Shown: positions 1 to 32,000 of the stretch, in pieces
Position numbering within the stretch: the first letter of the stretch is position 1
Layout of the letters: the number at the start of each line of letters is the position of its first letter
Source of the DNA: Geotalea uraniireducens Rf4
GTDB lineage: Bacteria > Desulfobacterota > Desulfuromonadia > Geobacterales > Geobacteraceae
Assembly (NCBI RefSeq): GCF_000016745.1
Contig: NC_009483.1
Span: 4,350,001-4,382,000, forward strand
Length of the DNA: 32,000 bases
Direction of reading: 5' to 3'
Notes under the pieces: generated by a model
Told to the model about the DNA's origin: nothing
Database searches by the model: none
The model's input: only the letters and a program-made list of their open reading frames with translations
Made by a program: the position numbers and the translations under genes

Positions 1-322
1 CGTGGCCGAAAGCGAGGTAAGCACCCTGTTTGACATACGGTGCAATCTCCTCGCGGTAAACATCACCCTGGATTTCGTCAGGGAGGAGAATCATGATGAT
101 GTCGGCTATCTTAACGGCTTCAGAAGTCGTCAGCACCGTCAAACCAGCTTCGGTAGCTTTTTTTACCGAGGCAGAATCAGCCTTGAGGCCAACCACCACG
201 TCGATGCCGGAATCCTTGAGATTATTTGCATGTGCATGCCCTTGTGAGCCGTAACCGATGATGGCTACCTTTTTCCCTTTGAGCAAGCTCAGGTTACAAT
301 CTTTGTCATAGTAAATTTTCAT
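1..322 (-). CDS. ilvC: ketol-acid reductoisomerase, N-terminal part (gene runs off the window start)
   Basis: Minus-strand translation from the ATG at 322 reads [50 protein letters not shown]..., a typical IlvC N-terminus with the GYGSQG dinucleotide-binding motif. AGGAGG lies 5 nt upstream (328-333). It is absent from the ORF track because the window truncates it. Confidence 0.9.
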
Positions 323-376
323 ACCTTCCTCCTGGTTATATTTTGATTTCTTCCTGCATATATGAACGGCAGCCGT

Positions 377-868
377 TTAGCCTTTCCATCCCTTCGCGCC
401 GCGACCTATGGCCACCGAACCGGTCCGCACCAACTCCTTGAGCCCCAGCGGTCGAAGCAGTTCCAGGATCGCATCGATTTTTGCCGGCGCGCCAGTTGCC
501 TCAATTGTGTAAGACTTGGGTGTCACATCGATAATCTTGGCCCGGAAGATATCAACTATCCTGAGCACTTCGGCCCGGCTCTCATCCTCTGCGGTAACTT
601 TAATGAGGGCCATTTCCCGTTCAATGGCGCTCCCCTCGACAAAGTCGATGACCTTTATCACGTCAATCAGCTTGTTCAGCTGCTTGGTTATCTGTTCCAT
701 GATCTGTTCATCGCCGCGGGTGACGATGGTCATCCGGGAAATGGTTTCATCGTTGGTGGGCGCCACCGACAATGAATCGATATTAAACCCGCGACCGGAA
801 AAAAGCCCGGCGACACGGGAAAGGACGCCAAATTCATTTTCTACGAGGACGGCTATTGTATGTTTCAT
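377..868 (-). CDS. ilvN: acetolactate synthase small (regulatory) subunit
   Basis: 163-aa ORF starting MKHTIAVLVENEFGVLSRVAGLFSGRGFNIDSLSVAPT..., the ACT-domain signature of IlvN/IlvH. GGAGGA lies upstream of the ATG. It sits between ilvB and ilvC. Confidence 0.92.
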   Translation of the reverse strand: MKHTIAVLVENEFGVLSRVAGLFSGRGFNIDSLSVAPTNDETISRMTIVTRGDEQIMEQITKQLNKLIDVIKVIDFVEGSAIEREMALIKVTAEDESRAEVLRIVDIFRAKIIDVTPKSYTIEATGAPAKIDAILELLRPLGLKELVRTGSVAIGRGAKGWKG

Positions 869-955
869 GAAAATCCTCCGAAATCGCTGTAGGGACGAAT
901 CTTGTACTCGCCCAGCAATCGGGCGATCACGAGGATCGCCTCTACGAACATTACC

Positions 956-2656
956 TCAGGATGCGAGCACCATCTCGGTCAGCGATGCCCCGGCAGGGAC
1001 CATGGGAAGAACCTTCTCCTCGCGGGCGACCTTGAACTCCATTATCACCGGCCCCGGTGTTGCGAATCCTTTTTTTATGACCGCTTCCACCTCGTCGGGC
1101 TTGGTCGCCTGAAAACCCTTGGCACCAAATGCCTCGGCGAGCTTGATAAAGTCTATGGGAAGCTCCATACAGGTCTGGGAATAGCGCTTGTCAAAGAACA
1201 GTTCCTGCCACTGACGCACCATGCCGAGGAAGTTGTTGTTGATGATGCAGATCTTGACCGCCAGCCGGTTCTGCACCACGGTCGCCAGCTCCTGCAGATT
1301 CATCTGAAATCCACCGTCGCCGCAGATGACGATTACCTGCCGATCGGGAAAAGCAGCCTGGGCTCCCATGGCAGCGGGAAGACCGTATCCCATGGTGCCG
1401 AGTCCGCCGGAGGAAAGGAGCGTCCGCGGCCGGTTAAACTTGAAGAACTGGGCGGTCCACATCTGGTGCTGCCCCACATCCGTTGCCACAATCGCGTCGG
1501 GGTCGCTCAACTCCCGCAGCTTCTGAATGACGAACTGCGGTTTGATTACGGTGGCGGACTGTTTGTAACTCATGGGGTGCTTGGCCTTCCAGCCTTCAAT
1601 CTCCTCTGTCCATGGAACGATTGATTTCTTGAAGTCGTCAAGCTTGTCCCCCTGCTCTTCAAGGACCTTCAACATCTGTGTCAGCACGTCCTTCACATCA
1701 CCGACGATGGGGAGGTCGACACGCACGTTTTTCTTGATAGAGGTGGGGTCCACGTCTATATGGATAATCTTCGCATGGGGGGCAAAGGACGCTATCTTGC
1801 CGGTCACCCTATCGTCGAAGCGGGCTCCGACCGCTACAAGGAGATCGCAATTGGAGACCGCCATATTGGCATAATAGGTGCCATGCATCCCGAGAAGCCC
1901 CAAAGAGAGGGGATCATCCTCAGGAAAGGATCCAAGTCCCATAAGGGTCGTGGTTACCGGCGCTTCGAGTTTCTTGCTCAAGGCGGTAAGTTCCTCAGCG
2001 GCATTTCCCAGGATTACCCCGCCCCCCACATAGATGACCGGCCGTTTCGCCCCCAGCAGCAGAGACATGGCCTTTTCCACCTGCTTCGGGTGCCCTTCGA
2101 TGGTCGGCTTGTAACCGCGGATCTCTACCGTGTCGGGGTACTTGAATTCGGCAGTGGCAATCTGCACATCCTTGGGGAGATCGATGAGGACCGGGCCGGG
2201 TCGGCCGGTGCGGGCAATGTAAAATGCCTTTTTCACTATCAGGGCAAGATCCTTGACGTCCTTGACCAGGAAGTTGTGCTTGGTGCACGGGCGGGTAATG
2301 CCGATGATATCCGCCTCCTGAAAGGCATCGTTACCGATAAGGGCCGTCGGTACCTGGCCGGTGATGATCACCATCGGAATGGAATCCATGTAAGCAGTGG
2401 CAATGCCGGTGATGGTATTGGTAGCGCCGGGGCCGGAGGTGGCAATGGCTACGCCGACCTTGCCGGTCGCCCGTGCATAGCCGTCGGCAGCATGTACCCC
2501 TGCCTGCTCGTGCCTGGGAAGGATGTGACGGATCTCCTTGAAGGAGAAAAGTTCATCATAGAGGTTGATGACCGTGCCGCCGGGATAGCCGAAGACCGTA
2601 TCCACTCCTTCCAGCTTGAGACACTCCAGTAAAATTTTTGCCCCGTTCATTTTCAT
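956..2656 (-). CDS. ilvB: acetolactate synthase large (catalytic) subunit, thiamine-diphosphate dependent
   Basis: 566-aa ORF starting [34 protein letters not shown]. It carries the TPP-binding motif [16 protein letters not shown]...GDGGFQMN. The start could instead be the Met two codons downstream. Confidence 0.93.
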
Positions 2657-2695
2657 TGCAAAACCTCCCGGTTGGGAAATCGGATAAAATTATGT

Positions 2696-2720
2696 AGGGG
2701 CAGGTACAAGACCTGCCCCT
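2696..2720 (-). terminator. perfect 10-bp inverted repeat between ilvD and ilvB, a possible intra-operon attenuator or processing hairpin
   Basis: aggggcaggt (2696-2705), loop acaag, acctgcccct (2711-2720). On the minus strand it is followed by ACATAATTTTATCC, which is only moderately U-rich. Confidence 0.4.
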
Positions 2721-2731
2721 GCCAAATAGAT

Positions 2732-4393
2732 TTAGTCTGCCGACATAACGGCCCCGGTGTATGCCGAAGTGACCACCTTGGCATACCGGGCCAGCCAGCC
2801 GGTTTTAATCTTCGGCTCAGGCGCTTGCCAGCGGGCGCGTCGCTCGGACAGTGTCTGCTCGTCAACCAGCAGTTCCAGCCTGCGGTCGGGAATATCCAGC
2901 TCGATCCGGTCTCCGTCTTCCACGAGGGCAATCGGGCCGCCTTCTGCAGCTTCCGGTGAAATATGACCGATGCAGGGGCCGCGGGTACCGCCGGAAAAAC
3001 GGCCATCGGTAATAAGTGCAACTGAATCGCCAAGACCGAGTCCCATGAGGGCTGCGGTCGGAGCAAGCATCTCCCGCATCCCGGGCCCGCCTTTGGGGCC
3101 TTCATAACGGATGACAACGAGATCTCCCGCCTTGATGTTGCCGTCCATCAGGGCCGCCATGGCCGCCTCTTCCGAGTTGAAGCAACGAGCCGTGCCGATA
3201 AACTTCATCATGGCCTCTGATACGCCCGACTGCTTGACCACTGCCCCCTTGGGGGCAAGGTTGCCGAACAGGATTGCAATGCCCCCCTCTTTCTTCACCG
3301 GATCGGTCAGGGGGTGGATGACCGCCTCATCCACATTGGCAATACTGGCGGCCAGCTGCAGGGTAGTCATACCCATTACCGTCGGGTTGTCCTTGATCTT
3401 GTCGCCCAGCTGCATGAGCACCCCGGCGACCCCGCCGGCAGCATCCAGGTCTTCCATGAAATACTCGCCGGCCGGGTTCATCGAAGCGAGTTGCGGCGTT
3501 TCCTTGGCGAGGATGTCGAAGGTTTCCAGCGGCAGCTCCACACCGGCCTCATGGGCAATGGCAAGGAGATGGAGTACGGTGTTCGATGAGCCGCCGAGTG
3601 CCAGGTCGACGCGGATGGCGTTTTCAAATGCCGCGCGGGTGAGAATGCTGCGGGGGGTCACGTTGTTGCGCACGAGATCGACGATGCGCTCGCCGGAGGC
3701 AAAGGCAATGCGCCGCTTCAAGGCCGACACCGCCAGGGCCGTGCCGCAGCGGGGGAGACTCATGCCGAGGGTTTCGGTAAGGATGGCCATGGTGTTGGCG
3801 GTAAAGAGCCCCTGACAGGACCCCATGCCGGGGCAGGCGTTATCCTCGCAGACCTTTAGCTCCTTCTCGTCGATGACGCCTGCCTTGTAGCGGGCCATGG
3901 CCTCAAAGGTATCGGTGACAAACGAATATTTCCGGCCGGCCTCGCCACGGCCACTCATCATCGGCCCTGCCGTAACGACGATACAGGGGATATCGAGACG
4001 TGCAGCGGCCATCAGCATGCCGGGGGTAATCTTGTCGCAATTGGTCAGCAGCACAAGGCCGTCGAGACGGTGGGCCTCGGCGACCGACTCCACCATGTCG
4101 GCGATCAGTTCGCGGGTCGGCAGGCTGTAATGCATCCCCTTGTGCCCCATGGATATGCCGTCGCAGACACCGGGAATGCCGAAGAAAAAGGCATAGCCGC
4201 CGCCGGTGTGTATCCCCTTTTCAATGAAGCGCTCAAGGTCCCGCATCCCCACATGACCGGGAATCAGGTCGGTGAAACTGGTGGCCACACCGATAAAAGG
4301 CTTATCCATCTCGCTCTGCGGGACGCCGGTCCCCTTCAAAAGCGCCCGGTGCGGAGTCCGCTCCAGACCTTTTTTTATCATATCACTGCGCAT
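2732..4393 (-). CDS. ilvD: dihydroxy-acid dehydratase
   Basis: 553-aa ORF starting [24 protein letters not shown], with [15 protein letters not shown] and further IlvD/Edd-family motifs. GAGG lies upstream of the ATG. Confidence 0.93.
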
Positions 4394-4428
4394 GACAACC
4401 TCATCTATCCGGGAAAAAGTGAATAATG

Positions 4429-4457
4429 AAAATAATACATTATGATTCAGCTGTCAA
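4429..4457 (-). promoter_or_regulatory. candidate sigma70 promoter for ilvD(-ilvBNC)
   Basis: On the minus strand there is a perfect TTGACA (4452-4457), a 17-nt spacer and TATTTT (4429-4434). This sits about 35 nt upstream of the ilvD ATG in an AT-rich spacer. Confidence 0.45.
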
Positions 4458-4546
4458 CAGCAATAAAACTGCAATAAAAAGGCGTTATAAGGCTTAAAGG
4501 AAAGTTTGATATTGTGAAACAAACGGGAGAATTATCGTAAGGGGAA

Positions 4547-4590
4547 GCGAGTGCGGCAACAAACGACCGGCGCCGTTTATTTCCGCTCGC
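4547..4590 (-). terminator. possible terminator hairpin after the accessory three-gene operon
   Basis: gcgagtgcgg (4547-4556) pairs with ccgctcgc (4583-4590) with one bulge. An inner aaacg/cgttt stem lies inside. The trailing sequence on the minus strand is only weakly U-rich, so this is not a canonical intrinsic terminator. Confidence 0.3.
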
Positions 4591-4604
4591 AATGGAGATC
4601 AGAA

Positions 4605-5477
4605 TCAGGAGGGGTCAGCATCGGGGCCCCGGATCGGCTCAACGGCCTTACCCGCGTCGACTGCAGCAGCATTTCCGGTTGCAGGCGGCGCCTCCCGCTG
4701 CTCCGTCAAGGGGGCGGGGGATGCTGACCGGATGAATATGTCGATGGCAAGCGGGATCTTCGGGTCCGCCATATCGAGCGCCGCCGTTTCACCAGCTAAA
4801 AGTCCCAGGAGAGGGTCTGACTTGAACGCGCCAATGACGAAGCGCGCCGGAGCCGCCCCCTCGATACGATATTTCCCGTCAACATCGCTCGGGCCGCTCA
4901 GGTAGCGAACACGACCGATCACAGCACCGTCGCTCCCCGGCTCCAGGAGTTGGACAACCGCATTGGCAACAGGACGACCGGCACTGTCGCGAACCAATCC
5001 CGTTAGCGTAACAGGCATCGTTCGTCTGGCAGCAGGTGGTGGCAATTCAGTTACGGTCTGCGTTGCTGCCGCAAGCTGACTGGCGATTATTGCCGTTGCC
5101 TTCAATCTGTAGCTTAAACCATTGCGAACGATGATTTTTTGCGCTTGCGGACCGGTCAATGGCAAGCGGTGGGCCGGATCGGGCTGAGCGGCCCACGTAT
5201 GACCACCGATGCTGATGCCGGAGCCGATCACATATGTCCCCTCCGGCAACGACATGCTGAAGCTGCCATCAGGGGCACAGGAAGCGGCAAATAAAGGCGC
5301 AGCGTAAGGTGATGTGGGCGCTTTGTCGGCCTGGTAGGCGAACACGGCGCAACGCAACGGCTCCTGCTCCGGCGCAAGCTGCCCCGTGACGATACCGCCT
5401 GCATGTGCACAGCTTCCCGTGGCAATCAACCAGAAGGCGAAGAGCCGGGCAAACGAGGATTTCCATGTTGCGTCCAT
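4605..5477 (-). CDS. secreted protein with two carboxypeptidase-regulatory-like (CarboxypepD_reg, Ig-like beta-sandwich) domains and a low-complexity Pro/Ala tail
   Basis: The ORF track gives 4605..5501. I prefer the ATG at 5477 (MDATWKSSFARLFAFWLIATGSCAHAGG, a signal peptide) because GGAAAGGTGGG lies just upstream and it leaves a 14-nt gap after the upstream TGA. Domain motifs: CAPDGSFSMSLPEGTYVIG and VTLTGLVRDSAGRPVANAVVQL...DVDGKYRIEGAAPARFVIG. Confidence 0.75.
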   Translation of the reverse strand: MDATWKSSFARLFAFWLIATGSCAHAGGIVTGQLAPEQEPLRCAVFAYQADKAPTSPYAAPLFAASCAPDGSFSMSLPEGTYVIGSGISIGGHTWAAQPDPAHRLPLTGPQAQKIIVRNGLSYRLKATAIIASQLAAATQTVTELPPPAARRTMPVTLTGLVRDSAGRPVANAVVQLLEPGSDGAVIGRVRYLSGPSDVDGKYRIEGAAPARFVIGAFKSDPLLGLLAGETAALDMADPKIPLAIDIFIRSASPAPLTEQREAPPATGNAAAVDAGKAVEPIRGPDADPS

Positions 5478-5491
5478 AGGCCCACCTTTCC

Positions 5492-8400
5492 TCACGGACA
5501 TGAGCTTTGACCGTTGACGTAGTCCGGCATGGTAATGGTCACCTCGTTGGACGGCGAGGTGATCCCCCCTATCAGCACGGTGTCGTCCAACTCGGTGACA
5601 AGAGTCATGGTTTCGCTCCTGGCAAGATATTGGGAGATCATGCCGTAGTAACCCGGCGCCGCCTGAAATTCGGTATTACTCTGGAACGGCTGCCAACCAT
5701 TCCCCGCGCTATTGGCGACCCAGGCGGTCACTGTTCGTCCGATCCTGGTGATCCGTAACCCACCGGACGTGTTATCGGCATTCGCCCCGTTACAGTAACC
5801 GGTCCCATCCAGCGCCCAGCAGATTTCGTATGCATTGGTCGTCGAGCCGTACCGTCCTATGTAGAAGTAGTTGCTTCGAGTGCCGTCTCCCGCAGTGGCC
5901 GGCATATTGAACTGGAGCCGGGCATAGACGTGGTACTGGTTCCCGGTCACCTCTCCGGCAGGAAGGCGCAACTTCGTGGAGAAATCGAAGTCGCCGAGGA
6001 GTGGCGTGACATCTGATAGAAACAGCCGCGCCGAATTCCAGCTGTTGGCAACGCCGTTTCCGCTCGACGATTCGCTCAAGGTGACCACCCCGTTCGCTGC
6101 AACTATGGAGGAATTGCCGTTCGATGTTGTAAAGTTGAGCGGGGGGGTTTGGGCATCGACCACCGTTAGATTGTTTGCATCCTTCATGGTCACACGTTGC
6201 GACCAGATGGCCGGATTGATCCCGGCCGAGAAATCATCGGCCAGGAGTTTGTAGGGGCGCACACGAAAGATGCCGCTCCCCCCCGCACCAAGCACCCCCG
6301 ACAGTGTGTAACTGTTGGTTCCGTAAGGAATTCTGGCAACGACTCCCCAATTATCTCCCTGCTTGAACTCCAACTGGTAACCGGTCGGAGCGGTGCCACT
6401 CCCGGGTGTGATAGCGAATTGCACCTTGTAAGGGCTCAAGGGTACAGCATTCAATACCGCAGGACCGTAAGGGCTGGTCCCGCCACAGTACTCTGGTCCC
6501 ATTGCCGCCTCACCGGAACTGTTAAAGGCGACTACCGAGTAACAGTACGTGGTGTTGGCAGTGAGGTTGGCAGAGTCGTCATAATCGAAGATTTTCGCCA
6601 CTGGAGACGTACAGGCGATGGTCGAAATATCCGAACCACAGAACCATTCTACGTATGGCACGTTAATGGTAGCTGCGAGATTCTGGTTGGATCCGCTACC
6701 GCCGTCTTTCCTGTAGATCTTATAGCCGGTAGCTCCCTTTACCAGGCGGATTCCTACAGTAATTTGGCTATCGGAACGGGTAATAAGTAACGGCACGCCC
6801 GCCGTGGCTGGAGTTGCAGTAGTGCTCACAGATACCGACGGGGTGGAGTCCCCTCCGGCGTTGACCGCCTTGACCCGATACCAGTAGGTCGTCCCGGCTA
6901 CAAGGCTGCTGTCCGAATAGCTCAACACGTTCTGATTGGTAACAAGTGTCCAGCTGGCATTGTCGGTGGAGCGCTCCAGTTTGTACGTCGTGGCACTGGC
7001 AGAAGGGCTCCAGGAGACGGTTGCCTGGGTGGCGGTAACGCCCGAAATGCCGGTGATCGTCGGGGCAGAGCTGAGCGTCCAGACGGTTTTGATGACCGCA
7101 TCGTTAGACTCGATAGTCTTGCCGACCGACTCCACTTTCACCTGGTACTGGGTGCCGGGGGTAAGACCGGTGATGGTGTAAGGTGGAGGGCTCCAGGAAT
7201 GGGGGGAGGACAACGGTCCGCTCCAAGCGCCGTCGGCCGCTTTTTTGTAGTAGATGTTGTAGCTGTAGGCCTGATCGATACGCCCCCAAGTGACGGTTAT
7301 GGATGAATCGGTGGATGTGGTCGAGACGATGGGTGGTGGTGTCGGCATGGTCTGGACGTAGCCGTCTGCCGGACTGACCGTTTGGGAATCGATGGTGGTC
7401 CCGTAGAAGCTCGTCCGCACGAAAGCCTTAATTCCCGGCCCACGACCGGCGGAATAGGTGTAGCTGCATGTCGCAGTTGCGCATGTCACGGTCGTCTGCA
7501 GCCCCCACCCCGCCCAATAGCCGGGATAGGTTTCCGGTGTGCCGCCAGAACTATACTGGTAGCCGCTCAGATAGACGTCGAAGTTCATCGACGTCGGGAA
7601 GTTCGTGTTGTCCCAGTCGAGTTTGATGGTCGTCGCGGTCGGTGTGGAAAGGGAGAGCGAAGGCTTGGCAGGCGGCGCCTGGGCAGTCTGGCAGAGCTCG
7701 TTTGACCACGCTTCGGCAGGTCCGCCTGCTGCGGTGTAGGCACGGATGCGGTAGCAGTACTGGGTACCGTCGGTCACGGCGGTATCGATCCAGTTCAGGG
7801 TGTTTGCCGCGAGCCCTGTCGCGACCGTTGTCCAGGCACCGGATGGCGGGCGCCGTTGAACGTCGAAGTTGTCTTCGTAGGTGTCGGTCCAGACCGGCCG
7901 GAGCTGGTTGGAGGCCGGGATGTCGATGTTGGAAAGAGTGACCACAAGGGGGGGGAAAACAACGATGCCGTTGCTGTCCACAGAGGTCGTGCCGCCGCTC
8001 TTCGTCCGGACCGAAACGTACCAGCCGCGGTAGTAGGGTGCCAGGACGCCGCCGCCCGTGCCTGAAACGGCATCGGCTGCCATGGTGGCAGAATAAATCG
8101 TACCCCAGCAATAGGTGGCCGGATTGGCGAGGATTGTAGCGATCGAAGCGCTTGCCGCGCAGCTCTTGCCGACCAGATCATACCCGGTATTGCCCGGCAC
8201 CTGGGTCCAGGTGGCAGTGAACGTTGTTGAGGTCAGGGCGGACGCGGACTGAAGAGTCGGCGGGACGAGCGGGGTGGTTACGGACTGCTCCGGTCCCGCG
8301 GCCGGGTTTTCGACCCCGTTATAGCGCGCGTAGACACGATAATAGTAGGTGGTGTTCGGGGTAAGCCCCGTGTCGCTGAAGCTGTAACTGCCCGGATAGC

Positions 8401-11400
8401 CTACAGTTGACCATGTGCCCGCTCCGGTTTTGCGCTCGACCCTGTACCCGTTGGCATCCCAGCTGATGCAATAAATCCACGACAGGTCGATCTGATTGGC
8501 GTTCGGTGCTCCGTAGCTCCACCAACCCGTGACCGGGTTCGGTGCGGTATAGGACGGCACGGAATCAGCCGACGGCAGAGACCAGCCGGCAGAGCTCTGC
8601 ACGGAAAGACGGTAGTAGTAGGTAGTCGCCCGCGCGAGGCCGGTATCGTCGTATGAAGTCGTATTCGCCGCCAGGGTGGCGACGGCCGCATACGTGCCGC
8701 CTGTTCCGGCCTTCCGCTCAAGCAGGTAGCCGGTATTGCCGGCAATGTTGGGCCAGGATATATTGAGCGAGCTCGTCGTTACAGGGTTCGGGTTGGTTGC
8801 AGCCGGCGCAGCCGGTTTCGCCAGGGTGGTGGTGGCGCAGAACTCGTTATAACGGGTAGTAACGGAGTTCAGATCCGCATAGACCCGCCAGCAGTAGGAG
8901 GTGTTGGGAGCCAGGCCGGTATCGACGAAAGAGGCGGCATCCATGGATAGCTTACCGTTGATCGTTCCCGGCGGGTCCACCCATGAACCGGACCCCTGGA
9001 TACTCCGCTTCAGGTATGGAGTGGTGCCCGCAGTCACGTTGGTCCAGGAGAGATCGACCCTGGACGAATCCGCCTCGGCGACAGCCAGCAATGCATTGGG
9101 CATGACGACCAGGTCATTGACGATCTTGAGGGCAAGGAAATTCCTGTCGCCGGCATCGGAGGTGGTGTAGCCGGCGACAAAACCCTCGCCGAACTTGTTG
9201 GCGGCGATCGTTGCGGCATGATCTTCCTTGCCCGCCGTTCCGTTGTAAAGGAATGACTTTACATAGTCGCCGGCGGAGGTGTAGATGGCGGCCACGACAT
9301 CGGTATTAGGGCTTGCGCCGGTATCCCCGGCAATGTAGATGTATCCTGATGGATCGAGGGAGAGACCAGTCAGGACCTCATCGGCGCCGGGACGGCTGAG
9401 TTCCCTTTCCCAGAGGAGGGTTCCCGCGGTATCGTAGCGAAGAAGCGCCAGGTCCCGGTCATTGGCGCCGCGATAGGCCTCACCGGCGACCACGATCTCA
9501 TTGTCGAAGCTGTCATAGGCGATCTTGCGGGCGGCCGAATTGCCTGCTGCCATCCCCGCCGGGTAGGTCCTGACCCAGCGGCGGTCGACTGCTCCGGTCG
9601 CCCCACCCAAATATTTGATGACCACCATGTTCGTAAAACCGGTCGGGACGTCGGTGACGTAGCCGGCCACGTAAACGTCGCCGGCAGCGTCGATGGCAAG
9701 CGACAGTGCCCGGTCATTGCCGCTGCCGCCGTAGGTGTCGCTCCAGAGGACAGCGCCGGTGACGCCGTCCAGCTTGGCGACAAACCAGTCGTTATTGCCG
9801 GCAAGGTCGACCCGGCCGGCGACAAACACACTTCCGGCTGCATCAAGGGAGACGGCTGCGGGATATTCATTGCCCCCCAGATGGCTTTGAGCCGTAAAAA
9901 CAACCGTGCCTGTTGCGGAGAGCTTTCTTACGTAAAAATCGATGTTCGAGAGGTCTGCATTGCCGTGACCGGTGACGGCAACGGCGTACGGCGCGCCCCC
10001 CTGAACGGCCACCGCATCGGCATGGTCTGAAAGCCGGCCGGCGCCGTTCAGCTGATCGGTCCACGCTGGAGTCGCCTCAAGCACTCCGTCGATGGTGGGT
10101 GAAAACGGGTACTTGTGGGTCCAGACCGAAGGTATGTTGCCCGCGCCGGGGACGCTCTGGCTGGAGGTGCCGGTCATGACGGCTTCAAGGTTCTGATCCA
10201 CGGCAATAGCCACTGCATCGTCATCTTCGTCGTACCCCCCGTCGCGGCGGTCCTGCCAAAGCACCTCGAAGGTGCCGCGCTTAAGCTTTACCGTATAGTA
10301 ATCTTTGGATGGATTGCCCATAAGGTTCTGGTCGGCATGAATAGTACCGGTGAAGACCACCGATCCCCCCGAGAAGCAGGCGGCATCAATAGCCTGATCA
10401 TCCCCTCCGGCCGGATCGGCGTAGACATAGGTAAGCGCCGGTGAGGCGAAGGTGGCGACCCTGGTGAGGGCGTTTGCCTCTCCGGAAAGGTCGCCGTTGC
10501 CGGAACCGTCGTAAGCCTTGACCCGGAAGTAGTAATCGGTGTCGGGGAGAAGCCCCGTCACGTCGAAGTTGACGACACCGGAGCCTGGCTGGTCGGGGGT
10601 CGGTATCGTGTAAGCGTCCTGGCTCCAGGCCCCGTTTTCGCCGATCTTTATGTCCACCTTGAAACCAGTCTCGGTTTCGGTGTTGTCGAGGAAGGAGAGC
10701 TGCACCGACGTATTGCTCAGCACCTGGGTGGCGAGGCCGGTCGGCGGGTCGAGCACCCCTTTGTCCTGGCGGAGCACCACGTAGTCGATGTCGTCCTGGT
10801 CGTAGAGATAGTAGAGATCGCCGCTCGCCACGACGTAGGGGAGCGCCTGGGATGCGGCGAGGGTAATGGTTGTGGCGTCGTTCCCCTGGATGCGACGAAA
10901 GATGTCCTTGTTCTGACTGCTGACCATGTATAGGGTGTAGCCCGCCCATTGGTCCGCGGTCCACGACTTATTCCCGTTCTGCAACGAGGTCTTGGACCCG
11001 CCTGTGGCGGCCTGCGTCCCCCCGTCGAGTGGCTGCGTCCGGTCAGTCCAGACAGCAGTCACCACCCCCTGCCCCGCGAGGCTGATCCCCACCGGGCGAG
11101 AGCTGTTGCCGATCACCCCGCTCCATTCCCTGTCCCAGAGGAGCCGCCCGTTCTTGCGGCTGAACTTCGCTGTTACGACCTTCTTCACCCCAACATAGTC
11201 GCGCCACCCTGCGACAAAGACTCCGCCCGCCGGATCGACCGCAAGCGCAGAGGCCCCGGATGCATTGATCGACCCGGCATCGTAGGTACTGCTCCAGACG
11301 GTGTCGGGGACTGCAGTCCCGTTCTTGTGGTATTTGACGACGAAAAGCTTTGAAAATGCCGGAAGGACCCCGGCCGTAGCAGCGACATAAACGTCTCCCG

Positions 11401-12352
11401 CCGGATCGACGGTCACAGCGGCCGGCTGATCGTCGAAGCCGGCATCGTAGACAGACTCCCAGACAGGTGTCGCGGAGCCCGGCACCAGTTCTGCGGTATA
11501 GAGATCATCCCCGCGGCCGTTGGTCAGGTAGCCTGCGACCACCACATTTCCTGCAGGCGTAAAGGCGAGCGCCGTGCCGCGATCGTTGTAGGAACCGGCG
11601 CCACTCTTGGGCCAGACACGAAGCTGGTTGCCGGCAGCGTCCCAGAGGAGAGTGACCAGATCCAGGTCGGTGCCGTTGGACGACTCGCCGGTCAAGGCTA
11701 TTCCGTTCCCGTCCGACGAAACAGCGACGGCGTAAGCGAGATCGGTCCCGCCGGCATCATAGGTCTTCGCCCAGAGCGGCGGATTGTCGCCTGTCACAGT
11801 GTTATCGAAGGCGAGCAGCAGACAGTCGTCATTGCTGCCGTTGTTTGAATAGCCGGCCACATAAACCCGGTCGTTGACCGGATCGTAGACCACCGCCTGG
11901 GGGATATCGGCTCTCCCGGCCGTGCCGGACCAGGTCCTGCTCCAGACCACCATTGGGGTATTTGTCCCGTTGTCGCGGTAGCGGACCACGTAAACGTCGT
12001 AGTTGCCGGCATTCATGACGCTCGCCGCAACGATCGCGTCGCCCGACTTGTCGATCGTCACCGCCACCCCTTGGTCACTGCCGCCTGCAATGTCATAAGC
12101 GGCCCGCCAGACAACCGAACCGTCGGCCGCGTACTTGACCGTGTAGACGTCGTCATTGCCGTCGCCAGCCAGGCTCTGGTAGCCGGTAACGACCGTTGAC
12201 CCGCTGGCCGGCACGATCGACGCAGCGCGCGCCTCCTGCTTTCCCTTGCGGGAGTCCATAAGCGGATGGCCTGTGAGGTCAGCGCCCCCGCCCGCCAGAA
12301 CCGGCGTAGCCAGGACAAGTAAGATGGCTATGGATGTAATGAGTCTTCTCAT
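5492..12352 (-). CDS. giant (2286-aa) secreted protein: SBBP-like beta-propeller block, FN3, second beta-propeller block, about 10 FN3-like domains, C-terminal concanavalin/LamG-like domain
   Basis: The ORF track gives 5492..12517. I trim the start to the ATG at 12352 (MRRLITSIAILLVLATPVLAGGGADL, a signal peptide, with GGAGAA 7 nt upstream). The longer form would overlap the upstream gene by 151 nt. Propeller blades repeat a pattern such as DPAGDVYVAG(Y)...(D)D..VVKY...G...W. FN3 domains carry T(T)YYYRV/TQYCYRIRAY-type F-strand motifs. Approximate layout in nt: propeller 1 at 10756-12270, FN3 at 10460-10755, propeller 2 at 9125-10455, FN3 array at 6250-9100, lectin-like domain at 5495-6250. 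Confidence 0.85.
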   Translation of the reverse strand: MRRLITSIAILLVLATPVLAGGGADLTGHPLMDSRKGKQEARAASIVPASGSTVVTGYQSLAGDGNDDVYTVKYAADGSVVWRAAYDIAGGSDQGVAVTIDKSGDAIVAASVMNAGNYDVYVVRYRDNGTNTPMVVWSRTWSGTAGRADIPQAVVYDPVNDRVYVAGYSNNGSNDDCLLLAFDNTVTGDNPPLWAKTYDAGGTDLAYAVAVSSDGNGIALTGESSNGTDLDLVTLLWDAAGNQLRVWPKSGAGSYNDRGTALAFTPAGNVVVAGYLTNGRGDDLYTAELVPGSATPVWESVYDAGFDDQPAAVTVDPAGDVYVAATAGVLPAFSKLFVVKYHKNGTAVPDTVWSSTYDAGSINASGASALAVDPAGGVFVAGWRDYVGVKKVVTAKFSRKNGRLLWDREWSGVIGNSSRPVGISLAGQGVVTAVWTDRTQPLDGGTQAATGGSKTSLQNGNKSWTADQWAGYTLYMVSSQNKDIFRRIQGNDATTITLAASQALPYVVASGDLYYLYDQDDIDYVVLRQDKGVLDPPTGLATQVLSNTSVQLSFLDNTETETGFKVDIKIGENGAWSQDAYTIPTPDQPGSGVVNFDVTGLLPDTDYYFRVKAYDGSGNGDLSGEANALTRVATFASPALTYVYADPAGGDDQAIDAACFSGGSVVFTGTIHADQNLMGNPSKDYYTVKLKRGTFEVLWQDRRDGGYDEDDDAVAIAVDQNLEAVMTGTSSQSVPGAGNIPSVWTHKYPFSPTIDGVLEATPAWTDQLNGAGRLSDHADAVAVQGGAPYAVAVTGHGNADLSNIDFYVRKLSATGTVVFTAQSHLGGNEYPAAVSLDAAGSVFVAGRVDLAGNNDWFVAKLDGVTGAVLWSDTYGGSGNDRALSLAIDAAGDVYVAGYVTDVPTGFTNMVVIKYLGGATGAVDRRWVRTYPAGMAAGNSAARKIAYDSFDNEIVVAGEAYRGANDRDLALLRYDTAGTLLWERELSRPGADEVLTGLSLDPSGYIYIAGDTGASPNTDVVAAIYTSAGDYVKSFLYNGTAGKEDHAATIAANKFGEGFVAGYTTSDAGDRNFLALKIVNDLVVMPNALLAVAEADSSRVDLSWTNVTAGTTPYLKRSIQGSGSWVDPPGTINGKLSMDAASFVDTGLAPNTSYCWRVYADLNSVTTRYNEFCATTTLAKPAAPAATNPNPVTTSSLNISWPNIAGNTGYLLERKAGTGGTYAAVATLAANTTSYDDTGLARATTYYYRLSVQSSAGWSLPSADSVPSYTAPNPVTGWWSYGAPNANQIDLSWIYCISWDANGYRVERKTGAGTWSTVGYPGSYSFSDTGLTPNTTYYYRVYARYNGVENPAAGPEQSVTTPLVPPTLQSASALTSTTFTATWTQVPGNTGYDLVGKSCAASASIATILANPATYCWGTIYSATMAADAVSGTGGGVLAPYYRGWYVSVRTKSGGTTSVDSNGIVVFPPLVVTLSNIDIPASNQLRPVWTDTYEDNFDVQRRPPSGAWTTVATGLAANTLNWIDTAVTDGTQYCYRIRAYTAAGGPAEAWSNELCQTAQAPPAKPSLSLSTPTATTIKLDWDNTNFPTSMNFDVYLSGYQYSSGGTPETYPGYWAGWGLQTTVTCATATCSYTYSAGRGPGIKAFVRTSFYGTTIDSQTVSPADGYVQTMPTPPPIVSTTSTDSSITVTWGRIDQAYSYNIYYKKAADGAWSGPLSSPHSWSPPPYTITGLTPGTQYQVKVESVGKTIESNDAVIKTVWTLSSAPTITGISGVTATQATVSWSPSASATTYKLERSTDNASWTLVTNQNVLSYSDSSLVAGTTYWYRVKAVNAGGDSTPSVSVSTTATPATAGVPLLITRSDSQITVGIRLVKGATGYKIYRKDGGSGSNQNLAATINVPYVEWFCGSDISTIACTSPVAKIFDYDDSANLTANTTYCYSVVAFNSSGEAAMGPEYCGGTSPYGPAVLNAVPLSPYKVQFAITPGSGTAPTGYQLEFKQGDNWGVVARIPYGTNSYTLSGVLGAGGSGIFRVRPYKLLADDFSAGINPAIWSQRVTMKDANNLTVVDAQTPPLNFTTSNGNSSIVAANGVVTLSESSSGNGVANSWNSARLFLSDVTPLLGDFDFSTKLRLPAGEVTGNQYHVYARLQFNMPATAGDGTRSNYFYIGRYGSTTNAYEICWALDGTGYCNGANADNTSGGLRITRIGRTVTAWVANSAGNGWQPFQSNTEFQAAPGYYGMISQYLARSETMTLVTELDDTVLIGGITSPSNEVTITMPDYVNGQSSCP

Positions 12353-12366
12353 GTCTCTTTTCTCCG

Positions 12367-15300
12367 TCACTCGCTGTAGCTGCGCGGCGGCGCAAGGCTC
12401 GGCCACGGGGTCACGTTGTTCCACATGTTCTCTTGCGGCCACTGGTTGGGAATCGCCGGCTGGATGCCATTCACGTACGTCGGCGAAATGGTGATGTCGG
12501 CGCGCCGCAGATGACACTGGGTGTATGCCTCGTACTTGTATCGGTCAGCCATATAGGCCGGATCGCTGGTGAAGATTTTGCTGTTGATGATCCCGCCGAT
12601 CGGGTAGCCCCAATGGCCGCCAGTCCAGTCGGCGCGGCTCCCGGAAAGGATGTCGGCCGCAGAAACCTTGCCGCCGGAGGCGACCCGCCCCCGGTGCTGG
12701 TAGTCGAGACAGTTGGTCACCATGAGCCGCGGCAGGGCAGATGAGTGGGGCTGGTGACACTTTGAACAGGTAAACGAGTGTTCCGTATTCGCCCCCCAAC
12801 CCTTGACCGATTCGTGCATCCGGTCGCGCGATTTCCAGTCGGTGTTCTTGTTCACCCCGTCGGTCAGCTTCCGCTGCTGGTGACAGCGCAGACACAAGCC
12901 GGCAAACTGCTTGTCGCTTTCCGCGATCCGGTTCGTGTTGAAGGTGTTCCGGTCCGTGTTCCAGCCGAGCAGCACGGGTACGGTCGGCTTTCGGTTGTCC
13001 CAGCCAAGCTGCGTTGATCCAGCCCCGGCGCCGAAGTATCCGCCCCATCGGTAGGGGGGGGAGGCGATACCGCCGTTGGCGCTGGGTGGAGGTGCATCTT
13101 CCTTGTAGGGGTTGGTCATCCAACTTCCCTTGAGGAGCGGCACGGCATAAGGCATCTGTTCGCCAAGGGTCGGAGATACCCCGTGCGGGTCATGGCATGG
13201 CGTGCAGAGTCCGTTGATCCGCTCGTGACTCGAGTAGTTGAGCATGCTCGAAGCGGAGAAGTGGGTCCCGGCGACCGTTGTCTTGCGGAACGGGAAACGG
13301 GTGTAACGCCCTTTGGTCCCCCCGCCGAAGCGCGGGCTGTCGTCGTACCCCATGACCGCCTGGCTGGCGCTGTAGGTCGACTGGTATCCCCACGGCCTGG
13401 TCGACGAGGCGTTCTGGTTCTCGTGACAGTCGAAGCACTGGCCGGCGCCTGCAGCGTACAGGTTCTTGCCGGAAACGTTCCCCTGGGCCATATAGGTGGC
13501 GCCGTATCCACCCTTGCCGTTCTGGGTTTCCTTGAGGTTGGCGCCGTTACGCGTATTATTGAATGTCACATAGCTGGAGGTGGTGCCGTTGACTTTCGAG
13601 CCATGGGAATTGTGGCAGTCGTAGCACTGGATGTTTCCCCCCGCGCCCCTCGTGTTCGGCGGCGCTGCGTCGTAACCGTCGGCAGCGTTCCACCCCCCCT
13701 GGTTGGCGGCTGCGTTGCCGTGTGCCGAGAACGCCTTGACGACAGTGTCCTTTTTGTTGGCATTGGGATAGGTACCGGAATTCACCTTCCCCCAGGTGGT
13801 CGTTCCCATCTGGGCGTAGCGGGCAGCGATCGACTGGCCGTCCCAGGCATACTGACGCGGGGTCTTGCAATCACCGAACGGGGTCGTGTCGTTGTTCTGA
13901 TCGGAGTGACAGGAGAGGCAGTGGTTGGTCAGTTTCGCCACTTCTGTCCGCTCGTTCGCCGTGGTGACCCGGTTGGCGAGAAACTGGACCGCCGAAGTGC
14001 TGCTGTAGAAAGTCGGTCTTTCTCCCGGCCGCCAGACCACCAGGTCGACCTTGGCGTCTTTTACCCCCGAGTAGGTCCTGAAATCGAATCCCTCGTGACG
14101 GTTCGTGTCGATCGTTCCGAACGAGGTCGCTTCCCAGTGGCAGGCGTAACACTGCCGCCCGGTAAGCGCCACACCAGGGTTCTGGACGTGGTGCGAGTTG
14201 CTGTTGAACTGCCCGACCACGTCGGCCCTAGCACCAATGGAGCCGGCGTGACACTTGACGCAGATGACCGGCAGACCGAAGGCCACGTGCTTGGGCACCG
14301 GCTTGGCGTTGGTGTGGCAGGTGTTGCAACTCTGAGAGTCGGCATGGGCATCGGCAAAACGGTGCATGTGACAGCTGGTGCATATCTTGGTCGCGTTGTG
14401 GCCGTCGCTGAAGTTGCTCAGATAATGCTTGGAATCCGGGCCGTGACAGACATTGCAGATCTTGTTGGAGGCACCTGCATAGTCGCTACCCTTTGTCTTC
14501 TGGGTGAAGGAGACGGCCGCCCGCGCCTGGGGTACGCCGTATTTCCCGTCCGTAGTGGTCGCCACCTGGCTCTGAATCATATAGATGTTGTCGTCGCCGT
14601 GGGGGTCATGACAGTCCCAGCAGAATTTCCCCCCCTTCCACGTCCCCAGAAACTTGCCGTTTGCATCCTTCGCCCACCCTCCCGAGTTGATGAAGGCACC
14701 GTAATGCTTCTTGCCGAAGTGGGCGGCCGAGGCCCGCGCCTTTTTCGGCTTGATGAAGCCCGTGCCTGGGTCGAAGCCAAGGGAATATTTACCGGGGTTG
14801 TCCGACGGCGCCGTGTGGCAGAAGATGCACTGTCCGCCGGAGTCGTCGTCGTGGCACTGCAGACAAACGCCCATCATGACGTACTGGCTCTTGATGTCGG
14901 CCTTATGGGTGGTATTCCAGCTACCGGCACCTGTTGAGTGCCCCTTATGCCCCCCCGATGGCGCGAAAACCCCGTCATCCGAGTCATGGCAGCCGGACGT
15001 GGTGCAGGAATCGAGATAACCGTGGCTGGTCCAGTCGGTCCGGGTACCGCCGGAGCGCAGTTTCACAACGATCCCGCCTATAGTCGCCTGGGGCGCCAGG
15101 CTCTCAAGTTGCCCCACATGACATTGTATGCACTCATAGTCCTTATGCTCCATATGGCAGTATACGCATTCTTTCTCGAAGCGCTGCTCGTACTGCGTGT
15201 GCCTCTTGAGCCGGAACGGATTCGACCCCTCTCCATGGATAACCGTATTGTCGTGACAGTACCAGCAGGGATTGCTCGGGAAGTTGGCGGCCGGGTTGTT

Positions 15301-17442
15301 CGACCCCGGATAACGCCCGGCCGTCGAATAGCGGCCATGGCCGGTAGACACCCACTGACCGAGGTTGATCCTCGCCATGGTCCCGTTGTCGAAACCGGCA
15401 AAGGTGTCCAGGTCAGGCCCGGCAGTGCCGTGACAATTGAGACAGATAATGCTCGAATTGACCGACGCCCCCCACTGGGGATCAGTGGCGCCGGTATGAC
15501 AGCGGGTGTTGGAGCAGGTCTTGTTGGTCGGGCGGTACGAGCCGCCGGCGTTGAATATGACGTCCCGCGTTTTGTTCACGTGGTAGGCGGGATTGATGTG
15601 AGCCGTTTCCCCCATGTTCCCGGTCGGCAGTCCCCCGGCGTGACAGGTTTTGCAGTCGCCGTTGATAACAGTTGCTGCATGGCAGTTGCCGCAGGTGAAC
15701 GAGGTGCCGGTATGGCGCGGATGAGAGTTGGCGCGTGGCTCCCCTGCACCCTCGTTATGGAAGATCGGCATCGCCGCCCGCCATTCGGTGCCGGTGGACC
15801 AGCTGGTGAAGACCGGCCAGAACTTGCCGTCGTGGCTGGCGCCGTCATGGCAGCCGTTCGCGTTGCACGTTCCGGTAATCGGGTGACCGTGACAGGCGTT
15901 GCAGCGCGACCATCCCTTATTGGGCCAGCTCGGCTGCTTCACTTCCGCATCGAGCGGGTTCACTGTGCCGTCCGAGTGGCAATAGACGTTGCTGCAGCTA
16001 CGGGTGGCCGGGTCGTAGGATGGTGCAGGGCGACCGGCAATGTTCCACTGGGGATCGACCGCCACCTGCTTGGTCCCGTCGGCATGTATGGTCAGGGCCT
16101 TGATGGCGCCGGCCGCAGTCACCGTCTGATAATGGCAGTAACTGCACGGATACTTCCTGATCCATTGGGGTCCGACATGTTTGGCATGTGCGTTGGTGGA
16201 GATGTTCACGAACGGTGTGCAGACACCGTTATCTCCGTTCCAGGCGCCACCGATCTCGGTGCAATTGTCATAGGTCGAATCGACCGTCAACCCTCGATGG
16301 CAGTAAAAGCATTTGTAGGGACCCTGATCGCTCCAGGACGGCGTCTTGAAGCCCGGACGGCCAAGGGCGTTCGAATGGCAGTAGGTGCTCGTGCACTGTT
16401 TTGAGCCTGCGGTGTAGCTGCCGCCATCCTTAAAGGAGACATCCTTCTCCCCATTGACATGCTTTTGACGGTCTGTGATCATCGCTGAACCGGTGGCGGT
16501 CGAGTTGTGGCACTTGTCGCAGACGTATTGGTAATCCTTGGCGTGCCTGTCATGGCGGGGACTCATGGTCACGGTATCGCTGTTCCCGCCGTGGCAACCG
16601 GTACAATCGAGCGACCCGCCCCAGGTCGGAGCGGCAAAGGTGTTCACCCGGCCGGCAGGGTTACCGTTCGAATGGCAGTAAATATTGTTGCAGCCGCCTG
16701 TTCGTCCCGTGCTTTGCGACGGCAGGTAAATGGGATAATCCACATTGCCGGAGTACGAGCCGCCGCTGTTGGGGGAGGTCAGAAACTGCACGGCCAGCGC
16801 TCGGCGGCCTGCGCTGGTGGCGTGGGAAAATGAGGTGTGCACGGGATGGCATTTGCCGCAGCTGTTCTCGTCTACGCGGTAATAGTCGCCATGTTTTTTA
16901 CCCGACCCGCTCTGGGAGGGATGGCTTCCGTCGTCAGGCGGCAAACCGTGGCAGGCATTGCAACCGGACGGAGCTTCTAGTAGCTGGTTTCCCCATTCCG
17001 GAGTGCTCTTTTCAAAGTGACAATTGACATTGGCACAGCTGCCGAGGGTCGGATTAGGCGTTTGGGGAAAAGGGGTGGTCCAGTTGCCAAATGATGAGGT
17101 GCGGTTTTTATATACCGCATTAACGGGGGAATTATTGATATTGCTGGAAAGCTTGATCAGTCCGTCACGATGGGAGGAGTTGTAGCTTTCGCTTCCCGGA
17201 TGGCAAATGGCGCAGTTTGCCGGCCCGGCATACGCAGGGAGGTGGGTGCGGTGCTTTCCCTGGAAGCCGCCGGTCGTAATATTCCGGTAACTATCTTCCA
17301 GCGGCCGGAAATCGGCGGTTTTCTTACTCCCGTGGCAATCGTAACAGGAAATCGACGCCTCCGCCACGCTACCCATAACCGTCATCGCCAGCAGCAACAT
17401 CAGTATGCGGTTACATATCCGCCTCAGCTTATTGTCGATCAT
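12367..17442 (-). CDS. giant (1691-aa) secreted multiheme c-type cytochrome, about 36 heme-binding motifs
   Basis: Signal peptide MIDNKLRRICNRILMLLLAMTVMGSVAEA. By hand I count 29 CXXCH motifs and 7 CX4CH motifs (CANVNCH, CNNIYCH, CTSTYCH, CSNVYCH, CNANGCH, CSNTRCH, CTTSGCH). The CX4CH...CXXCH pairing matches the Geobacter CxxxxCH...CXXCH domain family (TIGR01904) as I recall it. The TGA at 12367-12369 lies 14 nt before the next ATG. Confidence 0.9.
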   Translation of the reverse strand: MIDNKLRRICNRILMLLLAMTVMGSVAEASISCYDCHGSKKTADFRPLEDSYRNITTGGFQGKHRTHLPAYAGPANCAICHPGSESYNSSHRDGLIKLSSNINNSPVNAVYKNRTSSFGNWTTPFPQTPNPTLGSCANVNCHFEKSTPEWGNQLLEAPSGCNACHGLPPDDGSHPSQSGSGKKHGDYYRVDENSCGKCHPVHTSFSHATSAGRRALAVQFLTSPNSGGSYSGNVDYPIYLPSQSTGRTGGCNNIYCHSNGNPAGRVNTFAAPTWGGSLDCTGCHGGNSDTVTMSPRHDRHAKDYQYVCDKCHNSTATGSAMITDRQKHVNGEKDVSFKDGGSYTAGSKQCTSTYCHSNALGRPGFKTPSWSDQGPYKCFYCHRGLTVDSTYDNCTEIGGAWNGDNGVCTPFVNISTNAHAKHVGPQWIRKYPCSYCHYQTVTAAGAIKALTIHADGTKQVAVDPQWNIAGRPAPSYDPATRSCSNVYCHSDGTVNPLDAEVKQPSWPNKGWSRCNACHGHPITGTCNANGCHDGASHDGKFWPVFTSWSTGTEWRAAMPIFHNEGAGEPRANSHPRHTGTSFTCGNCHAATVINGDCKTCHAGGLPTGNMGETAHINPAYHVNKTRDVIFNAGGSYRPTNKTCSNTRCHTGATDPQWGASVNSSIICLNCHGTAGPDLDTFAGFDNGTMARINLGQWVSTGHGRYSTAGRYPGSNNPAANFPSNPCWYCHDNTVIHGEGSNPFRLKRHTQYEQRFEKECVYCHMEHKDYECIQCHVGQLESLAPQATIGGIVVKLRSGGTRTDWTSHGYLDSCTTSGCHDSDDGVFAPSGGHKGHSTGAGSWNTTHKADIKSQYVMMGVCLQCHDDDSGGQCIFCHTAPSDNPGKYSLGFDPGTGFIKPKKARASAAHFGKKHYGAFINSGGWAKDANGKFLGTWKGGKFCWDCHDPHGDDNIYMIQSQVATTTDGKYGVPQARAAVSFTQKTKGSDYAGASNKICNVCHGPDSKHYLSNFSDGHNATKICTSCHMHRFADAHADSQSCNTCHTNAKPVPKHVAFGLPVICVKCHAGSIGARADVVGQFNSNSHHVQNPGVALTGRQCYACHWEATSFGTIDTNRHEGFDFRTYSGVKDAKVDLVVWRPGERPTFYSSTSAVQFLANRVTTANERTEVAKLTNHCLSCHSDQNNDTTPFGDCKTPRQYAWDGQSIAARYAQMGTTTWGKVNSGTYPNANKKDTVVKAFSAHGNAAANQGGWNAADGYDAAPPNTRGAGGNIQCYDCHNSHGSKVNGTTSSYVTFNNTRNGANLKETQNGKGGYGATYMAQGNVSGKNLYAAGAGQCFDCHENQNASSTRPWGYQSTYSASQAVMGYDDSPRFGGGTKGRYTRFPFRKTTVAGTHFSASSMLNYSSHERINGLCTPCHDPHGVSPTLGEQMPYAVPLLKGSWMTNPYKEDAPPPSANGGIASPPYRWGGYFGAGAGSTQLGWDNRKPTVPVLLGWNTDRNTFNTNRIAESDKQFAGLCLRCHQQRKLTDGVNKNTDWKSRDRMHESVKGWGANTEHSFTCSKCHQPHSSALPRLMVTNCLDYQHRGRVASGGKVSAADILSGSRADWTGGHWGYPIGGIINSKIFTSDPAYMADRYKYEAYTQCHLRRADITISPTYVNGIQPAIPNQWPQENMWNNVTPWPSLAPPRSYSE

Positions 17443-17796
17443 GCGCCCCCCACTATAAGCCTCTCTGCCCGGACCATTTACGGTTCTGCAAATGTCGTCA
17501 GATATAGGCCCACAAATATATATAAAATTTAATATTATTTATAACTAATTAACAAATATCACGATGTTACAGTTTTCATTAAACATAAATATTTAGGTTT
17601 TTGCCCTGAAAATGGCATCCACAAACGCGGCATAAAGCAGGATTTAGCGGAGTCAATTTCCCTGTGCGTGAAATAACCGCCTGGAAATGCGTGCATCGTT
17701 TACATATCGCAGTCTTACACGGTAATAGATGCAATATTAAAACCATTTATGAAGTTAGTTGGACGGGTCACCGAAGAGAGCCGGCGTTTGGGGGGA
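17443..17796 (-). promoter_or_regulatory. 354-nt non-coding region upstream of the cytochrome gene with an extremely AT-rich core, presumed promoter/regulatory region
   Basis: No credible ORF. In 17521-17600 I count 12 G/C out of 80 nt, set in an otherwise GC-rich locus. I found no convincing terminator after the tsaB stop at 17797. I could not assign specific -35/-10 elements. Confidence 0.4.
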
Positions 17797-18483
17797 TTAC
17801 CGAGATGCGAGCTTTGCCAGTTCCGCCTCAGATGGTCTGATATAGGCGGGATTGAGGTCGGCAAGAGGTATTGTTTCCCCTTTGGCCAAGGCCTCTGCCG
17901 CAAGCAGAGCGCCGGCGGAGGCTCTCGGCTGGTTGAGACTCCATGGGGCAAACAGCGCCTTGTCTCCCAGGGACGCTGTGATAAGGTCGCGGTACTTTAC
18001 CGCCCCTTCGCCGATGAATATGGTAGGGTCGTTTATTTTATACAGCAATTCGCTCGGCGGGAGTACGGCATCCTTGTCAAGCGGCTCGGGAAGGGTGCGG
18101 CAGGAATAAAGCCCCGCATAAACCTCTTTTTTTCTCGCATCGAACATGGCACATACCGGGCAGGAGCTCCAGGGGAGATTCATAGCCAGCATAGCCAGGG
18201 AAGAAAAACCGGCCACCGGCTTGGCGGCAGCCAACGCCAGCCCCTTGACGGTCGCAACGCCGACCCTGACGCCGGTAAACGAGCCGGGCCCAAGTGCGAC
18301 GCCTAAGGCGTCCAGATCGGCCACAGTCAACCCTGCGTCGGTCAGGAGCATATCCACGCAGGACAGCAGGCGATTGGTGAGCGTTCTGTCCAGATCGACA
18401 AGATACTCACCGGCTAACCGTTCGCCCAGGGTCAGAGCGACGCTGCAGGTATTGGTGGAGGTGTCGATGGTGAGGAGTTTCAA
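17797..18483 (-). CDS. tsaB: tRNA threonylcarbamoyladenosine biosynthesis protein TsaB (YeaZ)
   Basis: 228-aa ORF starting (TTG) MKLLTIDTSTNTCSVALTLG...LGPGSFTGVRVGVATVKGLA, a typical TsaB N-terminal domain. Confidence 0.85.
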   Translation of the reverse strand: MKLLTIDTSTNTCSVALTLGERLAGEYLVDLDRTLTNRLLSCVDMLLTDAGLTVADLDALGVALGPGSFTGVRVGVATVKGLALAAAKPVAGFSSLAMLAMNLPWSSCPVCAMFDARKKEVYAGLYSCRTLPEPLDKDAVLPPSELLYKINDPTIFIGEGAVKYRDLITASLGDKALFAPWSLNQPRASAGALLAAEALAKGETIPLADLNPAYIRPSEAELAKLASR

Positions 18484-18499
18484 GGGATCATCTCTTTTT

Positions 18500-19567
18500 T
18501 CAGTGTTGGCCGATTAAATAGCGGGCGATATCATTGTAAAAGGCCAGGATCATCAGGCTTATAAGGAGCACGAGGCCGACCTGCTGGGCAATCTCCCGAG
18601 CCTTCGGACTGACCGGCCTTCTGAAAACAAGCTCCCAAAAATAGAAGAAGAGATGCCCGCCGTCAAGAATGGGCACCGGCAGGAGATTCAATACTCCCAG
18701 GTTGATGGAAAGCAGTGCCACAAAAGCGAGAAAGCTGACACCACCTTCTGAAGCCTGTTGTCCGGCCATCTTGACGATCATAATGGGCCCGCCGATGGTG
18801 TCCAGGGGAATGGCCCGTTCCACAAGTTTCACCAGCGAAAGTACCGTTATCCTGATGACGTTCCAGGTTTGGCCGCTCCCTTTAACAAGGGCATCCAAAG
18901 GGCCGAAGCGGTCGATAACCACCTCGCCGGCAGAGACGACACCCAGAACCGGGGAAGTAACGGTATCACCAAGGAGGTTTTTAACTGTCCTGCTCTCCGG
19001 CACCACGCGGAAGACAAGGGTGGCGGTACCGCGGTTGACCTGCAACTCAACCGGTTGCCCTTTCCCTTCGGCAATGTTTTTAGCAAGCTCTTCCCAGCGA
19101 TTGACCGCTTTGCCGTTAATGGCAGTCACCACGTCTTTGGCCATGAGACCGGCGCGGGCGGCGGGTTTATCCTTGACGACCTCGCCGATTTTGGTAGTAG
19201 CCGCAGGGACCCCGACCATATAAACCACGATGAAGATGAACCAGGCAAAGAATAGATTAAAGACCGGTCCGGCAGCAACGATGACAATCCGCTTCAGAGG
19301 GGGCTTTTCCGCAAAGGAACGGCTCTTGTCCGCGTCCGACAGATCAGCGCCATCACCTTCTCCGACCATCTTCACATAGCCGCCAAGTGGAAATGCGGAG
19401 AGAAGATATTCCGTCTCGCCGACCTTTTTACCGACAATCTTTGGACCGAAACCGAGTGAAAACTTCTCGACCCCCACCCCGAACAATTTGGCAAAGATAA
19501 AATGTCCCAGTTCATGAATGAAAATGAGCGCCCCGAGGGCTATGATTGCGGATATTATGCTCAGCAT
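18500..19567 (-). CDS. rseP: RIP site-2 metalloprotease RseP
   Basis: 355-aa ORF with the HELGH zinc motif (IHELGHFIFAKLFGV), a central PDZ-like region and the C-terminal NLLPVPILDGGH motif. It is in the conserved position next to dxr. Confidence 0.9.
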   Translation of the reverse strand: MLSIISAIIALGALIFIHELGHFIFAKLFGVGVEKFSLGFGPKIVGKKVGETEYLLSAFPLGGYVKMVGEGDGADLSDADKSRSFAEKPPLKRIVIVAAGPVFNLFFAWFIFIVVYMVGVPAATTKIGEVVKDKPAARAGLMAKDVVTAINGKAVNRWEELAKNIAEGKGQPVELQVNRGTATLVFRVVPESRTVKNLLGDTVTSPVLGVVSAGEVVIDRFGPLDALVKGSGQTWNVIRITVLSLVKLVERAIPLDTIGGPIMIVKMAGQQASEGGVSFLAFVALLSINLGVLNLLPVPILDGGHLFFYFWELVFRRPVSPKAREIAQQVGLVLLISLMILAFYNDIARYLIGQH

Positions 19568-19618
19568 ACGACTCCTCTTTAGACGGTGAACGGCAAGCAG
19601 TAAGAAGTAAGAAGCGGC

Positions 19619-20779
19619 TTACTGCTTGTCAATCCCCAGAAGTTCTTTGCATTTTTCCCTTCCCCACCGGTCCACTAAGAGCACTTCCTCGATGGTGTTG
19701 AGCAGATGGGGTTGGTGGAAATCCATGGTTTTCTCAATAGCCTCGGCAATGGCGGTAAATTTAATTCTCCCGTTCAGGAACGCACCGACGGCAACCTCAT
19801 TGGCGGCATTCATGACCGTCGGCATGCTCTCGCCATCTTCGAGCGCCCGGTAGGCCAGTTTCAGTGCAGGGAAACGGCTGTAGTCGGGGTTGAAGAACGT
19901 AAGTCCCGAAAGCGCGGTCAAATCGAGCGGCTTCACGCCGGTCGGCACCCGGCCGGGATAAGTCAGGGCGTAGGCAATGGGAGCCTTCATGTCGGGAATT
20001 CCCAGTTGAGCCATGACACAGCCATCGATATATTCTACCATGGAATGGATGATGCTTTGGGGATGAATATTAACCGCGATTTTCTCTGCCGGAATATCGA
20101 ACAGCCACCGCGCTTCGATGACCTCCAGCCCTTTATTCATCATCGAGGCCGAATCAATGGTGATTTTCTGCCCCATGCTCCAGTTGGGATGGTTGAGCGC
20201 ATCGCTTACCGTGACCTGCGCCAGCTTCTCAGCAGGCCAGGTGAAAAACGGCCCGCCTGAAGCGGTGAGGATGATCTGCTTCACATCCTCCATCCGGTGC
20301 CCCTGAAGCGACTGGAAAACCGCACTGTGCTCGCTGTCCACGGGATAAAGCTTTACCCCATGGGCCTTGACCATATCCATGATCAGGCGGCCGGCGGTGA
20401 CCAGGGTCTCTTTATTGGCCAGGGCGATGTCCTTCCCCGCCTTGATAGCGGCAGCGGTCGGCACCAGACCGGCGGCGCCGACAATCGCCGCGACCACCAT
20501 GTCGGCATCTGCGGCGGTTGCGGCAGCGATCATACCTTCCACGCCATGGAGAATCGCAGGCCCCTTCCCCGACAGCATCTGCTGCAACTTTTGCGCAAGC
20601 TCCTCATTCAGGACCGCCACCAGTTGCGGAGAAAACTCCTCAATCTGCTTTTTCAGCAGATCCAGGTTCCCCCCGGCAGTAAGCGCAACTACCTGAAATT
20701 TGTCGGGATGGGCCGCAACGATATCCAGGGTGCTGACCCCTATGGAACCGGTGGAACCAAGTATGGCAAGCTTTTTCAT
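19619..20779 (-). CDS. dxr: 1-deoxy-D-xylulose 5-phosphate reductoisomerase
   Basis: 386-aa ORF with [21 protein letters not shown] (NADPH-binding motif) and ...LANKETLV...PVDSEHSA... GGAGGGG lies upstream of the ATG. Confidence 0.93.
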
Positions 20780-20854
20780 GATACCCCTCCAGGAGCGTTA
20801 GGGTGAACAAAAGGGCCTTCATGGCTCTCGCGACCCACCATCACTGCTCGTTTT

Positions 20855-21712
20855 TCACTTAAAAAAGAAATAGGCATAGTAAAACGCCGCTGGAGCGGCA
20901 AAGAGTATACTGTCAAGACGGTCAAGAATTCCGCCGTGCCCGGGGACAATGGTACCGGAATCCTTGACTCCGCAACTCCGCTTCAGAAGCGATTCGAAAA
21001 GATCGCCGAGCTGGCCCAGCACACCGAGCAGAAGCGCCGTCGCCACGCAGTCCGCCACCGTCAGCATCGGGAAAAAGGTGAACTTGGCAATCAGCGCACC
21101 GACAACACTCCCGACCAGTCCGCCGAGCGCCCCTTCGACGCTCTTGTTGGGACTGACGATCGGATAGAGTTTCGTCCTCCCCAGGCTGGAGCCAACGTAA
21201 TAGGCCGCACTGTCTCCCGCCATGACGATCACCATCATGAGAAAAATCCACTGCACACCGGCGGGGCGATCGTGCAGAAGAATAAGATGGCCCAAGAGCA
21301 GCGGAACATACAAAAAGCCCATGAAGATCAACGCAATCTCACCTGCCGCCCGCCGGACATCCTTGATTCTGAAGAGAAAAAGCAGGGAAAAACAGATCAC
21401 CAAGGAGGTAAGACCTAACGGCATGATGAACTGCAGCGGAGCAACATATGCCAGCGGCAGGAATGTGCCGGCTACGGCGGCAATCCACCCTTCCAGTCTA
21501 CGCTCCGGCAGGGCCATCCGATAGAATTCGCAAAGTCCGAGGAAGATCAGAAATAGTATAAATGCAGTAAAAAATGCATGACTTGCCTTGAGAAAGAACA
21601 AAATGAGGAGGGGTAAGGCAATTATCGCCGTTGCTAATCGTTTGATAGGTAACTCCTGGTTACAGGTGATGGTGTTATGAGTTATCGGTTCAACGATGGC
21701 GGGTGATATCAC
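20855..21712 (-). CDS. cdsA: phosphatidate cytidylyltransferase
   Basis: Polytopic membrane ORF with the CdsA C-terminal signature SLLKRSCGVKDSGTIVPGHGGILDRLDS. The GTG start at 21712 overlaps uppS by 23 nt, so the exact start is uncertain. Confidence 0.85.
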   Translation of the reverse strand: MISPAIVEPITHNTITCNQELPIKRLATAIIALPLLILFFLKASHAFFTAFILFLIFLGLCEFYRMALPERRLEGWIAAVAGTFLPLAYVAPLQFIMPLGLTSLVICFSLLFLFRIKDVRRAAGEIALIFMGFLYVPLLLGHLILLHDRPAGVQWIFLMMVIVMAGDSAAYYVGSSLGRTKLYPIVSPNKSVEGALGGLVGSVVGALIAKFTFFPMLTVADCVATALLLGVLGQLGDLFESLLKRSCGVKDSGTIVPGHGGILDRLDSILFAAPAAFYYAYFFFK

Positions 21713-22460
21713 CGACAGCCGTCCCGCCTACCTGCACCTGATCGCTGGTCTTGCCAAATCTGCGCTCTCTGGACTGGTAGTCGCGGAATGCCTTGGCAAG
21801 TTCATTTTTGTCGAAATCGGGCCAGTTCACATCGGTAAAATAGAGCTCCGTATAGGCTAGCTGCCAAAGCAGAAAGTTACTTATCCGCATTTCGCCACTG
21901 GTTCTGATGAGAAAATCGGGTTCAGGAATCCGCGTGGTATAAAGGTAATCGGAAAAAAGCCCTTCGTTGATGTCATCTATGGCAATTTTTCCTGACGCCG
22001 CATCAATCGCGATCTGCCGGGCAGCATGGACGATTTCCTGGCGTGCTCCGTAGGAAAGGGCCAAGGTCAGGAGCATGCCGCTGTTGCCTGCTGTTTGTGC
22101 AATTGCATCGTCAATCACCCGATTGATATCCACCGGCAACTCTCCGCGGTCGCCGATGACATTGAATCGGATGTTGTTGTGCATCATCCGCGCGATTTCC
22201 GATCTGATATATTTCTTCAGAAGCGCCATAAGCGCCTTCACTTCAGTTTTGGGTCGCAGCCAGTTTTCCGCAGAAAAGGCAAACAGGGTGAGGTAACTTA
22301 TGCCTAACCGGGAACATTCTTCTACGATCAGCCGGACAGTCTCCACTCCCTTCTGGTGGCCGACGATCCGCCTCAACATCCGCTGCTTCGCCCACCGGCC
22401 GTTACCGTCCATAATTACGGCCAGATGACGTGGAAGATTCTCTTTCGTTAATTTGTGCAT
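21690..22460 (-). CDS. uppS: undecaprenyl (di-trans,poly-cis) diphosphate synthase
   Basis: 256-aa ORF with HLAVIMDGNGRWAK and ...IRTSGEMRISNFLLWQLAYTELYF, the classic UppS motifs. Confidence 0.93.
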   Translation of the reverse strand: MHKLTKENLPRHLAVIMDGNGRWAKQRMLRRIVGHQKGVETVRLIVEECSRLGISYLTLFAFSAENWLRPKTEVKALMALLKKYIRSEIARMMHNNIRFNVIGDRGELPVDINRVIDDAIAQTAGNSGMLLTLALSYGARQEIVHAARQIAIDAASGKIAIDDINEGLFSDYLYTTRIPEPDFLIRTSGEMRISNFLLWQLAYTELYFTDVNWPDFDKNELAKAFRDYQSRERRFGKTSDQVQVGGTAVGDITRHR

Positions 22461-22539
22461 ATGGACCCTAAGACAGCCACGTGATAGTTCCTGCCTGCCG
22501 GATCAGAGCAGAAGAAATTCCGGCAGGTCGCCACCCCTG

Positions 22540-22567
22540 AAAACAAAAAATCCCCTGATTGAAGGGG
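22540..22567 (-). terminator. short hairpin plus U-run in the frr-uppS spacer, a second terminator or leader attenuator
   Basis: The minus strand reads CCCCT-tcaatc-AGGGG followed directly by ATTTTTTGTTTTC. The stem is at 22552-22556/22563-22567 and the A-run on the plus strand is at 22540-22550. The stem is only 5 bp. Confidence 0.4.
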
Positions 22568-22602
22568 CAGATTATATAACCTTAAAAATGCAGACTTCGC
22601 AA

Positions 22603-22641
22603 GCAAAAAATAAGCAGGGGGGATACGCCAAGTACCCCCCC
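22603..22641 (-). terminator. intrinsic terminator downstream of frr
   Basis: 10-bp stem, gtaccccccc (22632-22641) against ggggggatac (22617-22626), including one G-U pair, with a 5-nt loop. On the minus strand it is followed by TGCTTATTTTTTG. Confidence 0.7.
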
Positions 22642-22657
22642 GCCGGCAATTAATACA

Positions 22658-23215
22658 TCAAACTTCCATAACCTCTTTTTCCTTGTGAACAAAGACTTCG
22701 TCAATTTTTGCGACATGACTGTTGGTCACATCCTGAACCTCTTTTTCAGCGCGCTTCAGGTCATCTTCCGAGATTTTTTTATCCTTTTCCTGCTTTTTCA
22801 ACTCATCGATGGCGTCGCGGCGAATATTCCTGACTGCGACCTTTGCATCTTCAGCCAGCTTCTTGAGCTGCTTGACGATATCTTTACGCCGTTCCTCGGT
22901 AAGGGGGGGGATATTGAGCCGAATAACCTTGCCGTCATTGGCGGGGGTAAGCCCCAGATTTGCGTTCATGATGGCCTTTTCGATGACCGGGATCATCTTT
23001 GCATCCCACGGCTGCAAGGTTATGGTGCGCGGTTCGGGGACGGCAAGGGTCGCTACCTGATTGATCGGTGAAGGGGTCCCATAAAAATCGACCTTGATTT
23101 CATCCAAAAGCCCAGTGCTTGCCCGGCCGGTACGGACCCTCTGGTACTCCTTGCGCAGTGCGTCGATGGTCTTGTCCATATGGGTGCTCATGTTGTTTAT
23201 GACGTCTTTCGTCAT
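22658..23215 (-). CDS. frr: ribosome recycling factor
   Basis: 185-aa ORF with ...[32 protein letters not shown]...[13 protein letters not shown]..., typical of Frr. Its ATG lies 1 nt after the pyrH stop. Confidence 0.95.
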
Positions 23216-23216
23216 G

Positions 23217-23948
<732 letters not shown>

Positions 23949-23996
23949 TTATAAATGTTTTGTTGCTTGTGCATGTAATGCCCGTTACATACGACG

Positions 23997-24029
23997 AAAA
24001 AAAAAGCCGACCATTTATCATGGCCGGCT
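23997..24029 (-). terminator. intrinsic terminator downstream of tsf
   Basis: On the minus strand, AGCCGGCCAT-gataa-ATGGTCGGCT forms a 10-bp stem with one G-U pair and is followed by nine U. The A-run on the plus strand is at 23997-24005. Confidence 0.75.
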
Positions 24030-24041
24030 CGCTTTAGTCCG

Positions 24042-24692
24042 TTACACGCCGGCAGCGGCTGCGACTTCTGCCGCAAAGTCGCTCTCTTTTTTGGCCAATC
24101 CCTCGCCGAGGGTAAACTTGGCAAAACGGCGGATGCTGATGTTCTCGCCGATAGCGGCGATAGTTTCATTCAGGTAGGTCTGCACCGTCTTATCAGAATC
24201 CTTGACAAAGGGTTGTTCAAGGAGGCAGATATCGGCATAAAACTTGTTAACCTGCCCTTCGATAATTTTTTCCACAATGTTGTCCGGCTTGCCGCTTTCC
24301 TTGGCTTTTGCCCGGTAGATTGCTTTCTCCCGCTCAAGCACGTCAGGATCAACCTCTTCGCGACGTACATAAAGAGGCGAGGCCGCTGCGATATGCATGG
24401 CGATATCCTTGACAAAGGCCTGGAAATTTTCATTCTTGGCGACGAAGTCGGTCTCGCAGTTTACCTCGACCAGAACGCCGATCTTTCCGCCCGCGTGGAT
24501 ATAAGAGCCGACCAGACCTTCGGTTGCAACCCGGCCGGACTTCTTGGAAGCGGCAGCCAGACCTTTCTTGCGCAGATAGTCGACAGCCTGCTCATGGTCG
24601 CCACCGGTTTCCGTCAGAGCCTTCTTGCAGTCCATGAGGCCTGCGCCGGTAGCCTTTCTCAGTTCATTTACTTGCGCTGCTGTTATGCTCAC
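24042..24692 (-). CDS. tsf: elongation factor Ts (short form)
   Basis: The ORF track gives 24042..24707. I prefer the GTG at 24692, which gives [26 protein letters not shown] (a canonical EF-Ts N-terminus) with GGAGGA 5 nt upstream. Confidence 0.92.
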
Positions 24693-24803
24693 GTTTATCC
24701 TCCACAAAACGACCGACCCTTGCGGCCGTCTTTTTGTATTTTTATTACCCTTCCCAGGTGCTCCATCGTTACGGCTGACCGAAAACGGCTCCGCCGGAAG
24801 TCA

Positions 24804-25574
24804 TTACGCCTCGCCGGCCGTTTCCTCGACAACCCCTTCGGCCTCAGCAGCAAATTCTGCTCCTTCTGTGTCCGTCTGAAGTTTGATATTGCGCGCCTGC
24901 CCACCCTCGATCATGGCATCGGCTACCTTGCTGGTCAGCAGGCGGATGGCACGGATTGCGTCATCATTGCCGGGGATCACGTAATCGATGTCGTCCGGGT
25001 CACAGTTCGTATCGACTATGGCCACCACCGGAATCCCCAGTTTTTTTGCCTCGCTGACGGCAATCTCCTCGTTTTTCGGGTCAATAACGAACAGGACGCC
25101 GGGAAGCTTGTTCATCCCCTTGATCCCGCCCAGAGTTTTCTCCAGCTTCTGCCGGTCCTTCTCCATTTGCAGCGCTTCTTTCTTGGTATATGCCTCGATG
25201 GTGCCGTCCGCAACCATGGCATCCAGACGTTTAAGCCTGTCGATACTCTGCTTGACCGTACTGAAGTTGGTGAGCATGCCACCCAGCCAACGATCGTTCA
25301 CATAGAACATGCCGCAACGCTGTGCCTCTTCGGAAACCGAATCCTGTGCCTGCTTCTTGGTTCCGACAAACAGCATGGTCTCGCCGGACTGGGCAGCATC
25401 AACGACGAAATTATAGGCGCCCTTGAAGAGCCTGACCGTTTTCTGCAGGTCGATAATGTAAATCCCGTTCCGCGCTCCAAAGATATACGGCTTCATCTTC
25501 GGGTTCCATCTCTTGGTTTGGTGACCGAAATGGACACCGGCTTCCAGCAGTTCCTTCATGGTGATGTTCGACAT
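24804..25574 (-). CDS. rpsB: 30S ribosomal protein S2
   Basis: 256-aa ORF starting [46 protein letters not shown]. It has the acidic C-terminal tail common in S2. Confidence 0.96.
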
Positions 25575-25707
25575 AGTACTCTCCTTTGGTTTTTCCTCCG
25601 CTTCCCCGACTTCCCCGGAATCCGCACTACGGACACCACCGGTGAGAAAAGAAGCGTGTGAATTTTAAACAGCGAATTTATATAACACAACAACTACCGA
25701 TTGGCAA
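25575..25707 (-). promoter_or_regulatory. candidate rpsB promoter plus a leader of about 100 nt
   Basis: On the minus strand there is TTGCCA (25702-25707), a 17-nt spacer and TATATA (25679-25684). This implies a 5' UTR of roughly 95-100 nt, which contains the palindrome CACCGGTG and a purine-rich tract ending in AAGGAGAG before the ATG. Confidence 0.35.
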
Positions 25708-25748
25708 GGCAATTTTACCCTCAGCCGACCGTCTCACCTTCACTGCCC

Positions 25749-25777
25749 TTTACTTAGCCGCTCATCTCATGTATCAT
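25749..25777 (+). promoter_or_regulatory. candidate sigma70 promoter for lptF, which would give a very short leader
   Basis: TTTACT (25749-25754), a 17-nt spacer and TATCAT (25772-25777). The -10 element ends 11 nt before the lptF ATG at 25789. No clear Shine-Dalgarno sequence lies in between. Confidence 0.3.
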
Positions 25778-25788
25778 GCCCCCAGGCC

Positions 25789-26958
25789 ATGAAGAAAACC
25801 CTCTATCTCTATATTTTCAAGGAAATACCGCCGCCATTCTTGCTGGGAGTGGCTACCTTCACCTTTGTCCTGCTCATGGGACGGCTCCTGAGACTGGCCG
25901 AAATGGTCGTGACAAAGGGGGTGCCCCTTGCCGATGTCCTGCGCATGGTTTTCTACCTGCTCCCCTCGTTTCTTCTCGTCACCATACCCATGGCGTTTCT
26001 CCTGGCAATTCTTCTCGCCTTCGGCAGGCTTTCAGGCGACAGCGAGATCACCGCGATGAAAGCCAGCGGCGTAAGCCTTTACGGACTGCTCCCGCCAGTT
26101 TTCTGTTTTGCGCTCATTGCCTACCTGGCCGGCGCATTTATTACCGTTTACGCCGTTCCATGGGGAAACACCTCTTTCAAAAAACTGCTGGTCGAAGTGG
26201 TGGAAGCCCGCGCCTCTCTCGGGATAAAGGAAAAGATATTCAACGACGACTTCCCCGGCTTGGTCATTTACACAGACCGCTACAATCAGCAGAAGCAGAC
26301 CATGTCCGGCATCCTTATCCAGGATGAACGGGATCCGCTCGAGCCGTCAACCATCTATGCCCGGAGCGGCGTAATCAACTCCGACCCCGCAACAAAGTCG
26401 ATCAGACTGCGCCTCGATAACGGCAGCATCCATCGCACCCAAGGTAAGACGGGCTACCGTCTGGTCGAGTTCCGCAACTACGACCTGAACATAAACCTTA
26501 ACCAGGCGGCCCAGACAGTAAACAAGAACGAATTGGACATGTCGCTTGCGGAACTCCGCGCCAACCTCGCTTCGGGCCGCTTCGACGCCAAAATGATGCG
26601 CGATATGCGCTTGGAATATCACCGTCGCTTCTCGCTCCCCTTTGCCTGCCTCATTTTTGCCCTCGTGGGGATGCCGCTCGGCATACAAAACCAGCGATCC
26701 GGCAAAGCAGCCGGCTTTACCATGAGCATTGGCCTGCTCCTCGCCTATTACATTGTCCTCTCCGCCGGGAAAGCCCTCGGAGAAAGAGAACTCCTCAGTC
26801 CACTTCTGGCAGTCTGGGCACCCAACCTGCTCTTTGTATCCCTTGGCATCTACCTGTTCAAAACAACAGCTGCCGAGGAGAGAATCCCTCTCTATGCTTT
26901 TCTCACAGGCATTGCCGGCTGGCTGCGCAGCAGATTGACAAAGAGGGGCGAACGGTGA
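25789..26958 (+). CDS. lptF: LPS export ABC transporter permease LptF (YjgP/YjgQ family)
   Basis: 389-aa ORF starting MKKTLYLYIFKEIPPPFLLGVATFTFVLLMGRLLRL. Topology is typical of the family: three TM segments, a large periplasmic beta-jellyroll and three more TM segments. It is paired with a second family member. Confidence 0.85.
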   Translation: MKKTLYLYIFKEIPPPFLLGVATFTFVLLMGRLLRLAEMVVTKGVPLADVLRMVFYLLPSFLLVTIPMAFLLAILLAFGRLSGDSEITAMKASGVSLYGLLPPVFCFALIAYLAGAFITVYAVPWGNTSFKKLLVEVVEARASLGIKEKIFNDDFPGLVIYTDRYNQQKQTMSGILIQDERDPLEPSTIYARSGVINSDPATKSIRLRLDNGSIHRTQGKTGYRLVEFRNYDLNINLNQAAQTVNKNELDMSLAELRANLASGRFDAKMMRDMRLEYHRRFSLPFACLIFALVGMPLGIQNQRSGKAAGFTMSIGLLLAYYIVLSAGKALGERELLSPLLAVWAPNLLFVSLGIYLFKTTAAEERIPLYAFLTGIAGWLRSRLTKRGER

Positions 26959-28034
26959 AAATATTCAGCCGCTACATCGCCACAGCCTATGCAAAGATGC
27001 TTGGCCTCTGCCTGGGAGCTTTTATTGCCATCTACCTGGTTGTCGATTTCCTGGAAAAAATCGGCCGTTTTGCCCGCGCCAATGCTGAATGGAAGTTTAT
27101 TGCCTTGTTCTTTCTGACTCGAGTCCCTGAAATCATCTGTCAGACTGCGTCAATGGCCGTCCTGATGGCCACACTCCTGACCCTCGGCATGCTCTCACTG
27201 AACAGCGAACTCACCGCCATGCGCGGCTGCGGGCTCAGCCTTGCTCGCATCACTGCACCGATCTTCGCCATCGCCTTTGCCGTCAGTCTCTCCACTCTAT
27301 TCGTAAGTGAATTTGTCATGCCCAGATGTAATACCCAGGGGCAATACATTCGAGAAGTATTGATAGACAAAAAGAGTCCAAGCACATTTTTCCGTCAGCA
27401 AAATATCTGGCACAAGGATGAGAATTATATCCTCAAAGCCAGACTTTTCGACCCGGCAACCGGCAACCTGAAGGGGATAACACTCTGGAAGACGGGGACG
27501 GAGATGGAGCCGCAACAGCGTATCGAAGCCACTCAGGGAGAACTTCGCGGCAACGACTGGCTTTTCAGGGATGTGGTCATCCGGGAAATGGCGGGGGGAA
27601 ACATAATAAGTACCAAGTCATTTCCAGCGCTGCTGGTTAAACTGAATCTGAAGGCAGCAGACCTGAAAGTAGTCGGAAAGTTCTCCGACAATATGGGAAT
27701 ACGCGAACTGATCAGTTATTGCGACAAGCTCAGGAAAGGGGGATACGATCCAACCAGGTTTCTGGCCCAGATGCACTCCAGGATCTCGCTTTCCTTTGCG
27801 CCGGTGATCATGGCTTTCATCGGAATACCCTTTGCCATGCGCGGCGGCCGTTCAAGCGGCATCGCACTCGGCATCGGCACAAGTCTCGGTATCGGCTTTG
27901 CCTATTTCATCATCAATTCGGTCATCCTCTCATTCGGCCAGGCCGGTGTGCTGCCGCCACTTGTTTCGGCCTGGGCGACAAATCTCATTTTTATTATGAT
28001 CGGCATATGGTTTGGCATGAAGGTGGAAATTTGA
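26955..28034 (+). CDS. lptG: LPS export ABC transporter permease LptG (YjgP/YjgQ family)
   Basis: 359-aa ORF starting (GTG) MKIFSRYIATAYAKMLGLCLGAFIAIYLVVDFLEK. It overlaps the lptF stop by 4 nt (GTGA). Confidence 0.85.
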   Translation: MKIFSRYIATAYAKMLGLCLGAFIAIYLVVDFLEKIGRFARANAEWKFIALFFLTRVPEIICQTASMAVLMATLLTLGMLSLNSELTAMRGCGLSLARITAPIFAIAFAVSLSTLFVSEFVMPRCNTQGQYIREVLIDKKSPSTFFRQQNIWHKDENYILKARLFDPATGNLKGITLWKTGTEMEPQQRIEATQGELRGNDWLFRDVVIREMAGGNIISTKSFPALLVKLNLKAADLKVVGKFSDNMGIRELISYCDKLRKGGYDPTRFLAQMHSRISLSFAPVIMAFIGIPFAMRGGRSSGIALGIGTSLGIGFAYFIINSVILSFGQAGVLPPLVSAWATNLIFIMIGIWFGMKVEI

Positions 28035-28093
28035 CAAGGGACCATGCCGTGGTTTAATTGGCGAAGGAGTTAAGCGTTGAAAGGAGTCCGACC

Positions 28094-29023
28094 GTGATAT
28101 CCCGTTTCATCGTTTTTTTGATCGTTATTACACTTGCGACTTTCCAGCCGGTCTTCGCGGCAAAGGGCAAAAAAGTGGCCCAACGGGCTGCTGCACAAAA
28201 GACGCCCGCCCCCCCGGAAGAGCAGAGCCCTCCCATCAACATCCTGAGCATCATCCCTGCCCAGGGTGAGCCGGGGGTAACCGTAACCCTCAGCGGCACT
28301 GGATTTACCGACAAGACCACTGCGTTTCTTGGTGGTGTCGGTATGCCGACGAAAGTGATAGGGCCCAAAATACTTACCTTCGACATACCCGATCTCCCCC
28401 CCGGACTCTATGCTCTCTTTTTAAGGCGGGAAGATGGAGCTACCAGCAAACCGTATAACTTTATACTACAGGCGCAAAAGCCGGTGGCGATGTCACTGTC
28501 GCCCGACACGATATACAATTGTGCCAGCGGGAAGGAGCGCGAAGTGGTTGTCAGTGGTCGGAATTTCCAGGAAGGGGCGCAGATCCTGCTGGACGGAGCT
28601 GCGATCAAAAGCCGCACTCTCTCGCGCGAATCCATTTCATTCAACGCTCCATCCCAGCTCTTCAGCGGACTCCACCAAGTGCAGGTGAAAAACCCTACGG
28701 ATGAAGTTTCCGGTGCGGTTGCCCTTTTCATCAATTCCAAGCCGGAGATTCTAAGCGTTAGTCAGGGGGGAGAGTTCGTCAATTACTATGAACTGATTAT
28801 CGAAGGGAAAAACTTTCAGCAGGGATCGACGCTCGTGGTGGATGGCGCAAATCTTAACAGTGGAACAGCACCCGCCACCGAACGTGAAAAGATTGTTTAT
28901 ATTGACTGCACCCGCCTCATTTACCAACGCCACCCGTACGACTCGACCCCGAAAAGCTTTAGTCTCCAGGTGATAAATCCAAACAGCGAGGAAAGCCCGG
29001 TAGTAACGGTGAATGCTCCGTGA
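28094..29023 (+). CDS. secreted protein with three IPT/TIG (Ig-like fold) domains
   Basis: The ORF track gives 28058..29023. I prefer the GTG at 28094 (MISRFIVFLIVITLATFQPVFAAKGKK, a signal peptide) with AAAGGAG 7 nt upstream. There are three IPT-like units: ILSIIPAQGEPGVTVTLSGTGF, the unit starting at VAMSLSPDT that contains EVVVSGRNFQEGAQILLDG, and PEILSVSQGGEFVNYYELIIEGKNFQQGSTLVVDG. Confidence 0.75.
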   Translation: MISRFIVFLIVITLATFQPVFAAKGKKVAQRAAAQKTPAPPEEQSPPINILSIIPAQGEPGVTVTLSGTGFTDKTTAFLGGVGMPTKVIGPKILTFDIPDLPPGLYALFLRREDGATSKPYNFILQAQKPVAMSLSPDTIYNCASGKEREVVVSGRNFQEGAQILLDGAAIKSRTLSRESISFNAPSQLFSGLHQVQVKNPTDEVSGAVALFINSKPEILSVSQGGEFVNYYELIIEGKNFQQGSTLVVDGANLNSGTAPATEREKIVYIDCTRLIYQRHPYDSTPKSFSLQVINPNSEESPVVTVNAP

Positions 29024-29122
29024 AAAGCGGTCGGCGGTCGGCGGTCGGCGGTCGGCAGTCGGCAGTCGGCGGTCGGCGGTCGGCGGTTTTAACTGCCGAC
29101 TGCCGACCGCCGACCGCTTTTC
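29022..29122. terminator. long GC-rich hairpin made of heptamer repeats, a likely bidirectional terminator between convergent genes
   Basis: The left arm is gaaaagcg plus 8 copies of GTCGGCR (29030-29085). The loop is gttttaa. The right arm is ctgccgactgccgaccgccgaccgcttttc (29093-29122). The right arm is the exact reverse complement of heptamer units 3-5, and it also pairs with units 6-8 through two G-U wobbles. Both strands end in CGCTTTTC after the stem. Confidence 0.6.
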
Positions 29123-29180
29123 AACTACCGACCGCTTTTCAACTACCGACCGCTTTTTTCACCTACCGCCCGCTTTTAAC
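29030..29180. repeat. composite simple-sequence array: 8 direct heptamers, 3 inverted heptamers, then about 4 tandem copies of an 18-nt unit CCGACCGCTTTTCAACTA
   Basis: The 18-nt units lie at 29110-29127 and 29128-29145. A 20-nt variant lies at 29146-29165 and a degenerate copy (ccgcccgcttttaac) at 29166-29180. The last copy is inside the 3' end of the VOC gene, where it encodes ...VKSGR plus the stop. Confidence 0.9.
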
Positions 29181-29579
29181 CGGCTGCTCCAGCACCACCA
29201 GGTAGCCGTCAGGGTCGAAACACCACAACTCCAATGTACCGTATGGCTTGCGCTCAAGCGGATAGAGGATTTCCAATCCCTCATCATCGAGAGCATCGCT
29301 TATCTCTTCAATGTCATTCACGCGAAAATGGAGGGTCAATCCTACCCCCTTCGGGTAGACGTTGAAGCGATCCCCCAGAATTGGATGAGCCTGAACCACG
29401 GCCGACTCCTCAACAAAGATAACGACACAACCGTCCTGTTCCATGACCAGGTGCTCTGGCGCACCGGGAGATGTCAGCGCTCTCTCCACGGACACATCCA
29501 GAATTCCCCCGTAAAAGGCTTCGGTGACCCCCAGATCCGCGACCGCCAGCTGCATGAAAACTCGCGCTTCGCCCGCCAC
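29163..29579 (-). CDS. VOC (glyoxalase/bleomycin-resistance/dioxygenase fold) family protein
   Basis: 138-aa ORF with FMQLAVADLGVTEAFYGGILDV...LHFRVNDIEEISDALDDEGLEILYPLERKPYGTLELWCFDPDGYLVVL, a typical single VOC beta-alpha-beta-beta-beta module pair. The start is either the GTG at 29579 or the ATG at 29555. Confidence 0.7.
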   Translation of the reverse strand: MAGEARVFMQLAVADLGVTEAFYGGILDVSVERALTSPGAPEHLVMEQDGCVVIFVEESAVVQAHPILGDRFNVYPKGVGLTLHFRVNDIEEISDALDDEGLEILYPLERKPYGTLELWCFDPDGYLVVLEQPVKSGR

Positions 29580-29586
29580 GCGCCCC

Positions 29587-30327
29587 TCACTCCCCGCCGA
29601 ACCAGATGGTCGTGTATCGGCTGAAAATGGAAAGATAATTGGTAAAAATAAGAATGCCGACGATGATCAGGAAAACCCCGGTAACGATCTCGAAGATGCG
29701 GATGTACTTTTTGAAACGGGTAAACAGGACAAGAAACTGGTGCATGGCCAATGAAGCCAAGAAGAACGGGATGGCAAGCCCCATGGAATAAGCAAGCAGC
29801 AGCCCTATCCCCCGATAGACGGTACTCTCGGTAGCCGCCACCATCAGGATCGAGGCGAGTATCGGACCGATGCAGGGAGTCCAGCCGGCGGCAAAAGCCA
29901 CGCCGACGACAAAACTGCCGAAAAAGCCGGCCGGTTTACGATGGAGGGTCAGCCGTTTCTCCCCAAGCAAAACCCCGATATCGAAAATTCCCGACACATG
30001 GATACCGAAAACAACGATGAGAACACCACCCACCCTTCTTAACGCGGTCATGTGCGCCTGGAGGAAACCGCCGATAAAGGTTGCAGAAGCACCGAGCAGA
30101 ACAAAGACAAAGGTAAAACCAGCGATAAAAAGGAGCGAATGGATAATCGTCTGCTGCCTGACCTTGTGAGACGGATGCTCCATCTGCAGGTCGCTGAAGG
30201 AAAGGCCGGTTATATAGGTGATATAGGAAGGAATAAGGGGGAGCACGCATGGTGAGAGGAACGAGAGAAAGCCCGCGATGAACGCTCCGACAACGGTTAT
30301 GTTGGTGGATTCCATGGTTCCCCCCAT
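29587..30327 (-). CDS. ccdA: cytochrome c biogenesis thiol-reductant transporter CcdA (DsbD transmembrane-domain family)
   Basis: Polytopic membrane ORF with FLSPCVLPLIPSYITYITG and ...AAGWTPCIGPILASIL, the two conserved Cys motifs of CcdA/DsbD-beta. The start is either the ATG at 30327 or the ATG at 30315. Confidence 0.88.
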   Translation of the reverse strand: MGGTMESTNITVVGAFIAGFLSFLSPCVLPLIPSYITYITGLSFSDLQMEHPSHKVRQQTIIHSLLFIAGFTFVFVLLGASATFIGGFLQAHMTALRRVGGVLIVVFGIHVSGIFDIGVLLGEKRLTLHRKPAGFFGSFVVGVAFAAGWTPCIGPILASILMVAATESTVYRGIGLLLAYSMGLAIPFFLASLAMHQFLVLFTRFKKYIRIFEIVTGVFLIIVGILIFTNYLSIFSRYTTIWFGGE

Positions 30328-30336
30328 TATTCCCTA

Positions 30337-30849
30337 TTACATCTGCGGCTTCATGATCTCATTGAAAAAAGCTACCACCTGCGGATCACTCCAATCCATA
30401 CCGCCAACAACTTTTTTTACTATAACACCCTTTTTGTCCAATATAAAGGTTTCCGGTACCCCGGTAGTTCCATAGCGTTTACTGATCGCCTGGTCGGTAT
30501 CAAGGAGTGCCGGCAACGCCGCCCCCGAATTCTTGAAAAATCGCTTTACAGCGTCCTTACCCCCCTCATCGATGGATACGGCCAGCATTTGGAAAGGTTT
30601 CCCGGCCATCATCCGATCCAGTCTGACCATGGACGGGATTTCTTCACGACAGGGAGGACACCAGGTCGCCCAGAAATTGAGGAAGACAACCTTCCCCCTG
30701 AAGTCCGAAAGGCGTACCTGACGGCCGGCTAAATCCTTCAAGGTGAAATCGGGCGCCACCTTCCCTTCTATGACCGGCTCCTCCTGGCGGGAACAACCGA
30801 TAACCGCAACACTAAATAAAATCATCACAGCAAAAATAATCTTTTTCAT
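30337..30849 (-). CDS. TlpA/ResA-like periplasmic thioredoxin-fold thiol:disulfide oxidoreductase, lipoprotein
   Basis: 170-aa ORF. MKKIIFAVMILFSVAVIGCSRQ contains a lipobox (VIGC). The active site is FWATWCPPCREEIP. Its ATG overlaps the upstream stop (ATGA). Confidence 0.88.
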   Translation of the reverse strand: MKKIIFAVMILFSVAVIGCSRQEEPVIEGKVAPDFTLKDLAGRQVRLSDFRGKVVFLNFWATWCPPCREEIPSMVRLDRMMAGKPFQMLAVSIDEGGKDAVKRFFKNSGAALPALLDTDQAISKRYGTTGVPETFILDKKGVIVKKVVGGMDWSDPQVVAFFNEIMKPQM

Positions 30850-32000
30850 CTTTTCCGCTCCTGGGGCGTAATATTGTATTTTTCCATACGGTAGATAAGG
30901 GTGTGGCGTGGAATACGGAGAAAACGGGCCGCGGCGGTCTGGTTCCAGTCGCTTCTCTCAAGCGCCTCGACAACGATCTCCCGCTCCAGTTGTTCAAGGG
31001 AATATCCTTCGGCAGGAAGATTAATCACACCGATTTCGCGGCTCTTCTTAACGCCGCGGAGCTTGGCCGGGAGATCCTCAACATCGATACTGTCGCTGTT
31101 GCGCATGATCAACAGGCGTTCAATGGTATTTTCCAGCTCCCGCACATTTCCCGGCCAGGGATAGTGCTTCATTACCTCCAGCGCCCGAGGGGCAAAGGTG
31201 ACACCTGCCCCACCATGCTTGGCAGTGAAATGTTTGATCAGCAGCAGAACATCATCCTCCCTTTCCCGTAAAGCGGGCAGATGAATCGGAATAACCGAGA
31301 GGCGATAATAGAGATCCTCGCGGAAGCGCCCTTCGGTTATGGCTGCTTCCAGATCCACGTTGGTGGCCGCCACAACCCTTACATCCAGCTTCTGCGAAGT
31401 GGTTCCCCCCACCGGCTCGACAATTCTCTCCTGCAAGGCGCGCAAAAGCTTGGGTTGGAGGTCAACCGGCAACTCCCCCACTTCATCGAGAAATAGGGTT
31501 CCTCCATCGGCTGACTGGAACTTGCCGACCTTATCCCTGACCGCCCCGGTAAATGCCCCTTTCACATGACCGAACAGCTCGCTCTCAAGAAGGTCTCTGG
31601 GAATGGCGGCACAGTTTATCGGCACAAAGGGAGAAGCCCTGCGGGAACTGAGTGAATGTATCGACTTGGCCACCAGTTCTTTGCCGGTGCCCGACTCGCC
31701 GGTTATTAATACTGTCGCTTCCGTATCGGCAACCTTACGCACGATGGCAAAGACCCGCTCCATCCCCCGGGAAATACCGATGATGTTTCTGAACTCGGCC
31801 CGCTCGGTCAGTTCCTCCTTTAAAAGCCGGTTTTCTTCAGACAATCCCTGCAGCTCCAATGCTTTCTTTACCACCAGTTTGAGCTGATCACGGTTGAACG
31901 GTTTGGTGATGTAATCATAGGCGCCAAGCTTCATCGCCTCAATTGCCGTATCGATCGCGCCAAAGGCGGTAATTACGATAACCAGGGTGGCGGGAGAGCG
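30846..32000 (-). CDS. sigma54-dependent response regulator (NtrC family), truncated at its N-terminal receiver domain by the window end
   Basis: The frame stays open to the window edge. It has the receiver-domain end (KLGAYDYITKPF), an AAA+ core with Walker A GESGTGKE, the GAFTGA motif (KGAFTGA) and Walker B LFLDEVGEL, and a C-terminal Fis-type HTH (AARFLRIPRHTLIYRMEKY). Confidence 0.9.
   Translation of the reverse strand, partial: RSPATLVIVITAFGAIDTAIEAMKLGAYDYITKPFNRDQLKLVVKKALELQGLSEENRLLKEELTERAEFRNIIGISRGMERVFAIVRKVADTEATVLITGESGTGKELVAKSIHSLSSRRASPFVPINCAAIPRDLLESELFGHVKGAFTGAVRDKVGKFQSADGGTLFLDEVGELPVDLQPKLLRALQERIVEPVGGTTSQKLDVRVVAATNVDLEAAITEGRFREDLYYRLSVIPIHLPALREREDDVLLLIKHFTAKHGGAGVTFAPRALEVMKHYPWPGNVRELENTIERLLIMRNSDSIDVEDLPAKLRGVKKSREIGVINLPAEGYSLEQLEREIVVEALERSDWNQTAAARFLRIPRHTLIYRMEKYNITPQERKR

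Follow-up and report, generated by a model that had tools for sequence, protein, structure and literature searches.

Heme chains that carry electrons over long distances outside the cell are known from the OmcS, OmcE, and OmcZ filaments, which are polymers of small subunits with 4 to 8 hemes. The large multiheme cytochromes of archaea (ANME) have the heme chain fused to S-layer-type domains in one polypeptide. GSU1996, a dodecaheme "nanowire" cytochrome, arranges its hemes linearly in one polypeptide made of repeated c7-type modules. Beta-propeller proteins are also encoded next to outer-surface multiheme cytochromes, as in the case of the NHL genes for UetH/I of the Uet pathway and for DFE_0451 and DFE_0463 of Desulfovibrio ferrophilus (PMC9900912; PMC9769857).

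We analyzed a window (the whole stretch of DNA, 32,000 nucleotides) from Geotalea uraniireducens Rf4, in which a cytochrome with 36 heme motifs in one chain is encoded next to a giant non-redox protein, an arrangement unlike the polymeric Omc filaments. The cytochrome resembles GSU1996 in its linear, modular design, but the latter has 12 hemes and no sequence match to it at E ≤ 1e-3, and neither a giant partner nor an intermolecular cysteine is known for GSU1996. The concept of the ANME proteins, a heme chain with a non-redox structural surface module, is the same; here, however, two polypeptides are apparently joined after translation and the domains are unrelated. Compared with the small NHL propellers and their porin-containing clusters, the giant has doubled SBBP propellers, an FN3 stalk, and a Cys tail, and no porin is conserved. 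The closest relatives are the TIGR01904/PF09698 CxxxxCH-CxxCH cytochromes of Geobacterales, which belong to the same family (52-55% identity over at least 85% of the length). Those of two cultured organisms, Geotalea daltonii FRC-32 ("cytochrome c, 37 heme-binding sites") and Geobacter metallireducens GS-15 (1521 aa), share the module order and three conserved non-heme Cys with the window protein and likewise have a giant partner directly downstream. We found no experimental characterization of these cytochromes in the literature searched, and a 2024 survey of Desulfuromonadia cytochromes mentions neither a giant partner nor a Cys link (PMC11492766). A preliminary description of this DNA had stated that no characterized system has such a pairing, and our literature search also found no description of it.

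Organization and genomic setting of the locus

The three co-directional open reading frames of the preliminary description were found on the minus strand in the order cytochrome, giant, small protein:

12367..17442, minus strand: gene for a secreted multiheme c-type cytochrome of 1691 aa with 36 heme-binding motifs (TIGR01904/PF09698/PF14522 modules)
5492..12352, minus strand: gene for a secreted, non-redox giant of 2286 aa (profile searches and structure model)
4605..5477, minus strand: gene for a secreted small protein of 290 aa with two CarboxypepD_reg/transthyretin-like beta-sandwiches and a Pro/Ala-rich tail

Each gap measures exactly 14 nt, as reported (12353-12366 and 5478-5491). A GGAG-type ribosome-binding site had been assigned to each; the first gap does contain GGAG, while the second contains a Shine-Dalgarno-like sequence, GAGGAAAGGTGG, with no literal GGAG. 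The close spacing and these sequences suggest that the proteins are produced in comparable amounts. Judged by eye, all three products start with the expected Sec-type signal peptides, with cleavage sites between AEA and S, VLA and GGG, and AHA and GG, respectively.

The unit lies between tsaB and ilvD and is set off by intergenic regions of its own, upstream as well as downstream. Among the flanking genes named before, Pfam matches confirmed ilvN, ilvB, and ilvD beyond one end of the unit and, beyond the other, tsaB, rseP, dxr, cdsA, uppS, frr, pyrH, tsf, and rpsB. One reading of this setting is that the three genes are unrelated neighbors or a recent island, their arrangement having no functional meaning, and the overall GC content of the module (0.605, against 0.54-0.57 in the flanks) would fit this. 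Its GC3, however, equals that of the flanks; there is no tRNA and no k-mer of at least 10 nt common to both junctions, as the preliminary description had indicated, and no transposase or integrase among the ORFs examined. Comparison of the ilvD-tsaB junction across related genomes showed the order tsaB-[module]-ilvD in two of them (L003 and L044); a third (L004) has the same tsaB-side junction on a contig that ends before the ilvD side. A paralog with 49% identity (L042) also follows tsaB, and other family members are likewise located among housekeeping genes. Because of the flank-like GC3, the absence of tRNAs and flanking repeats, and the tsaB-ilvD position in at least three other genomes, the module is, on this sequence evidence, not a recent island. 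The shared synteny and the equal GC3 contradict the recent insertion implied by the term "wedged" in the preliminary description. We consider the reading as unrelated neighbors or an island extremely improbable.

Upstream of the cytochrome gene, we noted the following elements:

17443..17796, minus strand: AT-rich intergenic region (354 nt, 41% GC) 5' of the cytochrome gene
17527-17552, minus strand: conserved AT-rich block in this region
17730..17745, minus strand: candidate sigma-54 type -24/-12 promoter element, TGGTTTTAATATTGCA (TGG-N8-TTGCA)

The region (17443..17796) had no match to an Rfam family. The TGG-N8-TTGCA motif lies directly past the tsaB stop and its position is kept in the syntenic loci L003, L044, and L004; it occurs twice in the window versus 1.37 matches expected, which alone is not above chance. 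TGGTTTTAATATTGCA is a possible promoter element of this type, a lead rather than a finding.

The cytochrome contains a conserved non-heme cysteine

The heme count given previously was reproduced, with 29 CXXCH and 7 CXXXXCH motifs, and so was the assignment to TIGR01904 (2e-41; 139.6 bits vs a cut-off of 27). The protein also matched PF14522 (Cytochrome_C7, 4.5e-23) and PF09698. We found 589 homologs, and no sequence relative in the PDB (E ≤ 1e-3). Three unpaired non-heme Cys residues, an odd count, are conserved in the cytochrome. Two cysteines deserve mention:

13867..13869, minus strand: codon of Cys1192 (FGDCKTPRQY), a conserved non-heme Cys in a 94-aa heme-free insert (coordinates verified)
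12514..12516, minus strand: codon of Cys1643, within an almost invariant single "QCH" (from the alignment)

Cys1643, kept in 64 of 65 aligned cytochromes, may mark an axial ligand or a 37th heme site with a single thioether bond. Cys1192 is kept in 62 of the 65 and is the proposed partner of a cysteine in the tail of the giant.

The giant is a redox-free propeller and FN3 protein with a cysteine tail

From its N-terminus, the giant is composed of:

N-terminal, minus strand: signal peptide (by eye)
10955-12289, minus strand: SBBP propeller A (aa ~20-466)
10478-10750, minus strand: single FN3 domain between the propellers
9158-10468, minus strand: SBBP propeller B (aa ~629-1065)
6248-9100, minus strand: array of at least eight FN3 domains
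5534-6247, minus strand: ConA-like domain
5495..5533, minus strand: tail motif TMPDYVNGQSSCP (coordinates verified)
5498-5500, minus strand: codon of Cys2285, the penultimate residue (coordinates verified)

This map bears out the propeller and FN3 domains announced in the preliminary description. No heme motif is present in the 2286 residues. The fn3 profile matched at 3e-35, and SBBP and DUF5122 were borderline for the window protein, SBBP being matched in 17 of 19 family members. SBBP repeats are shared with LipL53-type lipoproteins of Leptospira (NF047494, 2.9e-20), though at 72 bits, far under the 400-bit cut-off; the giant is no lipoprotein, and LipL53-type proteins have neither an FN3 stalk nor a cytochrome partner. 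The last 250 aa had no Pfam match. They modeled as a ConA-like jelly roll (pLDDT 77), for which Foldseek returned legume lectins, VIP36, and PL7 lyases (E 1e-5 to 2e-6), in support of the terminal lectin-like domain proposed earlier. Family giants carry variable lectin-like modules (DUF2341, Laminin_G_3). No ligand can be read from the presence of an SBBP, ConA-like, or CarboxypepD_reg domain alone.

No known C-terminal sorting signal is present, as had been stated, but at the C-terminus of the giant is a Cys tail that is conserved throughout the family and had gone unnoticed. Its consensus, TP-x-[YFW]-x(4-7)-C-x(0-3), was found in 18 of 19 aligned giants and in most collinear homologs inspected (2000-4870 aa), whether an FN3 or a ConA-like domain precedes it. 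The model gives the TMPDYVNGQSSCP segment a low pLDDT. Cys2285 lacks a neighboring cysteine to pair with inside the giant, while 14 other cysteines form seven obvious local pairs.

The cytochrome and the giant are paired across phyla and their cysteines covary

Pairing was near-universal among the genome loci that encode a related cytochrome and extend at least 2 kb downstream of it: a collinear homolog of the giant followed directly in 68 of 69, starting within 500 nt in 66. These loci belong to Geobacterales, Desulfuromonadales, Nitrospirota, and Desulfobulbia, with several copies per genome. Apart from the pair, their genomic contexts are unrelated, and only the small sandwich family and NtrC-type regulators recur as further neighbors. 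Near the pair, we found no conserved outer-membrane porin, secretion gene, or anchor across the loci. The conserved unit is thus the pair, not the trio proposed initially, the small protein being next to the giant in only 14 of 37 complete loci.

Cys1192 and the tail cysteine of the giant were both present in 35 pairs and both absent in 7, with no discordant pair. The seven Cys-less pairs represent three lineages (a Y/F clade with ...GDNVGP tails, L166, and L167), i.e., only three independent losses. In L167, Trp replaces the tail cysteine, and Ser was found in the cytochrome, a loss that had been forecast from the giant before the cytochrome was examined. In two apparent exceptions (L011 and L020), the motif is retained at an internal position, followed by an additional C-terminal domain. 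One MAG contains two Cys-less pairs (L036 and L068) and a cytochrome with Cys1192 (L029, whose giant is cut off before the tail), which indicates that the loss, at least in the cytochrome, is gene-specific and not genome-wide.

Since the cysteines of the two proteins are retained or lost together, covariation implies direct contact between cytochrome and giant, in line with the single machine postulated in the preliminary description. Alternatively, the two cysteines could have a joint role other than a disulfide, such as shared metal or heme ligation. For the cytochrome-giant pair, an origin as unrelated neighbors or an island is effectively refuted by the cross-phylum pairing and the covariation; the small third gene is partly excepted.

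Obligatory pairing in cis and covariation would suit any intimate interaction equally. The giant might then help only transiently in the assembly, folding, or export of the very long cytochrome, as a template or chaperone in the periplasm with a temporary Cys-Cys link, rather than serve as a permanent tether or adhesin. Maturation of long cytochromes and their passage through the periplasm have indeed been pointed out as a problem (PMC11492766). Heme number and giant length, moreover, did not correlate (rho 0.12, p 0.48), and the stalk is therefore not a length-matched sheath. Yet the giants, 2000 to more than 3300 aa long and equipped with two propellers, at least ten FN3 domains, and variable lectin-like modules, would be costly helpers, their architecture is typical of surface proteins and not of chaperones, and the gene spacing and Shine-Dalgarno-like sequences suggest comparable production. 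We regard a transient factor as quite unlikely.

The small protein

The small protein was expected to be a tandem beta-sandwich protein. It scored 30.2 bits against CarboxypepD_reg (cut-off 32.3), and 20 of 20 family members matched; its two sandwiches resemble this domain. The structure model had low confidence (pLDDT 51). Members of the family occur in 22 loci, and the protein is absent beside the giant of the Geobacter sp. OR-1 ortholog. On its distribution, we take the small protein to be an accessory partner.

A proposed disulfide-linked heme wire and stalk

We think it reasonably likely, from the sequence comparisons, that the cytochrome and the giant form a conserved two-protein extracytoplasmic complex, a disulfide-linked heme wire and stalk, joined here by a third, accessory protein. 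The single-chain cytochrome of about 36 hemes would serve as a molecular wire that leaves the cytoplasm through Sec and matures in the periplasm. A disulfide probably links its Cys1192 to Cys2285 of the giant, which would run back, free of redox centers, from this attachment point through the ConA-like domain and a stalk of about ten FN3 domains to the two N-terminal SBBP propellers. The giant may hold or position the wire, either at the cell envelope or within the extracellular matrix, and so function as a tether or scaffold whose propellers and lectin-like domain would be the binding modules; it might act as an adhesin for minerals, electrodes, or partner cells, and the complex may take part in extracellular electron transfer.

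The complex could also stay within the envelope, with the wire as a periplasm-spanning conduit or electron store that the giant fixes to peptidoglycan or the outer membrane, instead of being an extracellular device in contact with minerals. Long periplasmic wire cytochromes were raised as a possibility in the published survey (PMC11492766), the pair is not accompanied by any conserved porin, secretion gene, or sorting signal, and transthyretin-like, DUF4198-type domains such as those of the small partner are common in periplasmic proteins. On the other hand, FN3 arrays with lectin-like modules typically occur in proteins at the cell surface or outside the cell. A wire of 27 hemes is about 350 Å long, against an average periplasm of about 170 Å (PMC11492766), and one of 36 hemes would be longer still, which is indirect evidence against confinement. 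Confinement to the envelope is in our opinion unlikely.

The Cys tail shared by the giants and its covariation with Cys1192 are new observations of this analysis. They suggest that the cytochrome and the giant may be covalently joined in a single, so far undescribed electron-transfer appendage.

Conservation of the cytochrome-giant pair

The cytochrome, giant and small-protein genes are all read from the minus strand, and the gaps between them are exactly 14 nt each, with a Shine-Dalgarno-like sequence in both.

Genes of the module (window coordinates)
17442..12367, minus strand: cytochrome gene (1691 aa)
12352..5492, minus strand: giant gene (2286 aa)
5477..4605, minus strand: small-protein gene (290 aa)

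A scan of one genome per species yielded 79 loci with a related cytochrome, 69 of which were usable, the cytochrome being near-complete and followed by 2 kb or more of sequence. Of these 69 loci, 68 encode a collinear giant homologue (propeller-FN3-propeller-FN3 array) downstream on the same strand, and in 66 it starts within 500 nt. These downstream giants, of about 30% identity, have lengths of 2005 to more than 3368 residues. An accidental gene neighbourhood is effectively excluded. The sole locus without a downstream giant, L049, comes from a MAG labelled Polyangiaceae; directly downstream it has, on the opposite strand, a multi-domain gene of the small-sandwich family, and its cytochrome has kept Cys1192 and lost Cys1578, two of the non-heme cysteines described below.

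Carriers of the pair include Geobacter, Geotalea, Geoanaerobacter, Pelobacter, Trichloromonas, Geothermobacter and Desulfuromonadaceae, as well as MAGs of Nitrospirota/Thermodesulfovibrionia and Desulfobulbia. A single genome can carry as many as three paralogous pairs, and the pair is found in the cultured G. metallireducens GS-15 and G. daltonii FRC-32. A HMMER search with the double-propeller module returned 1052 proteins at E ≤ 1e-30, with many collinear giants of 2000-4870 residues among the top-ranked. A metagenome scan with the giant alignment was swamped by generic FN3 patterns and largely uninformative; of the three closest relatives, two were preceded by a cytochrome gene, and for the third the sequence ahead of it was missing.

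We examined the junctions of the module for signs of recent acquisition. The overall GC content of the module is 0.605, versus 0.54-0.57 for the flanks, and the GC3 of the trio is 0.63-0.76, versus 0.63-0.74. Because the excess is gone at third codon positions, it reflects Gly/Ala/Thr-rich proteins rather than foreign DNA. The preliminary description had reported no tRNA and no flanking repeat, and our searches indeed found neither a tRNA nor a repeat common to the two junctions. It was equally right about the gene order and the 14-nt gaps, as the ORF coordinates show, and about the flanks (ilvN, ilvB and ilvD on one side; tsaB, rseP, dxr, cdsA, uppS, frr, pyrH, tsf and rpsB on the other). The arrangement tsaB-[cytochrome-giant-small]-ilvD recurs in Geotalea toluenoxydans (L044) and in L003, a Geobacter MAG whose cytochrome is 88% identical, and a second MAG (L004) has the tsaB-side junction in common with the window, its contig stopping before the ilvD side. 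With GC3 at flank level, no tRNA, no junction repeat and synteny common to L003, L044 and L004, a recent genomic island was rejected. In another locus (L042), a 49%-identical cytochrome and a giant of more than 3340 residues likewise follow tsaB, and further members of the family lie among other housekeeping genes (ATP synthase/parAB/serS; rplM-rpsI-argC; lptD/trpA). The locus in the window is an ordinary, vertically inherited member of a widespread, undescribed two-gene system.

Elsewhere in the window, two minus-strand genes (29587-30849 and 30846-31934) encode a CcdA/DsbD-type membrane protein and a TlpA/ResA-like thioredoxin, proteins that serve in thiol reduction for cytochrome c maturation. 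They lie about 12 kb from the cytochrome gene and adjoin a gene for a sigma-54 activator without receiver domain. At 28058-29624 (plus strand), after lptF and lptG (25789-28034), come a 321-aa IPT/TIG-domain protein and an ORF of 203 aa without Pfam match.

Properties of the cytochrome and of the giant

The cytochrome contains 29 CXXCH and 7 CXXXXCH motifs, i.e. 36 heme motifs. It matched TIGR01904 in five stretches (139.6 bits, cut-off 27), PF09698 (51.5 bits, cut-off 21.7) and also PF14522, and by these profile scores it is a clear member of the TIGR01904/PF09698 CxxxxCH...CxxCH family. Its homologues number 589 at E ≤ 1e-10 and are mostly 1400-1800 residues long. Like GSU1996, it is a single-chain wire of modular build. 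A phmmer search against all PDB chains gave no match at E ≤ 1e-3, and no kinship by sequence with the solved filament subunits OmcS, OmcE and OmcZ. One match to the hematite-binding motif was present in the cytochrome and one in the giant, too few for interpretation.

The giant has no heme motif and is organized as follows.

Domains of the giant (residues)
~20-466: probable SBBP propeller region, preceded by the signal peptide
535-625: one FN3 domain
629-1065: second probable SBBP propeller region
1085-1954: FN3 array, at least 8 recognisable domains
2036-2273: ConA-like by model, in the C-terminal domain of 250 aa

The FN3 assignment is strong (PF00041, 120.6 bits, cut-off 25), and iterative search delimited nine units. 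For SBBP (PF06739, threshold 20.5 bits), the whole giant scored 20.0 bits and the fragment 629-1072 scored 20.7 bits; 17 of 19 members of the giant family matched, the best at 4.5e-20. The C-terminal domain had no Pfam match. Its AF2 model is a jelly roll (pLDDT 77), for which Foldseek (E 2e-6 to 1e-4, TM 0.45-0.6) returned legume lectins, VIP36, calreticulin and PL7/GH16 enzymes as best matches. By this model, it is a putative lectin-like domain of ConA-like fold. Across the 19 giants, FN3 (19/19) and SBBP (17/19) are constant, while the domains that we counted as ConA-like modules come and go (DUF2341 in 8/19, Laminin_G_3 in 3/19).

As the preliminary description had noted, the giant bears no known C-terminal sorting signal: Pfam and NCBIfam gave no match for T9SS CTD, LPXTG, PEP-CTERM, GlyGly-CTERM or MYXO-CTERM. 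By contrast, T9SS-like tails (...KKMxLLK) close the unrelated SBBP proteins that the library search turned up. Among the 79 related loci, the only recurrent neighbours of the pair were the small sandwich family (22 loci) and NtrC-type response regulators (14 loci), and no porin or secretion gene recurred. A Pcc/Mtr-type porin-cytochrome conduit was rejected, no gene for a porin-like β-barrel or a periplasmic multiheme protein being present between tsaB and ilvD in the window.

Covariation of one cysteine in each protein

Besides its 72 heme cysteines, the cytochrome has one local pair (C394/C408) and three conserved single cysteines, C1192 (62 of 65 aligned cytochromes), C1578 (62/65) and C1643 (64/65). 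In the giant, Cys2285 has no local partner and is followed by a single residue; 18 of the 19 aligned giants have it. Fourteen other cysteines form seven obvious intradomain pairs. A tail of the form ...[ST]-x-P-x-[YFW]-x(4-7)-C-x(0-3) closes nearly all collinear giants, after an FN3 domain as well as after a ConA-like one. The tail of the window's giant, TMPDYVNGQSSCP, fits TP-x-[YFW]-x(4-7)-C, and the window's cytochrome carries FGDCKTP. The low model confidence of the tail is consistent with its being flexible.

Cys1192 and the tail Cys were both present in 35 pairs (the window, 31 loci, L011, L020 and G. daltonii) and both absent in 7, with no discordant pair; L008 and L017, apparent frameshifted or truncated assemblies, were set aside. 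In L011 and L020 the tail motif is internal and is followed by an extra C-terminal domain. Five of the pairs lacking both cysteines (L036, L068, L163, L164 and L169) combine FGD[YF][RK]TP in the cytochrome with ...GDNV[GN]P in the giant, Gly or Asn replacing the tail Cys; a sixth (L166) has Gly and a Cys-less motif. The seventh, L167, was picked beforehand from its giant tail (...GDTTWAR); loss of the cytochrome Cys was predicted and then found (FGDSKTP). Nearest-neighbour comparison indicated three independent joint losses. In one MAG, the Cys-less pairs L036 and L068 coexist with L029, whose cytochrome has Cys1192 and whose giant sequence stops short of the tail, indicating that the loss is gene-specific and not genome-wide, at least for the cytochrome.

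When two secreted proteins keep or lose one cysteine each together, the simplest explanation is an intermolecular disulfide; direct contact between cytochrome and giant is the minimum that the covariation implies.

Some giants end otherwise: P0202, P0203 and P0216, collinear giants of 3400-4100 residues from the library search, have another conserved tail (...EEHxLYRxxYNTRVxxP) in place of the Cys motif. In the cytochrome, Cys1643 (codon site 12514-12516, minus strand) is followed by His1644, and this lone, almost invariant QCH near the C-terminus is a candidate for a 37th heme site attached through one thioether, or for a ligand pair. Three cytochromes that retain Cys1643 have lost Cys1578.

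The small protein

In the small protein, a signal peptide (AHA|GG) precedes two putative CarboxypepD_reg/transthyretin-like sandwiches, and a Pro/Ala-rich tail follows. It scored below threshold for PF13620 (30.2 versus 32.3 bits), and all 20 aligned family members matched (E ≤ 0.01, best 3.8e-14); its AF2 model (pLDDT 51) was too poor for fold search. Orthologues of 43-96% identity do not keep the lipobox-like Cys23, and an AxA cleavage site lies ahead of a conserved GGIVTG, so a role as lipoprotein anchor was rejected.

Of 37 complete loci, 14 have the small-protein gene adjoining the giant gene, and several more have it at another place in the locus; the orthologue of Geobacter sp. OR-1 has no such gene beside it. 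We therefore regard the small protein as accessory. The observations of the preliminary description are confirmed, and its reading of the module as a three-gene machine is supported in part, the core being the pair. Downstream of the giants of L022, L024, L031, L032, L041, L059, L066 and L166 we observed, in several cases, a protein of about 680-750 residues that has several copies of the domain of the small protein and follows or replaces it; that of L166 has beta-helix/NosD domains besides. In L011, four copies of the small family are found upstream of the cytochrome.

Region upstream of the cytochrome gene

At 17730-17745 (minus strand), the sequence TGGTTTTAATATTGCA is spaced like a sigma-54 -24/-12 promoter (TGG-N8-TTGCA). 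Its position is kept in the four syntenic loci (window, L003, L044 and L004), in an intergenic region that is otherwise poorly conserved. A search with the strict sigma-54 consensus gave nothing above chance, and we treat the looser element as a candidate and a lead; if it is a promoter, a 5' leader of about 280 nt is implied. An AT-rich block, TTAATTAGTTATAAATAATATTAAAT (17527-17552, minus strand), about 85 nt 5' of the cytochrome start codon, is kept in L003, L044 and L004; a promoter is one possible role for it, an IHF/regulator site another. The search upstream for a riboswitch or another known RNA found none, and no Rfam family fits the AT-rich block.

A model for the pair and its significance

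The best-supported model is that the product of the pair is a covalent cytochrome-giant complex. The C-terminal tail of the non-redox giant would be fixed to a heme-free insert of the cytochrome (residues ~1179-1272), about 70% along the 36-heme wire. In this arrangement the lectin-like domain would adjoin the cytochrome, and the FN3 stalk would carry the two propellers at its distal end, a distance that we estimate from typical FN3 dimensions at some tens of nanometres. The idea that the stalk is a length-matched sheath of the heme wire was not supported, since heme number and giant length are uncorrelated (rho 0.12). Of the rival readings, a giant that serves as a transient assembly factor for the cytochrome seems to us unlikely, and a complex confined to the periplasm rather unlikely.

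Extracytoplasmic multiheme cytochromes accompanied by a propeller-type accessory protein are already known, and the pair is a further variant of these. NHL beta-propeller genes adjoin extracellular cytochrome genes in the Uet pathway and in D. ferrophilus (PMC9900912; PMC9769857); unlike the window's giant, those propellers are small proteins from porin-containing clusters. A 2024 survey of Desulfuromonadia cytochromes predicted long single-chain "nanowire" cytochromes with no characterised homologue, and makes no mention of a propeller or FN3 partner (PMC11492766). In agreement with the preliminary description, which knew of no characterised system pairing these proteins, we found none in the searchable (not subscription-only) literature, nor any description of the pairing, the tail motif or the Cys link. 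What the present analysis adds is the near-universal pairing and a specific covalent-link hypothesis, which singles out Cys1192 and Cys2285 and for which GS-15 and FRC-32 are cultured carriers.

More tentatively, it is possible, if short of probable, that single-chain wires of 30-55 hemes, each disulfide-locked to the C-terminal tail of its own cis-encoded FN3/propeller giant, make up a class of porin-independent appendages for electron transfer at the cell surface, distinct and widespread, spanning Geobacterales, Desulfuromonadales, Nitrospirota and Desulfobulbia, in which the non-redox partner sets anchoring and contacts. Cytochromes with at least 30 hemes are among the most conspicuous unexplained genes of metal-reducing and electroactive bacteria, and surveys that predict long molecular wires are silent on how these are held, exported and targeted. 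Should every long cytochrome come with an obligatory giant, probably joined to it covalently, the working unit would be a two-protein complex, which may help to explain how long-range electron conduits are positioned on minerals, electrodes and partner cells.

What the first reader, a model, noticed from the sequence alone, without database searches (positions are those of the whole stretch)
5492..12352. 2286-aa giant: two beta-propeller blocks, a long FN3 stalk with a recurrent disulfide pattern, a terminal lectin-like domain, and no recognisable anchor
Directly seen: about 6-7 and then about 8 repeats of the pattern D(P)AG.VYVAGY....(D)D..V.KY...G..LW. These are split by one FN3 (LDPPTGLATQVLSNTSVQLSF...TDYYFRVKAYDGSG). 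About 10 further FN3-like units follow. Many carry a conserved Cys pair, Y-C-[WY]-R... then a Cys 15-20 residues later, for example TSYCWRVYADLNSVTTRYNEFC, TQYCYRIRAYTAAGGPAEAWSNELC and TTYCYSVVAFNSSGEAAMGPEYC. This suggests one stabilising disulfide per domain and hence an oxidising extracytoplasmic location. The last ~250 residues (LLADDFSAGINPAIWSQR...LRITRIGRTVTAWVANSAGNGWQPF) resemble a concanavalin/LamG jelly-roll. There is no LPXTG, PEP-CTERM, T9SS CTD, autotransporter beta-barrel or lipobox, so how it is exported beyond the inner membrane and retained is unexplained.
Basis: partly seen in the sequence, partly recalled or inferred. Interest (0 to 1): 0.65.

Follow-up and report, generated by a model that had tools for sequence, protein, structure and literature searches.

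The report
Giant stalk protein paired with cytochrome
The 2286-residue propeller/FN3/lectin-fold protein is real, and it is the conserved operon partner of a 36-haem Geobacter-type cytochrome; a short C-terminal tail, not previously recognised, carries a cysteine that co-varies with a lone cysteine in the cytochrome, which suggests that the cytochrome itself is the missing anchor.

Summary
A minus-strand gene (12352..5492) encodes a Sec-signal protein with two 8-bladed SBBP-type beta-propellers, 11 FN3 domains and a C-terminal concanavalin-like jelly roll. It is under purifying selection (dN/dS 0.16-0.19). The gene is the second in a tight three-gene operon, 14 nt after a 1691-aa cytochrome with 29 CXXCH and 7 CXXXXCH motifs, and just before a CarboxypepD_reg protein. 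The cytochrome-giant pair recurs in dozens of unrelated genomic contexts, including Geotalea toluenoxydans, Geotalea daltonii FRC-32 and Geobacter metallireducens GS-15.

All relatives of the giant share a tail of the form ...T-T-P-x-[YFW]-x6-C-[PQN], which no Pfam or NCBIfam model recognises. The tail Cys tracks an orphan Cys in the cytochrome motif PFGD-C-KTPRQYAWD:
- 24 distinct pairs are C/C.
- 5 pairs lack both cysteines.
- Cytochromes with G/S at that site (8 loci with enough downstream sequence) have no giant.
- There are no exceptions.

The best explanation is that the tail docks on the cytochrome and is locked by a disulfide. The roughly 430 residues just before the tail (two FN3 domains plus the jelly roll) are swapped as a cassette between 96%-identical strains, which suggests variable binding specificity. 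All of this is computational. The disulfide, the location and the ligand are inferred.

The parts
12367..17442 (-). Partner gene: a 1691-aa multihaem c-type cytochrome with a Sec signal peptide. It has 29 CXXCH and 7 CXXXXCH motifs and a possible long-loop C1578...C1643-H site. An orphan conserved Cys1192 sits in PFGD-C-KTPRQYAWD. The C-terminus carries WNNVTPW.
   Evidence: Translation; motif count; TIGR01904 2e-41 and PF09698; non-haem Cys conservation.
13867..13869 (-). Codon of cytochrome Cys1192. It is the only conserved non-haem Cys without an intramolecular partner, and it co-varies with the giant's tail Cys.
5492..12352 (-). The giant gene (2286 aa plus stop).
   Evidence: orthologues at 56-91% identity over the full length; dN/dS 0.16-0.19.
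12287..12352 (-). Signal peptide (residues 1-22, MRRLITSIAILLVLATPVLAGG); there is no lipobox.
   Evidence: Read directly from the sequence; conserved in P0001-P0003.
10748..12208 (-). Beta-propeller 1 (residues 49-535). It has eight SBBP-type blades, and blade 8 is interrupted by a ~75-aa small beta module (about 446-497, motif WTADQWAGYTLYM).
   Evidence: Repeat HMM; AlphaFold2 pLDDT 87.3; Foldseek match to CylK at 1.8e-15; the insert module recurs in tandem in P0013-P0016.
10463..10747 (-). FN3-1 (residues 536-630), between the two propellers.
9113..10393 (-). Beta-propeller 2 (residues 654-1080), eight blades.
   Evidence: Repeat HMM; NCBIfam LipL53 SBBP model and delta-60 repeat hits at 880-1065.
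6248..9100 (-). FN3 stalk, units 2-11 (residues 1085-2035), with six conserved Cys pairs.
5567..6247 (-). Concanavalin-like jelly-roll domain (residues 2036-2262). It is a rare family, with 20 cluster representatives among 1.84 billion proteins.
5550..6844 (-). Strain-variable cassette (residues ~1837-2267: FN3-10, FN3-11 and the jelly roll). It has no DNA similarity to L092, although the flanks are 96% and 89% identical.
5495..5557 (-). Conserved C-terminal tail SPSNEVTITMPDYVNGQSSCP (residues 2266-2286). The motif is [ST]-x-P-x-[YFW]-x6-C-[PQN] and Cys2285 is the penultimate residue. The tail is disordered in the isolated model (pLDDT 53-61).
   Evidence: no Pfam or NCBIfam hit.
4605..5477 (-). 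Third operon gene: a secreted protein of about 290 aa with a CarboxypepD_reg (transthyretin-like) domain. The likely start is the ATG at 5477, after an AAGGTGG. The longer ORF from 5501 overlaps the giant's stop.
   Evidence: Positional equivalents lie directly after the giant in L001, L003, L011, L091 and L092. A separate cluster of CarboxypepD_reg proteins follows the giant in L005, L010, L017, L072, L080 and L082.
17443..17796 (-). AT-rich leader between tsaB and the cytochrome. It holds one sigma-70-like match (17562-17534) and no Rfam hit.

Best explanation
The giant is the non-haem partner subunit of a two-protein (often three-gene) module built around a ~36-haem CxxxxCH/CxxCH-family cytochrome of Geobacterales.

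**Shown**
- The genes are co-oriented with 14-nt junctions and Shine-Dalgarno sequences.
- The cytochrome-giant pair is conserved in many unrelated chromosomal contexts.
- Both proteins have Sec signal peptides.
- Every relative of the giant ends in, or in one case (L033) contains, the motif T-T-P-x-[YFW]-x6-C.
- The motif's Cys is present exactly when the cytochrome has Cys at PFGD-C-KTPRQYAWD.

**Inferred**
- After Sec export and periplasmic oxidation, the otherwise disordered tail docks on the cytochrome next to that loop and is locked by an intermolecular disulfide. The cytochrome is then the giant's 'anchor', or the giant is the cytochrome's tether.
- The assembly is exported beyond the outer membrane, most plausibly by the type II pathway that Geobacter uses for other folded, FN3-containing surface proteins.
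- The ~40-nm FN3 stalk and the two propellers act as spacer and attachment elements.
- The strain-swappable jelly roll next to the tail gives variable binding specificity (mineral surface, matrix polysaccharide or partner cell). This would hold the haem wire against its target or within the matrix.
For: **Operon anatomy:**

**Pairing in different contexts**
- Geobacter sp. OR-1, DSM 9736 and five metagenome contexts.
- Most of the 78 metagenome loci.
- Geotalea toluenoxydans, Geotalea daltonii FRC-32 and G. metallireducens GS-15.

**Tail motif**
- It is present in relatives of only 31-34% identity, whether the last domain is FN3 or the jelly roll.
- Cys2285 is invariant in 9/9 aligned sequences and has no conserved intramolecular partner.

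**Cytochrome Cys1192**
- It is the only conserved orphan Cys.

**Co-variation**
- Among 29 distinct pairs, 24 are C/C and 5 have F or Y in the cytochrome and G/A/E/N in the tail. A naive Fisher test gives p about 8e-6.
- By locus, 27 are C/C, 5 are non-C/non-C, 8 giant-less cytochromes carry G/S, and none is discordant.
- The NJ tree suggests 3-4 independent co-transitions.
- In L033 the motif is internal, TTAYSEGDDTC, so that locus is not an exception.

**Other support**
- The tail is disordered in the isolated domain model, as expected for a docking peptide.
- The cassette swap lies immediately next to the retained tail.
- The gene is under purifying selection.
- A published survey predicts the ~35-haem class of Desulfuromonadia cytochromes to be extracellular (PMC11492766).
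Against: - There is no experimental or structural evidence for the complex.
- The confirmed double loss of both cysteines is concentrated in one clade, so there may be only 1-2 independent events of that kind. The other co-transitions are 'giant absent and Cys absent'.
- The Cys-less clade keeps the rest of the tail, so the disulfide is dispensable for whatever the tail does.
- Neither protein has a membrane anchor, so cell attachment and the export route remain unexplained.
- No secretion-system gene is conserved near the cassette. Only the OR-1 locus has GspA/GspB-like and MshE-like neighbours.
- A periplasmic location is not excluded.
- The jelly-roll match is at fold level only (9-16% identity).
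Confidence: 0.6

Rival explanations
1. The giant is a free-standing surface or matrix adhesin that is merely co-expressed with the cytochrome. The tail would be a new C-terminal sorting or attachment signal read by unidentified machinery (for example lipidation or linkage of the Cys to an envelope component). The cytochrome Cys would serve the same machinery independently.
For: - The tail is strictly C-terminal in nearly all members, like known sorting signals.
- The architecture resembles giant adhesins, with propellers, a long Ig-like stalk and a variable binding domain.
- The rest of the tail persists in the Cys-less clade.
Against: - There is no transmembrane segment or basic cluster after the motif, unlike the sortase, exosortase and rhombosortase signals.
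- No candidate processing enzyme is conserved nearby.
- In L033 the motif is internal and followed by another domain.
- The one-to-one match of the cytochrome Cys with the tail Cys, and with the presence of a giant, is most simply explained by direct contact.
Confidence: 0.15
2. The giant is a periplasmic or outer-membrane-associated assembly or export factor for the huge cytochrome. The propellers and stalk would act as a chaperone or scaffold, and the disulfide would be a transient folding intermediate.
For: - The two genes are strictly adjacent and likely translationally coupled.
- No anchor or secretion signal is present.
- The cytochrome is more conserved (54-75% identity) than the giant (31-59%).
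Against: - A 235-kDa protein with 11 FN3 domains and an extended length of over 50 nm is larger than the periplasm is wide. This is an inference from domain sizes, and PMC11492766 makes the same point for long cytochromes.
- Strain-level swapping of a binding-type domain fits environmental ligand recognition better than chaperoning.
- Related cytochromes with G at the site exist without any giant, so the giant is not needed for maturation of the cytochrome fold.
Confidence: 0.12
3. The C-terminal jelly roll is an enzyme (a PL7- or GH16-like polysaccharide lyase or hydrolase), and the giant is a matrix-remodelling protein.
For: The top Foldseek hits are alginate lyases and GH16 or pseudo-glucanases.
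Against: - Identity is 9-16% and TM is only 0.5-0.56.
- There is no Pfam or NCBIfam catalytic family hit.
- Lectins and CBMs match equally well.
- Within the family the domain is highly divergent (25-33% identity between types), and only a few structural residues are invariant.
Confidence: 0.05

Closest known systems
SBBP-repeat beta-propeller proteins (Pfam PF06739; NCBIfam NF047494, Leptospira LipL53 family; CylK propeller, PDB 7fh6/7roo)
   Same: Repeats of about 52 residues with D-x-x-G-x-[VI]-[YF]-[VI]-[AT]-G ... D-x-x-[VL]-x-K-[YF] ... G-x-x-x-W. The predicted fold is a multi-bladed propeller, and CylK is the best structural match.
   Different: There are two 8-bladed propellers in one chain, and one blade is split by an inserted module. 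The protein is not a lipoprotein. It is fused to an FN3 stalk and operon-paired with a cytochrome. The function of SBBP domains is generally unknown.
Geobacter CxxxxCH/CxxCH-domain c-type cytochromes (TIGR01904 / PF09698), e.g. 'cytochrome c, 37 heme-binding sites' of Geotalea daltonii FRC-32
   Same: The upstream partner gene is a clear member (2e-41). These are the ~35-37-haem proteins noted as the largest cytochromes in Geobacter genomes (PMC2996986) and predicted to be extracellular (PMC11492766).
   Different: None of the papers I could search describes a dedicated non-haem partner, the orphan Cys or the tail motif. No family member has a solved structure.
Giant repetitive adhesins of Gram-negative bacteria (LapA, MpIBP and SiiE type)
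   Same: The overall logic is the same: a long stalk of Ig-like repeats that spaces ligand-binding modules, with a variable binding region.
   Different: Those adhesins use type I secretion and have a C-terminal RTX-type signal, no Sec signal peptide and essentially no Cys, and they are retained by an N-terminal plug. This protein has a Sec signal peptide, conserved disulfide pairs, no RTX repeats and a Cys-bearing tail. (The properties of those adhesins are from general knowledge.)
Accessory or anchoring arrangements for extracellular cytochromes (MtrC on MtrAB in Shewanella; matrix-anchored OmcZ and mineral-binding PgcA in Geobacter)
   Same: The concept is the same: a surface multihaem cytochrome is positioned by a non-haem partner or matrix.
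   Different: Those systems use porin docking, lipid anchors or polysaccharide entrapment. A predicted covalent disulfide tether to a 235-kDa propeller/FN3 protein has no described counterpart that I could find.
Concanavalin A-like lectin/glucanase superfamily (legume lectins, GH16, PL7, phage J-1 Dit CBM2)
   Same: The predicted two-sheet jelly-roll fold (pLDDT 90; Foldseek probability 1.0).
   Different: No sequence-level membership; the family has only 20 cluster representatives; the ligand is unknown; it is swapped as a cassette between strains.

Membership tests
SBBP beta-propeller repeat (PF06739) | Match to the family HMM at or above the gathering score | tested here: inconclusive
   The whole protein scores 20.0 bits against a cut-off of 20.5. 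The precomputed Pfam list for orthologues includes PF06739. NCBIfam's SBBP LipL53 model hits at 2.9e-20, but only in part and far below its equivalog cut-off.
SBBP beta-propeller repeat (PF06739) | Tandem ~50-residue repeats that fold into a closed propeller | tested here: met
   16 repeats in two blocks. AlphaFold2 gives an 8-blade model at pLDDT 87. The best PDB match is CylK, E 1.8e-15.
Fibronectin type III (PF00041) | HMM match above the gathering score, in tandem ~90-residue units | tested here: met
   fn3 scores 120.6 bits against a cut-off of 25. An in-protein HMM finds 11 units. PDB sequence hits are to titin and fibronectin.
Concanavalin A-like lectin/glucanase fold | Two-sheet jelly-roll beta-sandwich | tested here: met
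   AlphaFold2 pLDDT 90.1 with 17 strands. Foldseek gives 189 PDB matches at E <= 1e-3, all of this superfamily among those listed.
Concanavalin A-like lectin/glucanase fold | Carbohydrate binding or catalytic residues | not tested
   No sequence family match. Identity to structural hits is 9-16%. No residue-level comparison was possible without coordinates.
Sortase / exosortase / rhombosortase-type C-terminal sorting signals (LPXTG, PEP-CTERM, GlyGly-CTERM, MYXO-CTERM) | A short motif followed by a hydrophobic helix and basic residues at the C-terminus | tested here: not met
   The protein ends ...MPDYVNGQSSCP with no hydrophobic segment. NCBIfam finds nothing in the tails at E <= 10.
T9SS C-terminal domain / autotransporter beta-barrel / lipoprotein | A CTD of about 80 aa, a C-terminal beta-barrel domain, or a lipobox Cys after the signal peptide | tested here: not met
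   No such Pfam or NCBIfam hits. The signal peptide ends VLAGGG, without a Cys.
Type I-secreted RTX-type giant adhesins | No Sec signal peptide, RTX nonapeptide repeats near the C-terminus, few or no Cys | tested here: not met
   A Sec signal peptide is present, there are 18 Cys including 7 conserved pairs, and there is no RTX or HemolysinCabind hit.
CxxxxCH/CxxCH-domain cytochrome (TIGR01904), tested on the partner gene and not the giant | Repeated CX4CH...CXXCH domain | tested here: met
   TIGR01904 scores 139.6 bits against a cut-off of 27, in 5 stretches. There are 29 CXXCH and 7 CX4CH motifs.
Proposed cytochrome-giant cassette (defined here) | The giant lies directly downstream of the cytochrome; the tail has [YFW]-x6-C; the cytochrome has Cys in PFGD-C-[KR]TP..YAWD | tested here: met
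   Window: 14-nt gap, tail ...DYVNGQSSCP, and cytochrome PFGDCKTPRQYAWD.

The most novel reading that the evidence does not exclude
A widespread but undescribed class of extracellular electron-transfer device in Geobacterales and some Nitrospirota and Desulfobacterota. In it, a ~36-haem 'wire' cytochrome is covalently disulfide-linked, through a dedicated 12-residue C-terminal docking tail, to a >50-nm propeller/FN3 stalk. The cytochrome-proximal lectin-fold module of that stalk is exchanged between strains to retarget the wire to different solid surfaces or partners. The tail and Cys-loop pair would be a new, portable protein-protein ligation motif for tethering cargo to multihaem cytochromes.
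Probability: 0.35. Interest if true: 0.85.

Novelty: new variant of a known kind. Interest (0 to 1): 0.68.

Why it matters
How Geobacter positions its largest cytochromes outside the cell is an open problem, as is why genomes carry so many variable ones. This cassette gives a specific hypothesis that can be tested genetically: two named cysteines and a 12-residue tail. It is present in cultured, tractable strains (G. metallireducens GS-15, Geotalea daltonii FRC-32 and Geotalea toluenoxydans). If the hypothesis is right, it explains what retains a 235-kDa protein with no known anchor. It links the strain-level diversity of a binding domain to electron-acceptor specificity. It also offers a natural tag for attaching proteins to a haem wire, which is of interest for bioelectronics. 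If it is wrong, the gene is still a well-defined member of a conserved two-gene family that genome annotation currently labels only 'fibronectin type III domain-containing protein' or 'titin'.

Tried and rejected
- **Protein search with the C-terminal domain alone**: it returned nothing, although close orthologues exist. This was probably an artefact of the word index or the stop codon. The exhaustive representative search replaced it.
- **Riboswitch or other RNA in the window and in the AT-rich leader:** no Rfam hits at gathering scores, or at E <= 1 in the leader. GEMM-type regulation, common for Geobacter surface genes, is therefore not supported here.
- **Conserved secretion, porin or processing genes near the cassette:** clustering of 611 neighbouring ORFs from all loci found only CarboxypepD_reg proteins recurring. 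The GspA/GspB-like and MshE-like genes next to the OR-1 locus are not conserved elsewhere.
- **Third-gene product as the disulfide partner:** rejected, because that gene is absent from the OR-1, DSM 9736 and G. daltonii loci.
- **Pseudogene or chance ORF:** rejected on dN/dS 0.16-0.19 and full-length orthologues.
- **Internal terminators or promoters within the operon:** none above chance.
- **Literature:** seven full-text searches and four papers examined gave no description of the pairing, the tail or the orphan Cys.
Full report
**1. What is at the coordinates**

The ORF list shows a minus-strand frame at 5492..12517. The ATG at 12352 is the likely start. It is preceded by GGAG 10-13 nt upstream and lies 14 nt after the stop of the upstream gene. 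Close orthologues begin with the same MRRLITSIAI.

The product is 2286 aa and rich in Ala, Thr, Gly and Ser. It has 18 Cys and a Sec-type signal peptide without a lipobox. Comparison with an 85%-identical orthologue (L001, a Geobacter sp. MAG) and a 99%-identical one (L011) gives dN/dS of 0.155 and 0.19. Every domain block is below 0.3. It is therefore a functional gene.

**2. Domain anatomy**

An HMM built from the protein's own repeats finds two blocks of blades:
- seven clear blades at 49-415, plus an eighth whose halves lie at 416-445 and 498-532;
- eight blades at 654-1080.

AlphaFold2 on residues 23-535, using 15 family sequences, gives pLDDT 87.3 and 8 x 4 strands. A small beta module of about 75 aa is inserted into blade 8. 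The best PDB match is the propeller-containing enzyme CylK, at E 1.8e-15.

Pfam's SBBP model is marginal on the whole protein (20.0 vs 20.5 bits). NCBIfam's SBBP LipL53 and delta-60 models hit at 2.9e-20 and 9e-15.

Eleven FN3 units are found: 536-630 and ten between 1085 and 2035. Pfam fn3 scores 3e-35, and the PDB sequence hits are titin and fibronectin.

The last 251 residues match no sequence family. They model confidently (pLDDT 90.1) as a beta-sandwich whose PDB neighbours are PL7 alginate lyases, GH16 and pseudo-glucanases, legume lectins and a phage CBM. These matches have TM 0.5-0.56 and 9-16% identity. An exhaustive search of 1.84 billion representatives finds only 20 clusters with this domain, nearly all in giant proteins.

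The Cys claim is overstated:
- Three FN3 units carry the Y-C-[WY]...C pair.
- Three further pairs sit elsewhere.
- All six pairs are invariant in the seven orthologues of 56-91% identity, whereas the lone Cys177 and Cys1295 are not.

**3.

Upstream, 14 nt away and on the same strand, is a 1691-aa cytochrome with a signal peptide. It has 29 CXXCH and 7 CXXXXCH motifs and is a clear TIGR01904/PF09698 member.

Downstream, after another ~14-nt gap that contains AAGGTGG, is a ~290-aa secreted CarboxypepD_reg protein.

The three genes form an insertion between housekeeping blocks: rpsB-tsf-pyrH-frr-uppS-cdsA-dxr-rseP-tsaB on one side and ilvD-ilvB-ilvN on the other. Geotalea toluenoxydans has the same arrangement, and its cytochrome is 75% identical. 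The window therefore comes from a Geotalea-like Geobacterales genome.

**4. The pairing is a conserved cassette**

A large PF09698 cytochrome sits immediately upstream of a relative of the giant in many settings:
- Geobacter sp. OR-1, Geobacter sp. DSM 9736 and five metagenome contigs, in seven different neighbourhoods;
- Geotalea daltonii FRC-32 and G. metallireducens GS-15;
- most of the 78 loci recovered with the cytochrome's C-terminal region from metagenomes.

The cytochromes are 54-75% identical. The giants are only 31-59% identical and range from about 2000 to more than 3300 aa.

A CarboxypepD_reg protein of about 260-300 aa often follows the giant. Such proteins also accompany related cytochromes that have no giant. 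No porin, secretion or processing gene is conserved nearby.

**5. A conserved tail**

Aligning orthologues showed that the penultimate residue, Cys2285, is invariant. This holds even in P0010 (34% identity) and in proteins whose C-terminal domain is a different type.

Inspection of all relatives shows a shared ending...S-x-[YF]-S-N-x-x-x-x-T-T-P-x-[YFW]-x6-C-[PQN], with 0-5 further residues. The ending is the same whether the preceding domain is FN3 or the jelly roll. No transmembrane segment follows it. Pfam and NCBIfam models do not recognise it. In the isolated domain model it is disordered, with pLDDT 53-61.

**6. Co-variation with the cytochrome**

Apart from haem-motif cysteines, the cytochrome has the following:
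- a conserved pair, 394/408;
- a conserved C1578...C1643-H arrangement, possibly a long-loop haem site;
- one orphan conserved Cys, Cys1192, in PFGD-C-KTPRQYAWD.

Across loci the residue at this position predicts the partner's state:
- Cys in the cytochrome goes with a giant whose tail has Cys (24 of 29 distinct pairs; 27 loci; also G. daltonii and Geotalea toluenoxydans).
- Phe or Tyr goes with a giant whose tail ends GDNV-[G/A/E/N]-P, without Cys (L009, L071, L077, L078, L079).
- Gly or Ser goes with no giant downstream where enough sequence is available (8 loci). The three loci with Thr, Ala or a second Ser lack enough downstream sequence to tell.

One apparent exception was L033, whose giant lacks the terminal tail. 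It carries the motif internally (TTAYSEGDDTC), followed by an extra LamG-like domain. There are no discordant loci.

A naive Fisher test on the 29 pairs gives about 8e-6. On an NJ tree of the cytochrome segment, the F/Y sequences form one clade plus one separate branch, and the giant-less sequences form two clades. I therefore count about 3-4 independent co-transitions. Both cysteines lack a conserved intramolecular partner. The simplest reading is that they meet, most likely as an intermolecular disulfide, and that the tail is a docking peptide.

**7. A swappable module next to the tail**

Protein P0003 (locus L092, a groundwater metagenome with the same synteny) is 92-100% identical to the window protein through FN3-9. 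Identity then drops to 49%, 26% and 31% in FN3-10, FN3-11 and the jelly roll. The last 21 residues are identical again.

At the DNA level:
- Window 19000-6845 aligns at 96.0%.
- Window 6844-5550 has no blastn match.
- Window 5549-4560 aligns at 89%.
- ilvD and ilvB align at 97%.

At least four jelly-roll types, 25-33% identical to one another, occur among otherwise close orthologues. This pattern is typical of modules that recognise variable external ligands.

**8. Mechanism**

*Shown:* the operon structure, the conserved pairing, Sec signal peptides on all three proteins, conserved disulfide-type Cys pairs, the folds, the tail, the co-variation and the cassette swap.

*Inferred:*
- tail docking and an intermolecular disulfide;
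- an extracellular location. The extended length exceeds 50 nm on standard domain dimensions, and a published survey predicts the ~35-haem class to be extracellular and notes that such proteins exceed the width of the periplasm (PMC11492766);
- export by type II secretion (general knowledge of Geobacter; not tested here);
- a role for the jelly roll and propellers in binding mineral, matrix or partner surfaces.

I put about 0.8 on a physical cytochrome-giant complex and about 0.6 on the full statement including the disulfide.

**9. Comparison with what is known**

The giant belongs to the broad kind 'SBBP/FN3 repetitive surface protein', and the partner belongs to the TIGR01904 cytochromes. 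I found no description of the dedicated pairing, the tail motif or the orphan Cys, and no solved structure for the cytochrome family.

The giant resembles giant adhesins in overall logic, but it fails their defining features: type I secretion, RTX repeats, and the absence of a signal peptide and of Cys. It also fails all known C-terminal sorting-signal definitions.

**10. Verdict**

The gene is best described as the tethered partner of a giant cytochrome. It is a new variant of known extracellular electron-transfer hardware, supported by strong comparative evidence but no experimental evidence.

Noticed in passing
window 10856-11017 (giant residues ~446-497); also L009, L071, L072 and L077-L082 cytochromes: The ~75-aa module inserted in propeller blade 8 (GGSKTSLQNGNKSWTADQWAGYTLYM...) has no Pfam match. 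It occurs in tandem copies in relatives P0013-P0016. A similar '...K.W...QW.N.YL' module is inserted in the partner cytochromes of some lineages.
   Followed up: partly
window 12367-12420 (cytochrome C-terminus): Cytochromes of this family, with or without a giant partner, end in a conserved W-N-x-[VK]-T-P-W motif at or within ~12 residues of the C-terminus. Its function is unknown.
   Followed up: partly
window 12511-12711 (cytochrome residues 1578-1644): Conserved N-C-L-D...H-R-G...G-F-P-x-G...C-H, with 40-64 residues between the two Cys. This may be an unusually long-loop haem-binding site, which would bring the count to 37, as in the 'cytochrome c, 37 heme-binding sites' annotation of Geotalea daltonii.
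   Followed up: no
window 4605-5477 (-) and the equivalent genes in L005, L010, L017, L072, L080, L082, L042 and L064: Secreted CarboxypepD_reg (transthyretin-like) proteins of ~260-300 aa recur next to this cytochrome family. In L005, L010, L017 and L082 they lie next to a ~660-710-aa protein, which in L005 and L010 has NosD/beta-helix Pfam hits. They occur whether or not a giant is present, so they may be a third component of the system.
   Followed up: partly
L002 (Geobacter sp. OR-1) 17100-18913 and 24071-26002: Only in OR-1 is the cassette flanked by GspB-like (T2SSB, weak), GspA/ExeA-like (AAA + PG_binding_1) and MshE/T2SSE ATPase genes, with MacAB-like genes upstream. This hints at an export route but is not conserved elsewhere.
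   Followed up: partly
L033 1-4791 and 11484-20996; L031: Some loci carry two giants flanking one cytochrome. The upstream giant ends in the canonical tail. The downstream one has the motif internally, followed by a LamG-like domain.
   Followed up: partly
giant residues 1273-1360 (FN3-4), window 8273-8536: Orthologue P0002 is about 75-96% identical in the other domains but only 48% identical in FN3-4. This suggests a second, smaller mosaic patch.
   Followed up: no
window 12353-12517: The mechanical ORF extends 55 codons upstream from a GTG and overlaps the end of the cytochrome gene. At least one database orthologue (P0007) is annotated with such an extended N-terminus, probably a start-site error.
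   Followed up: yes
window 28058-29023 (+): A 321-aa protein with an IPT/TIG domain, next to lptF/lptG and followed by a 203-aa ORF with no family. It is unrelated to the finding and was not examined.
   Followed up: no

Follow-up and report, generated by a model that had tools for sequence, protein, structure and literature searches.

The CxxxxCH/CxxCH domain of c-type cytochromes has long been represented by curated TIGRFAM and Pfam models, dating back to the first Geobacter genome. PDB sequence searches with the whole protein described below and with a profile of its repeat module returned no TIGR01904 domain of solved structure, and experimental haem loading in the TIGR01904 family was not found in the literature, as far as searched. 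The CX4CH motif itself is a proven haem site in Desulfovibrio cytochrome c3. Furthermore, it carries covalent haem in haem 3 of hydrazine dehydrogenase (HDH) as seen by structure (PMC6469936), is haem-loaded together with CX3CH in Methanosarcina MmcA according to peptide mass spectrometry (PMC11024163) and is listed among the known haem-binding motifs (PMC11492766). These three proteins share the attachment motif with the cytochrome analyzed here, but they represent unrelated families with one or two CX4CH each, whereas here the motif occurs once per repeat module.

Tandem three-haem modules within one chain, with the order H..H–CXXCH–H–C..CH–CXXCH, are found in cytochrome c7 and GSU1996, and c7-concatenated wire cytochromes have been described (PMC2996986, PMC11492766). 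Compared to c7, the modules of our cytochrome comprise 100–118 aa instead of ~70 and their middle haem motif is CX4CH. Other non-canonical motifs within multihaem cytochromes are those of MccA (CX15CH) and NrfA (CXXCK). System II lyases dedicated to non-canonical haem motifs exist, and specialised ones such as NrfI are encoded in the operon of the substrate, nrfHAIJ (reviewed in PMC12285233).

We analyzed a window of 32,000 nucleotides from Geotalea uraniireducens Rf4. The features of the cytochrome gene as a whole were:

12367..17442, minus strand: multihaem c-type cytochrome, complete ORF of 1691 aa (ORF list, translation, motif count, matches to TIGR01904, PF09698 and PF14522)
17356..17442, minus strand: probable Sec signal peptide, residues 1–29, MIDNKLRRICNRILMLLLAMTVMGSVAEA followed by S, without lipobox (read off the translation)
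12370..14985, minus strand: C-terminal half of the cytochrome with 14 CXXCH, no CX4CH and several CXXCHxxH (motif map)

The protein contained 29 CXXCH and seven CX4CH, 36 motifs in total. The first Cys of the CX4CH motifs was located at residues 136, 251, 350, 483, 526, 643 and 813. As stated in a sequence-only reading of this DNA, all seven lie within the N-terminal ~815 residues or so (residues 136–819), and this half carries 22 haem motifs, namely 15 CXXCH and seven CX4CH; both peptides quoted there were found in the translation. Residue shuffling (n = 20,000) yielded a mean of 0.19 and a maximum of five CX4CH, so seven is far above chance. CXXCK or C(X5–19)CH was present nowhere in the 1691 aa, which separates the cytochrome from MccA and NrfA. 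The hallmarks of c-type cytochromes were evident from the 36 motifs with a proximal His, the signal-like N-terminus and the conserved candidate distal ligands (41 His and 6 Met outside the motifs). Judged by eye from the translation, the N-terminal sequence is a probable Sec signal peptide. A lipoprotein anchor was considered and rejected; around the cleavage region there is a single Cys, the one that opens the haem motif CYDCH. Residues 848–1691 matched the Pfam models Paired_CXXCH_1 (61.2 bits), Cytochrome_C7 (42.5) and Cytochrom_c3_2 (36.6). An Rfam scan of the window including the region upstream of the cytochrome gave no match, and a scan for promoters and terminators performed no better than on shuffled sequence.

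With a probability of about 70%, we regard this region as the N-terminal half of a secreted ~36-haem cytochrome of the Geotalea/Geobacter type, an array of modules in which the CX4CH would be genuine haem sites served by a general synthase.

The whole cytochrome matched TIGR01904 in five stretches with 139.6 bits (E 2e-41, cut-off 27); the family had been named correctly in the sequence-only reading. Scores against PF09698 and the Pfam c7 model PF14522 were 51.5 bits (cut-off 21.7) and 81.3 bits (cut-off 24.8), respectively. The cytochrome is therefore a direct member of the TIGR01904/PF09698 family with no essential difference. A 'CxxxxCH/CxxCH domain c-type cytochrome' of Geotalea toluenoxydans was 75% identical, a G. 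metallireducens cytochrome 52%. The G. daltonii homologue (55% identical) is annotated as 'cytochrome c, 37 heme-binding sites'. Since it contains 29 CXXCH, one CX3CH and six CX4CH, the annotated total can only be reached if motifs other than CXXCH are counted. No entry identical to our cytochrome was present in the protein collection searched. The CX4CH multihaem repeat is already known and annotated in close relatives. To find it here re-identifies a known domain family whose annotators already count CX4CH as haem sites, and changes little. It would, however, set the haem count of this cytochrome at 36 and not 29.

Alignment of the repeats revealed five tandem three-haem modules of ~100–118 aa in the N-terminal half, here named M1 to M5. 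Two further CX4CH and several CXXCH were located between and after them:

16918..17265, minus strand: module M1, residues 60–175, CAICH/CANVNCH/CNACH (module alignment; the part containing CX4CH scores 41.9 bits with TIGR01904)
16558..16917, minus strand: module M2, residues 176–295, CGKCH/CNNIYCH/CTGCH (module alignment; TIGR01904 46.8 bits, PF09698 32.2 bits)
16267..16557, minus strand: module M3, residues 296–392, CDKCH/CTSTYCH/CFYCH (module alignment; TIGR01904 53.4 bits)
15877..16230, minus strand: module M4, residues 405–522, CSYCH/CSNVYCH/CNACH (module alignment; TIGR01904 46.3 bits)
15403..15729, minus strand: module M5, residues 572–680, CGNCH/CKTCH/CSNTRCH/CLNCH (module alignment; TIGR01904 44.4 bits)
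15847..15867, minus strand: orphan CX4CH CNANGCH at residue 526, outside the canonical TIGR01904 unit (segment without TIGR01904 or Pfam match)
14986..15006, minus strand: orphan CX4CH CTTSGCH at residue 813, the most variable site (segment without TIGR01904 match)

The layout of the modules is distal His(es)–CXXCH–distal His–CX4CH–PxW–CXXCH, with H..H preceding the first CXXCH. H, CXXCH, CX4CH, P.W and CXXCH were invariant in the five aligned modules, and the loop CxNxYCHS was strongly conserved. This defines a clean three-haem module, e.g. residues 405–522. Seven repeat units had been proposed from the letters alone. Five of them, around the CX4CH at 136, 251, 350, 483 and 643, each exceeded the TIGR01904 cut-off (41.9–53.4 bits vs 27), but the segments around 526 and 813 did not match and fall outside the domain model. 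The same division applied to the CXXCH that was expected 20–35 residues downstream: in the five units it follows 24–31 residues from the first Cys, at 526 and 813 only after 58 and 47 residues, respectively. One of the five units ends in CHR instead of the proposed CHG, and a fixed W....C spacing did not hold because the distance from Trp to Cys varies between units.

Structure prediction, which had been suggested as a check, lent no structural support. The AlphaFold2 model of residues 28–880, based on a 51-sequence alignment, was poor (pLDDT 60, pTM 0.40) and Foldseek found no match to it in the PDB. Module M4 alone was modelled from an 80-sequence alignment with a pLDDT of 74.5; here Foldseek returned only matches with E > 2 to unrelated proteins. 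Searching the PDB sequences with the whole cytochrome by phmmer gave a chance match only. Likeness to the nanowire subunits OmcS, OmcE and OmcZ was detected neither among the PDB sequence matches nor by Foldseek with these weak models. Concerning the c7 proteins, single N-terminal modules aligned with nearly the full PF14522 profile at 16.3–23.3 bits, below the cut-off of 24.8; M3 aligned end to end with 23.3 bits, slightly under it. GSU1996 or PpcA did not occur among the PDB sequence matches of the cytochrome or the module profile, and hhalign of the module alignments with PpcA, for which an approximate sequence was used, was not significant.

The best match to a solved structure was cytochrome c554 of Nitrosomonas europaea (1BVB, 1FT5, 1FT6). 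The 80-sequence module profile retrieved 1BVB with an E value of 1.3e-6 and 31.9 bits. Profile positions 16–103 aligned with c554 residues 9–94, the three-haem N-terminal part, with matching spacing of the three motifs and CX4CH placed on CXXCH. The likeness is weak and was not recovered by Foldseek; moreover, c554 is a single four-haem protein having CXXCH where the module has CX4CH. The second CXXCH of c554, which binds the five-coordinate haem II, is the motif aligned with CX4CH. By analogy, the canonical CX4CH could be loaded while the middle haem of each module is special, i.e. five-coordinate or ligand-binding instead of a simple wire element. That c554 was the sole significant solved-structure match and that the CxNxYCHS loop is so strongly conserved would fit such a haem. 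Yet each module holds three conserved non-motif His, so that every one of its three haems could be bis-His ligated, and the c554 match at 31.9 bits largely reflects motif spacing. We consider a special middle haem very unlikely. More probably, most haems at CX4CH sites would be bis-His coordinated, and the modules would line up their haems as a long intramolecular electron-transfer wire.

The conservation of the sites was analyzed in an alignment of the cytochrome and 100 homologues (101 sequences). For all 36 motifs, the His was retained in every one of these homologues that has the segment, and the same columns switched between CX4CH, CX3CH and CX2CH without loss of the His. Among the 101 sequences, site 136 was CX4 in 88 and CX2 in 9, site 251 was CX4 in 95 and CX3 in 5, and the orphan site 526 was CX4 in 72 and CX2 in 25, whereas the CX4CH of M4 was conserved in 101 of 101. 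Conversely, 16 and 5 homologues had CX4 at the sites 597 and 1039, respectively, where our cytochrome has CX2. Site 813 showed Cys–Cys spacings between 2 and 11 among the homologues; CX4 was present in 60 of 101 sequences.

A natural indel of 98 aa (residues 263–360), missing from 62 of the 101 sequences, takes out exactly CTGCH, CDKCH and CTSTYCH together with exactly three non-motif His. Overall, 21–22 conserved non-motif His were counted for the 22 motifs of the N-terminal half. As a test, this His balance is loose, since the C-terminal half combines 14 motifs with 20 conserved His outside them. Over 120 homologues, the His count rose by 2.17 per motif (r 0.95). A regression with separate terms for CXXCH (2.65) and CX3–4CH (0.50) was rejected as uninformative; it is uninterpretable since modules add both motif types together and the types swap at fixed sites.

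These patterns bear on the proposal that some or all CX4CH are structural disulfides or metal-binding Cys/His clusters, which would leave ~29 haems. The location of the orphans 526 and 813 outside the canonical unit and the poorly conserved spacing at 813 would agree with it. Against this, no homologue that has the site lacks the His behind the second Cys, homologues carry CXXCH at the same columns, the one-module indel removes as many non-motif His as motifs, counting the CX4CH, and the module profile places CX4CH on a haem-binding CXXCH of c554. We regard a non-haem role as extremely improbable. Instead, every CX4CH is likely to be a covalent haem c site, in which the two Cys would form the thioethers, the following His would serve as the proximal ligand and the loop would be slightly longer.

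With respect to maturation, the absence of a lyase gene from the window, as noted in the sequence-only reading, was borne out. Pfam scans of the window ORFs gave no match to PF01578 or PF05140, and neither family was a neighbour in three annotated related loci. A CcsA/CcmF-type WWD signature, searched with an approximate motif, was present neither in the window nor in 82 related loci covered to about ±10 kb each, 1.56 Mb in all. The window does encode proteins that correspond to the thiol-reduction arm of cytochrome c biogenesis:

29587..30849: ResA-like thioredoxin and CcdA-like membrane protein (Pfam scan)

The CX4CH sites could also be loaded by a specialised CcsBA/ResBC paralogue whose gene lies in another part of the genome, in analogy to Wolinella CcsA1 (CX15CH) and NrfI (CXXCK). 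Geobacter genomes carry several ResB/ResC paralogues, a point in favour of this idea, and the CX5–CX11CH seen at the site-813 column as well as the CX6–7CH at the site-643 column in some homologues might need special handling. System II lyases dedicated to non-canonical motifs are a precedent, but those of the NrfI type sit in the operon of their substrate (PMC12285233), while beside the cassette, in the window and the 82 related loci, and among the annotated neighbours no lyase signature was found. In addition, MmcA has both CX4CH and CX3CH loaded (PMC11024163). Furthermore, CX2, CX3 and CX4 replace each other freely at a given site in close relatives, which argues for a tolerant general enzyme; in this respect, as in the lack of a lyase gene in the window and the related loci, the cytochrome differs from MccA and NrfA. 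Altogether, a specialised lyase appears unlikely. The earlier concern that CX4CH might be unloaded or need a dedicated lyase thus found no support, given the switching of columns with the His kept, the indel, the missing WWD signature and the precedents of HDH and MmcA. Judged from these comparisons, haem attachment at the CX4CH sites seems to be of the ordinary kind, without need of special machinery, and the sites would be matured by the general cytochrome c synthase of the organism.

Downstream of the cytochrome gene a giant protein is encoded:

5492..12352, minus strand: secreted protein of 2286 aa with SBBP β-propeller repeats and many fn3 domains (Pfam scan)

Its start lies 14 nt past the cytochrome stop and is preceded by a GGAGA ribosome-binding site. 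The gene is predicted to be a co-transcribed partner of the cytochrome gene, and the cytochrome probably works with this surface protein in extracellular or cell-envelope electron transfer. The neighbours of the cytochrome locus were the giant β-propeller/fn3 protein, a CarboxypepD_reg protein and housekeeping genes; among them no adjoining gene for a porin-like β-barrel or a periplasmic cytochrome was present, as it would be in a porin–cytochrome conduit. A description of the pairing of a cytochrome with a giant fn3 protein was not found in the literature. We tentatively suggest, with more doubt than confidence, that the cytochrome and the >2000-aa SBBP β-propeller/fn3 protein form an undescribed obligate two-protein apparatus of the cell surface. 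Here, a monomeric ~36-haem 'wire' might be mounted on or delivered by an adhesin-like scaffold, as an extracellular electron-transfer route distinct from porin–cytochrome conduits and OmcS/E/Z filaments. If functional, the pairing would add a novel device for extracellular electron transfer to those of metal-reducing bacteria.

In all 71 evaluable related loci, the cytochrome gene was immediately followed by a homologue of the β-propeller/fn3 gene. The pairing spans Geobacterales, Desulfuromonadales, Nitrospirota and Desulfobulbia MAGs and occurs in several distinct gene neighbourhoods; in two relatives both genes overlap by 7 nt.

The cytochrome of 1691 aa is encoded by the following ORF:
17442→12367, minus strand, cytochrome ORF, with 15000–17442 as its 5' half

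Motif counting over the whole protein gave 29 CXXCH and seven CX4CH motifs, while CX3CH, CXXCK and longer Cys spacings were absent. The CX4CH motifs start at residues 136, 251, 350, 483, 526, 643 and 813, which are used here as site numbers. The stretch bearing them also contains 15 CXXCH, resulting in the 22 motifs which an earlier sequence-only reading had counted for the N-terminal half. Since 20,000 residue shuffles of the cytochrome yielded a mean of only 0.19 CX4CH, the seven observed motifs are not due to chance. Of 37 Cys-His dipeptides, 36 fall inside a haem motif. The remaining one, Cys1643-His1644 (window 12511-12516, minus strand) near the C-terminus, was kept in 100 of 101 sequences (the cytochrome and 100 aligned homologues) and has no second Cys between positions −3 and −6. 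This dipeptide may attach haem through a single thioether, or it may act as a ligand. Among the homologues, Cys394 and Cys408 (window 16219-16263, minus strand) were either both present or both absent, which suggests a disulfide. The N-terminus has the appearance of a Sec signal peptide without lipobox.

The assignment to TIGR01904, made in the earlier reading, was confirmed by profile search with 139.6 bits (E 2e-41, cut-off 27) in five stretches. Pfam PF09698 scored 51.5 bits and Cytochrome_C7 81.3 bits in eight stretches of the whole protein. When the seven CX4CH-bearing segments were scanned one at a time against TIGR01904, those around sites 136, 251, 350, 483 and 643 each exceeded the cut-off (41.9–53.4 bits) and those around 526 and 813 gave no match. 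Thus, the seven CX4CH motifs do not form seven regular units as initially proposed, but belong to five canonical units and two orphan sites. Among the scored candidates, 629 homologues were found at E ≤ 1e-5. They included an unnamed assembly protein (92% identity), a Geotalea toluenoxydans "CxxxxCH/CxxCH domain c-type cytochrome" (75%), "cytochrome c, 37 heme-binding sites" of G. daltonii FRC-32 (55%) and a G. metallireducens cytochrome (52%). The G. daltonii protein carries 29 CXXCH, one CX3CH and six CX4CH, hence annotators had already included non-canonical motifs as haem sites. The cytochrome is an ordinary member of an already known and annotated family.

Within the N-terminal half five three-haem modules, here named M1 to M5, were aligned:
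M1, residues 60–175, three-haem module
M2, residues 176–295, three-haem module
M3, residues 296–392, three-haem module
M4, residues 405–522, three-haem module
M5, residues 572–680, three-haem module

Invariant across all five are a His, a CXXCH, the CX4CH, a P-x-W and a second CXXCH. A further His is located about 22 residues ahead of each CX4CH, and it is this residue that is carried by the strands HVNGEKD and HVNKTRD noticed previously. Single modules matched the Pfam cytochrome c7 profile nearly end-to-end with 16–23 bits, below the cut-off of 24.8. The best solved relative of an 80-sequence module profile was cytochrome c554 (1BVB, E 1.3e-6), with three haem motifs in register and CXXCH where the module has CX4CH. 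Searches of the PDB sequences with the protein and the module profile recovered no TIGR01904 domain of known structure. AF2 models reached a pLDDT of 60 for residues 28–880 and 74.5 for M4 alone, and neither gave a usable Foldseek match in the PDB. This does not count against the haem interpretation, since both AF2 and Foldseek have difficulty with haem proteins that contain little secondary structure and are modelled without their haems.

The earlier reading had doubted whether the CX4CH sites are loaded with haem. Four comparative lines argue that they are haem sites and leave this doubt unsupported. First, a MAFFT alignment of the cytochrome and 100 homologues, each 1400–1800 aa long, showed the motif His to be retained at its column wherever the segment was present. 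Second, the Cys spacing switches among CX4, CX3 and CX2 at one and the same column: CX4 in 88 and CX2 in 9 sequences at site 136, CX4 in 95 and CX3 in 5 at site 251, CX4 in 72 and CX2 in 25 at site 526, and CX4 in 60, CX3 in 10 and CX2 in 5, besides CX5–11, at site 813. Conversely, the CX2 sites 597 and 1039 are CX4 in 16 and 5 homologues, respectively. Such interchange with canonical motifs would be expected of alternative haem-attachment loops, and not of a disulfide or metal site. Third, residues 263–360 (98 aa, window 16363-16656, minus strand) are missing from 62 of the 101 sequences. This block contains exactly the motifs CTGCH, CDKCH and CTSTYCH and exactly three non-motif His (297, 300 and 328). 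This number equals one candidate distal ligand for each motif, also for the CX4CH, and the family accordingly changes in length by whole three-haem steps. Longer relatives reach 2724 aa and up to 58 motifs. Fourth, the 22 motifs of the N-terminal half are matched by 21–22 conserved His outside the motifs, with the caveat that the C-terminal half has 20 such His for 14 motifs. In 120 homologues, whose motif number ranged from 26 to 58, total His increased by 2.17 per motif (r 0.95); separate terms for the motif types are confounded in this regression. Outside this family, Desulfovibrio cytochrome c3 is a known carrier of haem at CX4CH. CX4CH was also demonstrated to bear haem in hydrazine dehydrogenase (PMC6469936) and, by peptide mass spectrometry, in MmcA (PMC11024163), and is listed as an accepted haem motif (PMC11492766).

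In some homologues the column of site 643 (window 15496-15516, minus strand) reads CX6 or CX7CH and that of site 813 (window 14986-15006, minus strand) CX5 to CX11CH. Such long spacings are within the range reported for other organisms as needing special lyases.

Family-profile scans of the window ORFs found no cytochrome c synthase gene, in agreement with the earlier reading. The WWD signature of CcsA, CcmC and CcmF had no match when the window and 82 related loci (1.56 Mb in all) were searched in six-frame translation, and ResB or CcsA families were absent from the Pfam-annotated neighbourhoods of three homologues. A specialised synthase paralogue may be encoded elsewhere in the genome. However, dedicated lyases such as NrfI sit in the operon of their substrate, here nrfHAIJ (PMC12285233), and CX2, CX3 and CX4 interchange freely among the homologues. 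The missing lyase signature in the scanned loci and this interchange favour maturation by the general synthase, and the special machinery suggested earlier for CX4CH found no support. Two adjoining genes lie some 12 kb away from the cytochrome ORF:
29587–30849, minus strand, lipoprotein thioredoxin and CcdA/DsbD_TM-type membrane protein

The thioredoxin has a WCPPC motif and is ResA/TlpA-like, its best match being ResA with 123.7 bits, below the curated cut-off. Together, they correspond to the branch of the cytochrome c biogenesis pathway that reduces thiols (PMC12285233).

Starting 14 nt past the cytochrome stop and preceded by a GGAGA ribosome-binding site, the next gene (5492-12352, minus strand) encodes a giant protein of 2286 aa with a signal peptide, SBBP β-propeller repeats and many fn3 domains. 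A third gene for a 298-aa CarboxypepD_reg protein follows, which is not conserved among the related loci. These comprised 79 loci from one-genome-per-species contigs and those of G. toluenoxydans, G. daltonii and G. metallireducens. In all 71 loci with enough downstream sequence a giant-protein homologue (>2000 aa) was encoded directly after the cytochrome gene on the same strand. The cassette is flanked by ilvD and ilvB on one side and by tsaB, rseP, dxr, cdsA, uppS, frr, pyrH, tsf and rpsB on the other. G. toluenoxydans has the same housekeeping flanks, with the cassette likewise between tsaB and ilvD. The flanks of the G. daltonii and G. metallireducens cassettes differ, yet the pair is kept, and its two genes overlap by 7 nt. 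Overall, the pair occurs in several different flanking contexts, and several genomes carry two or three cassettes. The literature searched held no description of this pairing. According to a survey from 2024, this class is predicted to have long "wire" cytochromes that are monomeric, and only GSU1996 among them has been characterised (PMC11492766).

The G+C content of the cassette (window 5000-17500) was 0.60–0.63 compared to 0.52–0.55 for the flank from rpsB to tsaB. This difference may stem from insertion or relocation of the cassette, or merely from the cassette's Gly/Ala/Thr-rich composition. Finally, another probable surface protein is encoded at window 28058-29023 (plus strand), between lptG and the CcdA-like gene. 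It has 321 aa and contains IPT/TIG domains as well as "choice-of-anchor Z" repeats (77.8 bits).
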